Part shown: positions 1-62,064 of the stretch, in pieces
Layout of the letters: every line of letters starts with the position of its first letter
Position numbering within the stretch: the stretch's first letter is position 1
Notes under the pieces: generated by a model
Told to the model about the DNA's origin: nothing
Databases searched by the model: none
What the model saw: only the letters and a program-made list of their open reading frames with translations
Made by a program: the position numbers and the translations under genes
IMG/VR virus record: IMGVR_UViG_3300030060_002483
Coordinates: 1 to 62,064 of that record
DNA length: 62,064 nucleotides
Origin: a virus
Taxonomy: Duplodnaviria; Caudoviricetes
Strand: one strand, 5' to 3'

Positions 1-77
1 CAGGTGCAAATAACACAGCTATAGGTACTAATGCTTTAGATGATAATACAACAGCAAGTAATAACACAGCAGTTGGT
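1..77 (+). repeat. 77-bp exact direct repeat, copy 1 (copy 2 at 59933-60009)
   Basis: caggtgcaaataacacagct...acacagcagttggt is identical at both places; the copies diverge at 78 versus 60010. Confidence 0.95.
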
Positions 78-941
78 CATGGTTGCATGAGTGCTACTAC
101 GACAGGTGACCAAAATGTAGCTGTGGGTGTAGGTGCACTAGGAAATAACACAACAGGAACTATTAACGTAGCTATGGGTTTTGCAGCGTTAAATGACAAT
201 ACAACAGCTAGTAATAATACTGCTATAGGTAATCAAGCTTTAGCTGTAAACACTACAGGTACAAGGAATACTGTTTTAGGCTCATCAGCAGGTGCAGCTA
301 CAACTACAGGAGATGACAATACTTTTGTCGGTTATTTATCTGGAGGTGTAGGCACAGTAACAGGTGATAATAATACTACTTTAGGTTCATCTGCTGGTAA
401 GAATTTATCAAGTGGTGGCAACAATCTCTTATTAGGACATGATGCAGGACTTTCAGGAAGTCCAGGTGGACCTATAGATACTGAATCAAATGAAATTGTT
501 TTAGGTGATGAAAATATTTCAGCTGCACATATACAGGTAAGCTTTACAGTAGCATCTGATAAAAGAGATAAAACAGATGTAGAGCCTATAAAAATGGGTT
601 TAGACTTTGTTAATAAATTAGAGCCTGTAACATATAAATGGGATAAAAGAAGTTTATATGTAGAAAAAGGTGCAGATTTTAATGACGTAGTACCAGATGG
701 TTCACATAAAGAAGATTGGTTAGATGTAGGATTTCTTGCTCAAGATGTTGAAAAGCTTGAATCAGAATATGGCTATAATATAGCTGATAAAACTAATTTA
801 ACTACAAATGTTTCTGAAAATGGTCAACAGTATGGATTGACCTATTCTAAATTTGTACCTATGCTTGTAAAAGCAGTACAAGAACTGTCTACCCAGGTAG
901 ATGAATTAAAAGCCGAAATACAAACCTTAAAGGAGGATTAA
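1..941 (+). CDS. C-terminal part of a tail fibre (14-aa NTAxG repeats plus peptidase S74 intramolecular chaperone), 5' truncated; allele A tip
   Basis: Frame is open from base 3 (GANNTAIGTNALDDNTTAS...). It continues the 56221 fibre in frame across the 77-bp repeat. S74 motifs SDKRDK and GFLAQDV precede a coiled-coil end. Confidence 0.9.
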   Translation, partial: GANNTAIGTNALDDNTTASNNTAVGHGCMSATTTGDQNVAVGVGALGNNTTGTINVAMGFAALNDNTTASNNTAIGNQALAVNTTGTRNTVLGSSAGAATTTGDDNTFVGYLSGGVGTVTGDNNTTLGSSAGKNLSSGGNNLLLGHDAGLSGSPGGPIDTESNEIVLGDENISAAHIQVSFTVASDKRDKTDVEPIKMGLDFVNKLEPVTYKWDKRSLYVEKGADFNDVVPDGSHKEDWLDVGFLAQDVEKLESEYGYNIADKTNLTTNVSENGQQYGLTYSKFVPMLVKAVQELSTQVDELKAEIQTLKED

Positions 942-1221
942 TATGGCAACAGTAACAGAAGTATTAGATGCAGCATTACATAGCGTTGCGTTAATCGACA
1001 GTATAGATGCAGATGCATCAAGCGTAACAGTATGTGAGGGACTATCGCAGTCTGAAATAAACGAGTTGGTACAAAGAAACGTAGATCATTTAGAGATCAT
1101 TTTATTGTATGAACCAGTTGATAGTGATGATGACACACCTAACGTCAAAGGTTCATCAAGTAGTAAAAAAACTAATTGCACTAATGCAATTACTAAAGGA
1201 AAAGCATATATTGCTGCAAAC
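870..1221 (+). repeat. Near-identical ~350-bp repeat, copy 1 (copy 2 at 61021-61372)
   Basis: Both copies encode KAVQELSTQVDELKAEIQTLKED followed by 93-aa ORFs that differ at 6 residues. Confidence 0.9.
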
Positions 1222-1224
1222 TGA
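943..1224 (+). CDS. Tail-fibre-associated protein (paralog/allele of 61094-61375)
   Basis: Directly follows the fibre with an AGGAGG RBS; 87/93 identical to the 61094 ORF. Confidence 0.75.
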   Translation: MATVTEVLDAALHSVALIDSIDADASSVTVCEGLSQSEINELVQRNVDHLEIILLYEPVDSDDDTPNVKGSSSSKKTNCTNAITKGKAYIAAN

Positions 1225-1232
1225 GGAAAATT

Positions 1233-1484
1233 ATGACGACTAAAAACGACACACCCAAAATAACCATAGGCGAAAAAGAGCTTGATTATACTGAGCTAAG
1301 TGATACTAGTAAATATTACCACAGCCAACTATTAGATCTAATAGATAAAAGAAATAAACTACAGTTTCAAATAGATCAAATTAATATGAGTATAAACGGT
1401 TTTGACAAACTTTTTGTAGATTCAACATCAGAAACTGTTGAAGAAAAAATCAATGAGGACGAAAAAGATGAACTGGATAACTAA
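1233..1484 (+). CDS. Hypothetical coiled-coil protein, loosely similar to 61432-61632
   Basis: ORF with GAGG RBS; SQLLDL...LQFQIDQI resembles SQIEDL...LSFQLDQV. Confidence 0.6.
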   Translation: MTTKNDTPKITIGEKELDYTELSDTSKYYHSQLLDLIDKRNKLQFQIDQINMSINGFDKLFVDSTSETVEEKINEDEKDELDN

Positions 1485-1632
1485 AGTATTAGGTAAAGTG
1501 GGTATTATAGAAACTAAAGAAGTGCGTGCTAGGGATACCAAAGGTAGGTACGTAGCAGATGACCCCACAACAGTTAAAAACGAAGCTTACAAAACAGTTA
1601 GAGTAAAACGTAGTAAGAATAAGAAAAGTTAA
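1468..1632 (+). CDS. Small basic hypothetical protein (RARDTKGRYVADDP motif)
   Basis: ORF in the operon; ATG at 1468 chosen. Confidence 0.55.
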   Translation: MNWITKVLGKVGIIETKEVRARDTKGRYVADDPTTVKNEAYKTVRVKRSKNKKS

Positions 1633-1634
1633 AA

Positions 1635-1985
1635 ATGGACTCTGCTGTAGCTCTCATTACAGAGTTAGGCTTCCCTATCGCAGCAGCACTGGGGTTAGGT
1701 ATTTTCGTTTGGAAACTAATCAATAGAATTATTGACGGTATGGAAACTAAACTAGACACGGTTGACGATAAAGTAAATACTTCAATAACAGCTATGGAAG
1801 AAAGATTAGGTACTAAACTTGATAGCCAACACGGTATTTTAGTTGCTCTAATAGATAGAATACGTAGTTTAGATAATGAGATTATTAGACAAGACACGTT
1901 AATAAAAACTATACTAGGAGTACCACAATTAATTGATAGCAATAAGATTGCTAAGGCGGATAGAGATGACCAAAGGAAAGATTAA
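1635..1985 (+). CDS. Single-pass membrane protein with coiled coil (GFPIA motif, possibly holin-like)
   Basis: Hydrophobic N-terminal helix LGFPIAAALGLGIFVW; coupled to csgF. Confidence 0.6.
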   Translation: MDSAVALITELGFPIAAALGLGIFVWKLINRIIDGMETKLDTVDDKVNTSITAMEERLGTKLDSQHGILVALIDRIRSLDNEIIRQDTLIKTILGVPQLIDSNKIAKADRDDQRKD

Positions 1986-2451
1986 GTTACCACTGCATTA
2001 TAAAATAATCATAGCTTGGGCTATAGTTTTATTAGTAGGTATTGTTAGCGTAAACATAAAAGCAGATACTATAACCTTTAAGTTCAAAAACCCTTCATTT
2101 AGTGGAGTAGGAACTTCTAGTCATTACCTTACGATAGAAAATCAAGAATTTAACCGTAAAATGACTATAAAAGAAGAGATCAAAGCTTTACAGGAACAGA
2201 TAGAAAGAGATAAAGAAAACACAACTCTAGCTCGTTTTATTAGGAACCTTGAGAGCCGTATCTATGCACAGCTAAGTAGACAACTAGTGGAAAATTTATT
2301 CGGTGAAACACCTAGTGATAAAGGTACGTTAACTTTAGAGGGTAACACTATAGACTATAGTATTGAAGACGGAATAATAACTTTAACTATTACAGACCCA
2401 GATGGAAATGTCACCACGATACAGTTGCCTGTTGGCAATTTTACTTTCTAG
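1966..2451 (+). CDS. csgF: Curli assembly protein CsgF-like
   Basis: Signal peptide then DTITFKFKNPSFSG, matching the CsgF N-terminus (TMTFQFRNPNFGG type); C-terminal ITITDPDGNVTTIQLP; lies upstream of csgG. Confidence 0.85.
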   Translation: MTKGKIKLPLHYKIIIAWAIVLLVGIVSVNIKADTITFKFKNPSFSGVGTSSHYLTIENQEFNRKMTIKEEIKALQEQIERDKENTTLARFIRNLESRIYAQLSRQLVENLFGETPSDKGTLTLEGNTIDYSIEDGIITLTITDPDGNVTTIQLPVGNFTF

Positions 2452-3283
2452 TTGCAGTATAGCACCTGTATTTAAAGAGTTAGAACAAAAAGGAGAATGC
2501 GTAAAATATAAAACTGTGTTAGATGGAACAGTTTATAGAAAATGCGTTGAAAGAGAACCTTATTTAAAAGGTTTGCCTAAAATTCTTGAGCTGCAATCAA
2601 AAGAATTATTAAATATAGAACCGCCTAAAAAACCTATTATAGTAGCTGTTTATCCTAACGCTTTTACAGATCAAACTGGTCAACGTAAAAGTAATAGTGA
2701 GTTTGCTTTATTCAGCACAGCTATAACTCAAGCACCTAGTCATTTATTAATACGTGCTTTAAAACAAACTGCTAACGGTGAGTTTTTTAGAGTGGCTGAA
2801 AGAGTAGGTTTAGATAACTTAACTAAAGAAAGACAGTTAATACGTTCAGCTAGAGAAAACGAAGATAATTCAAGCCCTTTACTACCTCTTTTATTTGCTG
2901 GTGTTTTAATGGAAGGTGCTATAGTAGGGTATGACACTAATGTAAAAAGTGGAGGTATAGGAGCTAGATATTTAGGGATAGGCACTAGTAAACAATACAG
3001 AGTAGATAGTGTTACCCTTTCATTACGTATGGTCTCAGTAGTAACAGGTGAAGTATTAATAGATGTTTTAGTAAATAAACAGATATATAGTTACGGTCAA
3101 TCACAAGATGTTTTTAGGTTTATAGAAGCTGGTACAGAATTAGTAGAGCTTGAGGGCGGTAATACTGAAAATGAATCAGTTACTATAGCTTTACAACGAG
3201 CTATAGAGTCAGCAGTTGTAGAGATTATAAAAATAGGTTATGATAAAGGATATTGGGAGCAAAAATATGAAGAAACTAATTAG
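2408..3283 (+). CDS. csgG: Curli secretion channel CsgG-like outer-membrane lipoprotein
   Basis: Lipobox LLSSC; motifs FTDQTGQRK, FSTAITQ, ERVGLDNLTKERQLIR, EGAIVGYD and GGIGARYLGIG. Confidence 0.92.
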   Translation: MSPRYSCLLAILLSSCSIAPVFKELEQKGECVKYKTVLDGTVYRKCVEREPYLKGLPKILELQSKELLNIEPPKKPIIVAVYPNAFTDQTGQRKSNSEFALFSTAITQAPSHLLIRALKQTANGEFFRVAERVGLDNLTKERQLIRSARENEDNSSPLLPLLFAGVLMEGAIVGYDTNVKSGGIGARYLGIGTSKQYRVDSVTLSLRMVSVVTGEVLIDVLVNKQIYSYGQSQDVFRFIEAGTELVELEGGNTENESVTIALQRAIESAVVEIIKIGYDKGYWEQKYEETN

Positions 3284-3971
3284 TCTTTTACTCACAACAA
3301 CATTCGTATTTGCTGCGGATAATGAGATTTATGTTGACCAAAGCGGTGCAACAGCTAATATTGATTTAGAGCAACTAGGCTCTGGTAATATTATAGGCGG
3401 TTTAAACTCAGCTGCTGGTAGTTTAACAGCGTTAGATTTAGACGGATCAACTTTGACTTTAGACATAAATCAAATAGGTAACACTAATAAATTCTTAGGT
3501 GATATCTTAGGTGATACTATTACTGGTTTTTTTGAGTTTGATGGAGATAGTAATACTTTTACTATACAAGGTGACCCAACAGATACTTACGGTATAGATA
3601 GTTCAAACTATAACGTAAACGTTAGTGGTTCATCAAACACCTTTACACTCGACCACGGTACATCAGCATTAGCAGCAACACTAGACCTTGATTGGATAGT
3701 GCAAGGAGACGGTAACACTTTTGATTTTGATATAAATTATGACGGTGCTACTAATTACGTAGATGTTGACGGTGATAGCAACACGGTTAATTTCACAGGC
3801 TCAGGGTATGCTGGAGGTTATTTCTACCTTGATCAAACAGGTAATAGCAGAACATTTGATATTACACAATCGAGTACACTAGATAATGACTGGCTTAAAA
3901 TCATTTCTAATGGCAACAGTGGTACTGTGTGCGTTATACAAAACGACCAAGGCACAAGCACAAGTTGTTAA
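3267..3971 (+). CDS. Secreted curlin-repeat (CsgA/CsgB-like) beta-solenoid protein
   Basis: Signal peptide MKKLISLLLTTTFVFA; repeated x-Q-x-G-x-x-N units (EQLGSGN, NQIGNTN, VQGDGN, DQTGNS); N/G/D/T-rich. Confidence 0.7.
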   Translation: MKKLISLLLTTTFVFAADNEIYVDQSGATANIDLEQLGSGNIIGGLNSAAGSLTALDLDGSTLTLDINQIGNTNKFLGDILGDTITGFFEFDGDSNTFTIQGDPTDTYGIDSSNYNVNVSGSSNTFTLDHGTSALAATLDLDWIVQGDGNTFDFDINYDGATNYVDVDGDSNTVNFTGSGYAGGYFYLDQTGNSRTFDITQSSTLDNDWLKIISNGNSGTVCVIQNDQGTSTSC

Positions 3972-4998
3972 TATAGGAGATATATCCGAGCTTTCAGGTT
4001 ACGCTGAAGTATTAAGAGATAAACCGTACGAAGCTGAACTAGAGTTTGCTATACGTAGCAACGATCAAGCTGTAACTAAAAACGGTAGGTTAGGTATACA
4101 GTTTTTAGACGACTCAGTAGTACGTTTAACAGAACACTCAAAACTACTTATCAATGAGTATGTTTACGACCCTGACCCTAGTAAAGCTAAAATGTCACTT
4201 AATTTTGCTTTAGGTACAGCTAGGTTTATAACGGGTAATTTAAACCGTATAGATAAACAAAACATAAAACTCACAACACCGACAGCAAACATAGCCATAC
4301 GTGGAACAGATTTTACAGCTACTGTTGATGAGTTAGGCAGGAGTTTGATAATACTTCTGCCAGACTCAATGGGTCTTTCAAGTGGTGAGATAGAGGTGGT
4401 AACTGCTATGGGTAGTGTTATATTAAATAAACCTTATGAAGCTACTACAGTTAGTGTCTTTGAATCAGTTCCTAGTAAACCTGTTATACTTGATCTTACC
4501 TTAGATATTATTGATAACATGTTGATAGTGAGTCCGCCTAAAGAAGAAATACTCGTTGAAGAAGAAACTAGTACTACTAAAACAGTAAGTTTACTAGACT
4601 TCAATGATTTAGATATAGATTATTTAGCTGAAGATTTTTTAAATACAGATGAACTTGAGTTTACTGAGCTCGATATAAATTACTTAGATGTAAACTTTCT
4701 AGAAGATTTACTAGATATCATAGATGCTTTAGCTATAGATGAAGAAGAGGATCAACTAGCTTTAGCAACTGGTGTTAATATTAGCGGTACGTTAATAGGT
4801 CAAGACCCCGATACACAAATAACTACTTTAGTTACTGGTCAAGTTATTAGTTTACGTCGTGCGGTAAGTGAGTCTGTACGTTTAGATTTAAACAGCGGTA
4901 ATAGTTACACGGTTATATTAATACAAGACGGTGTATCAAACGTAGTTAAAATAAACGGTGGTGGTGATTCAATAATAACTATTAAACAAAGCGGTTGA
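3886..4998 (+). CDS. FecR-domain periplasmic protein with acidic C-terminal region
   Basis: Signal peptide; FLDDSVVRLTEHSKL and TPTANIAIRGTDF are FecR-type motifs. Confidence 0.85.
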   Translation: MTGLKSFLMATVVLCALYKTTKAQAQVVNIGDISELSGYAEVLRDKPYEAELEFAIRSNDQAVTKNGRLGIQFLDDSVVRLTEHSKLLINEYVYDPDPSKAKMSLNFALGTARFITGNLNRIDKQNIKLTTPTANIAIRGTDFTATVDELGRSLIILLPDSMGLSSGEIEVVTAMGSVILNKPYEATTVSVFESVPSKPVILDLTLDIIDNMLIVSPPKEEILVEEETSTTKTVSLLDFNDLDIDYLAEDFLNTDELEFTELDINYLDVNFLEDLLDIIDALAIDEEEDQLALATGVNISGTLIGQDPDTQITTLVTGQVISLRRAVSESVRLDLNSGNSYTVILIQDGVSNVVKINGGGDSIITIKQSG

Positions 4999-6737
4999 TG
5001 AAAAAACTTATAATACCTATAGTTTTATTTTTATGTTTACCTTTAATATTTAAAAGTACTCCTACAGAAATAATAAAACTAAGAACTTTTGACACATTAG
5101 TAGAAAAACAAGAACCCTCTGGTTTTTTTACTATACTCAATATAACTGAAGAAGATGTAGCTAGTGAGGGTGGTTACCCTTTACCTAGACAAAGACTAGC
5201 TGAAATACACATAGAGCTTTTACAAAAAGGTGCTTTAGGTGTAGGTTGGGTACTATCTTTTCCACAACCAGACAGGTTAGGCGGAGATAAAGCATTCGCT
5301 GAAGCGTTGAGTTATGGCGGTTCAGTTATAGCAATGTTTGAAAATGAGAACGGAGTTTACCCACCTACTACAGGCACAGTCATTATGGGGGAAAACGCAG
5401 GAGGTATAGAGACTGTAGGAGTTATACCTAATATAGATATTCTAACTTCAACTTCTTTTCAAGGTGTGGCTACGGCACGTACGGAAGTAGATCAGTTAGT
5501 AAGACGTATGCCTTTATTACTAAAAACACCTGATGGCTACGTTTCTGCGTATGGCACAGAAGTTATGAAAGTGTTGGCAGGTAATCAAACATATATTATA
5601 AAAACTAATGAGTTAGGTATTGAAGAAATAATAGTACAAGGTCTTGATCCAGTAAAAACAGACAGTTTAGGTCGTAAGTGGATAAGTTGGGTAGACACAC
5701 CACAAACCACACTTAGTGAGATGGATGTTGAAAATAAATATGTTTTTGTAGGTGTTACAGCTAGTGGCGTGATGCCACAAGTTGCTACTCCAGTGGGTTT
5801 ATTAGAACCACATAAAATACAAACAGCTTTAGCTGAGTCAATATTAATTAAAAACTCACCATATATACCTGATTGGTCATTAACTTTAGAGTTAGTGATA
5901 CTAATAATTAGTGTTGTGTTAGTTTGGTTTTTAATAATTTTATTAGGTATAACGTGGGGTGTTTCCTTAGGAGTCCTTACAGCGTCAGCTACGTCATTAG
6001 GGGGATATTACTTAATAAGTAAGGGTTTATTAATAGACGTCACTTGGAGCCTTATAAGTCAATTTATCACTGGCTCAATAGCTTTTTACCTACGTTTTAG
6101 AGAACAGTATAAATTAAGACAATTAATTAAAAAACAGTTTGAGCATTACCTCGATCCACGACAAGTAAAACAACTACAAAAGAATCCTGAACTATTAAAA
6201 CTAGGCGGTGAAAAAAGATACTGTACTTTTTTATTCACTGATGTGCGTGGGTTTACCGCTTTATCTGAAATATTAGAACCAGAAGAAGTTACTCATATTA
6301 TGAACAGAGCTTTGACTATACAATCAAACGCAGTAAAAGAATATGGCGGTATGGTAGACAAGTATATAGGTGACGCTATGATGGCTATCTTTAACGCTCC
6401 TATAGACCTGCCAGACCATGAGAATAGAGCCATACAAACAGCGTTGAAAATACAGGAAGATATGCAAAAAGCCAATTTAGGTATAGAAATAGGTATAGGC
6501 ATAAACTCTGGAGAAGCGATAATAGGTAATATGGGTAGTGATTCACGGTTTGATTATTCTGCTATAGGCGACGCTGTAAATACTGCAGCTCGTTTAGAAA
6601 GTGCAACTAAAGAAGCTGGAGTAAATTTAATAATAGGTCATAATACTAAAAAAAGTTCAAAATATAAGTTAAAATTGTTAAAGCCTATAAAAGTTAAAGG
6701 CAAAAGACATAAACTAAGTATATATACATATGGCTAG
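4998..6737 (+). CDS. CHASE2-domain membrane class III adenylate/guanylate cyclase
   Basis: CHASE2-like region, three TM helices, then catalytic motifs FTDVRGFT, DKYIGDAMMA, GIGINSG and IGDAVNTAARLES. Confidence 0.92.
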   Translation: MKKLIIPIVLFLCLPLIFKSTPTEIIKLRTFDTLVEKQEPSGFFTILNITEEDVASEGGYPLPRQRLAEIHIELLQKGALGVGWVLSFPQPDRLGGDKAFAEALSYGGSVIAMFENENGVYPPTTGTVIMGENAGGIETVGVIPNIDILTSTSFQGVATARTEVDQLVRRMPLLLKTPDGYVSAYGTEVMKVLAGNQTYIIKTNELGIEEIIVQGLDPVKTDSLGRKWISWVDTPQTTLSEMDVENKYVFVGVTASGVMPQVATPVGLLEPHKIQTALAESILIKNSPYIPDWSLTLELVILIISVVLVWFLIILLGITWGVSLGVLTASATSLGGYYLISKGLLIDVTWSLISQFITGSIAFYLRFREQYKLRQLIKKQFEHYLDPRQVKQLQKNPELLKLGGEKRYCTFLFTDVRGFTALSEILEPEEVTHIMNRALTIQSNAVKEYGGMVDKYIGDAMMAIFNAPIDLPDHENRAIQTALKIQEDMQKANLGIEIGIGINSGEAIIGNMGSDSRFDYSAIGDAVNTAARLESATKEAGVNLIIGHNTKKSSKYKLKLLKPIKVKGKRHKLSIYTYG

Positions 6738-6945
6738 TAAAAGATTAACAGTACAAGATGTAGCTAAAGATTTAGCAGTTTCTAAAAAAGAAAACGCTGA
6801 ACGCTGGAAAACAGCTTTTAATGAGTTTAGTGAAATCAAACAAGAAATAACTTCTATAAATAACACCATACGCATGGCAACTTTTGGCGTGTTTAGTTTT
6901 ATAGGTGCTTTATCTATAGCAGTTTTAACTACGGTGGTAATATGA
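6730..6945 (+). CDS. Small coiled-coil plus C-terminal TM protein (possible holin/XhlA-like)
   Basis: C-terminal hydrophobic helix; upstream of the lysis genes. Confidence 0.5.
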   Translation: MASKRLTVQDVAKDLAVSKKENAERWKTAFNEFSEIKQEITSINNTIRMATFGVFSFIGALSIAVLTTVVI

Positions 6946-7421
6946 AAAATTTATTAAAAAGTGTTGTAGGAGCAGTAGCACCTACTTTAGGTACAGCTTT
7001 AGGTGGACCGATGGGCGGTATGGCTGGTAATATGATATCTGAGGTTTTAGGTTGTGCTAATAACCCTAAAGCTATAGAAACTGCTATACAAAACGCTACA
7101 CCAGAACAAATGATGGAGCTTAAAAAAGTAGAAAAAGACTTTGAACTTAAAATGAAAGAGCTTGAAGTTGACGTATTTAAACTAGAAACACAAGATAAAC
7201 AACACGCTAGAGGGTTATTCAGTAAAGATTGGACTGCTCGTATTATAGGTTTAGTAACTATAGGTGGGTTTTTAGGTTACATATTTTTAGTAACCTTACA
7301 ACCACCAGAACAAAATAGCGAAGCTCTTATAAATCTAGTATTAGGATATTTAGGAGGGTTAGCGAGTGCCATTATTTCATTCTATTTTGGAGCGTCTCAC
7401 TCAAACGATAAAGGGGAGTAA
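6942..7421 (+). CDS. Putative holin (multi-TM membrane protein)
   Basis: APTLGTALGGP N-terminus, two C-terminal TMs ending YFGAS; adjacent to the lysozyme. Confidence 0.65.
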   Translation: MKNLLKSVVGAVAPTLGTALGGPMGGMAGNMISEVLGCANNPKAIETAIQNATPEQMMELKKVEKDFELKMKELEVDVFKLETQDKQHARGLFSKDWTARIIGLVTIGGFLGYIFLVTLQPPEQNSEALINLVLGYLGGLASAIISFYFGASHSNDKGE

Positions 7422-7422
7422 A

Positions 7423-7866
7423 ATGAACACATCATTAGAAGGATTATCATTAATTAAAAAATTTGAAGGCTGTGAGCTTGAAGCGTATAAGTGTGCTGCG
7501 GGTGTTTGGACTATAGGGTACGGCTCAACTAAAGGCGTAAAAGAAAACGATAGTATAACACAAGAAGAAGCCGATAATTTATTACTAGAAGAAGTAAAAG
7601 AGTATGAAAAATACGTTGACTGTTACGTTGACACACCTTTAAAACAAAACCAGTTCGATTCATTAGTAGCGTGGACTTTTAACCTTGGTCCTAACGCTTT
7701 AGCTAGTTCTACTATGTTAAAAGTTTTAAACGCAGGTGACTATGAAGGAGTGCCAGCACAAATAAAAAGATGGAACAAAGCTAACGGAAAAGTACTAGAA
7801 GGTTTAGTTAGAAGACGTGAAGCTGAGGCTTTACTGTTTGAAGGCAAAGAGTGGCACGAGGTGTGA
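7423..7866 (+). CDS. Endolysin, GH24 lysozyme
   Basis: FEGCELEAYKCAAGVWTIGYGST, QFDSLV, GLVRRREAE. Confidence 0.95.
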   Translation: MNTSLEGLSLIKKFEGCELEAYKCAAGVWTIGYGSTKGVKENDSITQEEADNLLLEEVKEYEKYVDCYVDTPLKQNQFDSLVAWTFNLGPNALASSTMLKVLNAGDYEGVPAQIKRWNKANGKVLEGLVRRREAEALLFEGKEWHEV

Positions 7867-9732
7867 ATGCCTATAAGTAAAATTAATTTTAGACCAGGAG
7901 TAGTAAGAGAGGGAACCTCTTACTCTAATGAAGGGGGATGGTTTGACGTTAATAAAGTTAGGTTTAACGCAGGTTTACCACAAAAAATAGGTGGTTGGGT
8001 CAAAGATAACACTAACACTTTTTTAGGCACGTGTAGAGCTTTACTGGCTTGGGTCGATTTAGCTGGTACTAAATACTTAGGTTTAGGTACGCATTTAAAA
8101 TACTATGTAGAATTAGGTACAGGTTACCATGATATAACTCCTATACGTAGTACCACTAGTGCGGGTGACGTTACTTTTAGTGCCACTAACGGTAGTAGTT
8201 CTATAACTGTAGCCGACACTGCTCATGGTGCTGTTAAGAATGACTTCGTTACTTTTAGTGGTGCTAGTAGTTTAGGCGGTAATATTACAGCAAACGTACT
8301 AAACCAAGAATATCAAATAGCTAGTATTACTAACGCTAATAGTTACGTAATAACTGCTAAAGATACTAGCGGTACAACAGTTACAGCTAACTCTAGTGAT
8401 AGCGGTAACGGAGGCAGTAGCGTAGTAGGAGCTTATCAAATAAACGTAGGTCTTGATGTTTTTATTTCTAGTACAGGTTGGGGGTCAGGTGCTTGGGGTG
8501 CAGGTGCTTATGGTGAAAGCACAGTGTTGAGTATTAGTAATCAATTAAGGTTGTGGACTCATGATCATTTTGGTGAAGATTTACTTATAAACGTTAGAGC
8601 TGGTGGTTTATATTACTGGGATGAATCAGGTGGCGTTAATAATAGAGCAGTAGAACTTTCAAGTTTAAGCGGTAGTATTTTAGCTCCTACAGTAGGCTTA
8701 CAGGTTTTAGTTTCAGAAACAGATAGACACGTAATAGTTTTAGGTAGTGACCCTATATCAGGCAGTTCAAGAACGGGAGTAGTAGACCCGATGTTAGTGG
8801 CTTTTAGCGATCAAGAAAATTTATTAGATTTTGAACCTTTGTTAAGTAATACAGCTGGTGATTTACGTTTATCAGAGGGCAGTACAATCATAGGTGCTGT
8901 AAAAGCAAGACAAGAAATATTAATATGGACAGACACAGCTTTATATAGTATGCAGTTTATTGGTCCGCCGTTTACTTTTGGGTTAAATTTAATTAATAAC
9001 GCTAGTGGTTTAATATCACCTAACGGAGCAGTAGTGGCTCCTAGCGGAGTTTTTTGGATGGGTTACGATAATTTTTATATTTATAACGGTAGTGTGCAAA
9101 AAGTACCTTGTAGCGTACTTAGTTACGTTTTTGACGATATGAACTCAACACAAACACATAAGTTTTTTGCTTTTACTAATACTGAGTTTGATGAAGTAGG
9201 TTGGTTCTACTGCTCATCAGATAGTAGTGAGATAGACCGTTACGTAGTTTTTGATTACGCAGATAAAGTCTGGACTTACGGTCAAATATCTAGAACGGCT
9301 TGGTTAGATACAGGCGTAAAAAATTACCCAAGAGCGGTTTCTAATAATTATCTATACAGACACGAGTTTGGCTATAACGATGACGGTAGTCCTATGACTG
9401 ATGTCTTTATAGAGAGCAGCGATTTTGATATAGGTGACGGTGATACGTTCTCCTTTATTAGAAAAATAATACCTGATGTAAGGTTTTTAAATAACAGTAC
9501 AGACGGTCAAGTTAACATAGTTTTAAAAACTAGAAATTTTCCAGGTGAGTCATTAAACACCTCAAGCACTAACGCAGTGGGCAGTTCCACCACACAATCA
9601 CACGTTAGGGCTAGAGGTAGACAAGCCGTAGTACGTTTAGAATCAGATGACGATGATACTGACGCAAATAATGATGTGGGGTGGAGACTAGGTTTACTAA
9701 GAATGGACATACAAAACGACGGTAGAAGATGA
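7867..9732 (+). CDS. Tail/virion structural protein (P22 gp10 or tail tubular B-like)
   Basis: 621-aa beta-rich protein at the head of the tail/ejection operon. Confidence 0.65.
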   Translation: MPISKINFRPGVVREGTSYSNEGGWFDVNKVRFNAGLPQKIGGWVKDNTNTFLGTCRALLAWVDLAGTKYLGLGTHLKYYVELGTGYHDITPIRSTTSAGDVTFSATNGSSSITVADTAHGAVKNDFVTFSGASSLGGNITANVLNQEYQIASITNANSYVITAKDTSGTTVTANSSDSGNGGSSVVGAYQINVGLDVFISSTGWGSGAWGAGAYGESTVLSISNQLRLWTHDHFGEDLLINVRAGGLYYWDESGGVNNRAVELSSLSGSILAPTVGLQVLVSETDRHVIVLGSDPISGSSRTGVVDPMLVAFSDQENLLDFEPLLSNTAGDLRLSEGSTIIGAVKARQEILIWTDTALYSMQFIGPPFTFGLNLINNASGLISPNGAVVAPSGVFWMGYDNFYIYNGSVQKVPCSVLSYVFDDMNSTQTHKFFAFTNTEFDEVGWFYCSSDSSEIDRYVVFDYADKVWTYGQISRTAWLDTGVKNYPRAVSNNYLYRHEFGYNDDGSPMTDVFIESSDFDIGDGDTFSFIRKIIPDVRFLNNSTDGQVNIVLKTRNFPGESLNTSSTNAVGSSTTQSHVRARGRQAVVRLESDDDDTDANNDVGWRLGLLRMDIQNDGRR

Positions 9733-10058
9733 GTAAACTTTTAGCAACTAATTTACCGTTAGAGTTAGGGGACAGTGTAACTCCGCTAACTTACAATAAA
9801 TTAGTGAGAATATTAGAACTTAACTTAGGTCAGTTTGACCCTGATAGTATCAGACAAATAGATGGAGAAACGTTAAATAAGGTTAATTTTAATGCGGGTA
9901 GTATCATATGGAACACGACTATAGAGGCTTTACAGGTCTATACGGGTAATAAATGGGAGAATATCTCTACACCTAACAACCCTTTAGGCTTTGAGTTAAC
10001 AGGCTCAGTAGGTAAGGTAAGCGTAGTTAATAAAGGTGATACTACTATAAAAATTTAA
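9729..10058 (+). CDS. Hypothetical virion protein
   Basis: Overlapping stop/start coupling with the previous gene. Confidence 0.55.
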   Translation: MSKLLATNLPLELGDSVTPLTYNKLVRILELNLGQFDPDSIRQIDGETLNKVNFNAGSIIWNTTIEALQVYTGNKWENISTPNNPLGFELTGSVGKVSVVNKGDTTIKI

Positions 10059-10081
10059 GATTTGCCTTTATAATAGATTTT

Positions 10082-11068
10082 ATGGGTTTTTTGAGCAAAT
10101 TAGCGAAAAAGCTAAAATCTTCTATACGAGACATAGCTACAGTAGTGGGTTTCGCTATCGGTGGACCAGCAGGAGCAGCCATAGGTCAGGGTGTAGGTTC
10201 ATTAGCTGAAGGTAGAAGCCTTAAAAAAAGTTTAGGCAGTTCATTAAAAGTTTTCGGCGGAGCTAACGTATTAGCAGGAGCAGGTATAACTGGCGGTAAC
10301 CCAGCTGGTAAGTTGTTTCAAAACACAGGTAGAATACAACTAGGTTCTCCTATGGGAGCTGACGCTTTATCGGGGGGAGCTAAAGGTGTTTTTCAAGGAA
10401 TAGGTTCTGATTTACGTAATGTATTATCAGGTGATATGTCTTTAAGTTCTCTAGGTGAAAACTCTTTAGCTAAAGGTGCTTTTGATAATATTAATAGATT
10501 TGAACAAGCAGCACTAGCCTCTGGAGTCGCTTCTGCTTTAGGAGCAGTTACCGATGACCCTGAAACCTTACCTAATTTTTCTACTGGTAATTTCACTAGT
10601 AGACTAGGTGAAGGCGGTCCAGGACCAATAAACCCTTATACAGGACAACCTTACGGAGAAGAGACTGGCGGTTTAGCAGCAGCAGTACCCATTGACCCTA
10701 GTTTAACAATGGACCCTTTAACTCAAATAATATACGACGAATTAAGAAAAAGACAATACGACCTTTATGACTTACCTAGTTTTGATATGGTTCCAGCAGA
10801 ACACGGTGGAGAAATAAAAAGGTTAGCTGACGGTGGTGCGTTACCTGAGGTAGATTTAAGAGACTCAGGTGGAGAAACTAATGACCCCAACGGTTCAGGC
10901 GATAAAGATACTATACCAGCACTACTAGCTGACGGTGAGTTTGTAATGACTAAACAAGCAGTAAAAGGTATAGGTGACGGTAATCATAGTAAAGGCATTA
11001 GTGCACTTTACGCTATGATGGATAAAAACGAGAAAAAAGCAGAGGGTATGGGCTTAGGTAGAGCATAA
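10082..11068 (+). CDS. Putative ejection/internal virion protein
   Basis: Gly/Ala-rich N-terminal helices; C-terminal GSGDKDTIPALLADGEFVMT motif typical of phage ejection/tape-measure ends. Confidence 0.65.
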   Translation: MGFLSKLAKKLKSSIRDIATVVGFAIGGPAGAAIGQGVGSLAEGRSLKKSLGSSLKVFGGANVLAGAGITGGNPAGKLFQNTGRIQLGSPMGADALSGGAKGVFQGIGSDLRNVLSGDMSLSSLGENSLAKGAFDNINRFEQAALASGVASALGAVTDDPETLPNFSTGNFTSRLGEGGPGPINPYTGQPYGEETGGLAAAVPIDPSLTMDPLTQIIYDELRKRQYDLYDLPSFDMVPAEHGGEIKRLADGGALPEVDLRDSGGETNDPNGSGDKDTIPALLADGEFVMTKQAVKGIGDGNHSKGISALYAMMDKNEKKAEGMGLGRA

Positions 11069-12372
11069 TGAGCACAGAAAATACACAAGATATAGAAAAT
11101 CAACAAACCTTTGGGCAGATAACTGCCCCACCACAATTTATTACTGACTTTTACCGAGGAGGATTGCCTGGAGTACCTGGACTGGTGCCTATGGCTAATC
11201 AGTTTTTCCTTAACCAACTTTACGGCATGGCTGAAGGTCAAACACCTTTTGATTACGGATCACGTATAGCTGATTTTACGCCTGCTGAAAGAAAAGCTTT
11301 TGATATGACTTACGATAGAATGGGTAGTTATAAACCATTTTTAGGTGCTGCTGGTGATATTTTTGGGCAAAGTTATTCAGACTTACTACGTACTGGTAGT
11401 ATGGGTGAAGGTCTCATAGGAGCAGGAGCTAATAAGTTAGGTCAGTTTACAGACTTAGCTACAGGCATGTACGGTAAGGCTCCAGGTGCAGCAGAAGCAG
11501 GAACCATGGCTGGTGCTGGAGCTATAGGTCAGGGGATAACAGGCAGTAGAGCAGGGTTAGGTCAATTCAACCCACGTTCAGCTAGTAGTTTTTTTAACCC
11601 TTTTGAAACTAACGTAGTAGATACAGCATTACAAGATTTACAAAGGCAAGGCGATAGAGCTAGTAAACAACGTAGAGCTAGAGCGGTAAGCTCAGGTGCT
11701 TTTGGCGGTAGTAGAGCTAGGTTAGGTTTAGAAGAAGGTGAAAGAGCCTTACGTAGTGCACAAGCTGACGTGGCTGGTAAATTACGTCAAAGTGGTTTTG
11801 ATAAAGCAATGCAACAAGCCATAGGCACAGACGAAGCAGCAAGACGTAGAGCTTTACAACAAGCTGGGTTGATGGGCTCGTTTGGTAATCAACTAGCTGG
11901 CATGGGTAGAGGATTAGCAGGAGTCTACGGTAACGTAGCTAGTGGGCTAGGTGGACTAGGTGCTAACTTTGGACAACTTATGTCAGGTATGGGTACTGAT
12001 TTAGCAGGTATAGGACAAAGAGGAGCTCAAATAGGTACGGGTATAGGTGGTGCGTTTAGTGGTTTAGGTCAAAACTTATACGGGCTACAAGGTCAAGATA
12101 TAGCTAGTATGATGAATATGGGTAGAACTCAAAGAGCCATGGACCAAGCTAGAATGGATGAGGCATATAGAGATTACGTAGGTAAATTTAATATGCCTAC
12201 TAATTTATTAAGTCAATACGCAGGTATTATGGGCGGTATTACACCTAACTTAGGTACTTACACAAGAGGATACGCCGACCCTGGAGAAGCTGATGATGGT
12301 GGTTTTATAAGTAGATTAGGAGATTTAGCTAACTTATACGGTACATTCCAGGGAAATAATCAAAGTGCCTAG
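11068..12372 (+). CDS. Putative DNA ejection/pilot protein (Gly/Gln-rich)
   Basis: NPF...GAFGGSR motif; Gly/Ala/Gln-rich helices; position in the ejection operon. Confidence 0.65.
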   Translation: MSTENTQDIENQQTFGQITAPPQFITDFYRGGLPGVPGLVPMANQFFLNQLYGMAEGQTPFDYGSRIADFTPAERKAFDMTYDRMGSYKPFLGAAGDIFGQSYSDLLRTGSMGEGLIGAGANKLGQFTDLATGMYGKAPGAAEAGTMAGAGAIGQGITGSRAGLGQFNPRSASSFFNPFETNVVDTALQDLQRQGDRASKQRRARAVSSGAFGGSRARLGLEEGERALRSAQADVAGKLRQSGFDKAMQQAIGTDEAARRRALQQAGLMGSFGNQLAGMGRGLAGVYGNVASGLGGLGANFGQLMSGMGTDLAGIGQRGAQIGTGIGGAFSGLGQNLYGLQGQDIASMMNMGRTQRAMDQARMDEAYRDYVGKFNMPTNLLSQYAGIMGGITPNLGTYTRGYADPGEADDGGFISRLGDLANLYGTFQGNNQSA

Positions 12373-14776
12373 AAGAGATGTTTATACAGATAATGTGTTC
12401 AGACCAAATGAGGAACCCACATTACCGAGCTCAGTTACGGATAACGTATTTAGACCGAATCAAGAAACCCCACAGCCTGTGATGTATTCAGGAATCGCCA
12501 ACACAGGCACTGACACAGAAATAGTTGATCAAGCTACTGAAAATATGATTGCTGCCCTTGACCCTGTTTTAGTAGGTGACGACCCAACACTCAACGAATT
12601 ATTAAATAGCTCAGCTGTGTATGGTTCTTTAAATAAAGACGTAGATACTATACGTGATACGTATAACGCTGTACGTAATATTAATGATGACAAACTACTT
12701 ACAGATGAAGAAAAACAAGGTGTGTATAGAGACGCAGTAAGTAAAATGTTAGAAATACCTGAAGAAGATTTAGGTAAATACTTTCAAAAACCAGACGAAG
12801 CTTTACCGTTTATGGTGGCTGGTGCTTCGTTAAAAGCCTCAGGTAAACGTGGTGACAGTTTAGGGGAGAGTTTACTAGAAGCTTTTATGAGTTACAGAGT
12901 AGCTAAAAAGAGTGGCGAAAAAGCTTTTGATAAACAAGTAAAAGACTACGAACTAAGTAAAAAGAAATTAGTTGATAGGTTCCTAGTAGATTTAGCAATA
13001 GATGATGAAAGAACTTTAAATAATATAGCTCAAGCTTATTTAAACGACAGGTATTTTGAATCACCTAAAATGTATATGATATCAGACTCTAAAGGAGAGT
13101 TTGTTAATCCACCTAAAGTCATGAGTGATTTTGAAGTAAATAAATTTAAAAGTAATAACCCTAACGTAACTATAAGACCTTATGATAAAGCTGAAGACGA
13201 TTTAAAAAACTATACTATTAGGTATAGAGAAAAAGACGGCACTACCAGTGAGGTTAGTGGTTTAATGACTAAAGGTGCTGTAAGAAATTACATACCTATA
13301 GACAGCGGAGGTTTAGGTAAATACGATAACGTATTAAGCGTTGAAGAAGGGGCTGGTAATACTAACCTTAAAAATTATTTAATTGAGTACACAGACGGTA
13401 GAGAGGCTACACAAATATCTTTAAACCCTGACCAATATACTGCGTATAATAATGAAAAAGATAGTAGAGGAATAAAAAGTATTAGTCAGCTTACTGGCGG
13501 TTTTACTTGGGCTATAGACAATAGAGGTGAGTCACCTGTGCTAGGTTACTTTAGTAACGCAGAACTAGCATCGGCAGGTCCAGGAGACTTTAGCCCTAAA
13601 CCAGGAATGAACGTAGAGGTTACAAAAGATGGCGTGGTAATGAGTGACGGTAGCCCTAATGCTATGTTAACGGCTAAGTATAAAGACGGTAGAAAAAAAG
13701 GCGAAGAAATAAGAACTAAAATAGACACTACAGAAACATTAGTAGATAATTATTTTATATCAGCCAGACAAGTAGATGACCTTTTAGCAGAGTTTGAAGG
13801 TAATAGAGATTTACTTATGAATAACCTAGCTGCACAAGGAGCTACCTTCGCTGATAAAGTAGTAGTTAGTATCAACGCAATAGGTGATTTATTCAGGAGC
13901 CCAGCTAAAGAAGGCGGATATACTTTTAAAGTAGGTAACGAAACAGTTAGTTACACCGACTTTCAAAGTAGTATTATAGACAGCCGAGAGTGGCAAGAAT
14001 TTAGTAAAGGTCCGTTAGGTCAAACTTTAAAAGACGCTGGTGTTACTGGACAAGCATTTAACGCAGCACTTTTTGATTTAGCAATGATTGCTGCCAGTAC
14101 TTACGGTAATAAAGAAAGTTTAGATATGCGTGCGTTGAGTGATAAAGACATACAACTTTTCTTAAGAACTCAAGGTAATGAAGCTTATAGTTTTGACGGT
14201 TATTTAAAAATAATAGGTGGTTTTAGAACTAGATTATTAGAACGTAATATTAACGTACTAGAAAGATACTTAGAAGACCCAGCTTATTTCTATGAAGGTA
14301 TTATAGATGAAAGAGGTAACTATGATTCTGACTGGCAAAAAACTACCAATGATAGAATAAGAACTATACTAGGTGTAGACGAAGAAGGTAATGAAACTGG
14401 AGAAGGGCTTTACGGTTTACTTAGAGAAACAGCTGATATTACTGCACCTAACGCAACACCTACTTTAAAAAGAACTGACGACGTTAGTAGTACAGATAAA
14501 AATGAAATAGACTTAACTGAATTAGTATTAGACCCACAAAGCCAAAACGTGGTACAAGCTTTTAGTGCTTACGGAGTGACACCTAGTAAAACTTACACAC
14601 AAAACACTGAACTACGTAACGGTTATAGTATAGGCAATTTAGTTAATATGTATTTATCTACTCCACCAGAGTCGCAAGCACGTGCTATATTTTTAGCTAA
14701 TTTAAAGAAACAACTTAGAGAAGAAGAATATGCTGCGTTTGATATTTATAAGAGTTTAGCAGTGAGGAATCAATAA
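12365..14776 (+). CDS. Large putative internal virion protein
   Basis: 803-aa ORF in the ejection operon; duplicated TDNVFRPN at the N-terminus. Confidence 0.55.
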   Translation: MPRRDVYTDNVFRPNEEPTLPSSVTDNVFRPNQETPQPVMYSGIANTGTDTEIVDQATENMIAALDPVLVGDDPTLNELLNSSAVYGSLNKDVDTIRDTYNAVRNINDDKLLTDEEKQGVYRDAVSKMLEIPEEDLGKYFQKPDEALPFMVAGASLKASGKRGDSLGESLLEAFMSYRVAKKSGEKAFDKQVKDYELSKKKLVDRFLVDLAIDDERTLNNIAQAYLNDRYFESPKMYMISDSKGEFVNPPKVMSDFEVNKFKSNNPNVTIRPYDKAEDDLKNYTIRYREKDGTTSEVSGLMTKGAVRNYIPIDSGGLGKYDNVLSVEEGAGNTNLKNYLIEYTDGREATQISLNPDQYTAYNNEKDSRGIKSISQLTGGFTWAIDNRGESPVLGYFSNAELASAGPGDFSPKPGMNVEVTKDGVVMSDGSPNAMLTAKYKDGRKKGEEIRTKIDTTETLVDNYFISARQVDDLLAEFEGNRDLLMNNLAAQGATFADKVVVSINAIGDLFRSPAKEGGYTFKVGNETVSYTDFQSSIIDSREWQEFSKGPLGQTLKDAGVTGQAFNAALFDLAMIAASTYGNKESLDMRALSDKDIQLFLRTQGNEAYSFDGYLKIIGGFRTRLLERNINVLERYLEDPAYFYEGIIDERGNYDSDWQKTTNDRIRTILGVDEEGNETGEGLYGLLRETADITAPNATPTLKRTDDVSSTDKNEIDLTELVLDPQSQNVVQAFSAYGVTPSKTYTQNTELRNGYSIGNLVNMYLSTPPESQARAIFLANLKKQLREEEYAAFDIYKSLAVRNQ

Positions 14777-16812
14777 TGGCTGTAGGTGATATAGTAGATT
14801 TAGATGAAATACTAGAAGGTTACACACCTATGGTAGATCCGCAGTTTAGCCCAGAAGTTAGCAGAGCAGCAGTAAAAGATTTAAATTTTTTTGAAAGACC
14901 TAGCCAAGAAGAAATAGCTAGAGACTTATACGGTATAACAGCAGAGAGTGCACCATCGGCAACATTAGGATCTACTTTATTAAGTACAACTTTTGGAGAC
15001 ATAGCAGCACAAAGAGCACTTGGACCGTTTTATAATTTATTAAATAAAGATAGTCCACCTGTTGATATAGTAAAAGATGCTAATTTTTTACCTAAAGATC
15101 AATTTGAAAGAGGTCAAAAGGCTCTACTACTTGAGTATTACCAAGACAGCAGTCTTAGGGAACTCGACCCTAGAATAGACCCCACCACTAATAGAATGAC
15201 CTACATTAGACCTGAAGACGGTAAACGTATTTACGTTAACGCACCTGGAGTTGATTTAGCAGATTTTAAAACTAGCTTTATAGAACCCTTAGCACTTGAT
15301 TTAGTTGGTGCCGTGGGTGGTGGTGCTTTAGGGTTACAAGCAGAAGCACGAGGCAAAATAGGTAAATTCGCTAGTGGTGCTATAGGTGCTTTATTCGGTA
15401 GTAGTGCAGCTGAAAGTTTAGGTTTAGGTACTGCAGGTCAGGCAGGGGTAGGAACAGCAGGAGCAGCAGTAGGCTACGCTTCACCCACTTTAGCTTTGAG
15501 TGCTGAAGGTGCTTTTTTAACTCATATGTTATGGAGAAAAGCTAATCTAGAAGGTTTAAGGGAAAGAGGTATATTAGACGAAACTTATACCGACGAAAAA
15601 ATATTAAGAACAGCAGTACAAGACGCCTCTATAGTAGGTGGTACTGAACTAGTAGGCGGAACTTTATTCGCTGGTTTAAGTAAATTAATAGGTGCCAACC
15701 CAGCTAGTGTAGGTATAAGTAGAGAACAATTTGAAACTGCCTTAGATACGGTTAAAACTATGCGTAAAGAAGCTAGTACTCCACAAGAAAAAGAGTTATT
15801 AGATAACTTAACCGTACCCGAAGTTTTAGAAGTAGCAGGAGTTGACGCACCGTTTAAAATACCGTACATGAAAGCAGGTATAGAACGTTTAGGTCAAAGT
15901 CCACAATTAACCTCAAACGCAGTTTATAGAGAAATACTAGAAGAACAAACAAGAAGAACTAAAGCGATGGGGGATTTTTTTGAGAGTACAGGTATTGACC
16001 CAGCTATCTTTAAACCAGTAGACGCCACTAAAGCTAAACAAGGTTTCGGTGAGAGTATGCTCAGCTACGCCGATGATAAAGTTTTACCTAACGCTAAACC
16101 TAACCAAAAAGCCCTAATAAACCTCTTTAAAAACAATGAAGGTGAGCCAGAAATGATTTTTGGTAGCGTATGGAAGCCACAATCAGTGAGTTTAAACCAA
16201 GCTTTAATAGGTAAACTAACTAGAAAAGGAGACGAAGCTAGTAAGGACGTATTTAAAAGTTTAATCTATAAAGACTTTTTACAAAACACCGTTGACGGTA
16301 ACGGTAAGTTTGTTTCAGGGAACGTTGATAAATATCTTAGACAATACTCAGACTCATTAGGAGTTTGGTTTGGTGATGATATGGTAAAGGGTTTACAAAG
16401 TTATAACACCTTACTTAAAAAAATTGATACGGGAGCCGTGAAAGTACCAGAAGGCATTGTTCTTAATACGGTTAAAAAAATGGTCAATGATTTAGTTAGA
16501 GCTTACGTAGGTATCTTCACTAGAGAGGGTCGTGTAGTGACTGCTTTAACTAGAGGAGCAGATAGAGCTAAATTAGGTAACTATGAAAAATTAATACTAG
16601 ACCCAGAACTATTAGCTGAAAGAATAGCTAAAAGAGAGTTTTTTGATGACCCTGATATTAGGTTATTAGCTAGATTTTTAAGTAGAGGTTACGGTCAAGA
16701 CAGGTTTATAACCCCAGACGATACAATAATTTACGGGGAAACACCTTTAGCTGAAGAGCAAGATAAGGTAAACTTAGAAGTACTAGACAGCATTTTAGCG
16801 GAGTTTGAATGA
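14776..16812 (+). CDS. Large putative internal virion protein
   Basis: 678 aa with Gly/Ala-rich hydrophobic segments; translationally coupled. Confidence 0.55.
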   Translation: MAVGDIVDLDEILEGYTPMVDPQFSPEVSRAAVKDLNFFERPSQEEIARDLYGITAESAPSATLGSTLLSTTFGDIAAQRALGPFYNLLNKDSPPVDIVKDANFLPKDQFERGQKALLLEYYQDSSLRELDPRIDPTTNRMTYIRPEDGKRIYVNAPGVDLADFKTSFIEPLALDLVGAVGGGALGLQAEARGKIGKFASGAIGALFGSSAAESLGLGTAGQAGVGTAGAAVGYASPTLALSAEGAFLTHMLWRKANLEGLRERGILDETYTDEKILRTAVQDASIVGGTELVGGTLFAGLSKLIGANPASVGISREQFETALDTVKTMRKEASTPQEKELLDNLTVPEVLEVAGVDAPFKIPYMKAGIERLGQSPQLTSNAVYREILEEQTRRTKAMGDFFESTGIDPAIFKPVDATKAKQGFGESMLSYADDKVLPNAKPNQKALINLFKNNEGEPEMIFGSVWKPQSVSLNQALIGKLTRKGDEASKDVFKSLIYKDFLQNTVDGNGKFVSGNVDKYLRQYSDSLGVWFGDDMVKGLQSYNTLLKKIDTGAVKVPEGIVLNTVKKMVNDLVRAYVGIFTREGRVVTALTRGADRAKLGNYEKLILDPELLAERIAKREFFDDPDIRLLARFLSRGYGQDRFITPDDTIIYGETPLAEEQDKVNLEVLDSILAEFE

Positions 16813-18299
16813 GCATAGGTAGTTTTTTCGGTAGAGGTGGCGGGTTTTACGGTATAAATCCTATGGTTCGTCCTTCACCTTTTAGTGCGCCACCACGTTT
16901 ACAAACTCAAGGTCCAGAATCGCTGAGAAGGTTTGGTCTCAACCAAGACATGTATAGACCTCAACCTGCTATATCTCTCCCTGCTGGACCAGTACAATAC
17001 GTAGGCGGAAGCCCAAACTTTAATTATAGAGGTCCACGTTTTGAACCGCCAGAGCCACTACCACCTGGAGAGGGGTTTATAGATGAAGGTGGTAACGGTA
17101 ACGGTAGACCTAAACCACCGCCTTCAATCGGTGGTCCAGGTCCAGGTCCAATAGATCCGCCTCCAGGAACACGACCACCAACGCCACCACAACCACCACA
17201 ACCACCACAACCACCTAGATTTGGTTTTGGGTTAGGTAATTTCGGTAGTTTTTTCGGTAATCAAAATCCGTTTATGAGTAACTTCGGCGGACTAAATCCT
17301 TATTCAAGTTATGGGTTTGGCGGAGGATTAGGTGGATTCGGAGGAGGAATGCAAGGAATGTACCCTTCTTTTGGCTTTAACCCTTACAATACATTTATGG
17401 GAGCTTTAGGCGGAGGAGGTTTTCCAGGGATAGGTAGACCACCGATAGGAGCACCTATTAGACCGTCACCGCCAGTAATAGGTTTCCCGCCACCGTTTAT
17501 GCCTAGACCTATACAAAGACCTATGCCTATGCCTCAACCTATGCCTATGCCCGTACGTGGAGGAATTGTGCCTCACGGTGGTTTAGGTAGTATTCAAATG
17601 AATGTACCAGAGCAACTACAACAACCACATGGCTATTTGAGTGGTGGAGACGTAGATAAAAGAAAAAGAGAGAACATAATTAATCCACCAAGAACGGATA
17701 CTGACCCTAATAATATGATGGCTCAACTTAGTGCGTTACTGGCTAGAACTATACGACCTTATATAACTGGGGAAACACCAGAACCCCCACCAGGAAAACC
17801 GCCTGTTAAACCACCTATAGATCCACCACCACCTCCGCCTCCGCCTCCGCCACCGCCTATAGATCCACCACCACCGATCAAACCACCGCCACCGCCTATA
17901 GTTCCACCGCCTATAGATCCGCCACCACCACCGATCAAACCACCGCCACCGCCTTATGATCCACCAATCAAACCACCCGTTAAACCACCTATACAGGTAG
18001 GACCACCTGTGGGTATGCCTTTACCTACGCCTACGCCTAGACCACCTATAGCTATAGGACCTATGCCTCAACCACCTTCGCCCTTTCCTATAAGACCGCC
18101 TATGCCTAAACCCAGACCACCCGTGAGTGCTGTAGGTATGCGACCTGTGGCTACTTTTAATATGAGCGACCCTCAAGGTATATTAAGAGATCTACAAGAA
18201 ATGTCAAACGAAGATGATAAGTTAATGAGCGGTTTAGGTTTATTAGCTGGTGGCGTAGATGACGAAGCTCTTGAAATTATAGATAGAGTATTAGGTTAA
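16809..18299 (+). CDS. Pro/Gly-rich low-complexity protein
   Basis: 496-aa uninterrupted ORF with poly-Pro, IDPPPP repeats and GFGG repeats; ATGA coupling. Confidence 0.7.
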   Translation: MSIGSFFGRGGGFYGINPMVRPSPFSAPPRLQTQGPESLRRFGLNQDMYRPQPAISLPAGPVQYVGGSPNFNYRGPRFEPPEPLPPGEGFIDEGGNGNGRPKPPPSIGGPGPGPIDPPPGTRPPTPPQPPQPPQPPRFGFGLGNFGSFFGNQNPFMSNFGGLNPYSSYGFGGGLGGFGGGMQGMYPSFGFNPYNTFMGALGGGGFPGIGRPPIGAPIRPSPPVIGFPPPFMPRPIQRPMPMPQPMPMPVRGGIVPHGGLGSIQMNVPEQLQQPHGYLSGGDVDKRKRENIINPPRTDTDPNNMMAQLSALLARTIRPYITGETPEPPPGKPPVKPPIDPPPPPPPPPPPPIDPPPPIKPPPPPIVPPPIDPPPPPIKPPPPPYDPPIKPPVKPPIQVGPPVGMPLPTPTPRPPIAIGPMPQPPSPFPIRPPMPKPRPPVSAVGMRPVATFNMSDPQGILRDLQEMSNEDDKLMSGLGLLAGGVDDEALEIIDRVLG

Positions 18300-19736
18300 C
18301 CAATCTTTATATTTTTCCTCACCTAATATAGTACTAGCTATTGATTGCTTTTTACGTAAAGCTTTTACTATCTTTTCATCTACTGTACGTTCACAAACTA
18401 TATCAATATAAGTAACTTTATTAGTTTGCCCTATACGATGAGCACGGTCTTCTGACTGTAAACGTTTTTCAAGGTCGTAATTATTACTGTAATAAATCAC
18501 TGTTTTAGCTTGAGTTAAAGTTATACCGAATCCACCTGTTTGGGTGTTACCCACAAAAAACCGTAACGGATTATTAGGGTCTTGAAACTTTTTAATTACT
18601 TCTTCACGGTCAACGTTACTCACATCTCCGTAGTAAGTACCCACACTATTTTCACCATACTGTTCAGATAACATAGTTTTAATTTTTTCTATGTCATGAC
18701 GGTAATTAGCCCAAATTATGGCTTTACCGTCTATTTCCTCTAGTATAGAGGACAATTCTGAGAGTCTTTGTGAGGGTAATTCGGTAATATACCCGTCATC
18801 AGTCCTTATGAATCCGCATGATATTTGATGTAAACGGGTTATTTGAGTCATTATGTGATTTATAGTTACTGATTTAGTATTAGCTAGTTTAGTATAAGCA
18901 AAACGTTGTAATTCTTTATAAGCTTTCTTTTGTTCATTAGTCATTTGTATAGTTCTACGTTGATATACTTTTTCAGGTAGATCTAAACAATCTTTTTTCA
19001 ACACCCTATGGCTAAACTTACCTAAACTTTCATTTAATTCTTCAAGGTTTTTATAACCTACCACTAATTTAAAAGTTCTACCTTGACCTGTCTTTTCTAT
19101 TAAATCTGCATACCTAGCCCTAAAAGAATAAAAACTACTAAACCCTAATAATGCAGGATCTAAAAACAAACACTGACTATATAAATCTAGGGGACTTTTA
19201 GTTACTGGTGAGCCAGTTAGTATTCTACGGTAATGAGCGTACTTACCTAACTGCATGCATGTTTTAGTTCTTTTAGCTTCAGGGTTTTTAATTGTAGTAC
19301 TTTCATCTACTATAAACATAGTTTTATTACTCATAACAAAACGTGCTGCAAACTCTTTACCTTTTTTAGTGCTTAGTGCTTCAATGTTCATCACTAATAT
19401 CTTTAACCTAAAATCTAAAGTAAATAATTTATCAAACTCTTTTTTTAATTTTTGTGTGTGGTTACTTGACCATTGCACTAAGTCGTACGTTACGTGTTCT
19501 GGTGTATGTATAGGTACTTCATTTTTTACCCAAGTACCGTACACACCCTTAGGTGCTACTATTAATACATTATAAATTTCACCCTTAGCGTATTGATGTA
19601 CAAAAGTGTCTACTATAACTTTTGACTTACCACAGCCCATCTCCATAAATAAAGCGTACTCTTTTTTATCATAGGATTGCTCTAACGCTTCTAATTGATG
19701 AGCATAAGGCTCAGTCTTAAATATAAAATCTGTCAT
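18291..19736 (-). CDS. SNF2-family (superfamily 2) helicase
   Basis: MEMGCGKS, IVDEST, LTGSP, QSEDRAHRIGQ. Confidence 0.93.
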   Translation of the reverse strand: MTDFIFKTEPYAHQLEALEQSYDKKEYALFMEMGCGKSKVIVDTFVHQYAKGEIYNVLIVAPKGVYGTWVKNEVPIHTPEHVTYDLVQWSSNHTQKLKKEFDKLFTLDFRLKILVMNIEALSTKKGKEFAARFVMSNKTMFIVDESTTIKNPEAKRTKTCMQLGKYAHYRRILTGSPVTKSPLDLYSQCLFLDPALLGFSSFYSFRARYADLIEKTGQGRTFKLVVGYKNLEELNESLGKFSHRVLKKDCLDLPEKVYQRRTIQMTNEQKKAYKELQRFAYTKLANTKSVTINHIMTQITRLHQISCGFIRTDDGYITELPSQRLSELSSILEEIDGKAIIWANYRHDIEKIKTMLSEQYGENSVGTYYGDVSNVDREEVIKKFQDPNNPLRFFVGNTQTGGFGITLTQAKTVIYYSNNYDLEKRLQSEDRAHRIGQTNKVTYIDIVCERTVDEKIVKALRKKQSIASTILGEEKYKDWLT

Positions 19737-20039
19737 TTATCTCGTCTCTTTATAGTAGGTTAGTATAAGTCAAACTAAAAATAAATAGTTATTGGCACGT
19801 TTTATGCTAATAGGTAGCTAATAGCGTTACCAATAGGGTTGACAAACCTTATACCTATAACGTTTATAAGCTCTTCCTATTAAACCTATTAGTATTTTTA
19901 ACAAATAACTTTATTTTTTAAAAGAAATAACTTAACCTATTATATAGGTAATAGGCGTAGGACTCATAGTTTATACCTCCAAATATAAATATATAATATC
20001 TCAGACTACGCCTTTACCCTTAGAGATAAGAGAGAAGAT

Positions 20040-20348
20040 ATGGCAGTATATGTAGTACAAAAACCAGACGAAAGGCAAAACATACTTTCAGCTACCGATT
20101 ACGGTGAGTTAGTTTTTATATTAGAAGATAATAAATCTAATATGATGTTCAGCCCTAAGCCCACTACGTCTAAAATAATGAATAAACTTAAATACTTTAA
20201 TGATAAAGATTACTTATTATTAATAGGTGACCCTGCTGCGATAGGCATCTCAGTATATTACGCTTTACATTTTAATAGAGGTAAGGCTAACTTATTAAAG
20301 TGGGATAACCGTGAACACAGATACTACAATATAGAGGTAAGTATATGA
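20040..20348 (+). CDS. Hypothetical protein
   Basis: First ORF of the replication operon; DYLLLIGDP motif. Confidence 0.65.
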   Translation: MAVYVVQKPDERQNILSATDYGELVFILEDNKSNMMFSPKPTTSKIMNKLKYFNDKDYLLLIGDPAAIGISVYYALHFNRGKANLLKWDNREHRYYNIEVSI

Positions 20349-20848
20349 CAACTTTAAACGATTTAACTAAAAAAGCTGAAGAGTTATTAGAGCTTGAAAA
20401 ACTTATGGATAAAGTACAAGCTGAATTAAAAGAAGTAAAGAATAAATATCAAAGGGTGAGTGAGGAAGATATACCCAGTATGCTTAGTGAATTAGGGCTA
20501 AGTGAAATAACTATGAGTGACGGTAATAAAATAAGCACGTCACAATACTACTCAGCTAGGATAACACCAGACAAACAAGATGAAGCTTTCGCTTGGCTAA
20601 CTGATAATGGTCATGGCGATATAATTAAAAACACAGTTTCAGTAAGTTTCGGCAGGGAAGATAACGACTCTGCCTTAAAACTCGCTAGTGAACTACATTC
20701 TAAAGGATTAGACCCTGCTCAGAAAAAATGGGTAGAGCCTATGACTTTAAAGGCGTTTGTTAGAGAGCAGGTGGAAAATGGGAACGACCTACCCATTGAT
20801 ACCTTTAATGTTTATATAGGTCAAAAAACTAAGGTAATTAAAAAATGA
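20345..20848 (+). CDS. Conserved phage replication-module protein
   Basis: AFAWL...GHGDIIK and VEPMTLKAFVRE motifs; coupled. Confidence 0.7.
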   Translation: MTTLNDLTKKAEELLELEKLMDKVQAELKEVKNKYQRVSEEDIPSMLSELGLSEITMSDGNKISTSQYYSARITPDKQDEAFAWLTDNGHGDIIKNTVSVSFGREDNDSALKLASELHSKGLDPAQKKWVEPMTLKAFVREQVENGNDLPIDTFNVYIGQKTKVIKK

Positions 20849-21633
20849 ACCAAGAAAACTTAAATAATAAAAATGAAATAAGTGAAACTAAAACCACTGA
20901 CGTTGCCTTAACGTCTACGCAGTTTGCGGCAGATGCAGGTAGTGGCTTAGAAAACGTAACATCTGAAGATATGGCTATACCACGTCTTAAAATACTTCAA
21001 GCTTTAAGCCCAGAAGTAAATAAAGCCGATGGTAAGTATGTTGAGGGTGCTAACGCTGGTGATGTAATTAATACAGTAACCAGTACTTTATACACTGACG
21101 ATAACCCTTTAGTGGTGTTACCCGTAGCGTATAAAAGGTTATTTTTAGAGTGGACTCCTAGAGAGTCTGGCGGAGGGTTGGTAGCACAACACGACGATGT
21201 ATCTATATTAGATAAAACTACTAAGAATAATTTTGGTCAAGATGCTTTACCTAACGGTAATTACATTCAAACTTCTGCCTCACACTTTTTAATAGTGTTG
21301 AATGAAGACGGTAGTTTTGACCAAGCCATGTTGGCTATGGCTGGTACTCAGCTTAAAAAGTCAAGAACATGGAACTCTATGATGGCTAGTGCTAAAATGA
21401 CTGTTGACGGTAAAGTGTTTACCCCACCTAGTTATAGCACTAAGTACACGCTAAGAACTGTACAAGAATCTAACGACCGTGGATCATGGTTTGGTTGGGG
21501 TATAACTTCTAGTGGTGCACTATCACAAGAGGAAATGGTTTACTATGAAGCAGCGAAAGGTTTTGCTGCATCGGTTGGTGGTATGTCCTTTGGCGGATCT
21601 ACAGAATCTGAAACCTCAGATCAACCATTTTAA
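20845..21633 (+). CDS. Putative single-stranded DNA-binding protein
   Basis: IPRLKILQALSP motif, acidic C-terminal tail ending QPF; upstream of the primase. Confidence 0.65.
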   Translation: MNQENLNNKNEISETKTTDVALTSTQFAADAGSGLENVTSEDMAIPRLKILQALSPEVNKADGKYVEGANAGDVINTVTSTLYTDDNPLVVLPVAYKRLFLEWTPRESGGGLVAQHDDVSILDKTTKNNFGQDALPNGNYIQTSASHFLIVLNEDGSFDQAMLAMAGTQLKKSRTWNSMMASAKMTVDGKVFTPPSYSTKYTLRTVQESNDRGSWFGWGITSSGALSQEEMVYYEAAKGFAASVGGMSFGGSTESETSDQPF

Positions 21634-21643
21634 TATAGATTAC

Positions 21644-21670
21644 AAAGGGGAGTTTTTACTCCCCTTTTTT
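21644..21670 (+). terminator. Intrinsic terminator
   Basis: AAAGGGGAGT-tttt-ACTCCCCTTTTTT. Confidence 0.8.
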
Positions 21671-21681
21671 AAGGAGAAACG

Positions 21682-23190
21682 TTGGAGCTACCTACAGCAT
21701 TTAATGAGTTATTTATGGGATCGCAAAGAGCTCATGGTACATTTAGTGTAGAGGAAAATAATAACGGTCAAAAGAAACAAGGAGTAGCTAAAACAATCAA
21801 GACCGTAGGTGCTTCATTAAAAAATTGGCAGAATCATTTAGAGGGCATAATAGGACTAGGTATTATACCCATCAACGAAGAAAATAAAGTTAAGTGGGGT
21901 GTTATTGATATTGATACATACTCACTTGATATCCCTAAGTTAGTAAAAAAGATAGAAGATTTTAACCTACCCTTAATAGTTTGTAGGTCAAAAAGTGGCG
22001 GTGCCCATGTGTTTTGTTTCATGAAAGAGTTTGTACCTGCGGGTGAGATGCAAGATAAACTTAGAGAGTTATCAGCAGGGTTAGGTTACGGAGGAGTTGA
22101 AATATTCCCTAAACAAAGAGAGGTCTTAGTTGACAGAGGTGATATAGGTAGTTGGTTAAACATGCCGTACTTTCAAGGTGGTACATCTACTAGGTACGCC
22201 TTTGATCCTAGTAGTGGTATAGCTTTAACTCCTATTCAGTTTATAAATTTAAGTAATGAACGTAGTTTAACTTTAGATGAGTTACAAGAACTAACTGTAC
22301 CAGAAGTTGATGAGCTTGAGGGTGGACCACCGTGTTTAAAAACATTGTTAAAACAAGGTTTTCCTGAGGGTACACGTAATAACGGTTTATTTAACGTAGG
22401 TGTGTATCTTAAAAAAGCCGTACCTGATGAGTGGGAAAGTGAGATAGAAGATTATAACCGTAAGTTCGTAATACCGCCTTTACCTGCACAAGAAGTGTTG
22501 GGTTTAATAAGTACCTTAAAGAAAAAAGATTATAACTATAAATGTAGTGATGAGCCTATACGTTCATACTGTGACGTTACTAAATGCAGAATGTGTAAGT
22601 TTGGTGTGGGTGCTGGTAATACTACTCCTATGTTTTCTAGTTTAGCTAAACTTAACTCAGCTCCGCCTTTGTGGTTTTTATCTATAGATGATAAACGTTT
22701 AGAGTTAACCACAGAACAACTACAAAATCAAACTAAGTTTCAAAGAGCCTGTATGGAAGTTTTAAACTTGATGCCACCTAAAATGAAAGAGGTAGCATGG
22801 CAAGCACAAATACAATCATTAATGGACTCAGGTATGGAGATAATAGAAGTTAGCTCAGACATATCTACTGAGGGACAGTTTTTAGAATTACTAGAATCTT
22901 TTTGTACTGATGTAGCACAAGCTGGTACACGTGAAGAAATATTATTAGGTAAGCCTTTTACAGAAGAAGGTGTAACGTATTTTAGAATAAAAGACCTAAG
23001 AGAATATTTATTAAAGCACAGGTTTACTGAACTAGAAACTAATAAGATAGCCAGTAAACTAAGAGACTTAAAAGCTAAAACTAAATTCTGGAATATAAAA
23101 GGTAGAGGTACTAACGTTTGGTTTATAAAAGCGTTTGAGTACAGAGATGAAACGTTAGACGGTCATGACTTTGAAAAGGATTTATTATGA
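21682..23190 (+). CDS. Primase (AEP/prim-pol-like with PriCT-like region)
   Basis: IDID, RSKSGGAH, PPCL...EGTRNNGLF and a Cys cluster. Confidence 0.75.
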   Translation: MELPTAFNELFMGSQRAHGTFSVEENNNGQKKQGVAKTIKTVGASLKNWQNHLEGIIGLGIIPINEENKVKWGVIDIDTYSLDIPKLVKKIEDFNLPLIVCRSKSGGAHVFCFMKEFVPAGEMQDKLRELSAGLGYGGVEIFPKQREVLVDRGDIGSWLNMPYFQGGTSTRYAFDPSSGIALTPIQFINLSNERSLTLDELQELTVPEVDELEGGPPCLKTLLKQGFPEGTRNNGLFNVGVYLKKAVPDEWESEIEDYNRKFVIPPLPAQEVLGLISTLKKKDYNYKCSDEPIRSYCDVTKCRMCKFGVGAGNTTPMFSSLAKLNSAPPLWFLSIDDKRLELTTEQLQNQTKFQRACMEVLNLMPPKMKEVAWQAQIQSLMDSGMEIIEVSSDISTEGQFLELLESFCTDVAQAGTREEILLGKPFTEEGVTYFRIKDLREYLLKHRFTELETNKIASKLRDLKAKTKFWNIKGRGTNVWFIKAFEYRDETLDGHDFEKDLL

Positions 23191-24686
23191 AACCTAACAT
23201 TGTTCTTGGACCTCCAGGCACGGGTAAAACTACTTACCTATTAAATACCGTCGATAAGCTATTTACAGACGGTGTGAGTCCTTCTGAGTTAGGTTACTTA
23301 GCGTTTACTAAAAAAGCTGCAAACGAGGCTTTAGTAAGGGCTATGGATAAATTTGATTATGATAAAGATGAGCTACCGTATTTTAGAACTATACATTCCC
23401 TTTGTTATTATTGGCAGGGTTTAACAACAGCAGACATACTAGACCGTAAAGAACTACGGGTGTTTAGTGAACAAGTTGGTGAAAGAATCAGTAGTGCTTG
23501 GGACGGTGAAAATTATATGGCGTTAAGTAGCAAAGGTGATCAAATGTTATTTTTAGAAAACATGGCACGTAATATGTGCGTTGATTATAAAGAGTCTTGG
23601 TCACGTTCTGGTTATAATATAAGCTGGATACATTTTGACTGGTTCTGTAAAAGTTATTTAGATTATAAAGAAAAACATTTTTTAAAAGATTACACAGATA
23701 TGTTATCTGGTTTTTTAAATTTTAAAAATAAACCTAATCTTACTGCTATCATAGTTGATGAAGCTCAAGATTTATCACAACTACAATGGCAGTGTATTTA
23801 TAAATTAGCTCAAGATGTTGAACATGTTTATTTTGCTGGTGATGATGACCAAGCTATATACACTTGGGCAGGAGCTGATACAGATGAGTTTATAAATTTA
23901 AAAGGCAACACTATCTATTTAGAACAATCATACAGAGTGCCTAAAAAAGTACATGATGTAGCTTTTAAGATAGTAAACAGAATACAAAACAGAAAGCCTA
24001 AAACTTGGCTACCACGTGAGGAAGAAGGTGAGGTAAGTTACCACAAAAGTTTTGAGCATATAGATATGTCAGAAGGTGAGTGGTTAGTGTTAGCTAGGAA
24101 TAATTACTTATTAAACGACGTAGAGAATTATTTAAAAGCTGTTGGTTATTTTTATTATAAAAACAATAAAGCCTCAGTAAGCGAAACGTTAATACAAGCT
24201 ATTAAAGATTGGGAACGTTTACGTAAAGGGGAAAAAATAAAAGCAGATGAAGTTAGAAAAATATATAACTACATGAGGTCTGGCGTAGGTGTAAAGAAAG
24301 GTTTTAAAACTCTAAAACAAGCTGACCCTAAAGTAGAGCTAAGTATTAATGATTTAAAAAAAGATTATGGTTTAATGGTAGATAAAATATGGCATCAGTG
24401 TTTTGATTTACTAGGTGACGCACAAAAAGAGTACATTATATCTTGTTTACGTAAAGGTGAAAAAACTATGAAGATACGTATACGATTGAGTAGTATACAT
24501 GCTATAAAGGGTGGTGAGTGTGATAACGTAATTTTATTAACAGACTTAGCTAACCGTACTTATGAAGAACTGTATAAAAACCCAGACGATGAGTGCCGTG
24601 CTTTTTACGTAGGCGTAACTAGAACTAAGAAACATCTGCACATTATATCTAGTAAAACTAGAAGGGAGTTTAATCTATGGATTTAA
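23187..24686 (+). CDS. UvrD/Rep superfamily 1 helicase
   Basis: GPPGTGKT, IVDEAQD, GDDDQAIY, QSYRVP, IHAIKGGE, YVGVTR. Confidence 0.95.
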   Translation: MKPNIVLGPPGTGKTTYLLNTVDKLFTDGVSPSELGYLAFTKKAANEALVRAMDKFDYDKDELPYFRTIHSLCYYWQGLTTADILDRKELRVFSEQVGERISSAWDGENYMALSSKGDQMLFLENMARNMCVDYKESWSRSGYNISWIHFDWFCKSYLDYKEKHFLKDYTDMLSGFLNFKNKPNLTAIIVDEAQDLSQLQWQCIYKLAQDVEHVYFAGDDDQAIYTWAGADTDEFINLKGNTIYLEQSYRVPKKVHDVAFKIVNRIQNRKPKTWLPREEEGEVSYHKSFEHIDMSEGEWLVLARNNYLLNDVENYLKAVGYFYYKNNKASVSETLIQAIKDWERLRKGEKIKADEVRKIYNYMRSGVGVKKGFKTLKQADPKVELSINDLKKDYGLMVDKIWHQCFDLLGDAQKEYIISCLRKGEKTMKIRIRLSSIHAIKGGECDNVILLTDLANRTYEELYKNPDDECRAFYVGVTRTKKHLHIISSKTRREFNLWI

Positions 24687-24687
24687 C

Positions 24688-24716
24688 TTTACATTTAACT
24701 AGACGTTTACTAAAAT
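24688..24716 (+). promoter_or_regulatory. Sigma70-like promoter TTTACA-17-TAAAAT
   Basis: Canonical spacing; the same TTTACAT -35 recurs at 32688, 34082 and 35611. Confidence 0.65.
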
Positions 24717-24810
24717 TTTATATATGCGTTTACGTACCTAGTTTTAAAGTGACTTGGCTAAGTAACGTAGCTTGCAAGAAAAAGCGTGAACGCTACAGAG
24801 ACTATAGACT

Positions 24811-25299
24811 ATGAATATATTTTACGTACATGAAGACCCAGCATATGCTGCTAGTTACTTACCAGATAAGTTAGTGGTTAAGATGCCTTTAGAGTCAGCT
24901 CAAATGCTTAGTACCGCACACCGTATACACTCAGGTGATGAATATTGTGATGCCCGTGGTATTTATAAAACTGCCTATAAAAATCATCCTTGCACTATAT
25001 GGACTAGGGAAACTAGTGATAACTATACTTGGTTATATAATCATTTTATTTTCTTATGTTACGAGTATGAAAGTAGGTATAACCGTGAACACTTAACGTT
25101 TACTAAGTTAGCTAAAGAGTTAGGTAAGCTACCTAAAGGTATAAAGATAGCTGATATGACTGAGTTACCACAAGCTATGCCCGATCAATATAAAAATGAT
25201 GACCCAGTGCAAGCTTACCGTGATTACGTAGTAAATGAAAAAACTTACGCACAGTGGAACAAAATACCTGACAGACAACCAAGTTGGTGGACTATATGA
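24811..25299 (+). CDS. Pyrimidine-dimer DNA glycosylase-like protein (Pyr_excise/DenV-related)
   Basis: MNIFY...DKLVVKMPLESAQMLST, NHPCTIW, PQAMPD...AYRDY. Confidence 0.8.
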   Translation: MNIFYVHEDPAYAASYLPDKLVVKMPLESAQMLSTAHRIHSGDEYCDARGIYKTAYKNHPCTIWTRETSDNYTWLYNHFIFLCYEYESRYNREHLTFTKLAKELGKLPKGIKIADMTELPQAMPDQYKNDDPVQAYRDYVVNEKTYAQWNKIPDRQPSWWTI

Positions 25300-26129
25300 G
25301 TAATTACCCTAAAACTGATTTTAATAACTATATGATAGAGCGTCACAGCATATACGAACGTAGAGCTGAAGGTCAAGCTTATCCTTGGACTGATGACCTT
25401 ATATTAAAAGAATATAGTTTTTGTAACGTGTACCGTGAACTAGATAGAGTTACTATATGGATAAGGGAAAACTGGCGTGAGCCTTACGCTGACCACCCTA
25501 ACTTACCGTTCGCTATGGCTATGGCTAGGCAAATCAATTGGCCAGAGACATTAGAGGATATAGGTTTCCCTGAACATTGGAACCCTAGTAGAGTTAAAGC
25601 TATAATGCAAGGTAGAATGGATAGAAAAGAAAAAGTTTATACAGGTGCCTATATGTTAACGGGAACCTTAGGAGGGACTAAAGTAGAGCAAACAGTGGAT
25701 AAAATTCTCACCCCACTCTACGAGTCCCCTCCTAGAATTATACCTAACTCATTAGAAGAAACATGGAAACGTTATCTACCGTATCCTGGATTTAGTGGTT
25801 TTATGGCGTATGAAGTAGTTACTGATTTACGACACACTAAACACTTAGAAAACGCTGAAGATATAATGACGTGGGCTAATCCTGGTCCAGGAGCTAAACG
25901 TGGACTAAATAGGATACACCGTAGACCGTTAGAAAAAAGCATACCTAAATCACAATTAATCAGTGAGATGAGAGAGTTACTAGAGTTATGTAACATGGCT
26001 CCTTTACCGTTAGAGATGAGGGATATAGAACATTGTTTATGTGAGTTTGATAAGTATGAAAGAGTACGGTTAGGTCAAGGTAAACCACGTGCTAAATATA
26101 AACCTAAACTACAGGAGGAGTTATTGTGA
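25296..26129 (+). CDS. aGPT-Pplase-like (alpha-glutamyl/putrescinyl thymine pyrophosphorylase clade 1-like) DNA base-modification protein
   Basis: PWTDD.IL..YSFCNVYRELDRVT, GFMAYEVVTDL, GPGAKRGL, IEHCLCEFDKY. Confidence 0.8.
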   Translation: MSNYPKTDFNNYMIERHSIYERRAEGQAYPWTDDLILKEYSFCNVYRELDRVTIWIRENWREPYADHPNLPFAMAMARQINWPETLEDIGFPEHWNPSRVKAIMQGRMDRKEKVYTGAYMLTGTLGGTKVEQTVDKILTPLYESPPRIIPNSLEETWKRYLPYPGFSGFMAYEVVTDLRHTKHLENAEDIMTWANPGPGAKRGLNRIHRRPLEKSIPKSQLISEMRELLELCNMAPLPLEMRDIEHCLCEFDKYERVRLGQGKPRAKYKPKLQEELL

Positions 26130-26923
26130 AAATTTATATACCTACCAGAGGCAGGGCTGACAACCAAGTAACGTTGTCTTTTTTCCCTGAGAGTATGCGT
26201 GAAAACGTTGTATTAGTAATAGACGCTGATGAGGAGGAACAGTACGTAAATAGTGACGGTCATTATAAATATATCTGTGAGTATATGGTAGTACCTGAAG
26301 ACATAAAGGGTATATCTAAAAAGCGTCAATACATACACGAAAACACTACGGACAATAAAATAGTTATGTTAGATGATGACTTACGTTTTTATATACGTAA
26401 GTCTACTAATGATTGGCATTTACGTTACTTAGAGCCTGATGAGTACCCTGCTTTATTCGGTTTATTAGATACTTGGTTAGATACTTACGCTCACGTAGGA
26501 GTGAGTGCTAGGGAAGGTAATAACAGGGTAGAACACTTAGCCGTAGAAAACACAAGATACATGAGAGTATTAGGGTATAACCTAGATATGTTTGATGACG
26601 TTGAGTTAGGTAGGGTAGAAGTTATGGAAGACTTTGATATTAACCTACAATTATTACGTCAAGGTAAACCAAGTAAGATAAGCTACTATTACGCACAAGG
26701 TCAAAAAAGTTCTAATGCTGCTGGTGGTTGTAGTGAGTGGCGTACCATAGATGTGCATAATGAGGGTGCTGAGCGTTTACACAACCTACATCCTGAGTTT
26801 GTTAAAATAGTAGAAAAAGAAACTAAAACAGCTTGGAACGGTATGCCTCGTAAAGACGTACAAGTACAATGGAAAAGGGCATTTAATAGTAGCCCAGATT
26901 TTAAACAAGGAGGATTATTCTAA
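26126..26923 (+). CDS. GT-A glycosyltransferase, TET-associated (TAGT/JGT-like)
   Basis: KIYIPTRGR, MLDDD, EDFD..LQLL..G, GGCS. Confidence 0.75.
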   Translation: MKIYIPTRGRADNQVTLSFFPESMRENVVLVIDADEEEQYVNSDGHYKYICEYMVVPEDIKGISKKRQYIHENTTDNKIVMLDDDLRFYIRKSTNDWHLRYLEPDEYPALFGLLDTWLDTYAHVGVSAREGNNRVEHLAVENTRYMRVLGYNLDMFDDVELGRVEVMEDFDINLQLLRQGKPSKISYYYAQGQKSSNAAGGCSEWRTIDVHNEGAERLHNLHPEFVKIVEKETKTAWNGMPRKDVQVQWKRAFNSSPDFKQGGLF

Positions 26924-27924
26924 TGCAAGTAATAAATTGTCAAAACGTTAATGATGGGTTTATCAAAGCTCTTGACTTAATTAAAAATAACCATGTGGTT
27001 ATAGGTAGTAGGGTAGGGGAAACACTAGAGTGTCCTACTCCTGTAACCACTGTTTATAACAACCCTACAGAAAGAGTTTTATTTGAAGAGATACGAGACG
27101 CTAACCCTTTCTTTCATTTTATGGAAAGTTTATGGATGTTAGAGGGTCGTAATGATTTAGCATACGTAAAAAGATATAATAAGCGTATGGAAGAATACAG
27201 TGATGACGGTGAAACTTTATGGGGTGCTTACGGTTACAGGTGGATAAAACACTTTGGTAAAAATCAATTAGATTTAATAGTAAGTGAATTAAGATCTAAC
27301 CCTAATAGTCGTAGGTGTGTACTACAAATGTGGGACGCTAGTCAGGACTTAGGTAGGGACTGTAAGGACGTACCTTGTAATACCGCCATATACTTTAAGG
27401 TTAGGGACGGTAAGCTTAATATGACCGTTAGTAATAGGTCTAACGACGTTATATGGGGTACTTTTGGAGCTAACGTAGTACATATGTCCATATTACAGGA
27501 ATATGTAGCCAGTGCTATAGGTATTGAAGTAGGTAAGTATTATCAAATTAGTGATAGCTTTCATGTGTATACTAACATATTTAATGACATGTATCAAGAC
27601 CTACAACGTGAAGATGCGTTTGATTTTTACTCTATGAAACATTATAATAACCCATATAACAATCAAGCACTTAAACCATACAAGATGATCAACACTGATA
27701 TACCTACATGGACTGCAGATTTACATAAGTTTTTAAACAGAGTAGCTTTTGGTGATAAGTTTTTTGATGACCCTTTTTTCACTAAGGTCGCTTGTCCCCT
27801 ACAAGACGCTTGGTACTTATATAAACAAAAAGAGTATGACTTTAGTTTACATGAAGTACAGTGTTGTGAAGCAGGTGATTGGGCGTTAGCAGGTTTTGAT
27901 TGGATTAATAGAAGGTTAAAATGA
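26923..27924 (+). CDS. Thymidylate synthase-superfamily enzyme, probable dUMP hydroxymethylase
   Basis: GAYGYR, SRR, catalytic PCN, RSND.IWG...N (Asn at the dUMP specificity position), SFHVY; base-modification context. Confidence 0.8.
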   Translation: MQVINCQNVNDGFIKALDLIKNNHVVIGSRVGETLECPTPVTTVYNNPTERVLFEEIRDANPFFHFMESLWMLEGRNDLAYVKRYNKRMEEYSDDGETLWGAYGYRWIKHFGKNQLDLIVSELRSNPNSRRCVLQMWDASQDLGRDCKDVPCNTAIYFKVRDGKLNMTVSNRSNDVIWGTFGANVVHMSILQEYVASAIGIEVGKYYQISDSFHVYTNIFNDMYQDLQREDAFDFYSMKHYNNPYNNQALKPYKMINTDIPTWTADLHKFLNRVAFGDKFFDDPFFTKVACPLQDAWYLYKQKEYDFSLHEVQCCEAGDWALAGFDWINRRLK

Positions 27925-28613
27925 GTGGTAAAATACCTCAGTGGTCTTACAGTAGACTAACTACGTATGAGGGTTGCCCTAAAAAAGCCTACTACAGCTC
28001 AGTTAAAAAGATAAGAGAGCCAGGAAATAAATACATGGAACGTGGTAAAGAAGTTCATAAAAACTGTGAGAATTATATAAGAGGTCACATAGATGAACTA
28101 CCAACTACACAGCTTAAAGATTTTCAAATGGGTTTTGATGAGTTACGTAGAATGTATTTAGAAGGCTCAGTGATATGTGAAGGTGATTGGGCTTTTGATA
28201 AAGAGTGGTTAACTACAGGTTGGTTTGACCCAGACACATGGGGCAGAGCTAAAGTCGATGCTTTTGTACACGACGCTAGTCAGCCTACACAAGCTAGAGT
28301 TATAGATTTTAAAACAGGTAAGTATGAAGGTAACCAAGAAAGCCATAGAGAACAGTGTGAATTATACGGTGCGGTTGTGTTAGCTAGATATCCAGAAGTA
28401 GAAACTATAGTAACGGAGATGTGGTATTTAGATCATAATAAAATAGAACGTTACATGTATAACCGAGACAGTATAAAAGCACGTAAAGAAAAGATAAATG
28501 ACCGTGCTATTATTATGACCACTGCTGAAGAGTTTCCAGCTAACCCTAGTAGTTTTAAATGTAAGTGGTGTTATTACGGTAAAGAAAAAATATGTGCAGA
28601 CAGATATGATTAA
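27921..28613 (+). CDS. PD-(D/E)XK exonuclease (Cas4/RecB-like)
   Basis: WSYSRL...CP, G..VH, VIDFKTGK, CKWC...C. Confidence 0.85.
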   Translation: MSGKIPQWSYSRLTTYEGCPKKAYYSSVKKIREPGNKYMERGKEVHKNCENYIRGHIDELPTTQLKDFQMGFDELRRMYLEGSVICEGDWAFDKEWLTTGWFDPDTWGRAKVDAFVHDASQPTQARVIDFKTGKYEGNQESHREQCELYGAVVLARYPEVETIVTEMWYLDHNKIERYMYNRDSIKARKEKINDRAIIMTTAEEFPANPSSFKCKWCYYGKEKICADRYD

Positions 28614-29172
28614 GTTTATTAAAGGACATTTTAAAAACAGTGACCCCAATATAAAAGACTGGGACGAGCCTACTATACGTGAGTTTAACGGTAAAAAAGT
28701 GGTAGGTAGACCTACTAAGGGATACGGTAGTAGCACGTTTACGTATGCGGGTAAAACCTATGAGCCTACACCGTGGACTACGCCTATGTATAAAATAAGG
28801 TTAGGCGTAGAAGCGTTAATAAATAAAGAGTGTACGTTTTGTCTTTGTGGGTATTACGGTGAAGACGGTAAAGGTTTACCGCATCACAGCGATACAGTAC
28901 CCACGTTAGATGATTTAGTAGTATCAATATCTTTTGGTGGTCCTAGAGTTTTTCAGTGGCGTGAATATCATTACGATATAAAAGAAAAGACAGACACTAG
29001 TGAAGTTAAGTTTGATTGTTACTACAACACACCGCCAGCAACTAACTACATACTGGAACATGGTGACGTCATAATCTTTGACGGTCATAGTCAGATGCGC
29101 TCTACTCATGCGGTACTACCTATGGAACATGCTACAGAACGTATAAACTTAACTTTTAGGACAGGTATTTAA
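28606..29172 (+). CDS. AlkB-like 2OG-Fe(II) dioxygenase
   Basis: HSD, SISFGGPRVF, LEHGD, HAV, RINLTFR. Confidence 0.88.
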   Translation: MIKFIKGHFKNSDPNIKDWDEPTIREFNGKKVVGRPTKGYGSSTFTYAGKTYEPTPWTTPMYKIRLGVEALINKECTFCLCGYYGEDGKGLPHHSDTVPTLDDLVVSISFGGPRVFQWREYHYDIKEKTDTSEVKFDCYYNTPPATNYILEHGDVIIFDGHSQMRSTHAVLPMEHATERINLTFRTGI

Positions 29173-29186
29173 TAATAGGAGAAAAT

Positions 29187-29498
29187 ATGAAAGAAGGTAG
29201 TGATTTTAATTTAATAGCACAATTAGGTGTAAAAGATACTAACCATTTAGAGTTAGCCCAAAAAACGTATGGTGACAGTTGGCGTAGTAGAGGTGGCGTA
29301 GGTGCTTTTATGATGCTGGCTCGTAAGTGGGACAGGTTAGAAAACCAGTGTAAGGAAGAAGGTTATGACGTGTTTTCAGCCATAGCTAAAAACCCTAGTA
29401 GCACAGGTGTACTAGATGATATACGTGACTTACGTAGATATCTATTATTAGTTGAAGCCCATATGATAGAGGAATTAACCGCTGATAAAAATGATTAA
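29187..29498 (+). CDS. All-alpha nucleotide-modification-associated protein (Nmad1/NTP pyrophosphatase-like)
   Basis: YGDSW...RKWDRL...DDIRDLRRY pattern; context. Confidence 0.55.
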   Translation: MKEGSDFNLIAQLGVKDTNHLELAQKTYGDSWRSRGGVGAFMMLARKWDRLENQCKEEGYDVFSAIAKNPSSTGVLDDIRDLRRYLLLVEAHMIEELTADKND

Positions 29499-29898
29499 GG
29501 GTATAACTTTTAGTGCGTTTGATTTATTCCACGCTGGGCATGTAAGTATGCTACGGGAAGCTAATGAACAATGTGATTTTTTAACAGCCTGTATACACGT
29601 TGACCCCAGTAAAGAGAATAAAGAAAAAAATAAACCAGTACAGAGTTTACTAGAAAGACAACTACAAGTAAAAGCCTGTAGGTATGTTGATGATGTGTTA
29701 GTTTATTCAACCGAAGAAGATTTATTAAACATACTTAGAACTGTTCCGTGGGACGTAAGGATTATAGGTGAAGAATACTATAACAAAGACTTTACTGGTA
29801 AGGAAGAGTTTGAAGGCTTACACAGTAAAAGAATTTATTATAACGAAAGAAAACACACGTTTAGTAGTACAGAATTAAGAAAAAGATGCAAGACCTAA
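29491..29898 (+). CDS. Cytidylyltransferase (TagD/glycerol-3-phosphate CTase-like)
   Basis: FDLFHAGH (HIGH motif), YVDDV, RKHTFSSTELR. Confidence 0.9.
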   Translation: MIKGITFSAFDLFHAGHVSMLREANEQCDFLTACIHVDPSKENKEKNKPVQSLLERQLQVKACRYVDDVLVYSTEEDLLNILRTVPWDVRIIGEEYYNKDFTGKEEFEGLHSKRIYYNERKHTFSSTELRKRCKT

Positions 29899-31778
29899 CA
29901 CAAGTTCCTATGTCTTTGTTCACGCCCGAGGTGGATTGGTCTCCTCCTAGCGACTTACCTGAGTTAAGTAATTATCAGGAAGTCGCCATAGACCTTGAGA
30001 CACATGACCCTTTGCTCCTGTCTCATGGTCCATCTTGGGCATTCGCTGATACTGGTCACGTAACTGGTATAGCTGTAGCTACTAAAGACTTTAGTTATTA
30101 TTTTCCTATAGGTCATAAGGGTGGTGGTAACCTAGATGAAGGCTTAATAAAAAGGTGGTTAACTAAACAACTGTCTTACAATAACGATAAAATATTTCAT
30201 AACTCTCTATATGATTTAGGTTGGCTAAAACGTATAGGTATAGAAGTAAACGGTAAGGTACATGACACTATGTTTGCGGCACCTCTTATAGATGAGAATC
30301 AATACGGTTATTCACTAAATAAACTAGGGGAAAGATATGTAGGCGAGGTAAAGGATGAGAGTTTACTAAAAGAGGCAGCATCCGCTTACGGGCTTGACCC
30401 TAAAAAAGATATGTGGAAATTACCAGCTAAGTATGTTGGTGTTTACGCTGAACAAGATGCAGCACTCACTTTAAAATTATGGGAAATATTTAAAGAACTA
30501 CTAAGGTTAGAAAACGTTGAAGCTATATATGAATTAGAAACTAGCCTCATACCGATACTACTAGAGATGAGATATAAGGGTGTACCAGTAGATTTAGATA
30601 AAGCTGAAAAGGTGGGTAAACAATTAAAGAAAGAGGAAGTAAATATATTGACCAATATTAAAAAAGAACATGGAGTTTACCCTGACCTGTGGGCTGCAGC
30701 TTCTGTTGCTACAGTGTTTGACAGAGCTGGGTTAAGTTATCCACGTAGCCCTAAACTCAACGCACCTAGCTTTACTTCAGCTTGGTTAGAAAGTCATGAC
30801 AGTAAATTAGCTAAAGACATAGGTAGAGCACGTAAACTCAATAAAGCTAGAACTACTTTTATAGATAAGATGATATTAGAACATAGCGTAAACGGTAGAA
30901 TACATGGTGAATTACACCCGTTACGTAGTGATACTGGCGGTACAGTCACGGGTAGATTTAGTAGCTCTAACCCTAACTTACAACAAGTACCAGCTAGACA
31001 CGATATGATTGGACCTTTAGTTCGTAGTGTGTTTGTACCTGAAAAAGATCATTATTGGGGATGTTTTGATTACTCACAACAAGAGCCTAGACTTACTGTA
31101 CACTATTCAGCTGCAACACAACAAAAAGGTGCTGACGATGCGGTAGATGCGTATAGAAATAAAAACGCAGACTTTCACCAAATAGTAGCAGATATGGCTA
31201 ATATAAGCCGTAAGGAAGCTAAGGTTATTAATTTAGGACTAAGCTACGGTATGGGTAAAGACAAGCTCATAAGTCAGCTAGGTATATCACCGTTAGAAGC
31301 TGAAGAGTTATTTGAAACTTACCACAGTAGAGTTCCTTTTATCCGTGGACTACGTGACCAGTGTGCTAGGTTAGGCAGTAATAGAGGTTACATTGTTACG
31401 TTACTAGGTCGTAAGTGTAGGTTTAATTTATTTGAGCCCACCTTTGAACGTAAAACTCCGTACCCGTATGAAGAGGCAGTAGAGCGTTACGGTGAAAAAG
31501 TTAAACGTGCTTTTACATATAAAGCTATGAATAGATTAATACAAGGGTCAGCAGCAGACATGACTAAAAAAGCCATGGTTGATTTATATAAAGAGGGCTA
31601 CCTACCTCACACACAAGTACATGATGAACTAGATATATCTGTAGCTGATAAAAAACAATGTGAAGAGATAATACAAATTATGTCTGATTGTGTAAAAATA
31701 AAAGTGCCTAACTTAGTTGACGCAGAAATAGGTAACAGCTGGGGAGAGGCTACGGTTAATTATGAGGAGTTTTTTTAA
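29886..31778 (+). CDS. polA: DNA polymerase family A with 3'-5' exonuclease
   Basis: DLET exonuclease motif, TGRFSSSNPNLQQ, DYSQQEPR, AKVINLGLSYGMG, IQGSAAD, QVHDEL. Confidence 0.96.
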   Translation: MQDLTQVPMSLFTPEVDWSPPSDLPELSNYQEVAIDLETHDPLLLSHGPSWAFADTGHVTGIAVATKDFSYYFPIGHKGGGNLDEGLIKRWLTKQLSYNNDKIFHNSLYDLGWLKRIGIEVNGKVHDTMFAAPLIDENQYGYSLNKLGERYVGEVKDESLLKEAASAYGLDPKKDMWKLPAKYVGVYAEQDAALTLKLWEIFKELLRLENVEAIYELETSLIPILLEMRYKGVPVDLDKAEKVGKQLKKEEVNILTNIKKEHGVYPDLWAAASVATVFDRAGLSYPRSPKLNAPSFTSAWLESHDSKLAKDIGRARKLNKARTTFIDKMILEHSVNGRIHGELHPLRSDTGGTVTGRFSSSNPNLQQVPARHDMIGPLVRSVFVPEKDHYWGCFDYSQQEPRLTVHYSAATQQKGADDAVDAYRNKNADFHQIVADMANISRKEAKVINLGLSYGMGKDKLISQLGISPLEAEELFETYHSRVPFIRGLRDQCARLGSNRGYIVTLLGRKCRFNLFEPTFERKTPYPYEEAVERYGEKVKRAFTYKAMNRLIQGSAADMTKKAMVDLYKEGYLPHTQVHDELDISVADKKQCEEIIQIMSDCVKIKVPNLVDAEIGNSWGEATVNYEEFF

Positions 31779-31877
31779 ATGTTGTTAGATGTACTTTTAG
31801 CTAGTGTTGTTACTTTTGGTGTGGTGTTAACACTGAGCTTATTAGGGTTATTGATATACGATTCATGGCGGAAATAA
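31779..31877 (+). CDS. 32-aa hydrophobic peptide (not in the ORF track)
   Basis: MLLDVLLASVVTFGVVLTLSLLGLLIYDSWRK; GAGGAG upstream; fills the gap after polA. Confidence 0.5.
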   Translation: MLLDVLLASVVTFGVVLTLSLLGLLIYDSWRK

Positions 31878-32434
31878 ACTTTATATACTTCACTGACGAA
31901 ACCTACAAAAGAGTTATAAAACACACCATGTCCGAGATGCACAAGCTCAAAGGCGGTGGTATATTTGTGGGTGACCCTAACGTTATGGCTCCTGGAGATA
32001 CGCTAAAACAGTATTTAAAGATATACAACACCCTTGTAAAAAGAAAAGTAAAAAGTTTTGATAGTCATAAAGAAGCACAAATAAAACTATATAATTTAGG
32101 TTATAAAAAAGCGGTATGTATGGAGGACACCGATATGAAAAATATATTTCAAACTAAAAAGGTAGATATACCTAAACCCAATAACCACTGTAAAACTGTC
32201 CGTGGTCGTGACCCTTGGGACACTGACTGGTTAATAGAGCGTACTGATAAAAACCCACTGAGTCAAAACATAAAGAATAGACTTACTAACTATGTTGATG
32301 TTAATAAAGGTGAGCCCACTATAGCCAATATATTAAAGTTCACTGAATTAGATATCAATGACATTAAATATGATATAAAGTTAGGTTATATCAAGGCGTA
32401 TAAAACAGTAGATGGTAAAAAGAAATACAAGTAA
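31865..32434 (+). CDS. Hypothetical protein
   Basis: 189-aa ORF; C-terminal DIKYDIKLGYI resembles the 38477 ORF. Confidence 0.6.
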   Translation: MAEINFIYFTDETYKRVIKHTMSEMHKLKGGGIFVGDPNVMAPGDTLKQYLKIYNTLVKRKVKSFDSHKEAQIKLYNLGYKKAVCMEDTDMKNIFQTKKVDIPKPNNHCKTVRGRDPWDTDWLIERTDKNPLSQNIKNRLTNYVDVNKGEPTIANILKFTELDINDIKYDIKLGYIKAYKTVDGKKKYK

Positions 32435-32681
32435 ATACGAAACTATATGGGAAATAAAATACTTTGACCCAGAGTTTACAGGCAAGTTCCATCCATACAG
32501 GCTAGAACTACAAGTCAATAAAGAACACATGTTATACATAGCCACCGATAACATACATGAGTGGTTAGCAGAACACTCAACAGAGTTATTAACAACTATG
32601 CTACAAGCCATAACCAACACCACCATGAAAAGCACCTTTCACTTTGTAAGAATTAAGGTAGTACCAGAAAGACTTCATTAA
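32412..32681 (+). CDS. Hypothetical protein
   Basis: ORF on the coding strand. Confidence 0.45.
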   Translation: MVKRNTSKYETIWEIKYFDPEFTGKFHPYRLELQVNKEHMLYIATDNIHEWLAEHSTELLTTMLQAITNTTMKSTFHFVRIKVVPERLH

Positions 32682-32687
32682 AAAGAT

Positions 32688-32716
32688 TTTACATCAATAC
32701 CGAATATAGGTATAGT
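32688..32716 (+). promoter_or_regulatory. Sigma70-like promoter TTTACA-17-TATAGT
   Basis: Canonical spacing; the ATG 7 nt downstream suggests a leaderless mRNA. Confidence 0.6.
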
Positions 32717-32723
32717 AAAGTAT

Positions 32724-32909
32724 ATGTTAAGTAATAAAAGCGTAGAACCTAAGTGGAAAGAAAAACGCATAAAAGAAATAAACTCTAAAGGTTTAAAGTG
32801 TGATGATTCACACCCAGACTTTGAAGAAGTACAAGCCATATATTCTAGTAAAGCTAGAAACTATAGAGAGTTTATTAAACAGTTTTTAGATAGGAGAGAC
32901 AATAAATAA
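32724..32909 (+). CDS. Hypothetical protein
   Basis: ORF after the promoter. Confidence 0.5.
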   Translation: MLSNKSVEPKWKEKRIKEINSKGLKCDDSHPDFEEVQAIYSSKARNYREFIKQFLDRRDNK

Positions 32910-33145
32910 TGTATAAATTAGAAACAGATATACCGTTACCAGAAACACGTATATATAACAATAAATACGATTTTCATTTATTAAAAGAGAGAGGTCATAG
33001 TATTGGCTATCCTGTAGAAGACACGTTAGATATACAAAGAATACGTATAGCTTTGAGCAGATACGCTAGTAGACACGATTTTGAGTACACTACTAGAATA
33101 GAAGACAGTGACGATGAACGTAAGTTAAGAGTATGGAGACTATAG
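32909..33145 (+). CDS. Small putative DNA-binding protein
   Basis: IPLP...KY.F...LRVWR pattern seen in small phage proteins. Confidence 0.55.
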   Translation: MYKLETDIPLPETRIYNNKYDFHLLKERGHSIGYPVEDTLDIQRIRIALSRYASRHDFEYTTRIEDSDDERKLRVWRL

Positions 33146-33609
33146 AAAATACAGATAATACTAGATGTGTACGCTGTAAGGGTAAGATAGGCTACAGGTA
33201 CAGAAAAGAAGGTATAGTTGTTTGTGAAAAATGTAACCCAAATAAAAGTCCGTATCAAGTAGGTAGAGCTAAAGTATCAGAAAAAGACGGTAGAATATAC
33301 GAAGGATTACGTAAACAATTTTTAGGAGCACACCTAGATGATATTAATATTATTGACCGTAGTAACGATTACCGTGTGGATCATGGTATACTTGGTTTAG
33401 CAGAGCAGTTTGAAGAACGTGATAAAGTGGCTAGGCGTGAATATGAGAATAAAAGAGTTCACGACGCTTTAATAACTATGCATGAAGCTATAATAGAAAA
33501 CAAGGGTGAAAGCAGTAGTACACAAAGATACCGTAGACGTAAATTAATACCTGAAAACTTGAGGGATACCGCAGGTAAGTTTATGTTAGGTATGAAAGGT
33601 TGGAGATGA
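33133..33609 (+). CDS. Zinc-ribbon-containing hypothetical protein
   Basis: CVRC...CEKC. Confidence 0.55.
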   Translation: METIENTDNTRCVRCKGKIGYRYRKEGIVVCEKCNPNKSPYQVGRAKVSEKDGRIYEGLRKQFLGAHLDDINIIDRSNDYRVDHGILGLAEQFEERDKVARREYENKRVHDALITMHEAIIENKGESSSTQRYRRRKLIPENLRDTAGKFMLGMKGWR

Positions 33610-34073
33610 AGAAAAAGAAGTTAACCCCACGCCAAGAAAAATACGCACAAAACGTAGCTAAAGGTATGAGCAAGAAAGACGCAGCACAAAAAGCAGGTTA
33701 TAGCGAAAAGAATGCAGCTAGAGCGGGTAGTGTGCTTGACAGTAAAGCCAACCCTTTAGTAAGCCAACGTATACAAGCCTTACAGAAAAAAGCAGCCAAA
33801 AAAGTAGAACTTGATTTATCTACTCACCTTACAGATTTAAAAGACATACGTGAGGGAGCTATGCGTAATGGTGCGTGGTCTGCTGCCGTTACTGCAGAAG
33901 TAGCTAGGGGTAAAGCAGCAGGATTATACATTAACCGTAGTGAGCTAGTAGTGAATAAAGTAGAGACTATGGATAAAGAACAAATACTAGACCGTTTAAA
34001 AGAACTTTACTATGAGACTGGAGGTATATTACCAATGGGCACTATCATAGAAGGTGATTCAGAAACCTCGTAA
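33606..34073 (+). CDS. terS: Terminase small subunit
   Basis: LTPRQEKY...AAQKAGYS HTH, then AAVTAEVARGKAAGLY. Confidence 0.8.
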   Translation: MKKKKLTPRQEKYAQNVAKGMSKKDAAQKAGYSEKNAARAGSVLDSKANPLVSQRIQALQKKAAKKVELDLSTHLTDLKDIREGAMRNGAWSAAVTAEVARGKAAGLYINRSELVVNKVETMDKEQILDRLKELYYETGGILPMGTIIEGDSETS

Positions 34074-34081
34074 AATAATAC

Positions 34082-34110
34082 TTTACATCCTTATACAATT
34101 TAACTAACCT
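34082..34110 (+). promoter_or_regulatory. Sigma70-like promoter TTTACA-17-TAACCT
   Basis: Same -35 as the other phage promoters; precedes the structured non-coding region. Confidence 0.5.
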
Positions 34111-34115
34111 ATAAC

Positions 34116-34345
34116 TAGGTTATAAACTGCCTACTATTTGATATCGGTTTATAATTTAGGTGGTTTGAAGACACCAACGAAGAAGTACGCTTCGTTATTA
34201 TTCTTTTATGTCATAGTAGAACCACCGATTTTTAAATTAGGGTTGAACTAATTGAAGACACCAACGGAGTGCTCTGTCTTTACCTATATTTTAGCAGAGT
34301 ACTACAAGACGTCGTAGTAGATTAGTTTGACCCGCTCTTTTATTT
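34116..34345 (+). ncRNA. Candidate structured small RNA with two tandem copies of one motif
   Basis: TTGAAGACACCAACG occurs twice and GTC(A/G)TAGTAG twice, each pair enclosed by a different closing stem; upstream hairpin and downstream T-tract. Confidence 0.55.
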
Positions 34346-34372
34346 ATTAGCAATAGAAGGTAATATATTCAT

Positions 34373-34684
34373 ATGGCTTTAACCTTATTATTCAGCAACG
34401 GTAAAAAACTCAAAAAACCTATAACCAAAGAAAAGACAAAGACATGGTATGTCCCGTATACCACTATAGAAGTTGAGATGCACAAGATAGAAGCTGATAC
34501 GTATCAAGAAGCTATTAGTAAAGCAACTCTACGTAACCGTAAGGGCAAGGTAAAGACATACACACTACAAGAAACACACTCAACCGACGCTTTTTTAACT
34601 CCGCACGTTAAAGAGCCTAATGAATTATTCAGTAGGTTTATTCATATGTTTAACGTCACGGTTGAAGATTTTGATAATACCTAG
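34373..34684 (+). CDS. Hypothetical early protein
   Basis: ORF. Confidence 0.5.
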   Translation: MALTLLFSNGKKLKKPITKEKTKTWYVPYTTIEVEMHKIEADTYQEAISKATLRNRKGKVKTYTLQETHSTDAFLTPHVKEPNELFSRFIHMFNVTVEDFDNT

Positions 34685-34744
34685 TGATCATATTTGACGT
34701 TTAATATACTTTACTTATACTTAATTTATTACGGAGGACTAAGT

Positions 34745-34921
34745 ATGAATGAAGATATTAATAAGTCTATAGCTACTTTAGAAAAAGCTGTACAATATTA
34801 TATTAATAATAACAATGACCCTTTAGAGTGTAACTCACTTTATGGTAGCTTTGTTATGGTTAAACTAGCTTTAGAGCAGTTTGCTTTACTAGATACACTG
34901 AGTAAAACTACTAATGAGTAA
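34745..34921 (+). CDS. Hypothetical early protein
   Basis: GGAGG RBS before ATG 34745; promoter-like TTGACG-16-TATACT at 34694. Confidence 0.55.
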   Translation: MNEDINKSIATLEKAVQYYINNNNDPLECNSLYGSFVMVKLALEQFALLDTLSKTTNE

Positions 34922-35108
34922 GTGTAAGTTATGTAAAGAGGACATGCCTAAGGGTAGAGCGGAGCTAGGTTATATAACCTGCTTAGAATGTGGTGAGATG
35001 GCTGCACAAATACTCGCTAGTAAGCGTAGAAAACAAGTAGCCCCAGCCTATAATAAAGGTGCTTACCAATTTATAACTATCAATGATTTAGAAACTATAG
35101 GAAGGTAG
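34914..35108 (+). CDS. DksA/TraR-like C4 zinc-finger protein
   Basis: CKLC...R..LG...CLEC followed by PAYNKGAYQ. Confidence 0.55.
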   Translation: MSKCKLCKEDMPKGRAELGYITCLECGEMAAQILASKRRKQVAPAYNKGAYQFITINDLETIGR

Positions 35109-35109
35109 T

Positions 35110-35391
35110 ATGAAAAAAGTTCACGTGATAAGAGTATTGAGGTTACTGAACCTACATTTAAAACACATGGCTACTACTCAACCACTAATGGAAAAAGAGT
35201 TTACTGATATGTTGGAGTTAAATAAAGACATGCTTAGAGCAGTGAGGAAAACTAATAGTAACGACATGTCAGAAGTTATTGATGAGGAAATACTTTTAAG
35301 TATCATTGAAAGTATATTGCTACCGTATGGTGCGGATTTTAATATCCGTTATATTAAGAAAACTAGGAAAAATCAAGTTACATATATGTAG
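35110..35391 (+). CDS. Hypothetical protein
   Basis: ORF with RBS. Confidence 0.5.
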   Translation: MKKVHVIRVLRLLNLHLKHMATTQPLMEKEFTDMLELNKDMLRAVRKTNSNDMSEVIDEEILLSIIESILLPYGADFNIRYIKKTRKNQVTYM

Positions 35392-35403
35392 TTAGGAGGA
35401 CAT

Positions 35404-35604
35404 ATGAGCACAGATTGTAAACACGAGAATATAGCTAACAGCTATAAAATAAACAAAGACGGAGTATTAGAAAGCGTATTAGAGTGTGAAGATTGCGGTA
35501 AACGTGAAACAGGAATAGTAGCGTTAACTGAAGAAGTTAACGTACCTAAACACCTACAAGGCTACTCAAAAGAGACCATCGAAATATTGCGTAAAATATT
35601 TTGA
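35404..35604 (+). CDS. Hypothetical protein (CxH...CxxC)
   Basis: AGGAGG RBS. Confidence 0.55.
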   Translation: MSTDCKHENIANSYKINKDGVLESVLECEDCGKRETGIVALTEEVNVPKHLQGYSKETIEILRKIF

Positions 35605-35610
35605 CCATGG

Positions 35611-35639
35611 TTTACATCAAACCCCACCTTACCTATTAT
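35611..35639 (+). promoter_or_regulatory. Sigma70-like promoter TTTACA-17-TATTAT
   Basis: Canonical spacing. Confidence 0.65.
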
Positions 35640-35687
35640 TTAATAGTTAGTTAATTTATATAGGGTCACACCCAGGAGGAAAAAATT

Positions 35688-36059
35688 ATGTCTAACGATA
35701 ACGGATATGTTAATAAACAAAACCCCAACAGGGGTAAAGTACTAGATGCGCTTGACGATATGTTTGACTACTTACAAGTAAGGCTCAACGACCTTGAAGG
35801 GCGTATTAATAGTATATCAACGGTAACCCACGTTGACTTTAATATTAATGACTACGTGCACAAGGAAGAGCTAAGTGAAGCCTTTGAGTGTTTTAGGGAC
35901 AACCTATACGTTGACTCTTACGACGTTACTATTGAAGCTAACATTGACGGTGATATGCCCGTAAGGAGTGACGGTATTGACCGTGTTGACCTTGATTCTA
36001 TGACCGAGAAGCGTCAAAACCCACCCGTAGAATTACCAGAAGGTGATGACGATGAGTGA
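35688..36059 (+). CDS. Acidic hypothetical early protein
   Basis: AGGAGG RBS; very D/E-rich. Confidence 0.6.
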   Translation: MSNDNGYVNKQNPNRGKVLDALDDMFDYLQVRLNDLEGRINSISTVTHVDFNINDYVHKEELSEAFECFRDNLYVDSYDVTIEANIDGDMPVRSDGIDRVDLDSMTEKRQNPPVELPEGDDDE

Positions 36060-36459
36060 TAAAAAGAATATTAAAGTTGCGCTGGTTGACCCGTTTGAGC
36101 AGAGGGTAGTTTATCAAACTATCCCTACTGACTCTCACGGGTCGATATTAGGCGGAGTCAAACTACTAATTGATTGTAGTTTAATTGATATAGTTACGTT
36201 GAGTGACAAGCATATGGCTATAGTAGATGACAACGGTTTATACCGAGAGGACACTAGGTATAGTTTATTGCCCATGTACCCTCAACCGTTGGCTGGTAAC
36301 GTTGTAGTTTGTAACTATGACGAAGAAGGTAATACTACGGATATTGACTCAGACATGTATGACGAGTTAGTGAGCTACACTAAGTTTATGCATGAAGGGT
36401 TTAGCGTAGAGCCTAGATTTGAGTTTATGCCGTTGCCTACGGGTAAGGAGATAAACTAA
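36052..36459 (+). CDS. DUF3846-like protein
   Basis: IVDDNGL...PLAGNVVV...DEEGNTTD. Confidence 0.6.
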   Translation: MSDKKNIKVALVDPFEQRVVYQTIPTDSHGSILGGVKLLIDCSLIDIVTLSDKHMAIVDDNGLYREDTRYSLLPMYPQPLAGNVVVCNYDEEGNTTDIDSDMYDELVSYTKFMHEGFSVEPRFEFMPLPTGKEIN

Positions 36460-36974
36460 TGTCTACACGAGCGGTTTATACGTTTCATTCTGTAGCTTCC
36501 CCTGAGGGAGCTACGGATAGAAACCCTATAAGCATTTATAAGCACCATGACGGTTATCCGTCGGGTGCTTTAGGTTTTTTATCCAACGCGTCATTATATT
36601 GTACTGACCAAGTTAAGTTTACCACCTGCTCTTACGTTGATACTAATTTTGGTGAAGTAGAACCTATTACCGTAGCCAGTGTGCGTGACCAGTTTGTATT
36701 AGGGTTTATGATGCACCCAGATAACGGAGGGCATAAATACTTTACTCCGTCGCCCGAGGTACACGGTGATATAGAATACGCCTACAATATTTACGTAGAG
36801 GATTTTAATAAAGCCGAAGAGCCTAACTACAACCCAGTAGTGGAAATTATGTCCGTGTATACTGGGGTGAGTGATAATTATCAACAAAACCATAAGTACG
36901 AGTTAGTGGCTAAAGACACTCTTGATAAACTGTACGCAGATTTAATAAACGGTAAGGACTATGAAACAGGATAA
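36459..36974 (+). CDS. Conserved phage early protein (MSTRA...YxHxDGYP family)
   Basis: MSTRAV, IYKHHDGYPSG, HGDIEYAY. Confidence 0.65.
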   Translation: MSTRAVYTFHSVASPEGATDRNPISIYKHHDGYPSGALGFLSNASLYCTDQVKFTTCSYVDTNFGEVEPITVASVRDQFVLGFMMHPDNGGHKYFTPSPEVHGDIEYAYNIYVEDFNKAEEPNYNPVVEIMSVYTGVSDNYQQNHKYELVAKDTLDKLYADLINGKDYETG

Positions 36975-37284
36975 CGAGTTTAGACACTCTACTATTATGG
37001 ACATAGTGACGTGGGCAGAAGACCGAGGTCTTTTGTCCGCCAAAGACAATGAAGCTAAGAGTGCACAGTTAATAAAACTCACGGAAGAAGTAGGTGAGTT
37101 AGCTAGAGCGTTTAGTAAGAAAGACAGGTGGGACTTAGTAGATTCAATAGGGGATTGTATGGTTGTGTTGATAGTTATTGCCTATCAGCACGACCTTACT
37201 GTTGAAGAGTGTTTAAGTAAAGCCTACGAAGAAATAAAAGACCGTAAAGGCGTTCTAAAAGATGGTTATTTTATTAAGGAGTAA
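36961..37284 (+). CDS. MazG-like nucleotide pyrophosphohydrolase
   Basis: KLTEEVGELA...DSIGD..VVL, AYEEIKDRKG...G.FIKE. Confidence 0.85.
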   Translation: MKQDNEFRHSTIMDIVTWAEDRGLLSAKDNEAKSAQLIKLTEEVGELARAFSKKDRWDLVDSIGDCMVVLIVIAYQHDLTVEECLSKAYEEIKDRKGVLKDGYFIKE

Positions 37285-37348
37285 CCACCCCATACCTTTT
37301 GACTAGGGCTATTATAATACTAGGTTATTTAATAAAAGGAGGAACCTA

Positions 37349-37564
37349 ATGAATAAAATATACCAAGTTGAGGTAAAAGTAACAGAAACTCATCACATGT
37401 TGATAGAAGCAGACAGCCCTGAACACGCTAAACGCTTAACAGAGAACTGCGCACCAGACCAAGTAAACGACCGTAGCACCCTAGGTGATACTGACGTAAA
37501 CGTGGTGAAGATTACTGATATAACCACTATAGTCCGTGATGAAGCTGAGGATTATCATGAGTGA
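37349..37564 (+). CDS. Hypothetical protein
   Basis: AGGAGG RBS; IEADSPEHA motif. Confidence 0.6.
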   Translation: MNKIYQVEVKVTETHHMLIEADSPEHAKRLTENCAPDQVNDRSTLGDTDVNVVKITDITTIVRDEAEDYHE

Positions 37565-37892
37565 ATTACAAAATAAATTTAATTGGCAGGATGACCGTGC
37601 TACGGACGACGCCTACTATATATCCGATACGTTAAACAACTATATGGATGAGTTTAAAGAGTTGGGAGCTATTAATGGTATAGGCATATGGGTATACGAG
37701 GATAAAACCTACACCTATGTAGCCCATTATTTTTACGATGATACAGCTAAGTCTGACTTTCGACATTCTGCTAACTTATACAGGATTGAAAAAGATGAAC
37801 AGGTAAGGGGGTTAAATTACCCTGACCAAGTTGACCCTGCTGATGAAGACCATATTTATTTTAATGCTGACCCAGGAGAAAAACCTAAGTAA
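37557..37892 (+). CDS. Hypothetical protein
   Basis: GAGG RBS; coupled. Confidence 0.5.
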   Translation: MSELQNKFNWQDDRATDDAYYISDTLNNYMDEFKELGAINGIGIWVYEDKTYTYVAHYFYDDTAKSDFRHSANLYRIEKDEQVRGLNYPDQVDPADEDHIYFNADPGEKPK

Positions 37893-38169
37893 AGCTGTTT
37901 CTTATATATTGGCTGTGGAAAAAAAGTTTTCTAAAACTGTAAAAGTTTTCTATTTAGCTAATAAGCCAATAGTCACGGAGCTGTAAAGCTCTACTCTAGT
38001 CCTTTTATCGTGGCTATTGGCTACCCTATTACCGACCTATTGCCTATTTGAAGACAATAACTTATTGATGGGTAATTATTGGTAACACTAACCATAAAAC
38101 ATGTAGCAGGTTTGGTAATAGAATAAACCGAATAACAGTTCTCTATATAGGCAGAACTGAGAAAACCTA

Positions 38170-38335
38170 GGGACACGCACCACGAACCAAAATATATGGA
38201 CCACGGACCAAGGACACCGACCAAAGACAAAGACATCATGATCATGATCCAAAGACAATAGCCAATAGCCCATGGACCAAGGACAAAGACACAAAGACAA
38301 AGACACAAGGAACTATGATCATGATCATGATCTTG
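38170..38335. repeat. Strand-biased short tandem repeats (GGACCA, CAAAGACA, ATCATG)
   Basis: ggaccacggaccaaggacaccgaccaaagacaaagacatcatgatcatgatc... is read directly from the sequence. Confidence 0.8.
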
Positions 38336-38476
38336 TTGTACTTCGCTCCTGGTCACCCTAAATCCGCTCAAAAAATAAAGGGACTTTTTTAGTATATAGG
38401 GCTTTACTTTTACTATACTTTGGACTAATATAATAGGGTATTATATATTAATTAGGGCTAAGCCCAGGAGGTAAAA

Positions 38477-38722
38477 ATGTCTAATACTAAAACTAAATCG
38501 GTGTCCGTTAACGCTAACCCTAACCCAGCCGTGATTACGGTTGACGTTAGTAAAGCTAGAGTTGAGGGAGCTAACTTTAACCAGACCCGCCTTAAAAAAG
38601 CGAGTAAGGCAAAAACCCGTAATGACTTAGTAGAAATATATACTACGTTATTCGGTAGTAATAATTACCGTAGCCATTTAAACTACGATATTAAGAAGGG
38701 AGCTATAGTACTAGAAAGCTAG
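38477..38722 (+). CDS. Small basic hypothetical protein in its own transcription unit
   Basis: TTTACT-17-TAATAT promoter at 38403, AGGAGGT RBS, own terminator. Confidence 0.7.
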   Translation: MSNTKTKSVSVNANPNPAVITVDVSKARVEGANFNQTRLKKASKAKTRNDLVEIYTTLFGSNNYRSHLNYDIKKGAIVLES

Positions 38723-38739
38723 TACTACCCAGCCGAGTT

Positions 38740-38764
38740 AGGGGAGTTTATACTCCCCTTTTTT
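38740..38764 (+). terminator. Intrinsic terminator
   Basis: AGGGGAGT-ttat-ACTCCCCT-TTTTT, nearly identical to the 21644 terminator. Confidence 0.8.
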
Positions 38765-38778
38765 ATACCCAAAAAAGT

Positions 38779-38840
38779 TAGTAAGTACTTACTATCGCGT
38801 CGCCCTACGGGCGACTGATCGGCGTCGCCTACGGCGACGC
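38779..38840. repeat. 16-bp palindrome plus twin GC-rich hairpins with TAC loops
   Basis: TAGTAAGTACTTACTA; GTCGCCC-TAC-GGGCGAC; GCGTCGCC-TAC-GGCGACGC. Confidence 0.8.
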
Positions 38841-39101
38841 ACAGAGACGCAGGTTTACTTTAACTTTACTTTAGGAGAAAGACACAGCGACCGTGCACCG
38901 AGGACAACTGAAGGACCTGCGGAGTCCTCGCTTCGCTCGGACACAGAGAGACACACAGATTGACCCCCACCCCCCTTAATGAGGTTAACGTATATAAGTA
39001 GCCGTAGCTAAGATTTTCACGCTCATTTACTATATAAATTATGTTTTGAACTAGAACGCTATACCCTAAAATTTTTTGCAAAATTTTTTTATAATATTGA
39101 G

Positions 39102-39476
39102 ATGTCTAAACGTCTCACTGAATATTTTGAATCTATAAAAGAAGACTGCCCTTATTCAGCTCCTTCTTATAAAAACGGTAAACTATTAGTATTTGACTAC
39201 GATCCACAGTTAATAGACGAATATTATCAGGTAATAGACCAGTATGACGCTATTATGTTTGAATGTCCCTCCTCGACGTCTCGCGACTCACTACTAACCA
39301 TACTTGAAGATTTAGATGACGAGCGACCTAACGCTATGTGGTTTTGGTCACACCCTGATGAAAAACACAACAGTACTCCTAAACCTAGTATAATTATGCA
39401 GAATAAAGTAAACTTGAAGAGAGCACGTAAGGAGTTTTTTAGTAAAATCAAAGATGATAGAGAATCTACTAAATAG
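39102..39476 (+). CDS. Hypothetical protein
   Basis: ORF; CPY...HP...MQ...L.RAR pattern. Confidence 0.55.
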   Translation: MSKRLTEYFESIKEDCPYSAPSYKNGKLLVFDYDPQLIDEYYQVIDQYDAIMFECPSSTSRDSLLTILEDLDDERPNAMWFWSHPDEKHNSTPKPSIIMQNKVNLKRARKEFFSKIKDDRESTK

Positions 39477-41568
39477 TTTAGCTAAATATCAAAGCGAAGA
39501 AGAGTATAAAAACATGCTCGAGGATATGAGTAAGGCACCAGCTGGATTTTTTCCGCCTGACTCTCAAGCGTTACCCCGTGACCCTGGACCTACTGAAAAG
39601 TTTGGCAACCTTATTGGTAAAGGTTTATTAAAACTGCCTTACGTATTTGAAGATGAACGCTCAGCTATGTCAACTGGACAAGACACAGCTAATGTATTAG
39701 CTTTTGCCCCAGTTAGTGGTAATATACTAGGTTACTTAGAAGGTAAGGATTTAGAGAAAAAAGGTAGCCCAGGACTAGGTAGTTTAATACAAGCGTTATC
39801 AGTTGCTATTCCTGGTGGTGCTAAAATACCTAAACCTAAAGTAAAACCTAAAGTAGAACCCTTACCCACAGTAACCGCTACTAAAGTACAAACTACTGAT
39901 ACTAACCCAGACTTTGGTGATATAGAAGTAGATGGGTTTGAAATAGTCGGCGGGTTGCCCACCTTTAGTAGAACTAACTTTAACAGTAACGCAGAGTTTA
40001 GATTAGCTACTAACCTTACTTTCCCTAAAGCTAATAAAAAATATAACGTTGAAGATTTAATAAAAAACACTATAAGTACTGCTCCACCTAGTTTACGTAA
40101 CAGTATCACTGAACAGTTTGATGACTTTGTTTCATCTAGTTTACGTGGTAAAAAAGCCACGAAACAAGAACTATTAGACGATATGGGTAAAAATACGCCT
40201 GTGTTTAAAGAAAACTACATGAACGACCCTGACGCTTTAGTTAGAGAAGCCACAAACATGCACCACGGAAAGTATATGCCTAATATGCCTGGCACTAATA
40301 CAACGCCTGACTCTTTATTGTCAGCCTCACTTTTAAATAAACCCGTTTCAGTAGTAGAAAGATCTTTTTCTTATACCCACCCTAAGTACGTAACCCTTAA
40401 TAACCCCGTACACCCTGAAGTAGGTCTGGGGTCAGTAAACATAACCGCTAACAGAGGCAATATAATTAAGAACAATCCAGGGTTAGATAATACTAAAAAC
40501 CGTATTTTCCACTCAAGGGGAGCTATTTATGATGAAGTAGGAGAAGAAGGAGAAAGAGTTTATATAGCGGGTGAAGGACAATCAGGCGTTTACGGTAGAA
40601 ACAATACGGAAACAAGTGCTGTAACCTACGCTAGTAAAAAACGTCGTTTTAGTCTTACAGAATCAGAAGAGCTTAGACAAGGTCCGTTATCAGCTATACT
40701 TAATAGTGCAGACTCAGCTCAACCTACTTATATAGGTGACTATGAATTAACTCCGTTTTTAGCTAGATCTGAATATAAAGATACTATTAAAGATTTAAAT
40801 AAAACCAGAGCTGATGAAATTAAAAATATACAAGAAGCTGAAGCTTTAAGTGCAGGGTTTAGAGGCGGTATGAAAGAAGCTGACGGTATAAAAAGTAAAT
40901 ACAGTAGACTCTTTATAGAAGCTACTGAAGGAGTTGACCCGCCTCCTAGTTTTGATGAAGTTCAACGTGCAATAAACGCAGCTGACAATAAAATAATAGA
41001 TCAATACAACCGTGCCTTAGATTTAGAAAACCAAATACAGTTTAGAACTTTTGAAATAAACCGTAGTTATAACGACTTAATAAAACCTTTATTAAAAGGT
41101 GGGGAAGAAGTAGCTGAAGGTAAAATACCCTTAGTTAAAGAATGGTTTCCCTTACATATGAAAACCAGCATGAACGAAGCGATAGAACAAGGTGCTGATT
41201 CTATATACTTCCCTATTAACGATTACGCAGTGGCTAAACAAACTGGTCAACGTTTACAACCCGAAAGAGTACGTCAATATAAATATAGAACGGATAGTTT
41301 TGAAGAAGCAGAGGGTGAAATACTCCCTTACACACCAGGAGAAACAGCTCAAGGTTTAGCACCTTTTTACCGTCAAGAAACTAAAAGAGGCGTAAAACGT
41401 ATAGAAGACGAATACGGTATAAAATTAAACGCTGAAACTATAATGGACGACAATAATAATGAATTTATAAAAATAGCCCTAACCCCAGAAATAAAAGAGG
41501 CACTCAAAAGAATACTGTATAACCGTGGGGGATTAGTGACTATGATGCCGTTAAAATATGGAATATGA
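39454..41568 (+). CDS. Large protein with a polyvalent-protein-like domain
   Basis: FHSR...GEGQS...EWF.LHMK..MNEA.EQGAD...FY motif order; C-terminal YNRGGLV. Confidence 0.5.
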   Translation: MIENLLNSLAKYQSEEEYKNMLEDMSKAPAGFFPPDSQALPRDPGPTEKFGNLIGKGLLKLPYVFEDERSAMSTGQDTANVLAFAPVSGNILGYLEGKDLEKKGSPGLGSLIQALSVAIPGGAKIPKPKVKPKVEPLPTVTATKVQTTDTNPDFGDIEVDGFEIVGGLPTFSRTNFNSNAEFRLATNLTFPKANKKYNVEDLIKNTISTAPPSLRNSITEQFDDFVSSSLRGKKATKQELLDDMGKNTPVFKENYMNDPDALVREATNMHHGKYMPNMPGTNTTPDSLLSASLLNKPVSVVERSFSYTHPKYVTLNNPVHPEVGLGSVNITANRGNIIKNNPGLDNTKNRIFHSRGAIYDEVGEEGERVYIAGEGQSGVYGRNNTETSAVTYASKKRRFSLTESEELRQGPLSAILNSADSAQPTYIGDYELTPFLARSEYKDTIKDLNKTRADEIKNIQEAEALSAGFRGGMKEADGIKSKYSRLFIEATEGVDPPPSFDEVQRAINAADNKIIDQYNRALDLENQIQFRTFEINRSYNDLIKPLLKGGEEVAEGKIPLVKEWFPLHMKTSMNEAIEQGADSIYFPINDYAVAKQTGQRLQPERVRQYKYRTDSFEEAEGEILPYTPGETAQGLAPFYRQETKRGVKRIEDEYGIKLNAETIMDDNNNEFIKIALTPEIKEALKRILYNRGGLVTMMPLKYGI

Positions 41569-43072
41569 TTTAAGCGATCTCCCCGAAGACGTATTAAAAG
41601 AACACCTAGAACTAACTGAACGTTTAAAAGAAATACAAGACGTTGAAGCTAGTAAAGATAATTTTTTAAACTTTGTTAAAAGCCAGTGGCCACAGTTTAT
41701 TAGCGGTGCCCACCATAAAAAGATGGCGGAAGCGTTTGACCGTATAGCTAAAGGTAAAATAAAACGGTTAATAATTAACATGCCTCCGCGTCATACTAAA
41801 AGTGAGTTCGCTAGTCATTACTTCCCCGCTTACTTAGTAGGACGTAACCCTAGTTTAAAAATACTACAAGCCACCCACACCGCAGACTTAGCAGTAAAGT
41901 TTGGTCGTAAAATTAGGGACTTGATGTTAACGGAAGATTTTCAAAAAGTATTTCCTGACGTACTAATAAACCCAGACTCAAAAGCAGCAGGTAAATGGGA
42001 GACGCAAGATAAAAGTAACCCTAAGTTAAAAGGCGAGTATTATGCTGCGGGTGTTGGAGGTGCGTTAGCTGGTAGAGGAGCGGACTTATTTATTATTGAC
42101 GACCCACACTCCGAACAAGATGCCATGAACCCTAAGAGTATGGAAGATACTTACGATTGGTATACTAGTGGACCCCGCCAACGTTTACAGCCAGGAGGAG
42201 CCATAGTAATAGTTATGACTCGCTGGAACGTTAATGATCTTACGGGTAGGTTACTTAAAGATGCTGCCCGTGACCCTAAAGCTGACCAGTGGGAAGTTAT
42301 AGAATTACCTGCTATATTACCTAGCGGTAAAGCTCTGTGGCCAGAATACTGGGAGTTAAAAGAACTAGAAAGTGTAAAAGCTAGTTTACGTGGTGGACCT
42401 AAATGGCACGCTCAGTATATGCAGAATCCAACGTCCGAGGAAGGTGCACTTATAAAAAGAGAATGGTGGAGAACTTGGGAAAGAGAAAGACCGCCACCTT
42501 GTGAATATTTAATACAAAGTTACGATACTGCGTTTTTAAAAAGCTCAATGGCTGACTACTCAGCTATAACTACGTGGGGAGTTTTTTACCCTGAGGGTCA
42601 ATTAGGTGAGGAGTTTTACGACGGCACCGTACCACACATCATACTATTAGATTGTGTTAAGGGCAGGTATAGTTTTCCTGAACTTAAAGCCGTAGCCTAT
42701 GACCAATATAATGATTGGCAACCTGACGTAGTTATAATAGAAAGTAAAGCTACGGGTATACCCTTAACTCAAGAACTGCGTAACTTAGGTATACCCGTAC
42801 AAAACTTTACACCTAGTAAAGGTAACGATAAAGTAGCTAGAGTCAACGCTAGTACCCCGCTATTTGAATCAGGTATGGTTTGGGCTCCTGATACTAAATA
42901 CGCTCACGAACTTATAGAAGAGTGTGCTGCTTTTCCTGCGGGGGACCACGATGATTTAGTAGACTCAACTACTCAAGCGTTATTACGTTTTAGACAAGGT
43001 GGTTTTGTAAAACTACCTAGCGACTACCAAGAAGACAATATATACTATAAACGAAAAATAAGTTATTATTAA
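41558..43072 (+). CDS. terL: Terminase large subunit
   Basis: INMPPRHTKSE Walker A, IIDDPH, QSYDTA nuclease, HDDLVDSTTQA. Confidence 0.96.
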   Translation: MEYDLSDLPEDVLKEHLELTERLKEIQDVEASKDNFLNFVKSQWPQFISGAHHKKMAEAFDRIAKGKIKRLIINMPPRHTKSEFASHYFPAYLVGRNPSLKILQATHTADLAVKFGRKIRDLMLTEDFQKVFPDVLINPDSKAAGKWETQDKSNPKLKGEYYAAGVGGALAGRGADLFIIDDPHSEQDAMNPKSMEDTYDWYTSGPRQRLQPGGAIVIVMTRWNVNDLTGRLLKDAARDPKADQWEVIELPAILPSGKALWPEYWELKELESVKASLRGGPKWHAQYMQNPTSEEGALIKREWWRTWERERPPPCEYLIQSYDTAFLKSSMADYSAITTWGVFYPEGQLGEEFYDGTVPHIILLDCVKGRYSFPELKAVAYDQYNDWQPDVVIIESKATGIPLTQELRNLGIPVQNFTPSKGNDKVARVNASTPLFESGMVWAPDTKYAHELIEECAAFPAGDHDDLVDSTTQALLRFRQGGFVKLPSDYQEDNIYYKRKISYY

Positions 43073-43075
43073 TCC

Positions 43076-45493
43076 ATGGCTATAGAGAACGTCCCCAACA
43101 ATCAAGATGTCGATATTGAAATAACTGAAGATATTCAACCAGAAGAAGTATTAGAAAACTTAGGTATAGAAGTAGAACTACCTGAGGAGATGAATATACA
43201 AGGTGATATGACCTCCTCTTTTGAAATAACTCCAGAGGGCATGGTTAACCCAATAGGCGAAGAAATGAATATGGTTATGACTGACCATCAGATGAACTTA
43301 GCTGAAATTTTAGATGAGCCAACTTTAAATACTTTAAGCAGTGAACTTTTAGAAGCGTACGATAATGATAAATCTTCACGCCAAGATTGGTTAGACACTT
43401 TTACTAAAGGTTTAGATCTACTAGGTATTAAAACAGAAGAAAGAGAGGAACCGTTCCCAGGAGCAACAGGTGTACACCACCCGTTATTAAGTGAAGCCGT
43501 AACACAATTTCAAGCTCAAGCGTACAAAGAACTATTACCTGCTGGTGGACCAGTTAAAACTAGAATCATGGGTAGTGAAACACCAGACGTACAAGCACAA
43601 AATCAAAGAGTAAAAGAGTTTATGAACTATCAGATAACTGAGGTTATGAAAGAATATGACCCTGAGATGGATAGTTTATTGTTTTATCTGCCTTTAGCAG
43701 GCAGTGCTTTTAAAAAAGTTTATTACGATAACTTACTAGGTCGTCCAACTAGCCGTTTAGTTAAAGCCGAAGACTTAGTAGTTTCATACGAAACGACAGA
43801 CCTTGAATCTTCCCCTAGATTTGTGCATGTAATTAGTATGACAGGCAATGATTTAAAAAAATCTCAGCTAAACGGCACCTATATTAACTTTGAAGTCAAC
43901 GAACCTAGTGGTGATATAGAGAGTAATGAAGTAAAAGAGAAGATGGACGAGCTACAAGGCATGGCACCTTCTATAAATGACTACGATGAATACAATATTT
44001 TAGAGTTTCACGTTGATTTAGAGCTAGAAGGTATTGATGATTACGGTTTTGGCGTGCCTTATGTGGTGACTATCCTTGAAGATGAGTCTAAAATACTGTC
44101 AATTAGGCGTAATTGGGACGAAAATGACGAATTATTCCGTAAAAAAGAGTATTTTGTACACTATAAGTTCCTTCCAGGACTAGGTTTTTACGGTTTTGGG
44201 CTAATTCACATGATTGGAGGGCTAACTAAGTCAGCTACTTCTATATTACGTCAGTTAGTAGACGCTGGAACCCTTAGTAATCTACCCGCAGGCTTCAAAG
44301 CTAGAGGTATGAGAGTGCAAGGCGAGGATGAACCGTTACGTCCAGGAGAATTTAGAGATGTAGATGTGCCAGGAGGCGTAATACGTGACGCTTTAATGCC
44401 CTTACCTTATAAAGAACCGAGTAATGTACTAAGTCAGCTACTAGGTATACTAATAGACTCAGGTAGAAGGTTTGCTTCTATCGCAGATATGCAAGTTGGT
44501 GACATAGGTAGTCAACAATTACCCGTAGGTACTACAGTAGCCATGTTAGAGCGTGGTACTAAGGTGATGTCAGCCATACATAAACGTTTACACTACGCAC
44601 AAAAGAAAGAATTTAGGTTATTAGCGGGTATATTCAGTAAAAGTTTACCGCCAGTGTACCCTTACGATGTTCCAGGAGCTAGTAGAGAAATAAAATCTAT
44701 GGATTTTAACGATAAAATAGATATTATTCCCGTAAGTGACCCTAATATCTTTAGTATGGCTCAAAGAGTGATGTTAGCCCAACAAGAACTACAAATGGCA
44801 CAAGCAGCACCCGATATACACGATTTACGTGAGGCTTATAAGCGTATGTACGAAGCTTTAGAGGTAAAAAACATAGAACTTATATTACCGCCACCAGCTG
44901 AAGTACCGCCACGTGACCCTATAAGTGAACAACAAGCAGCAATGACTAACCAACCTATAAAAGCTTTTGAGTTTCAAAATCATGAGGCGTATGTTCAAGC
45001 ACATACCGCATTTTTACAAAATCCTATGATGGCACAGAATCAAGGTGCTATGATGATGATACAAGCTAACATACAAGAACACCAAGCTATGTTATATAAA
45101 CAACAAATAGAACAAGCGATGGGTCAACCGTTACCTTCAATGGAAGAAGGACCTATGCCACCTGAAGTTATGAATCAAATAGCTAACTCTGCAGCTCAAG
45201 CTACTCAAATAGTTACTGGACAAGCACAAGCTTTAGCTAACGCACAGCAGATGGATCAAACTGATCCTATAGTAAGGTTAAAAGAACAAGAAATACAACA
45301 ACGAGCTCAAAGCGATGCATTAAGAGCCGAAGTAGATGTTGAAAGAATAAAATCAAACGAAGCCATAGCTGAAATGAAAATAGCACAACAACGTGAAGCA
45401 GCAGAAATGAAAGAAGAAGGTAACGTTCGTAAAGAGTTTTATGATAGACTAAAAGAGGTCAGAGAATCTGACACATTAACTAAAGGAGAATAA
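43076..45493 (+). CDS. Portal protein
   Basis: 805 aa after terL; LPLAGSAFKKVYYD, GFYGFGLIH, DAGTLSNLPAGFK; Q/M-rich tail. Confidence 0.9.
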   Translation: MAIENVPNNQDVDIEITEDIQPEEVLENLGIEVELPEEMNIQGDMTSSFEITPEGMVNPIGEEMNMVMTDHQMNLAEILDEPTLNTLSSELLEAYDNDKSSRQDWLDTFTKGLDLLGIKTEEREEPFPGATGVHHPLLSEAVTQFQAQAYKELLPAGGPVKTRIMGSETPDVQAQNQRVKEFMNYQITEVMKEYDPEMDSLLFYLPLAGSAFKKVYYDNLLGRPTSRLVKAEDLVVSYETTDLESSPRFVHVISMTGNDLKKSQLNGTYINFEVNEPSGDIESNEVKEKMDELQGMAPSINDYDEYNILEFHVDLELEGIDDYGFGVPYVVTILEDESKILSIRRNWDENDELFRKKEYFVHYKFLPGLGFYGFGLIHMIGGLTKSATSILRQLVDAGTLSNLPAGFKARGMRVQGEDEPLRPGEFRDVDVPGGVIRDALMPLPYKEPSNVLSQLLGILIDSGRRFASIADMQVGDIGSQQLPVGTTVAMLERGTKVMSAIHKRLHYAQKKEFRLLAGIFSKSLPPVYPYDVPGASREIKSMDFNDKIDIIPVSDPNIFSMAQRVMLAQQELQMAQAAPDIHDLREAYKRMYEALEVKNIELILPPPAEVPPRDPISEQQAAMTNQPIKAFEFQNHEAYVQAHTAFLQNPMMAQNQGAMMMIQANIQEHQAMLYKQQIEQAMGQPLPSMEEGPMPPEVMNQIANSAAQATQIVTGQAQALANAQQMDQTDPIVRLKEQEIQQRAQSDALRAEVDVERIKSNEAIAEMKIAQQREAAEMKEEGNVRKEFYDRLKEVRESDTLTKGE

Positions 45494-45494
45494 A

Positions 45495-45605
45495 ATGCCA
45501 GGAAGAAATATTAAGAGAAACCGTGGAAAAATGGTTAAACTAAAAAGAGGCGGTTCTAAAATGAAAAGTAAGAAGATGAACCGTGGTAAGAAAAAAAGGA
45601 GATAA
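45495..45605 (+). CDS. 36-aa Lys/Arg-rich peptide (not in the ORF track)
   Basis: MPGRNIKRNRGKMVKLKRGGSKMKSKKMNRGKKKRR; AGGAG RBS. Confidence 0.6.
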   Translation: MPGRNIKRNRGKMVKLKRGGSKMKSKKMNRGKKKRR

Positions 45606-45607
45606 AC

Positions 45608-45754
45608 ATGCCAGGAAATAGAGCAAGTATGATGCGCCAGTTATTGGGGCACGGTGGTGAGCCAGGAATGCCTGCAGGTAACGCTAACCGTAGAAGAGTT
45701 ATGTGTATGGACATGGGTGGTGAACTGATAAAAAATAAAAAGGTGAAAAAATGA
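45608..45754 (+). CDS. 48-aa small protein (not in the ORF track)
   Basis: MPGNRASMMRQLLGHGGEPG...MDMGGELIKNKKVKK; AGGAG RBS. Confidence 0.6.
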   Translation: MPGNRASMMRQLLGHGGEPGMPAGNANRRRVMCMDMGGELIKNKKVKK

Positions 45755-45921
45755 AGGAAGTAAAATTAGAAAAAGCTAATAAAATTGATCTTTCTCAACC
45801 TGTTACCACAGGCGAAATACTAAATAAAAAAGTTTTCGGTATGGGTAAAGGTACAGCTAAAGGCGGAGGAGCAGCCACTAAAGGTTTAAGCTATAATCTT
45901 TGCCCTAGCGGTAAAGAGTAA
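45751..45921 (+). CDS. 56-aa small basic protein (not in the ORF track)
   Basis: MKEVKLEKAN...KGGGAATKGLSY...; ATGA overlap. Confidence 0.6.
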   Translation: MKEVKLEKANKIDLSQPVTTGEILNKKVFGMGKGTAKGGGAATKGLSYNLCPSGKE

Positions 45922-46116
45922 GTGGGTAGCCGTAAGTTCCCTAAGGTAGCTAAAAGTAAAAAAGGTGTACCTCAGGCTTATTTACAAGGTGCTAAAAACC
46001 CTAGTGCTAGAGAAAGAGAAATACTACGTACCCGTAAAAAGTATTTATCGGGTAAAATGACTAGTAAAGACTTTGAAGCAGTAGAACGCTCAAGGGCTAA
46101 AGATAGGAGAAAATAA
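45922..46116 (+). CDS. Small basic protein
   Basis: K/R-rich; KGVPQAYL motif. Confidence 0.6.
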   Translation: MGSRKFPKVAKSKKGVPQAYLQGAKNPSAREREILRTRKKYLSGKMTSKDFEAVERSRAKDRRK

Positions 46117-46587
46117 ATGGCAACGCCAGCATGTGTAAAAAAATATGCTAAGAGTAGCGGTAAGTCCGAGTCTACTTTAAAAAAAGTTTATAAAAGAGGT
46201 CAAGGAGCCTACTTTAGTTCTGGTTCAAGACCAGGACAAAGTTCACACTCTTGGGGTTGCGGTAGAGTTAGAAGTTTTGCTACGGGTAAAGGCGGAGCAC
46301 GTAAAGCAGACGCTGACCTTTTAGGTAAAAAGAAAAAGAAAGTTAAAAAATCTACGGGAGGTGGAGTTATGAATGATAGTCAAGAACGTAAGTTAAAAAA
46401 TAGTCGTAAAGCTGATTTAAATAGAGACGGCAGATTATCATCATACGAAAAAGCTAGGGGTTTAGCTATTGAAAAAGCTATGGCTAAGGATAGCAAAACT
46501 CCAGTTAAAAAGAATATAGGCGGAGCCATAGCTAGAGGTTGTGGTCAAGTAGACGAAAGCAGACGTAAAAAAACTAAATATTTCTAA
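46117..46587 (+). CDS. Basic protein with YKRGxGAY...GSRP...W...RV domain and a DLNRDG EF-hand-like motif
   Basis: Motifs read from the translation. Confidence 0.65.
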   Translation: MATPACVKKYAKSSGKSESTLKKVYKRGQGAYFSSGSRPGQSSHSWGCGRVRSFATGKGGARKADADLLGKKKKKVKKSTGGGVMNDSQERKLKNSRKADLNRDGRLSSYEKARGLAIEKAMAKDSKTPVKKNIGGAIARGCGQVDESRRKKTKYF

Positions 46588-46859
46588 TGGCTAAATATCA
46601 AGGTAAAACAGTAACATTAAATAAACCTAGAGCCTTACGTAAAGGTGAGCCAGGATACGGTAAAAAACGTAAAGTAGTTTTTGTAGGTAAGTGTAGCAGT
46701 GACGGTAACCGAATTAAACGTATAACTTTTGGTGACGCTAAACTAGGCATGCACAAAAATAATAAAGCTAGAAAAAAATCATACTGTGCACGTAGTGGCG
46801 GTATAAAAAGCGATAGATGTAGTGCTAACTACTGGGCACGTAGAGACTGGAACTGTTAA
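46587..46859 (+). CDS. Small basic protein (RKSYCARS...ANYW family)
   Basis: ITFGD..., RKKSYCARS, SANYWAR..WNC. Confidence 0.65.
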   Translation: MAKYQGKTVTLNKPRALRKGEPGYGKKRKVVFVGKCSSDGNRIKRITFGDAKLGMHKNNKARKKSYCARSGGIKSDRCSANYWARRDWNC

Positions 46860-47225
46860 TTGAATACAACTTATTACTACAACTGCACATTAGTTAGAGT
46901 TATAGACGGAGATACTATAGACGTAGATATTGATCTAGGGTTTAGTACTACGTTAACTAAACAACGTGTAAGGTTAGCTGGTATTGATACTCCAGAAAGT
47001 AGAACACGTAACTTAGCAGAAAAAGCTTTAGGGTTAAAAGCTAAAGAACGTTTAATAGAACTGTGTGGTACTAAACTACAACTTAAATCTTTAGGTAAAG
47101 GTAAGTACGGTAGAATACTAGGCATACCTCATACCGTTGATGGCGATGATATTTGTCAGATACTAATAAAAGAAGGTCACGCAGTAGAGTATCATGGCGG
47201 AAGTAAAACTAAAGTTTGGGCATAA
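46860..47225 (+). CDS. Thermonuclease (SNase-like)
   Basis: RVIDGDTIDVDIDLGF, RLAGIDTPE, GKYGRILG. Confidence 0.9.
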   Translation: MNTTYYYNCTLVRVIDGDTIDVDIDLGFSTTLTKQRVRLAGIDTPESRTRNLAEKALGLKAKERLIELCGTKLQLKSLGKGKYGRILGIPHTVDGDDICQILIKEGHAVEYHGGSKTKVWA

Positions 47226-47398
47226 TGGATAAATTATTAAAGTTATTAGAAGAGCGTCAAGAACAATTAAAAGATTCTTTAGCTAGTGGTGGTATACAAA
47301 ATTTTGAAAGTTATCAAAAAGTCGTAGGCGAATTAACAGGTCTGTCGTTTGCGATACATACTATAAGAGACCTGCACAAGGAAAACGATTATGACTAA
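47225..47398 (+). CDS. Conserved small head-module protein
   Basis: LASGG...Y...VGELTGL; upstream of the GroES-like gene. Confidence 0.6.
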   Translation: MDKLLKLLEERQEQLKDSLASGGIQNFESYQKVVGELTGLSFAIHTIRDLHKENDYD

Positions 47399-47861
47399 AG
47401 AAGTCGCAAGTTTTGGTAAAGGCGGTGAGCCTATACCTAATAGAGTAGAAAGGTTTACCGAACCTTTAGAAGCTAAAATAGAAGAAGAAACCTTCACCCC
47501 TGAAGATATTCACGATAATGAGGAGATGTTTAAAAAACTCCCTAAACCAACAGGTTATAGAATGCTAATCCTACCTTTTAGCCGTTTAGCTAAAACTAAG
47601 GGTGGTATTTATTTAGCAAACGAAACATTAGAAAGAGAACGTATTTCTACTAATGTTGGGTTTGTGGTGTCACTTGGTCCTGACGCTTATAAAGATACTA
47701 ATAAGTTCCCTGAGGGAGCTTGGTGTAAAGAAAGGGACTGGGTGATATTTGGCAGGTACGCAGGAGCTAGAATCAAAATTGATGGTGGTGATCTGCGTTT
47801 ATTAAACGATGATGAAGTATTAGCTGTTATAGATAATCCTGAGGATATTGAATCAGCTTAA
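47391..47861 (+). CDS. GroES-like co-chaperonin
   Basis: PTGYRMLILP, TKGGIYL, VIFGRYAG, LLNDDEVLAVI. Confidence 0.88.
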   Translation: MTKEVASFGKGGEPIPNRVERFTEPLEAKIEEETFTPEDIHDNEEMFKKLPKPTGYRMLILPFSRLAKTKGGIYLANETLERERISTNVGFVVSLGPDAYKDTNKFPEGAWCKERDWVIFGRYAGARIKIDGGDLRLLNDDEVLAVIDNPEDIESA

Positions 47862-47890
47862 TATAAATCACGCACTTTAAGGAGATAATC

Positions 47891-48808
47891 ATGGCAGAAG
47901 AAGCTATGCAACAAGAGAATGAAGCTGTGGAAGTTGATTTAGAACCGCAAGAGACTGAAGAAACTGAAGAGCAGTTAGAAGTAGAACAAGTACAAGAAGA
48001 AACAAATAACCAAGAAACAGAAGAAAAAGAACACAGCGAAGAGGTTGATGACTATAGTGAAGGCGTTAAAAAACGTATAAATAAACTCACTTATAAAGTT
48101 AAAGAAGCTGAGAGAAGGGAAAGTGCAGCACTACAGTACGCTAAAAGCATACAAGAAGAACTGAACAAAACTAAAAATACGCTTTCAAAAACAGATAAAA
48201 ACCTTTATGATGAATACAAGGCTAGAGTAGATACTCAGTTGCAAGCTGCAAGGTCTGACTATAAAAAGGCATACGAGCAGGGTGATACAGAAGCAATGCT
48301 TGAAGCACAAGAAGCAGTCGCTAAATATGCAGTTGAAGCAGAGTCTCTTACTAGAGTCAACGCTCAAAGAGGTGCCGAAACAGAGCAGTCGGAAGTTGAG
48401 CAACCTGTGCAGGAACAAGCACAAACTTGGGAGAACACAGATTACAACATACAACCCGACCCTAAAGCACAAGAGTGGGCAAGTCGTAACGAATGGTTTG
48501 GTAACGACTTAGCTATGACCACTTCTGCTTTTGCTTTTCACAGGCAACTAGTTGAGAATGAAGGCTACGATCCTACTTCTGATGAATATTACTCAGAAGT
48601 GGATAAAAGATTAAAAGAGGCTTTCCCTCATAAATTTAATGAGAATAAGCCTCAGGGTAACGTGAACGAAGTTGTAGCAGGTTCAAGCAGAGGTGCTAAT
48701 ACCACTAGAGCTAAGACACGTAAAAAAGTTAAACTCACACCGAGTCAAGTAGCAATAGCTAAAAGATTAGGTGTGCCACTAGAAGAATATGCTAAGCATG
48801 TTAAATAA
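47891..48808 (+). CDS. Capsid scaffolding protein
   Basis: Acidic coiled coil; C-terminal VKLTPSQVAIAKRLGVPLEEYAK; upstream of the capsid gene. Confidence 0.75.
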   Translation: MAEEAMQQENEAVEVDLEPQETEETEEQLEVEQVQEETNNQETEEKEHSEEVDDYSEGVKKRINKLTYKVKEAERRESAALQYAKSIQEELNKTKNTLSKTDKNLYDEYKARVDTQLQAARSDYKKAYEQGDTEAMLEAQEAVAKYAVEAESLTRVNAQRGAETEQSEVEQPVQEQAQTWENTDYNIQPDPKAQEWASRNEWFGNDLAMTTSAFAFHRQLVENEGYDPTSDEYYSEVDKRLKEAFPHKFNENKPQGNVNEVVAGSSRGANTTRAKTRKKVKLTPSQVAIAKRLGVPLEEYAKHVK

Positions 48809-48819
48809 GGGAGAATAAA

Positions 48820-49308
48820 ATGGTAGAAGAAAATAAAACTACTCAAACAGATCGAACTCCTAGATCTGCATCTACTCGAGAAAATAAAGCTCGTAGAAAA
48901 CCATGGAGTCCACCGTCATTATTAGACGCACCTAATCCACCAGAGGGCTATGTATACAGATGGATACGAGAATCTATGGTAGGACAGCACGACCCAGCGA
49001 ATATGTCAAAACGTATTCGTGAAGGATGGGAACCAGTGAGAGCTGAGGAACATCCAGAGTTTGAAGCACCTACTATTGATGATGGTAAACACGCTGGAGT
49101 CATAGGAGTTGGTGGCTTGTTACTCGCTAAGATGCCCATGGAAACTGTACAGGAAAGGAGAGAATATTATGCTAATTTGGCTAATTCTCAAATGGAAGCA
49201 GTAGACAACAACTTAATGCGAGAAAGTAACTCAAGTATGCCTATTAGTAAACCTAATAGACAAACTCAGGTTACATTTGGAAAAGGTAGTGGGTTTAGTG
49301 AAGGCTAA
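48820..49308 (+). CDS. Conserved head-module protein
   Basis: GYVYRWIR...REGWEPV...GGLLLAKMP. Confidence 0.65.
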   Translation: MVEENKTTQTDRTPRSASTRENKARRKPWSPPSLLDAPNPPEGYVYRWIRESMVGQHDPANMSKRIREGWEPVRAEEHPEFEAPTIDDGKHAGVIGVGGLLLAKMPMETVQERREYYANLANSQMEAVDNNLMRESNSSMPISKPNRQTQVTFGKGSGFSEG

Positions 49309-49347
49309 CCTACTGTATATAAACTTATAAATAAATGGTGATTTATT

Positions 49348-49887
49348 ATGGCTAATGTCAATGATCCAAATGGTTTTACACCAGCGTATCATATGTCAGG
49401 CGGTACTATTCGCCCTAGTGAGTTTGCTATCCAAAGTGGAGCTACAGGTGATATTTTTGCAGGAGATGTAGTGAAACTAGCTAGTGGATACGTATTACAA
49501 GCTGGAGCAACAGACGCACCGCTAGGCGTATTTTATGGTGTAGAATACACAGCTACTGATGGCGAAATCGTTTTCTCAAGAAAATGGCCATCAACAACAG
49601 CTACTCTAGGTTCTGCAGATGCTAAAGCATACGTATATGCTGATCCTGATATCGTTTATGAGGCACAGTACACAGGTACTCCAACTCAAGCCGATGTCGG
49701 TAAAGTACATACTATCTCTACAACCGCAGGTGATACTAACAACAACCGTTCAAAAGAAGGTGTGACTACAACTACTAATAGTGGTATTGCTAAACAAGTT
49801 GCTTTCGTCGACAGACCAGACAACTCAATAGGACAATACGCTAGAGGTTTATTTGTATTCCCAGCTTCTGTATTCGGTAACGACTAA
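49348..49887 (+). CDS. Putative capsid decoration/cement protein
   Basis: MANVNDPNGF...; beta-rich; immediately before the major capsid gene. Confidence 0.6.
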   Translation: MANVNDPNGFTPAYHMSGGTIRPSEFAIQSGATGDIFAGDVVKLASGYVLQAGATDAPLGVFYGVEYTATDGEIVFSRKWPSTTATLGSADAKAYVYADPDIVYEAQYTGTPTQADVGKVHTISTTAGDTNNNRSKEGVTTTTNSGIAKQVAFVDRPDNSIGQYARGLFVFPASVFGND

Positions 49888-49899
49888 AAGGTGATATAG

Positions 49900-50808
49900 A
49901 TGGCAATTAATAGAGCTCAATTAGTAAAAGAACTCGAACCAGGACTTAATGCACTTTTTGGTCTTGAGTACGACAGATACGAAAACGAACATGCTGAAAT
50001 TTTTGATACAGAAAATTCAGATAGAGCGTTTGAAGAAGAAGTTATGTTATCAGGATTCGCACAAGCACCAGTAAAAGGTGAGGGTGCAGCAGTATCTTAT
50101 GACACAGCTCAAGAAACTTTTACTGCAAGATACAGTCACGAAACTGTCGCTTTAGCGTTTGCGTTAACTGAAGAAGCTATTGAAGATAATCTTTATGATA
50201 GTCTTTCTTCAAGATACACAAGAGCTTTAGCACGTTCAATGGCTAGTACTAAGCAAGTAAAAGCAGCAAATGTACTTAACAATGGTTTCTCAACCTCTTT
50301 TCCAGGAGGAGACGGTAAACCTCTCATGACTACTGACCACCCTACTTTATCAGCAGGCGATCAGTCAAATGAGCCAAGTACAGCAGCAGACTTGAATGAA
50401 ACTTCATTAGAAAATGCTTTAATTGATATCTCAGCGTTTAAAGACGAAAGAGGTATTAAAATAAATGTGCAAGCAAGAAAGTTAATTATTCCACCAGCTC
50501 TACAGTTTGTAGCTGAGAGAATTTTACAATCTCCAGGAAGAGTTAACACTTCTGATAATGACATCAACGCAATGAAAAACATGGGTATGTTCCCAGAAGG
50601 TTACGTTGTAAACCATTATCTCACAGACAGTGATGCATTCTTCATCAAAACAGATGCACCTAACGGACTTAAACATTTCGTTAGATCTCCTATGTCAACA
50701 GGCATGGAAGGAGACTTTGAAACTGGAAATGTGCGATACAAAGCTAGAGAAAGATATTCTTTCGGATTTAGTGATTGGAGAGGCATTTACGGTTCACCAG
50801 GAGCGTAA
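49900..50808 (+). CDS. Major capsid protein
   Basis: MAINRAQLVKELEPGLNALFGLEY...RYKARERYSFG.SDWRGIYGS; followed by a strong terminator. Confidence 0.9.
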   Translation: MAINRAQLVKELEPGLNALFGLEYDRYENEHAEIFDTENSDRAFEEEVMLSGFAQAPVKGEGAAVSYDTAQETFTARYSHETVALAFALTEEAIEDNLYDSLSSRYTRALARSMASTKQVKAANVLNNGFSTSFPGGDGKPLMTTDHPTLSAGDQSNEPSTAADLNETSLENALIDISAFKDERGIKINVQARKLIIPPALQFVAERILQSPGRVNTSDNDINAMKNMGMFPEGYVVNHYLTDSDAFFIKTDAPNGLKHFVRSPMSTGMEGDFETGNVRYKARERYSFGFSDWRGIYGSPGA

Positions 50809-50846
50809 AGGTTTTGGGGTGAGCGTTTTTAATTAAACGTTAAGTT

Positions 50847-50872
50847 AGGGAGCTTCGGCTCCCTTTCTTTTT
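50847..50872 (+). terminator. Intrinsic terminator with UUCG loop
   Basis: AGGGAGC-TTCG-GCTCCCT followed by TTCTTTTT. Confidence 0.88.
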
Positions 50873-50971
50873 GAAAATAATTAAGTTAGAATTAAATTCT
50901 AGGAATAATAATAATCTATCGACTGACCTAGCAGACAAGCCAAGACGATAGATAAATTAAGGAGACTTAAT

Positions 50972-51478
50972 ATGGCAAGATCGACATTTTCAGGACCAGT
51001 TAAATCTTTAGCTGGTTTTATTTCAGCAGGTAATGCTAACGTAGTTAGTTTAACTGCAGACACATCTTTAACAGTAGACGCACACGCAGGTAAGGTTCTT
51101 ACTTGTAATGACGCTGACGGTAAGTTTACTTTACCTAGTATAGTAGCTACTGCTCCTGGCAGAGATGATGATCCTAATCAGTTAAATAATTTAGGTGCTA
51201 CTTTTACTTTTGTTATAGAAACTGCAGCTACAGACTTAGATATTAAAACTGACGGAACCGATAAGTTCGTAGGTGGTTTATATTTAGGTAAAAGTGACGC
51301 AGCAGGTAAAACTTTTATTTCAGGTGCTAGTAATGACGTTATTACGTTAAACGGTACTACTAAAGGTGGTATAGCTGGAACTATTATTAAAGTAACCGCT
51401 ATCGGCTCAGCAAAATATGCAGTAGAAGGTATAGTACTAGCTTCTGGTACTGTGGTTACTCCATTCGCAGACGCGTAA
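50972..51478 (+). CDS. Putative virion structural protein
   Basis: MARSTFSGPVKS N-terminus; AGGAG RBS. Confidence 0.6.
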   Translation: MARSTFSGPVKSLAGFISAGNANVVSLTADTSLTVDAHAGKVLTCNDADGKFTLPSIVATAPGRDDDPNQLNNLGATFTFVIETAATDLDIKTDGTDKFVGGLYLGKSDAAGKTFISGASNDVITLNGTTKGGIAGTIIKVTAIGSAKYAVEGIVLASGTVVTPFADA

Positions 51479-51490
51479 GAGAGGTAAACT

Positions 51491-51898
51491 ATGGCTGATG
51501 CAGTAACATCAACAACCATCATAGATGATGACAGAAAAGCTGTTATACAGTTAACTAACACATCAGACGGTACGGGAGAGTCAGCTGTAACTAAAGTAGA
51601 CGTAAGTGCTCTAGCTGTAAGAAGTACAGACGGAGCTACTTGCACAGGATGTAAACTAAGTAAAATATGTTATTCTACTTTTGGTATGAGCGTTAAACTT
51701 TTATGGAACGCTTCTACTAATACTATATGTTGGGACTTAAATTCAGATTATAGTGATGATCTAGATTTTAGTGCTTTCGGTGGTTTACAAAACACAGCTG
51801 CAGCTAGTGGTAAAACAGGTGATATAAAACTCACAACCACAGGTCATTCTAGTGGAGACTCTTACGTTATAGTGTTAACGGTTGTAAAAGAGTATTAA
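51491..51898 (+). CDS. Putative virion structural protein
   Basis: ORF in the late operon; TGDIKLTT motif. Confidence 0.6.
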   Translation: MADAVTSTTIIDDDRKAVIQLTNTSDGTGESAVTKVDVSALAVRSTDGATCTGCKLSKICYSTFGMSVKLLWNASTNTICWDLNSDYSDDLDFSAFGGLQNTAAASGKTGDIKLTTTGHSSGDSYVIVLTVVKEY

Positions 51899-51904
51899 TA
51901 CTAA

Positions 51905-52582
51905 ATGGCTACATCTGGAACTAAAACATTTGCCTTAACGGTAGCAGACGCTATAGAAGAGGCTTTTGAATTAGCGGGTATTGAATTAAGGACTGGATAC
52001 GACGCAGAAACAGCTAGAAGATCATTGAACATAATGTTCGCTGATTGGTCTAACAGAGGCGTCAACATCTGGACTATAGCTGAGGTAACTACTGATCTAA
52101 CAGCAGGAACCTCAAGCTATACCCTTAATTCTTATGATTTAGATATATTGAGTGCTGTTATAAGACAGGTTGATTCATCTAACAATAATACTGATTTACA
52201 ACTAGAGCGTATAGGCAGGAGCGAGTATTTAAACATACCTAACAAAAGCTCTACTGGTAGACCCACTCAAATATTTGTAGACAGACAAAAAACACCAGTG
52301 GTAAAGCTGTGGCCAACACCAGATTCAGCGTATACATATAAGTTAGTTTCTAACAGACTACAACGTATAGACGATATTAGTGCTTCTGCTGAAGACCCAG
52401 ATATACCCTCAAGGTTTATACCTTGTTTAACTAGTGGATTAGCTTATTACATAGCTATGAAAAAGAATCCAGAAAGGGTAAATTTATTAAAACAACAATA
52501 TGAACAAGATTTTAGACTAGCAGCAGAAGAAGACCAACCTAGAGTTTCAATGCGGTTAGTTCCTAGTAGGAGTAGTTATTAA
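51905..52582 (+). CDS. Head-tail adaptor / tail tubular A-like protein
   Basis: MATSGT...IEEAFE...ARRSLN...LWPTPD...GLAYY. Confidence 0.7.
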   Translation: MATSGTKTFALTVADAIEEAFELAGIELRTGYDAETARRSLNIMFADWSNRGVNIWTIAEVTTDLTAGTSSYTLNSYDLDILSAVIRQVDSSNNNTDLQLERIGRSEYLNIPNKSSTGRPTQIFVDRQKTPVVKLWPTPDSAYTYKLVSNRLQRIDDISASAEDPDIPSRFIPCLTSGLAYYIAMKKNPERVNLLKQQYEQDFRLAAEEDQPRVSMRLVPSRSSY

Positions 52583-52761
52583 TGCCAAGAAAAGGTTTAT
52601 GGGCTAACATACATGCTAAACGTAAAAGAATAAAAGCAGGTTCAGGTGAAAAAATGCGTAAAAAAGGTGCTAAAGGTGCACCAACTTCTGCTCAAATGAG
52701 GGCTGCCAAAAAAGGCTCTAAAAAAGTAACGAGAAGAAGACGTGTCAAAAAGAAAAGGTAA
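52582..52761 (+). CDS. 59-aa Lys/Arg-rich protein (not in the ORF track)
   Basis: MPRKGLWANIHAKRKRIKAGSGEKMRKKGAKGAPT... Confidence 0.65.
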   Translation: MPRKGLWANIHAKRKRIKAGSGEKMRKKGAKGAPTSAQMRAAKKGSKKVTRRRRVKKKR

Positions 52762-53044
52762 AAAGAAAGATCCTAAGGTAGGGACAGGTAAAAAACCTAA
52801 AGGATCAGGTAGGAGGTTATACACAGATGAAAATCCTAAAGATACTGTCAAAATTAAATATGCGACTCCAGAAGACGCTAAAAAAACTGTGGCAAAAGTT
52901 AAAAAAAGCGGTAAGTCATTTGCTAGAAAAATTCAAATCTTAACAGTTTTAGAGCAACGTGCTAGGTTTGCTGGTAAGCCTAGACAAGCAGGGATCGCTA
53001 GAAAAGGTAAAGAAGCTATACGTAAAGCTAGAGGTAAAAAATAA
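52742..53044 (+). CDS. Small basic protein
   Basis: GTGKKPKGSGRRLYTDENPKDTV motif. Confidence 0.65.
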   Translation: MSKRKGKKKDPKVGTGKKPKGSGRRLYTDENPKDTVKIKYATPEDAKKTVAKVKKSGKSFARKIQILTVLEQRARFAGKPRQAGIARKGKEAIRKARGKK

Positions 53045-53403
53045 TGGCATATGCTGCTGGTAAAAAATCAAAAGCTAGGTGTGATAGATGTGGTTTTGTT
53101 TATAGATACTTAGAATTAAAAACAGAGTGGAATGGTTTGAAAACTTGCCCAGAATGTTTTGAACCTAAACACCCACAATTAGAACCAGAAATACAACCAG
53201 TAGATCCAGAGGCATTGAGACAACCTAGACCTACAGAGCAACCACCTACTACAGGTTACGGTATAGTAAAAACAGAAAACACTAAAGATGTAAACGGTGT
53301 TACTGGTTTATCTATGAATATAAACCATAACGACCCTATAGGTTCTAGTTTTGATCTTCAAACTTTAGAGACTAGTCTAGGTGACGTAACTATAGTAACA
53401 TAA
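53044..53403 (+). CDS. Zinc-ribbon protein
   Basis: CDRCGF...CPECFEPKHPQL. Confidence 0.65.
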   Translation: MAYAAGKKSKARCDRCGFVYRYLELKTEWNGLKTCPECFEPKHPQLEPEIQPVDPEALRQPRPTEQPPTTGYGIVKTENTKDVNGVTGLSMNINHNDPIGSSFDLQTLETSLGDVTIVT

Positions 53404-53407
53404 TAAC

Positions 53408-54055
53408 ATGAGTTGGACTTTAACATCATTAAAAACAGCTATACAAGATTACGCTGAAAGTAGTGAAAGTAGTTTTGTTACACATTTACCTGACTTCATA
53501 AAAAGTACTGAAGAGCGTATTTTAAAAAACGTTCAGCTAGACGTATTTAGAAAAAATGTAACAGGTTCAGGTACGGCTAGTAATACCTACTTATCAATGC
53601 CTACTGATTTTTTAGCACCTTTTAGTTTAGCTGTTATTGATAGTAGTAATAAATATCACTACTTAAAATTAAAACATGTTTCTTTTATAAGAGACTTTAC
53701 GCCTACGGCTAGTACAACTGATCAGCCTAAATATTACGCTGAGTTTGATGAAAGTACTTTTATACTAGCACCTACGCCTAATAGTAATTTTAACTTTGAA
53801 CTACACTATTACTATAGACCAACTTCTTTAACCGCTACCGCTACAGGTACAACATGGTTATCCACTAACGCAACTAACGCATTACTATACGGTAGTTTAG
53901 TAGAGGCTAATAATTATTTAAAAGCTTTTGAAACTACACAAGTATACGAGGCTAGGTTTCAAGAAGCGTTAACATCATTAAAAAATCTGGGTGAAGCTAA
54001 ATCAACCAGAGATCAACAACGTTATGACGAAATAAGGAGATCACCCCAATCATGA
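53408..54055 (+). CDS. Second head-tail adaptor-like protein
   Basis: LKTAIQDY...FI...EERI...APTP...YY.P...LLYGSLVEA. Confidence 0.7.
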   Translation: MSWTLTSLKTAIQDYAESSESSFVTHLPDFIKSTEERILKNVQLDVFRKNVTGSGTASNTYLSMPTDFLAPFSLAVIDSSNKYHYLKLKHVSFIRDFTPTASTTDQPKYYAEFDESTFILAPTPNSNFNFELHYYYRPTSLTATATGTTWLSTNATNALLYGSLVEANNYLKAFETTQVYEARFQEALTSLKNLGEAKSTRDQQRYDEIRRSPQS

Positions 54056-54786
54056 TCATAAAAGAATTAGAGGGCAAGAATATTGCCATAGTAGCTATGG
54101 GAGAAAGTCAGCTAGACTTTCACCTTAGTTTAGTACACTCAAATACCTACGATGAAGTGTGGGCTATAAACTGTATGGGAGCAGTGGTAAACTGTGATAG
54201 AGTTTTTATGTTAGACCCTGCTAGTAGGTTTTTTGATACAGAGGACGCAGGTACGCAAACAGGTATTATGCGTAGATGGTTACCTAATACTAAAGTTCCT
54301 ATCTATACATGTGAGTTAGACGATAGAGCACCTTCTTTAGTTTTATACCCTTTAGAAGAAGTAGCACAGTATGGTGATTGTGCTTATTTGAATAATACTG
54401 TTGCTTTTGCTATAGCATACGCTATGTATCAAAAAGTAGGAGCTATTAATTTATTCGGTATAGATTTTAGTTATAAAGGTAATGTACACTTTGCTGAAGC
54501 AGGTAAGGCATGTTGTGAGTTCTGGTTAGCTAAGTGTATTGAAAAAGGTATAGATTTAAAAATAGCACCTCGATCTGGTTTACTAGACACTAACACACCT
54601 GTAAATGAAAAACTATATGGGTACCATAGATTAAACGACCCTGACATATTAGTTTTAGATGACGAGGGTAGATATAGAAAAGTTAAACTTTCTTGGTATG
54701 AAAAGAAAATGATGGATGAGCAATTAAAAAATATCACAGAAGTTAGAACTGTTCTAGATGGACCACCTGAGGCTACGAGGTACTAA
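54052..54786 (+). CDS. Rossmann-like transferase (DUF115/glycosyltransferase-like)
   Basis: IAIVAMGES, VWAIN, NTVAFAIAYA, LFGIDF. Confidence 0.55.
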   Translation: MIIKELEGKNIAIVAMGESQLDFHLSLVHSNTYDEVWAINCMGAVVNCDRVFMLDPASRFFDTEDAGTQTGIMRRWLPNTKVPIYTCELDDRAPSLVLYPLEEVAQYGDCAYLNNTVAFAIAYAMYQKVGAINLFGIDFSYKGNVHFAEAGKACCEFWLAKCIEKGIDLKIAPRSGLLDTNTPVNEKLYGYHRLNDPDILVLDDEGRYRKVKLSWYEKKMMDEQLKNITEVRTVLDGPPEATRY

Positions 54787-55076
54787 TGTTAGATAATTCA
54801 GAAAGCGGTTTAGGTTTAATAACAGTAGCTACAGAAAACAATAAAGGTCACTCACCTGAGTATTGGGCAGAAAGAGCTACAGAAAGAATATGCGGTATAT
54901 CAGAAAACGCAGCACCGCACATAAGACAACAGGCGGAGGCTTATAAACTTTCTATTTATGAAACAATACTATATCATATTAAACAGGCGATTAACAGTGA
55001 ACGTTGTACTATGAAGAATCTGTTAGTCAAACAAGGAGATAAAGATTTAGCTAATATTTTACAGGAGCTTAAATAA
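54786..55076 (+). CDS. Hypothetical protein
   Basis: Coupled ORF. Confidence 0.6.
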   Translation: MLDNSESGLGLITVATENNKGHSPEYWAERATERICGISENAAPHIRQQAEAYKLSIYETILYHIKQAINSERCTMKNLLVKQGDKDLANILQELK

Positions 55077-55505
55077 ATGGCGATATCATCAACATTAGTA
55101 ACCAGTTTTAAAAAAGAACTATTAACAGCTACTCATAATTTTACTGCTAGTTCAGGTCATACTTTTAAATTAGCGTTATACACCAGCTCGGCTACACTAG
55201 GAGCTACCACAACAGCTTTTACTACCACAGGTCAAGCAAGTGGAACAAATTACACTTCAGGCGGTGCTAATTTAACAGCAGTAACACCTACTTCAAGCGG
55301 TACTACAGGTTTTACAGACTTTGCTGATTTAACTTTCGGTACAGCTACGGTAACTGCTAGGGGTTGTTTAATATACAACAGCTCTCAGAGTAATAAAGCA
55401 GTAGCTTCAATCGACTTTGGTGGAGATAAAACTTCAACAGCTGGTGATTTTACTATACAGTTTCCCGCAGCAGCAGCAAGCACAGCTATTATACGTATAG
55501 CGTAA
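55077..55505 (+). CDS. Putative tail-associated structural protein
   Basis: SFKKELL...FKLALYT...DFGGDKTSTAGDFTIQFP. Confidence 0.65.
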   Translation: MAISSTLVTSFKKELLTATHNFTASSGHTFKLALYTSSATLGATTTAFTTTGQASGTNYTSGGANLTAVTPTSSGTTGFTDFADLTFGTATVTARGCLIYNSSQSNKAVASIDFGGDKTSTAGDFTIQFPAAAASTAIIRIA

Positions 55506-55508
55506 GTT

Positions 55509-56213
55509 ATGGCTAACATAACTGGCTGGGGTAGAGGTACTTGGGGACAAGGTGCTTGGGATGAACCCATACCAGTTGTACTTACTGGATTAGCAGGTGC
55601 TTCAGCCTTAGGTTCTATAACTGTATCAGCCAACGCTGACGTAACAGTTTCAGGTTTAAATTCAACTTCAGCTTTAGGTAGTGTTACTACCGATTGTGAA
55701 GCTAACGTAATACCTAGCGGACAAGTAGGAACTAGTGCTTTAGGAACTATAATAGCTAAAGGTACAGCTAATGTAGGGTGCCCAGCAGTTTCCGCCACTT
55801 TAGGTAACGTTTCAGTTACTATTTCAGGTGATTGTAGTGTAATACTTACTACAGGTTTATCTAGTACATCATCACTAGGCACTATAACAACTAAAGCTAA
55901 CGCAGATATATCAGTAACTTTAGGTGCTATAACCTCAGGGTTGGGTTCGCTTACTCTAATTTGCGATAACAATATAACACTCACAGGTTTAGCAGGAGTT
56001 TCTTCTCTTGGAGAAATAGGTATAATTGGTAAGAGTGTTGTTATTCCTAACGGATTAGAAATAACAGCAGGGTCACCAAACGTAACGGTTTGGGGTAAAA
56101 TTGACGATAGTCAAACTCCTAATTGGAGTTCTGTTAACGACAGTCAAACTTCTACTTGGAGTTCTGTTGATGACAGTCAAACTCCTGATTGGGAGAAAAT
56201 AGAAGCAGCATAG
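55509..56213 (+). CDS. Putative tail-associated protein with repeats
   Basis: WGRGTWGQGAW; repeated SALG.V.V units; three DSQT..W repeats. Confidence 0.6.
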   Translation: MANITGWGRGTWGQGAWDEPIPVVLTGLAGASALGSITVSANADVTVSGLNSTSALGSVTTDCEANVIPSGQVGTSALGTIIAKGTANVGCPAVSATLGNVSVTISGDCSVILTTGLSSTSSLGTITTKANADISVTLGAITSGLGSLTLICDNNITLTGLAGVSSLGEIGIIGKSVVIPNGLEITAGSPNVTVWGKIDDSQTPNWSSVNDSQTSTWSSVDDSQTPDWEKIEAA

Positions 56214-56220
56214 GTGATTT

Positions 56221-59200
56221 ATGGCAACATATGTAAATGATTTAAGGTTAAAAGAAATAACCACGGGAGATGAGTCAGGTACTTGGGGAGACTCTACTAA
56301 TACTAATTTAGAGTTAATAGCAGAGGCGTTTAGTTTTGGCACTGAAGCTATAACAACTAACGCAGATACACATACTACAACAATAGCAGACGGCTCTACC
56401 GATCCAGGTAGATCTATTTATTTAAAATACACAGGTACACTTGATTCAGCTTGTACCATAACTATAGGACCTAACACTGTATCTAAACTATGGTTGATTG
56501 AAAACGGTACATCAGGTTCACAAAACATTATTATTTCTCAAGGATCTGGCGCAAACGTCACGATTCCAGCAGGTCATGTAAAAGCTGTATATTCAGACGG
56601 AGCAGGATCTGGTGCAGCTATAGTAGATGCTTTTACTAACCTAAATCTAGGCGGTACTACTACAGTAGATGACTTAACTATCTCTGATGATCTTACAGTA
56701 ACGGATGACATGTCTATCGGTGGTGCTTTAACACTTACAGGTAATGCAGACTTTAATGGCGATTTAGACGTAGACGGTACAGCTAATCTAGATGTAGTTG
56801 ATATAGATGGAGCTGTAGATATGGCATCTACTTTAGCTGTAGGTGGTGTTGTAACTGCAAACGCAGGTGTAGTTGTAGATAACATTACTATAGACGGTAC
56901 AGAAATAGATTTATCAAGTGGCGATCTTACGATTGATGTTGCAGGAGATATTATCCTTGATGCTGATGGTTCAACTATAAGCATGAAAGATGGTGGTACA
57001 ACCAGATACACATTTAATTTAGATGCAACGCCTAATCTTGTTATGGCAGGTGGAAACGCCAGTATAACTGCTTCTACATCTGATGCAGACTTATCATTTA
57101 TAGGTAATGATGGTGGTTCAGATGTAACTGCCCTTACCCTTGATATGTCAGATGCTGGTACTGCAACCTTTAATCACGATATAAAACTTGGTGATGGTGG
57201 TATAGCTAAATTTGGTGCAGGTGGAGATTTACAAATTTTTCATGACGGTTCAGATAGTTTTATAAATGATACAGGTACAGGTAATTTACTAATTAGAGCA
57301 GCAGACCAATTTCTTTTACAAGACACAGGTGGGAAAACACACATAAAATCTGTAATAGATGCACAAACTGAACTGTATCATAACAACTCTAAAAAACTAG
57401 AAACAACAAGTTCAGGTGTAGACGTTACAGGTACAATCAATGGTGCAGGTATATTATCTAATGCTGCTAATTTTGGTGAAGGTCTTTTAATTAGTCAAGA
57501 TGCAGGTACAGGTACACTTTCATCTGCTAATAGAAACACAGGATTTGGTTATGAAGTTTTTGATGACTTAACATCTGGTGACGATAATACAGCTTTTGGT
57601 CAACAAGCATTAGCTGCATTAACAACAGCTGGACATAATACAGCTGTAGGCTCTAATGCATTAGAATCAAATACCACAGGTGCTGAAAATACTGCAGTTG
57701 GTTCAGCATGTTTAGATGCTAATACTACAGGTACAGATAATACTGCTATTGGATTTGCTTCATTAGGAAATAACACAACAGCAAGTAGAAATACTGCTGT
57801 TGGTAATGTAGCCTTAAATGAAAATACAACTGGTGCAGATAATACTTCTGTAGGTAAATCAGCATTAGAAAAAAATACTACAGGCACTCAAAACACAGCA
57901 GTTGGTAGTTTAGCTTTAGATGCAAATACTACAGCTAGTAACAATACTGCTATGGGTCATAATGCTTTAACAGCAAATACTACAGGTGCTGAAAATACAG
58001 CAGTTGGTGCTGAAGCATTAGAAGCTAATACTACTGGAACAAGAAACACAGCAGTTGGTCAGCAATCTTTAGAAGCAAACACAGAAGGCACAGACAATTC
58101 TGCTTTTGGTAAAAATGCATTAGCATCAAATACTACTGGAATTACTAATAGTGCTTTTGGTCGTAATTCATTGTTTGCAAACACCACAGCTGATAACAAT
58201 ACAGCTGTTGGTTATAACTCATTAGCAGCAAACACTACAGGAGACCAAAACGTTGCAGTAGGTTCTTTAGCTGGAGATGCAATTACTACAGGATCACAAA
58301 ACACAGCAATTGGTTATGCATCTTTAACAAGTGCAACTACAGCAAGTAGTAATACTGCTATAGGTAGAGCAACATTAAATGAAAATAGCTCAGGAGCTAG
58401 TAATACAGCTGTTGGACATGATGCTTTAGAATCAAACACGACAGCCTCAAACAACACAGCAGTAGGTGCACAAGCTTTAACTGCTAACACCACAGGTGCT
58501 AGTAACACAGCAGTAGGTTCAGGTGCTTTAGTAGCAAACACAACAGCAAACAGTAATACTGCTGTAGGTTTTGATGCTCTAAATGACAACACAACAGGTG
58601 CAAATAATACTGCTATAGGTGCAGGAACTTTAGATAAAAATACTACAGGAAGTTTTAATGTTGCATTAGGTTCAGCAGCTTTAGACGCTAATACTACAGG
58701 TGCTAACAACACAGCAGTTGGTTACTCTGCTTTATCTGCAACCACTACAGCCGACAACAATACAGCAGTAGGTATGCAAGCATTAAACGCAAACACTACA
58801 GGTGCTCAAAACGTAGCTGTTGGTCAAGGTTCATTAGAAGCAAATACCACAGGAGCTTCAAATACTGCTATTGGCAGAACTGCTTTATTATCAAACACTA
58901 CAGGTGCTAATAATACTGCTTTAGGTAGTAATGCCTTAGATGCTAATACAACTGCGGATGGCAATACAGCAATAGGTAAAGATTCTCTAGGAGCGAATAC
59001 AACAGGTCATTCTAATACTGCTATTGGTAAAGACTCATTAAAACTTAATGTAGATGGTAACAGGAACACAGGGCTTGGTTTTGGAGCTTTAAATGTAGCA
59101 AACTCACCAGATGATAATACTATGGTGGGATATTTTGCAGGTGTATCAATTACTACTGGAAATTCAAATACAGCAGTTGGTTCTTTTGCACTTGATGCTA

Positions 59201-61092
59201 ACACTACCGCAAGTAATAACACAGCTATAGGTTATCAATCTCTAAGTGCAAACACGACAGCAAGTGCTAACGTTGCTGTTGGTAAAAGAGCTTTAGCGAG
59301 TAACACTACTGGTACTAATAACGTAGCTGTAGGTACAGATGCCTTAGAAAATCACACAACAGGTTCAGATAATATAGCCGTAGGTAAAAATGTTGCTAAT
59401 GCTTTAACTACAGGTAACACTAATATAGCTATTGGTGGTCAAGCTATGAACACTAATACAGTAGGCGATAGAAACGTAGCTATAGGTTATTCAGCTCTAG
59501 AAACTTACAACCCAGCTAGTAATGAAGATTCATATAACGTAGCAGTCGGTTTTGCTGCTCTAGAGGCAGATACCACAGGTAAAAATAATACTGCTATAGG
59601 TGGTAATGCTTTGTTAGTAAACACAACAGGTGGCAATAATACTGCTGTTGGTACATCTGCCTTACTTGCTAATACTACAGCAAGTAGCAATACAGCAGTT
59701 GGTAAATCAGCAGCATCAGCAATAACTACAGGAACAGGGAATGTAGCTGTTGGAGCACAAGCTTTGGAGTCTACTACTACTTCTAATGGTAATACAGCAT
59801 TAGGTTATATATCTTTACATAGCAACACCACAGGTGCAACAAACACAGCAGTAGGTCAAGAGGCTTTACAAAAGAATACAACTGCAAACTTTAATGTTGC
59901 AGTCGGATATCAAGCCTTAGAAGAAAACACCACAGGTGCAAATAACACAGCTATAGGTACTAATGCTTTAGATGATAATACAACAGCAAGTAATAACACA
60001 GCAGTTGGTAGAGCAGCATTAAGTGCTAACACTACAGCTAGCGATAATACTGCTATAGGTTATCAAGCTTTAGAAGCAAACACCACAGGTACAAGGAATA
60101 CTGCTATGGGTAGTGTAGCATTAGATGCTAACACTACAGGTGATGATAATACTGCTTATGGTTATGCTGCTTTAGGTGTAAATACAACTGGTATAAACAA
60201 TACTGCTATAGGTGTTGATGCTTTAGATGCTAACACCACAGCTTCTAATAACACAGCAGTTGGTTATAAATCTTTAACAGCAAACACTACAGGCACTAAT
60301 AACGTAGCACTTGGTAGGACTGCTTTATCAACAGCAAGTACTGGAAGTGCTAATACAGCTATTGGAAAGGATGCTTTAGCCTCATTAACTACATCTGATA
60401 ATAATACTGCTTTAGGTAAATCAGCAGGTACTAACGTAACTACAGGCGAACAAAATACTTTATTAGGACAAGTATCAGCTGGGTCTTTAACTTCTGGTGA
60501 CGACAATATAGCTATAGGGCATGATGCTGCTGATAACTTAACTACTGGTCAACAAAATATTGCTATCGGTGTTGATACATCTTTATCAGCTGCAGATGGT
60601 GCTAATCAAATAGTTATGGGACAAAATGTTACCTGTGTTGGTAATAGTAACTTTACATTTGGTGATGGCACTACAGATTCTAATATTGCTTTTGGTGCAA
60701 CTTCTATAACAGCACCATCAGATGTAAGACTAAAAGAAGATATACAAGACGAAGAAGTAGGTTTAGATTTTGTAAATGATTTAAGACCTGTAACTTTCCT
60801 TTGGAAAAAAGAAAAAGATATACCTTCGGATATGAAAGCTTATAAAGAAGATTCAGAAGCAAGAACTATGAATGGTAAATATAATCATGGTTTTATAGCA
60901 CAAGAAGTTAAAGAAGTGATTGATAATCACAATTTAAAAGAAGGCTTTGATATGTGGTCAGAAGATGAAACAGATGGAAGGCAAAGAATTGCACCATCAG
61001 CTATGATGTCTATAATGGTTAAAGCAGTACAAGAACTGTCTACGCAAGTAGATGAATTAAAAGCCGAAATACAAACCTTAAAGGAGGATTAA
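56221..61092 (+). CDS. Long tail fibre with about 70 14-aa NTAVG..AL..NTTG repeats and a peptidase S74 chaperone; allele B tip
   Basis: Repeats are visible in the translation; SDVRLKEDI and HGFIAQEV. Confidence 0.9.
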   Translation: MATYVNDLRLKEITTGDESGTWGDSTNTNLELIAEAFSFGTEAITTNADTHTTTIADGSTDPGRSIYLKYTGTLDSACTITIGPNTVSKLWLIENGTSGSQNIIISQGSGANVTIPAGHVKAVYSDGAGSGAAIVDAFTNLNLGGTTTVDDLTISDDLTVTDDMSIGGALTLTGNADFNGDLDVDGTANLDVVDIDGAVDMASTLAVGGVVTANAGVVVDNITIDGTEIDLSSGDLTIDVAGDIILDADGSTISMKDGGTTRYTFNLDATPNLVMAGGNASITASTSDADLSFIGNDGGSDVTALTLDMSDAGTATFNHDIKLGDGGIAKFGAGGDLQIFHDGSDSFINDTGTGNLLIRAADQFLLQDTGGKTHIKSVIDAQTELYHNNSKKLETTSSGVDVTGTINGAGILSNAANFGEGLLISQDAGTGTLSSANRNTGFGYEVFDDLTSGDDNTAFGQQALAALTTAGHNTAVGSNALESNTTGAENTAVGSACLDANTTGTDNTAIGFASLGNNTTASRNTAVGNVALNENTTGADNTSVGKSALEKNTTGTQNTAVGSLALDANTTASNNTAMGHNALTANTTGAENTAVGAEALEANTTGTRNTAVGQQSLEANTEGTDNSAFGKNALASNTTGITNSAFGRNSLFANTTADNNTAVGYNSLAANTTGDQNVAVGSLAGDAITTGSQNTAIGYASLTSATTASSNTAIGRATLNENSSGASNTAVGHDALESNTTASNNTAVGAQALTANTTGASNTAVGSGALVANTTANSNTAVGFDALNDNTTGANNTAIGAGTLDKNTTGSFNVALGSAALDANTTGANNTAVGYSALSATTTADNNTAVGMQALNANTTGAQNVAVGQGSLEANTTGASNTAIGRTALLSNTTGANNTALGSNALDANTTADGNTAIGKDSLGANTTGHSNTAIGKDSLKLNVDGNRNTGLGFGALNVANSPDDNTMVGYFAGVSITTGNSNTAVGSFALDANTTASNNTAIGYQSLSANTTASANVAVGKRALASNTTGTNNVAVGTDALENHTTGSDNIAVGKNVANALTTGNTNIAIGGQAMNTNTVGDRNVAIGYSALETYNPASNEDSYNVAVGFAALEADTTGKNNTAIGGNALLVNTTGGNNTAVGTSALLANTTASSNTAVGKSAASAITTGTGNVAVGAQALESTTTSNGNTALGYISLHSNTTGATNTAVGQEALQKNTTANFNVAVGYQALEENTTGANNTAIGTNALDDNTTASNNTAVGRAALSANTTASDNTAIGYQALEANTTGTRNTAMGSVALDANTTGDDNTAYGYAALGVNTTGINNTAIGVDALDANTTASNNTAVGYKSLTANTTGTNNVALGRTALSTASTGSANTAIGKDALASLTTSDNNTALGKSAGTNVTTGEQNTLLGQVSAGSLTSGDDNIAIGHDAADNLTTGQQNIAIGVDTSLSAADGANQIVMGQNVTCVGNSNFTFGDGTTDSNIAFGATSITAPSDVRLKEDIQDEEVGLDFVNDLRPVTFLWKKEKDIPSDMKAYKEDSEARTMNGKYNHGFIAQEVKEVIDNHNLKEGFDMWSEDETDGRQRIAPSAMMSIMVKAVQELSTQVDELKAEIQTLKED
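59933..60009 (+). repeat. 77-bp exact direct repeat, copy 2
   Basis: Identical to bases 1-77. Confidence 0.95.
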
Positions 61093-61093
61093 T

Positions 61094-61375
61094 ATGGCAA
61101 CAGTGACAGAAGTATTAGATGCAGCGTTACATAGCGTTGCGTTAATAGACAGTATAGATGCAGATGCGTCTAGCGTATTAGATTGTGAAGGACTTACACA
61201 GTCTGAAATAAACGAGTTGGTACAAAGAAACGTAGATCATTTAGAAATCATTTTATTATATGAACCAGTTGATAGTGAAGATGATACACCTAATGTTAAA
61301 GGTTCATCTAGCAGTAAAAAAACTGACTGTTCTAATGCAATTACTAAAGGAAAAGCTTACATTGCTGCAAATTAG
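61094..61375 (+). CDS. Tail-fibre-associated protein (paralog/allele of 943-1224)
   Basis: 87/93 aa identical. Confidence 0.75.
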   Translation: MATVTEVLDAALHSVALIDSIDADASSVLDCEGLTQSEINELVQRNVDHLEIILLYEPVDSEDDTPNVKGSSSSKKTDCSNAITKGKAYIAAN

Positions 61376-61431
61376 TGTATTTGCTAGCATTATGCATTAT
61401 AATTAGTTATTAACTTTTTATTGGGGAAATT

Positions 61432-61632
61432 ATGTCAGAAAAAGAATTAACTAAAGAACAACAATATTGTAAATCACAAATAGAAGATTTAGAAAATAAA
61501 GAATCGCAACTTAGTTTTCAATTAGATCAAGTAAGAGCTAGTAAAACAGTTTTTATAAATTTACTTGCAGAACATACTAAAGATGTTGCAGAAGAAGTTG
61601 TAGAGAAATCTGATAAGGAAAAGAAAAAATAA
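61432..61632 (+). CDS. Hypothetical coiled-coil protein
   Basis: Positional counterpart of 1233-1484. Confidence 0.55.
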   Translation: MSEKELTKEQQYCKSQIEDLENKESQLSFQLDQVRASKTVFINLLAEHTKDVAEEVVEKSDKEKKK

Positions 61633-61817
61633 TGGCTAGTGTTAAAGATGCTTTAAATGCTATTGAATCTCACGAAAGAGAATGTGCAGCAATATATAAA
61701 AGTATTGATAAAAGACTTGAAGATGGCTCTAGTCGTTTTGATAAATTAGAGATGATGCTTTGGGCAGTATATCCATTTATAGTGGGAAGCGTAATTTTAT
61801 CGAGGTTTATAGGATGA
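61632..61817 (+). CDS. Small coiled-coil plus C-terminal TM protein
   Basis: HERECA..Y...RFDKLE followed by a TM; same architecture as 6730-6945. Confidence 0.6.
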   Translation: MASVKDALNAIESHERECAAIYKSIDKRLEDGSSRFDKLEMMLWAVYPFIVGSVILSRFIG

Positions 61818-61996
61818 GTAGACAAAAAAAATCTACAGTAAATAAAGCTGGTAATTATACTAAACCAGGTATGCGTAAACGTATTTTTAACAGAATTAAA
61901 GCTGGTAGCAAAGGTGGTAGACCTGGGCAATGGTCAGCTAGAAAAGCACAAATGTTAGCTAAAGCTTATAAAAAAGCAGGTGGTGGATATAAATAA
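61814..61996 (+). CDS. Small basic protein (GGRPGQWSARKAQMLA...GGGY family)
   Basis: ATGA overlap at 61814. Confidence 0.65.
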   Translation: MSRQKKSTVNKAGNYTKPGMRKRIFNRIKAGSKGGRPGQWSARKAQMLAKAYKKAGGGYK

Positions 61997-62018
61997 TTAA
62001 AAACTAAGGGAAAGAGTT

Positions 62019-62064
62019 ATGGCTTATTTACAAAGTAATATACCCCATTTTAAATGTTGGGTAA
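62019..62064 (+). CDS. Truncated CDS start (MAYLQSNIPHFKCWV...)
   Basis: Purine-rich RBS and ATG; runs off the window. Confidence 0.4.
   Translation, partial: MAYLQSNIPHFKCWV

Follow-up and report, generated by a model that had tools for sequence, protein, structure and literature searches.

Few biological entities in the ocean are as abundant as SAR11 bacteria and their phages, and a pelagiphage type VIII secretion (curli) module has already been described. In the available sections of their paper, Wittmers et al. (2022, mSystems; PMC9599517) report the module from nine HTVC023P-type podophage genomes and from pelagimyophages, in the gene order HK, CsgF, CsgG, CsgA/B, FecR, an optional second CsgA/B and AC, describe its transfer between both phage families and its expression in metatranscriptomes, estimate that phage curli proteins make up about 0.1% of assembled viral proteins, and argue an ecological case for phage curli. 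Buchholz et al., in the available part of their paper (PMC9004378), observed no clumping during infections with the Methylophilales phage Melnitz, which counts against a fibre. Outside phages, the accessible portions of two further papers place FecR and CHASE2 genes together without CsgG in Burkholderia (PMC5192318) and describe constitutive cAMP production by a CyaD1 construct that lacks CHASE2 (PMC5498481).

Here we analyse a window of 62,064 nucleotides, the stretch given by IMG/VR record IMGVR_UViG_3300030060_002483 (IMG/VR class, linear), in which a curli cassette with its own FecR protein and CHASE2 cyclase had been put forward, from the DNA letters, as the strongest candidate for an undescribed system. 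That claim to novelty falls, since the module, FecR and cyclase included, appears in the sections of Wittmers et al. at hand (PMC9599517). Beyond what they published, we add its CHASE2 sensor, the lack of a kinase domain in its upstream gene, the presence of the cassette in two Caulobacteraceae MAG contigs, and the scarcity of cNMP-binding domains and class III cyclases in sampled Pelagibacteraceae.

A phage cassette of six overlapping genes

An ORF check places the cassette at positions 1635-6737 of the window, on the + strand, with six ORFs (Table 1). They form one tightly coupled block, as the original prediction held, with all genes on one strand and every consecutive pair overlapping, by 20, 50, 17, 86 and 1 nt in succession; the 3' end of the cyclase gene shares 8 nt with the small gene that follows it. 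CsgF, CsgG, FecR, CHASE2 and Guanylate_cyc were all matched in Pfam HMM searches, and Curlin_rpt stayed below threshold. The proposed position between tail fibre and lysis genes was also borne out, with a tail-fibre gene upstream (phrog_4636, E 1.2e-66) and, downstream, a holin-like gene followed by an endolysin (PF00959, Phage_lysozyme, E 8.6e-49). We treat the lysis block (phrog_1544 match, E 1.5e-26; overlaps involving its genes of 8 and 4 nt), which adjoins the cassette in the window, as context. The label 'podovirus-like' fits, as TerL is 61% identical to that of Pelagibacter phage HTVC027P and 55% identical to that of HTVC023P, and the hosts are probably SAR11-like bacteria.

Table 1. 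Genes of the cassette and the adjoining lysis block, in window coordinates
Feature	Position	Strand	Remarks
Small membrane-anchored coiled-coil protein	1635..1985	+	116 aa; phrog_18771
CsgF	1966..2451	+	PF10614; ORF open from TTG 1933, likely start ATG 1966
CsgG outer-membrane lipoprotein pore	2402..3283	+	PF03783
Secreted curlin-like beta-solenoid subunit	3267..3971	+	ORF open from 3240; profile and structural match to CsgA
Secreted FecR/PupR-fold protein	3886..4998	+	PF04773; Foldseek match to PupR
CHASE2 and class III (IIIb-like) adenylate cyclase	4998..6737	+	PF05226, PF00211; ORF open from TTG 4995
Lysis block: 71-aa membrane protein, 159-aa holin-like protein, endolysin	6730..7866	+	phrog_1544, Phage_lysozyme

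The cassette is genuine phage DNA. Host DNA mis-assembled onto a phage contig, the artefact that could have undone the original prediction, has practically no chance of explaining the locus and is ruled out by bridging contigs together with the related loci (44/44). Four further runs, each from a different study, yielded contigs that bridge the left junction (1113-1878, 919-1690, 1069-1681 and 1511-1747), and one contig covering 6284-6775 bridges the right; identical gene order and phage context recur in dozens of independent viral contigs, the GC content of the block (0.345-0.351) is similar to that of neighbouring sequence, and the sampled host family has no class III cyclases save two phage-like copies.

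From 597 confirmed matches we kept 80 viral loci, 44 of which retain 3900 nt or more 5' of the cyclase. CsgF, CsgG, curlin and FecR are strictly co-conserved, in the same order, in all 44; a homologue of the small upstream protein is found in 39 of the 44, and the curlin-like and FecR genes overlap by 86 or 92 nt in 32/32 loci. The block is also carried by HTVC008M and Melnitz, by a temperate-looking element with an integrase, Sak4 and a Cas4-like exonuclease on the same contig (L084), and by two Caulobacteraceae MAG contigs (L085 and L086), where it lies amid genes for methylmalonyl-CoA mutase, acyl-CoA dehydrogenase and a TonB-dependent receptor. The cellular form is rare, with a full-length FecR match only in the genome of L085 among 151 sampled Caulobacteraceae genomes. 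Across podophages, myophages, the temperate-looking element and the two Caulobacteraceae genomes, the block acts like a single mobile unit on which selection can work.

FecR and CHASE2 also occur together without CsgG in three loci (L157, L159 and L161), each time behind a beta-barrel or unannotated gene, the barrels in L159 and L161 being porin- or Slam-like, and in a closed Pelagibacteraceae genome with a ShlB-type barrel near the pair. The pairing is not general: a FecR-domain gene lies within about 1.5 kb in 2 of the best 30 CHASE2 loci from 301 sampled Alphaproteobacteria, and among 72 bacterial FecR loci without the cassette the only CHASE2 neighbours are those in L157, L159 and L161, plus a tblastn match in L160.

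Families and predicted locations of the proteins

The 116-aa protein consists of one N-terminal membrane helix (hydrophobic residues 7-29) and a coiled-coil tail, and matches phrog_18771 at E 4.3e-16. No significant Pfam family was found for it even at a limit of E 10 (just Baculo_PEP_C at 0.022 and YvrJ at 0.076), an NCBIfam search was negative, and its Atlas clusters are viral only, all without a Pfam family; the nearest named ones are holin-like or releasin-like, with scores below 0.9. The 'histidine kinase' label given to this gene by Wittmers et al. was rejected, neither HisKA nor HATPase_c being found in Pfam, NCBIfam or the Atlas.

CsgF (PF10614, E 3e-19) aligns to E. coli CsgF 6l7a_J at E 0.0019 and, past its signal sequence, reads TFKFKNPSFSG against TFQFRNPNFGG of 6l7a_J. 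In CsgG-CsgF structures this conserved N-terminal peptide enters the CsgG barrel. CsgG itself (PF03783, E 7.5e-52) aligns over residues 65-288 to E. coli CsgG 3x2r_D (E 1.6e-46), and its N-terminus, LLAILLSSCS, has a Cys after LLSS in a hydrophobic stretch, which we take to be lipobox-like. CsgE (PF10627) had no match anywhere in the record, with a positive E. coli control, and a general domain scan found neither CsgC nor CsgD among 13 ORFs. Alphaproteobacteria likewise lack these accessory Csg factors, according to the available text of Wittmers et al. (PMC9599517).

The identity of the curlin is the weakest part of the gene calls. Pfam Curlin_rpt reaches E 2.4 on the subunit, its best 13.3 bits lying under the cut-off of 20.7, and the only three sub-threshold matches across the 62-kb record all fall within this ORF; NCBIfam CsgB is hit at E 3.9e-4, far below that model's cut-off. 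The alignment has a periodic G-x-x-N / Q motif, and a profile of 21 homologues picks up the solved CsgA of Pontibacter (8c50_A; E 1.6e-8, composition bias high) and gives no match to E. coli CsgA (E 0.44). The model is an all-beta solenoid (pLDDT 79.9) whose top structural match is again CsgA 8c50_A (Z 17.8, 189 residues, 22% identity, rmsd 8.7), nearly tied with a SufD-like runner-up (Z 16.3) and so with generic beta-helices. For the proposed 'secreted curlin-repeat protein' this leaves a predicted secreted beta-solenoid, a candidate curlin with a profile match and its top structural match to CsgA, whose repeats stay below the Pfam threshold.

The FecR protein (PF04773, E 5e-10) is laid out as an N-terminal beta domain, an acidic disordered linker and a small C-terminal beta domain, with model pLDDT around 80 for residues 29-200, below 50 for 210-294 and 73-80 for 300-368. 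Foldseek pairs the N-terminal domain with the cell-surface signalling domain of PupR (6ovk_R; E 3.2e-4 over 148 columns, rmsd 2.9) and with a second structure of the FecR/PupR fold, 4m0n (E 4.9e-4). A signal-like N-terminal helix is the sole hydrophobic stretch; sequence, model and Foldseek give neither an N-terminal anti-sigma domain nor a membrane-spanning helix, and general Pfam and PHROGs scans of 35 window ORFs name no ECF sigma factor or TonB-dependent transducer. We do not class the protein as an iron regulator. In its family, as the title of 6ovk indicates, the PupR fold binds the periplasmic domain of an outer-membrane protein. Elsewhere, FecR-domain proteins occur in non-iron settings: L163 has one next to two-partner secretion genes, in L141 one is fused to an alginate-export barrel, and others accompany CHASE2 kinases.

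The cyclase matches CHASE2 (PF05226, E 3.4e-24, residues 12-310) and Guanylate_cyc (PF00211, E 4.9e-20). Its hydrophobic segments (residues 1-27, and again starting near residue 300) predict a topology in which CHASE2 is flanked by an N-terminal helix and a membrane block, with the cytoplasmic output domain behind the latter. The best solved relatives are 6fht, 2w01, 3r5g and 1wc0, and the motifs FTDVRGFT, DKYIGD and VNTAARLE align to the last three, all class III cyclases. Enzymes of this class use two metal-binding Asp, a substrate Lys and a transition-state Asn and Arg. D415, K455, D459 and R532 are invariant in 18/18 aligned cyclases, and the window cyclase has the Asn of VNTAARLE, which 16 of the 18 keep; the catalytic motifs are intact, as had been proposed. 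A substrate-specifying Lys and a Ser/Thr position mark adenylate cyclases, and the Cya2 guanylate cyclase (2w01) has Glu where the window cyclase has the Lys of DKYIGD. The cassette-linked cyclases form one clade (support 100/100). Judged from its sequence, the sensor domain of the published module is CHASE2, which the available sections of Wittmers et al. do not mention.

Proposed function and alternatives

In the reading that we consider reasonably probable, an HTVC023P-type podophage carries the pelagiphage type VIII secretion (curli) module as an accessory island, and the module acts as a fibre combined with a cAMP sensor. The trans-envelope arrangement of the original prediction agrees reasonably well with the predicted locations (pore, secreted fibre subunit, periplasmic FecR fold and inner-membrane CHASE2 cyclase), its 'undescribed' status aside; the uses suggested there (sensing of superinfection or contact, timing of lysis, aggregation of hosts) are candidate roles. 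The function that we infer would run as follows. During infection, the Sec system would export five of the six proteins. CsgG would form the outer-membrane channel, capped by CsgF through its conserved N-terminal peptide, and the curlin-like subunit would pass through it and build a beta-solenoid fibre on a host without curli of its own. Together, the secreted protein of FecR/PupR fold and the CHASE2 cyclase may constitute a periplasm-to-cytoplasm sensor, tuning cAMP production to the condition of the envelope or the secretion system, with CHASE2 putatively a brake on the cyclase, as in Sinorhizobium meliloti CyaD1. A bolder extension, which we think unlikely, makes FecR and the CHASE2 cyclase a dedicated monitor of the phage-built pore or fibre (sensing, for example, the load on secretion, contact with the fibre or another phage at the surface), its cAMP being read by a new kind of effector, phage- or host-encoded and possibly tied to the downstream lysis genes; more widely, FecR and CHASE2 would be sensors on outer-membrane export barrels (T8SS, the porin- or Slam-like barrels of L159 and L161, and the ShlB-type barrel of the Pelagibacteraceae genome).

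CsgG and CsgF might instead serve as a gated channel or a pinholin-like pore without any fibre, the cyclase and FecR timing its opening and feeding holin and endolysin, an account to which we give a small share of the probability. Lysis timing was proposed for Melnitz CsgGF in the available text of Buchholz et al. (PMC9004378), and in the window the cyclase gene overlaps the first of the three lysis-block genes; lysis genes or a vsp621 homologue lie 3' of the cyclase in 23 of the 44 podophage loci, a holin-like gene lies directly 5' of the cassette in three, and the small upstream protein has the holin-like and releasin-like neighbours mentioned above. However, adjacency to the lysis block is not conserved among relatives: the cassette follows a virion protein, with no lysis homologue in the available downstream sequence, in 12/44 loci, and in HTVC008M and Melnitz it sits between replication and tail genes, not beside lysis genes. 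A role as pore only is hard to reconcile with these data because the curlin-like gene is universal (44/44) and overlaps the FecR gene in every locus scored (32/32).

Wittmers et al., who term FecR an iron-dependent regulator, raise in the available sections (PMC9599517) the option of uptake, whereby an open CsgG pore would import cofactors or siderophores and FecR would sense iron as in the ferric citrate system. The absence from the record of CsgE, the periplasmic gate, is in keeping with this, but the FecR protein comprises a signal sequence and periplasmic FecR/PupR-type domain only, neither sigma factor nor transducer was named in the scans of the 35 window ORFs, and FecR-domain proteins are common in the non-iron contexts listed above; we regard uptake as very doubtful. 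It is similarly improbable that the cassette is an exclusion or conflict device, in which a cyclic nucleotide drives a membrane effector as in Pycsar and blocks competing phages or kills the cell on a periplasmic cue. The cyclase domain does match PADLOC PycC models (best E 2.2e-26), yet this is expected because PycC and ordinary class III cyclases share a fold, and the DKYIGD Lys and the Ser/Thr position are of the adenylate-cyclase type. Small membrane proteins are encoded 3' of the cyclase in the window, and a PycTM-type effector gene follows the cellular cassette in L086 (PF18967, E 8.8e-25; PADLOC PycTM, E 9.6e-18), but in the sister contig L085 that place is taken by a TetR-like gene, and PADLOC returned nothing for the other seven window proteins scanned (five from the cassette and two from the lysis block).

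A cAMP signal from the sensor that we favour would have no visible receiver, because only 3/81 sampled Pelagibacteraceae genomes have a cNMP-binding domain; class III cyclases occur in 2/81, both phage-like, and a domain search found no cNMP-binding domain in the phage itself. The module raises the question of what would read its cAMP in a presumed host without an obvious receptor among the sampled genomes. A surface fibre and a second-messenger enzyme given to a streamlined free-living cell could alter aggregation, superinfection and carbon export. Furthermore, we read the sensor of the module as a CHASE2 receptor partnered by a PupR-fold protein, in place of the earlier reading as an iron regulator and a kinase, and the whole cassette has a cellular version, in two MAG contigs.

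Comparison with known systems

With the curli genes of E. coli (csgBAC and csgDEFG), the cassette shares CsgG at E 1.6e-46 and the conserved N-terminal peptide of CsgF. In contrast, it lacks CsgE, shows no CsgC or CsgD among the 13 scanned ORFs, has a subunit without a match to E. coli CsgA (E 0.44), and adds FecR and the CHASE2 cyclase. The FecR protein has the periplasmic-domain fold of FecR/PupR regulators (6ovk_R and 4m0n), but where those are membrane-spanning anti-sigma factors it is a soluble, secreted protein; it carries the acidic disordered linker, has a further beta domain at its C-terminus, and has a CHASE2 cyclase as its genomic partner in place of a sigma factor or TonB-dependent transducer.

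In S. meliloti, cyaD1 presumably adjoins SMc02177. According to the available parts of the respective papers (PMC5192318 and PMC5498481), CyaD1/SMc02177 and the Burkholderia BiofilmReg operon likewise pair a periplasmic CHASE2 sensor with a secreted FecR-domain protein and are linked to surface or biofilm traits; the outputs differ, being a kinase in Burkholderia and, in S. meliloti, a cyclase that feeds the known receptor Clr, and neither has T8SS genes adjacent.

The published module of Wittmers et al. agrees with the window in phage lineage by TerL, in gene content and order and in having no CsgE, as far as the available sections go. The window differs in lacking a second curlin gene and in its 1-nt overlap between FecR and cyclase genes, and those sections contain zero occurrences of CHASE2 and a 'histidine kinase' label unsupported here. 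The cellular cassette of L085 and L086 has the same order of CsgF, CsgG, curlin-like, FecR (40% identity, full-length) and CHASE2 cyclase (34%) genes, but with two curlin-like genes and with cellular metabolic genes on its flanks. Pelagibacter myophage HTVC008M and phage Melnitz, finally, share the order of small membrane proteins, CsgF, CsgG, curlin-like protein, FecR and CHASE2 cyclase, whereas their proteins are only 31-47% identical, the small gene occurs in two copies, an extra gene intervenes between FecR and cyclase (PA14 and Curlin_rpt, E 5.2e-8, in HTVC008M; Curlin_rpt, E 1.9e-4, in Melnitz), and the cluster resides in a 140-kb T4-like genome.

The cassette and its phage

Between a tail-fibre gene and the lysis genes, the window carries the six-gene cassette listed below, and domain matches for CsgF, CsgG, FecR, CHASE2 and the cyclase confirm the original prediction that these genes stand together on a phage. 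The reading frames overlap in turn by 20, 50, 17, 86 and 1 nt. Every cassette protein except the repeat protein matches a PHROG family of unknown function and, because five of the six do so, known phages carry these proteins. In a site scan of window positions 1-10200, promoter-like sites numbered 31 (35.6 expected) and terminator-like sites 2 (4.3 expected), which is uninformative, and none of the 24 runs listed for the window sequence was an RNA run.

Features of the window discussed in the text
Feature	Window position	Length	Characteristics
Tail-fibre gene	3-941		Upstream of the cassette
Cassette	1635-6737		+ strand, six genes; lysis genes downstream
Small protein		116 aa	One membrane helix and a coiled coil
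CsgF			PF10614, E 3e-19
CsgG			PF03783, E 7.5e-52
Secreted repeat protein (curlin-like)	3267-3971	234 aa
Curlin-like/FecR gene overlap	3886-3971		3' end over 5' end, different frames
Secreted FecR-domain protein	3886-4998	370 aa	PF04773, E 5e-10
CHASE2 and class III cyclase protein	4998-6737	579 aa	CHASE2 E 3.4e-24; cyclase E 4.9e-20
Compensating indel pair	5612-5615		CHASE2 coding region
Thymidylate synthase homologue and neighbours	25284-27924		phrog_5131 (E 1.5e-122), phrog_842, phrog_2396
Second fibre protein	56221-61092	1623 aa

The 62,064-base record looks complete (CheckV 100%), its ends are classed as linear and nearly all of its genes lie on the + strand. In the large terminase it shares 61% identity with Pelagibacter phage HTVC027P and 55% with HTVC023P, and it encodes the HTVC023P group's primase, helicase, family A polymerase, thymidylate synthase, portal and head proteins. 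On the basis of this terminase identity and the shared replication, portal and head genes, the phage is by sequence an HTVC023P-type podophage and, judging from its relatives only, probably infects SAR11-like hosts. The thymidylate synthase homologue adjoins a glucosyltransferase-like gene (phrog_842) and a phrog_2396 gene, which fits the DNA hypermodification partner genes described for some clades of this group by Wittmers et al. (PMC9599517). The first tail-fibre gene is already open where the record begins, and its product has PHROG families 4636, 23837 and 6002 in common with the second fibre protein; this could reflect either a related pair of fibre genes or a permuted genome that is interrupted by the ends of the record.

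Conservation of the cassette

A scan of viral contigs confirmed 597 cyclase relatives, the best 80 of which were kept, and 44 of those 80, with at least 3,900 nt upstream of the cyclase, were counted. CsgF, CsgG, the repeat protein and FecR occur in the same order in all 44, as expected if the genes are co-conserved, and the small membrane protein is also present in 39. The left cassette junction is bridged by contigs of four further sequencing runs, which belong to four studies, and one contig bridges the right. Together with the gene order, these bridging contigs from other runs exclude an artefact in which host DNA was mis-joined to the phage.

The overlap between the curlin-like and FecR genes was kept in all 32 loci measured (L005-L082), at 86 nt in 25 and 92 nt in 7, which is unusually long and conserved for phage genes; the Pelagibacter myophage HTVC008M is without it. 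In one 4.2-kb viral contig (L060:1-4241), a cyclase gene with 68% identity to that of the window is represented by its end and runs directly into a second cassette that is much more divergent (identities: small protein 74%, CsgF 41%, CsgG 48%, curlin 29%, FecR 54%); the contig could hold two cassettes in tandem or be a recombinant.

Components of the cassette

The window CsgG matches E. coli CsgG structures (E 1.6e-46) and has a lipoprotein-like N-terminal signal ending in LLSSC, and the post-signal peptide of CsgF, TFKFKNPSFSG, aligns to TFQFRNPNFGG of E. coli CsgF. The upstream 116-residue protein has been labelled a histidine kinase, a label that is not supported: neither Pfam, NCBIfam nor Atlas finds a kinase domain in it.

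The predicted curlin repeats are only partly borne out. Pfam Curlin_rpt stays below threshold for the repeat protein, although the only three weak matches in the whole record all fall inside its reading frame. A 21-sequence profile matches the solved Pontibacter CsgA (E 1.6e-8, with strong composition bias) and does not match E. coli CsgA (E 0.44). The AlphaFold model is a β-solenoid (pLDDT 79.9) whose best match among 48,161 chains in a wide VIA search is again Pontibacter CsgA (Z 17.8, 22% identity, rmsd 8.7), followed by generic β-helices at Z 16.3; Foldseek of the model against the PDB returned nothing at E 0.001 or better. From profile and model, we read the protein as a divergent curlin-type subunit, the least certain of the cassette calls.

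The FecR model (pLDDT 67) comprises an N-terminal β domain, an acidic disordered stretch at residues 210-294 and a small C-terminal β domain. Foldseek pairs the first of these with the PupR cell-surface signalling domain (6ovk_R, E 3.2e-4), and neither an anti-sigma domain nor a membrane span is predicted from sequence or model. The C-terminal domain is similar in fold to 5ix9, a 'cell surface anchoring domain' of 76 residues (rmsd 1.1 over 62 columns, E 0.019), a likeness that is suggestive only. A curlin repeat in the FecR C-terminus was considered and dropped (FecR 330-371 against curlin 188-231 in a profile comparison, probability 2.9%, E 0.016).

The cyclase is predicted to begin with a helix, to place its CHASE2 domain in the periplasm and, after a membrane block that starts near residue 300, to end in the cytoplasm with its catalytic domain. 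The catalytic domain is closest to the class IIIb enzymes 2w01, 3r5g and 1wc0. Its catalytic motifs are intact, as had been noticed from the sequence: all 18 aligned relatives keep the same residues at the metal-binding, lysine and arginine positions. By analogy, ATP is the likely substrate, given the lysine in DKYIGD. Most contig depth in four of four other runs lacks one base at window position 5612 and has a T inserted behind 5615, and the window therefore carries a minority local variant there.

FecR and CHASE2 genes elsewhere

FecR-domain genes adjoin CHASE2 receptors in contigs of Sulfurimonas, Sulfurovum and Oceanospirillaceae, the Sulfurovum and Oceanospirillaceae pairs each lying behind a gene for a porin- or Slam-like barrel, and also in a Burkholderia biofilm operon (PMC5192318). 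Pairing as a rule was dropped: in a survey of 301 Alphaproteobacteria with flanks of about 1.5 kb, it was found at 2 of the 30 best CHASE2 loci. The purpose-made CHASE2 profile may also miss distant members. Among 36 proteins taken from other FecR loci, Pfam identified mostly unrelated genes. Co-folding of the periplasmic CHASE2 domain (residues 20-292 in cyclase alignment A4) with the FecR N-domain (28-205 in FecR alignment A2), run without controls, scored 0.00 against a mark of 0.32, and counts neither for nor against binding.

A closed 1.21-Mb Pelagibacteraceae genome (G011, L205:10049-17934) has a native operon-like row comprising a CHASE2 receptor with a SpoIIE/PP2C phosphatase output, an unannotated 435-residue protein and a 504-residue FecR-domain protein, and ending in an alternative oxidase and then a ShlB/POTRA outer-membrane transporter. 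Elsewhere, a FecR-domain protein lies between a TpsA-like exoprotein and a ShlB transporter (Rhodoferax MAG, L163:2376-12331), and another is fused to an alginate-export-type barrel (Marinimicrobia MAG, L141:9971-11827).

Cellular copies, a putative temperate element and the search for a cAMP receiver

The cassette also lies between ordinary metabolic genes in two contigs of Caulobacteraceae MAGs, of 82.6 and 32.3 kb, where it comprises CsgF, CsgG, a full-length FecR, a CHASE2 cyclase and two curlin-like genes. Such cellular copies are rare (1 of 151 sampled Caulobacteraceae genomes). In the cyclase tree, they and comparison locus L091 branch beside all phage copies, and the integrase-bearing contig L084 is sister to the podophage clade. 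This contig (L084:1-11283, binned with a Nisaea MAG) has the whole cassette, its FecR 57% identical to that of the window, followed by an integrase, a Cas4-like exonuclease and a Sak4-like annealing protein, and looks like a temperate element. In one of the two Caulobacteraceae contigs (L086:13551-14144), the CHASE2 cyclase is followed at a distance of about 440 nt by a PycTM-type Pycsar effector gene (PF18967 E 8.8e-25; PADLOC PycTM E 9.6e-18); the matching spot in the other, L085, holds a TetR-like gene, not PycTM.

The window phage has no obvious cAMP receiver: no cNMP-binding domain was found in it, and among 81 sampled Pelagibacteraceae genomes, which are incomplete so that a miss means 'not found' rather than 'absent', such a domain occurs in 3. 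Class III cyclases occur in 2 of the 81, both phage-type copies, one of them accompanied by FecR and endolysin genes (62-70% identity to the window). CHASE2 occurs in 19: in 3 it is of the phage type, and the other 16 have a native gene, about 451-693 codons long, on a large contig.

Discussion

What is observed is which genes are present, where their products are predicted to lie, that they are conserved together and that they move as one block; the mechanism is a proposal. The CsgG pore and CsgF cap would come together in the outer membrane of the host, the repeat protein would be exported and then form a fibre, and the FecR-fold protein and the CHASE2 domain would sense something periplasmic and thereby control cAMP synthesis. 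CHASE2 may be an inhibitory input to the cyclase, by analogy with CyaD1, which is constitutively active without its CHASE2 domain (PMC5498481).

Three other explanations each have some support. A pore acting only as a lysis timer, along the lines proposed by Buchholz et al. 2022 (PMC9004378), is to be read with the position of the cassette, which varies among the 44 loci: the cyclase is followed by lysis genes or a virion protein in 23, as in the window, a holin-like gene precedes the cassette in 3, and in 12 the cassette follows a virion protein, with no lysis homologue in the available sequence. At the same spot, HTVC027P has another small island, which includes a 2OG-Fe(II) oxygenase. The pore could also be an uptake channel coupled to iron sensing; the reading of FecR as an iron regulator was rejected, since only the periplasmic PupR-type domain is present and CHASE2 receptors adjoin FecR-domain genes elsewhere. 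In the third explanation, the cyclase would belong to a Pycsar-like conflict device.

The original prediction thus stands as an observation and in part as an interpretation, but its central claim of an undescribed system fails, because the module has been published and the system is already known. Zaragoza-Solas et al. 2020 (PMC7029224) describe CsgF and CsgG with their neighbours in pelagimyophages and propose 'sibling capture', and Wittmers et al. 2022 find the full module in 9 of 80 HTVC023P-type podophage genomes, in the order HK, CsgF, CsgG, CsgA/B, FecR, sometimes a second CsgA/B, and adenylate cyclase. The latter also report that it occurs in myophages, that it has passed between the two phage families, that it originated in Alphaproteobacteria, and that it is globally distributed and transcribed. 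Literature outside subscription journals yielded no later experimental work on the phage T8SS/CsgG-cyclase module. The word CHASE2 does not occur in the accessible text of Wittmers et al., and the CHASE2 identity of the cyclase sensor domain is an addition to the published account. The same block is annotated in GenBank in two cultured T4-like myophages, HTVC008M and the Methylophilales phage Melnitz.

Follow-up and report, generated by a model that had tools for sequence, protein, structure and literature searches.

What does a phage keep in a gap between two genes that has no reading frame and is filled with repeated hairpins? The question arises from a locus in the window, the whole stretch of 62,064 bases that was analysed, which is a complete IMG/VR virus record with genes almost all on the + strand. 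Its ORF-free gap of 299 bp (34074-34372) runs from the stop of a Terminase_2-type ORF to the ATG of a 103-aa ORF, in agreement with an earlier note that had placed a gap of about 300 bp after terS and had read it as a promoter-driven, two-domain non-coding RNA. Our findings show that the gap carries non-coding, strand-biased, independently folding hairpins whose loops are conserved, which occupy one locus per genome and are exchanged among phages. The window contains a rare, partly degraded version of a shuffled hairpin array and not a fixed two-domain RNA.

The gene upstream of this hairpin cassette is a 157-aa ORF resembling small terminase subunits (33600-34073, +; Pfam PF03592 Terminase_2, 2e-08; PHROG terminase small subunit, 1.9e-16). 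The 103-aa ORF on the 3' side (34373-34684, +, with its ATG at 34373) matches no Pfam or PHROG family, and the Atlas returns only viral hypothetical clusters (score 0.87). A TAATAT sequence, a possible second -10 box, lies six bases 5' of this ATG (34361-34375, +). It is present upstream of the ATG in every homologue of the 103-aa ORF, and in two loci that have no cassette (L008 and L128) it belongs to a complete promoter, TTTACA-16-TAATAT, immediately 5' of the ATG. This position suggests that the mRNA of the 103-aa ORF may have a very short leader or none. A coding reading of the gap itself was rejected: the lone 37-codon frame, which starts with TTG (34138-34251), is shortened or replaced in relatives, and no ORF is conserved among the cassette variants.

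The large terminase of the window is nearest to that of Pelagibacter phage HTVC027P (61.3% at the amino acid level), followed by HTVC023P (54.7%). Positions 1933-3283 hold curli secretion components, CsgF-like (PF10614, 3e-19) and CsgG-like (PF03783, 7.5e-52), followed by a FecR-domain protein and then a CHASE2 adenylate/guanylate cyclase (4995-6737); this set is unusual cargo in a podovirus-like marine phage. A cluster at 25284-29172, composed of a 5-hmdU DNA kinase helical domain, a TET-associated glycosyltransferase, a thymidylate-synthase-like protein, a PD-(D/E)XK/Cas4-like nuclease and a 2OG-Fe(II) oxygenase, suggests that thymidine in the phage DNA may be hypermodified. A tail-fibre-like protein of 1623 aa (56221-61092) is composed of repeats of 51 nt (17 aa) and has a Peptidase_S74 chaperone domain at its end. 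A shorter paralogue at 1-941 extends past the start of the record, and the 3' ends of the two genes, together with the DNA downstream of them (859-1158 and 61010-61309), are 91% identical across 300 nt. The sole long minus-strand gene encodes an SNF2-type helicase (18291-19736), and the sole local reversal of GC skew coincides with it.

Components and fold of the cassette

On the + strand, the cassette is preceded by a promoter-like site consisting of TTTACA (34082-34087), a 17-nt spacer and TAACCT (34105-34110), from which transcription would start at about 34117, the foot of the first hairpin. The promoter described in the earlier note is therefore present in sequence, although weaker than claimed: its -10 box is poor, and the site is absent from the list produced by a consensus promoter scan. 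Relatives carry TTTACA or TTTACC boxes at the equivalent site, with better -10 boxes, and small gaps neighbouring this one in the window contain TTTACA-17-TATAGT (at 32688) and TTTACA-17-TATTAT (at 35611).

The first hairpin, H (34115-34159, +), has inverted repeat arms at 34115-34127 and 34147-34159. The earlier note had listed it as a hairpin at 34116-34158; the inverted repeat is real, but it is the remnant of a larger domain, X, of which only the outer stem is left. It is followed by two modules of one kind, which we call type A and which were recognized by inverted repeats, by fold and by R1, a covariance model built from six unit variants. Unit 1 (34159-34226, +, 68 nt; R1 match of 71.4 bits) is closed by a lower stem of 7 bp, GGTGGTT/AACCACC (34159-34165 / 34220-34226), inside which come a TGAA/AGTAG internal loop, a GAC/GTC helix, an asymmetric loop and a 7-bp upper stem, AACGAAG/CTTCGTT (34176-34182 / 34190-34196). 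The T-rich linker that follows, GATTTTTAAATTA (34227-34239, +), belongs to an inverted repeat and is paired in the minimum-free-energy fold; it could serve as a terminator tail or could form an extended stem with 34152-34158.

Unit 2 (34240-34333, +, 94 nt; R1 match of 74.4 bits) has a lower stem of 13 bp, GGGTTGAACTAAT/ATTAGTTTGACCC (34240-34252 / 34321-34333), which pairs fully when two G-T pairs are included. Its upper stem is 9 bp long, and the upper part is the portion that differs among relatives. A T-rich tract resembling a terminator tail (34334-34348, +) comes after the unit, as the earlier note had reported. In a relative with an empty site (L003), this tract is kept, and just the final bases are left of unit 2.

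The two units have in common an 18-nt 5' core and an 11-nt 3' core, set inside stems that are unrelated yet complementary. The cores appear as direct repeats of 18 nt at 34165/34252 (94% identical) and of 11 nt at 34210/34311 (91%). An exact 14-mer of the 5' core occurs at 34166 and 34253 only in the whole 62 kb, and a 10-nt version of the 3' core taken alone occurs at chance frequency (10 matches against 10.0 expected). Two possible pairing partners were rejected. For an antisense target of the 14-mer core, the best complement (16506-16519) has two mismatches, and the eight matches found overall are within the range of shuffles; for the ATAGTAG core, the loop of hairpin H is complementary over 7 nt, no more than chance predicts in a region this large.

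The region 34150-34350 folds at -52.4 kcal/mol on the + strand (z = -4.13), and none of 200 shuffles is as low, versus z = -3.25 on the - strand, where one of 200 is as low. The earlier note's view of an unrecognized structured non-coding element holds, with the + strand as the better one and with no family returned by the Rfam check. In an alignment of six type A unit variants, a set from very close relatives that is too small for a formal covariation test, and with the structure specified by hand, 92.7% of the cells are paired compared with 76.2% in shuffles, a value that none of 500 shuffles reaches; nine pairs are changed on both sides (3 of 500 shuffles). When the pairing partners are slid as a control, pairing falls to 30-50%.

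The same pattern is seen within single comparisons. Between the lower stems of units 1 and 2, both sides are changed at six of eight pairs and pairing is kept, and a repeat search recovers every element of the two units, which bears out the earlier description of a repeated core within stems that differ yet pair. What the earlier note had claimed for the inner stem is likewise supported by a nested type A copy found in a relative: compared with unit 1, its upper stem has two double changes and one change from G-C to G-T around a loop that is nearly unchanged. The internal cores of type A remain unchanged while the stems covary; the GAC/GTC helix is invariant and is thus neutral as evidence of structure. 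Read on the + strand, the wobble pairs are of the G-U kind, apart from one C-A in X. Judged from the sequences, the compensatory changes and the G-U pairs favour a + strand RNA or a + single strand.

The internal loop can be compared with the loop E or sarcin-ricin (bulged-G) motif, the consensus of which places AGUA opposite GAA between flanking helices. GAA faces AGTA in five of the six type A variants, and in units 1 and 2 and three further variants a T-G pair prolonging the lower stem closes the outer side of this site. The likeness is a match by sequence only, and unlike loop E the site has two extra bases before the GAC/GTC helix. The sequence match named in the earlier note is therefore present in most variants, but it is not a constant of the module, because the nested copy is changed on both strands.

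The array in related phages

Loci were collected by means of both flanking proteins and of DNA patterns. Nineteen of them, some of which are one contig present in two collections, extend to the 5' side of a 103-aa ORF homologue (L003-L009, L123-L134): eight have no cassette, seven have X with other modules and four have type A. The eight loci without a cassette keep the promoter and a few end bases, have the promoter directly before the ATG, or have nothing. The cassette is missing from phages whose flanking genes are 97-99% identical, and relatives that are more than 95% identical in these genes may have one unit, a shortened unit, a nested unit, other modules or no cassette. The cassette is thus accessory and dispensable, not essential.

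At least 12 different arrangements were found at this one site among relatives and DNA sequencing runs. Two further hairpin types are found elsewhere in place of unit 1, flanked by the same stem feet. In unit 2, the upper hairpin can give way to an 11-base filler, a variant also present in DNA runs X3 and X6, or to the window's own hairpin H, as in L004 and DNA run X2. In L010, a second, diverged type A core is nested in the loop of the unit 2 upper hairpin. In run X6, at a depth of 3.2, the 5' half of unit 1 is joined to the 3' half of unit 2, so that the lower stem is impossible. The earlier idea of a two-domain RNA was correct in that the element is non-coding and structured, but the arrangement is not fixed, since relatives swap, nest or lack the units.

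Type A is rare and is known from the window and five other records. A strict type A pattern gave 24 loci in IMG/VR, three of them real; the other 21 have no flanking motifs and look like chance matches in G+C-rich coding DNA. The earlier note had proposed a covariance model of the units and a search of viral metagenomes with it. R1 recovered only its training copies in 62 sources comprising 261,044 bases of related phage DNA.

The usual form of the array is led by domain X, followed by one to six hairpin modules whose types and order differ by phage, and it is found in marine relatives of the Pelagibacter phages HTVC027P and HTVC023P. X is a conserved domain of about 105 nt, which RNAalifold, applied to 24 distinct sequences (L107:902-1016, L138:530-646 and 22 other distinct copies, alignment A2), predicts to form a three-way junction of 30 pairs, seven of them with compensatory changes, whereas the loops are invariant. 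A scan of IMG/VR with the invariant loop gave 37 loci, 35 with full X context and two chance matches in coding DNA. With the covariance model of X (R2), three near-complete relatives each proved to have a single X, and HTVC027P to have none. In 19 of 73 loci from terS relatives, X lies inside the fetched flanks. In the window, the only R2 match is at 34116-34166 (25.3 bits, E = 3.5e-4, versus 129-138 bits for intact copies), from which we conclude that the hairpin at 34115-34159 is an X cut down to its outer stem. The window therefore has X reduced to hairpin H and both of its module slots taken by the rare type A.

The commonest module, type C (L107:1008-1074 and 12 other distinct copies, alignment A3), has 16 predicted pairs, four of them compensatory, and loops that are invariant across clades. 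Its 5' bulge contains an 8-nt palindrome that is kept when the two central bases change (GACTAGTC vs GACATGTC), and which could be a kissing or dimerization contact or a protein site.

The surroundings of the array also vary. On the 5' side it is found after terS, a MazG-like gene or other ORFs, and on the 3' side the ORFs have at least four different N-terminal sequences by informal comparison. Arrays of up to six modules occur with no intervening genes. One clade has a new TTTACA-17-TAAACT promoter with a Shine-Dalgarno sequence right after its last module; in some phages, a ribosome-binding site directly follows the first module with no T-run, and some arrays are flanked by a promoter on both sides. 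Two comparisons illustrate the history of the modules. Between L018 and L026, terS is 76.6% identical in nucleotides, X 94.8% and the first module 100%, while between L018 and L016 the values are 97.3%, 86.0% and 75.7%, respectively. The history of the modules is uncoupled from that of the neighbouring genes.

Candidate functions of the array

The closest comparison is with the PeSL (promoter-early stem-loop) of T4-type phages. PeSLs are reported as intergenic elements combining a sigma-70-like promoter with a stem-loop that ends upstream transcription (PMC2839356, PMC4122927); they lie in hyperplastic regions, 5' of small genes whose function is unknown, in a composite terminator/promoter layout (PMC2839356). 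Near-identical phages differ by insertions, deletions and replacements at these sites, and recombination between them shuffles the modules (PMC2839356, PMC4122927). The cassette resembles them in marking points of insertion, deletion or replacement between close relatives. It may also join a sigma-70-like promoter to a stem-loop, with a weak TTTACA-17-TAACCT here and better boxes in relatives. It differs from them in its long two-tier hairpins, conserved internal loops, up to six modules and three-way-junction leader. PeSLs are short, simple stem-loops, reported at about 50 per genome, whereas here there is one locus per genome (X in three of three relatives; the type A core at this locus only).

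Our preferred reading, held tentatively and at somewhat less than an even chance, is that of a cis-acting terminator/insulator and stability cassette with putative protein-binding internal loops, an ornate analogue of the PeSL. The cassette would be transcribed by host RNA polymerase, which would either start at the weak TTTACA promoter (34082) or read through from terS. Each unit folds separately into a lower stem with a U-rich tract, a conserved internal loop and an exchangeable upper hairpin. The G+C-rich lower stems with their tails would lie between transcription units as terminators or insulators that also protect 3' ends, and the next gene would be read from its own TAATAT box. The conserved internal loops (TGAA opposite AGTAG, then GAC/GTC) may bind a protein that tunes termination or protection, and the shared flanks would enable recombination, through which co-infecting phages could swap modules. 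A Pfam search over 70 ORFs of the window gave no reverse transcriptase, integrase, phage RNA polymerase, RNase III or Hfq-like protein as a candidate partner.

Several features are consistent with the terminator/insulator reading. T-rich tracts follow the module stems, the module that abuts a promoter in another clade gives a PeSL-like layout, and both units have a T-rich tail after a G+C-rich stem foot, as intrinsic (Rho-independent) terminators do. They are unlike such terminators in that their stems enclose 54 and 68 nt instead of a loop of 3-8 nt, and in the one to four bases that separate stem from T-tract, which count against the reading, as do the ability of the unit 1 tail to pair upstream instead, the poor -10 box, and the phages whose first module runs straight into a ribosome-binding site. 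A terminator scan called neither unit, as their loops are over its 3-8 limit, and within the gap it listed a single site, the small inner stem of unit 1. We do not hold the terminator/insulator reading more firmly because the conservation of the loops suggests a sequence-specific partner. The conserved internal loops and the gene-free arrays of up to six modules are beyond the needs of a simple terminator and fit better with such a partner or with a role in trans.

A role in trans, which is possible but on balance doubtful, would make the array an accessory locus whose modules become stable small RNAs by release or termination, with loops that serve as a decoy or sponge for a protein of the host or the phage, such as a defence nuclease or a regulator that binds RNA. 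In this case it would be the RNA equivalent of a hypervariable early accessory or anti-defence locus. The loops and junctions of X and type A, invariant beside covarying stems, are in line with this, as are the identical modules in phages whose terS genes are only about 77% identical, the variation of cassette presence and module content among near-identical phages, the independence of the array from whichever gene is 3' of it, and the promoters that bound some arrays on both sides. Against it, type A is limited to six records, and a search of 185,579 species genomes for the X loop pattern returned 17 loci that all lack X context, so that this one motif gives no sign of a mimicked host RNA. 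The more specific proposal that the X-led array is a new kind of accessory locus, made of recombining single-site RNA cassettes that are each an aptamer-like decoy for a different host factor, we consider unlikely. If it were true, the ocean's most abundant group of pelagiphages would trade RNA modules in the way that anti-defence genes are traded, and type A, built on a loop-E-like platform, would be one of these decoys, of which the window has two copies.

The shuffling could also be neutral. Template switching or illegitimate recombination in a hyperplastic region may produce and rearrange hairpins as debris of a recombination hot spot, in which case the apparently compensatory changes would be single events and the conserved cores would reflect recent duplication, not selection. 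The nested type A copy in L010, hairpin H within unit 2 of another genome (L004), the chimera in run X6 with its unformable lower stem, the empty alleles and the narrow distribution all speak for such an origin. However, the upper stems of unit 1 and the nested copy differ at three separate pairs around a near-constant loop, the loops of X and type C are invariant across clades while their stems covary, and the wobble pairs are strand-biased. With these points taken together, we judge debris to be a decidedly unlikely account.

A cis-regulatory role that depends on X appears very unlikely. By analogy, X could be a processive antiterminator of the put type of phage HK022, or a riboswitch-like sensor, and the modules would be the terminators under its control; with X degraded in the window, its two units would merely terminate. 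Where the promoter is good (TTTACC-17-TATATT), X begins about seven bases past the -10 box, the modules are terminator-like, and the 5' strand of the second helix of X, CTACCTAC, is complementary by eye to GGTAG-type words in the internal loops of the modules. In one clade, however, X comes after a stop codon with no promoter near.

An element acting as DNA, whether a pac site, a replication origin or operators bound by TerS or another protein, can be nearly dismissed: it adjoins terS in this genome, and a 7-bp inverted repeat (TAACCTA/TAGGTTA) overlaps the -10 region of the 34082 promoter-like site, but G-T pairs favour hairpins on one strand only, GC skew shows no local change at the gap, and the cassette is absent from the phages with 97-99% identical flanking genes noted above. 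The packaging role suggested in the earlier note is unlikely because near-identical phages lack the cassette and because other clades have it away from terS, after MazG-like or other genes; a replication role is also unlikely.

Other known systems share single traits with the array. Type III toxin-antitoxin loci of the ToxIN type have a promoter, repeated RNA units, a terminator and then an ORF, and the cassette shows a promoter-like site, repeated units, a terminator-like tail and an ORF in that order. Its units, however, are unequal (68 and 94 nt) and are not in head-to-tail register. A toxin-antitoxin reading was rejected, as eight of the 19 loci have the 103-aa ORF without a cassette, which a toxin neutralized by RNA would not tolerate. 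The RNase III hairpins of phage T7 early mRNA consist of a lower stem, an internal loop and an upper stem and are placed singly between cistrons, and the REP/BIME elements of enterobacteria are mosaic combinations of extragenic hairpin motifs dispersed in hundreds of copies. In contrast to the single T7 sites and the dispersed BIMEs, there is one array per genome here. GOLLD and ROOL are large, ornate, phage-associated RNAs of unknown function; the array has no Rfam match to either, and unlike them its architecture differs between near-identical genomes.

Novelty and implications

The hairpin array family is previously undescribed, as judged by Rfam 15 and a limited literature search. The whole window gave no Rfam 15 match at gathering scores. 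At E-values up to 10, the only match in 33950-34450 is to IMES-4 on the - strand, with 17.4 bits against a threshold of 48, and no family match was obtained to the small self-cleaving ribozymes (hammerhead, hairpin, twister, pistol, hatchet and HDV-like). The loci of six relatives had no Rfam match up to E = 1. ARAGORN found no tRNA or tmRNA in the window or in eight array-bearing loci, and a DNA-level search of INPHARED phages gave no match for the gap, for the 10 kb around it or for the leader formed by X and type C. The only metatranscriptome that shares words with this region (X20, 6% of sampled words) covers 34747-34960, outside the cassette.

A term search limited to two pelagiphage papers returned no mention of non-coding or intergenic elements. 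A catalogue of 8,495 candidate structured RNAs from IMG/VR is listed by Fremin et al. 2023 (PMC10690425). Six sample numbers of array loci are absent from the part of its supplement that could be searched, and an earlier prediction of X or type A there is possible.

The analysis adds at least two covariation-supported RNA motifs that are new to Rfam, X and type C, with type A as a third and narrower one. The array that they compose is structured and single-copy, is far better conserved than its neighbouring genes, is reshuffled among near-identical genomes and is dispensable. These properties make it an experimental handle on early-gene regulation, or on the manipulation of SAR11-type hosts, by these phages.
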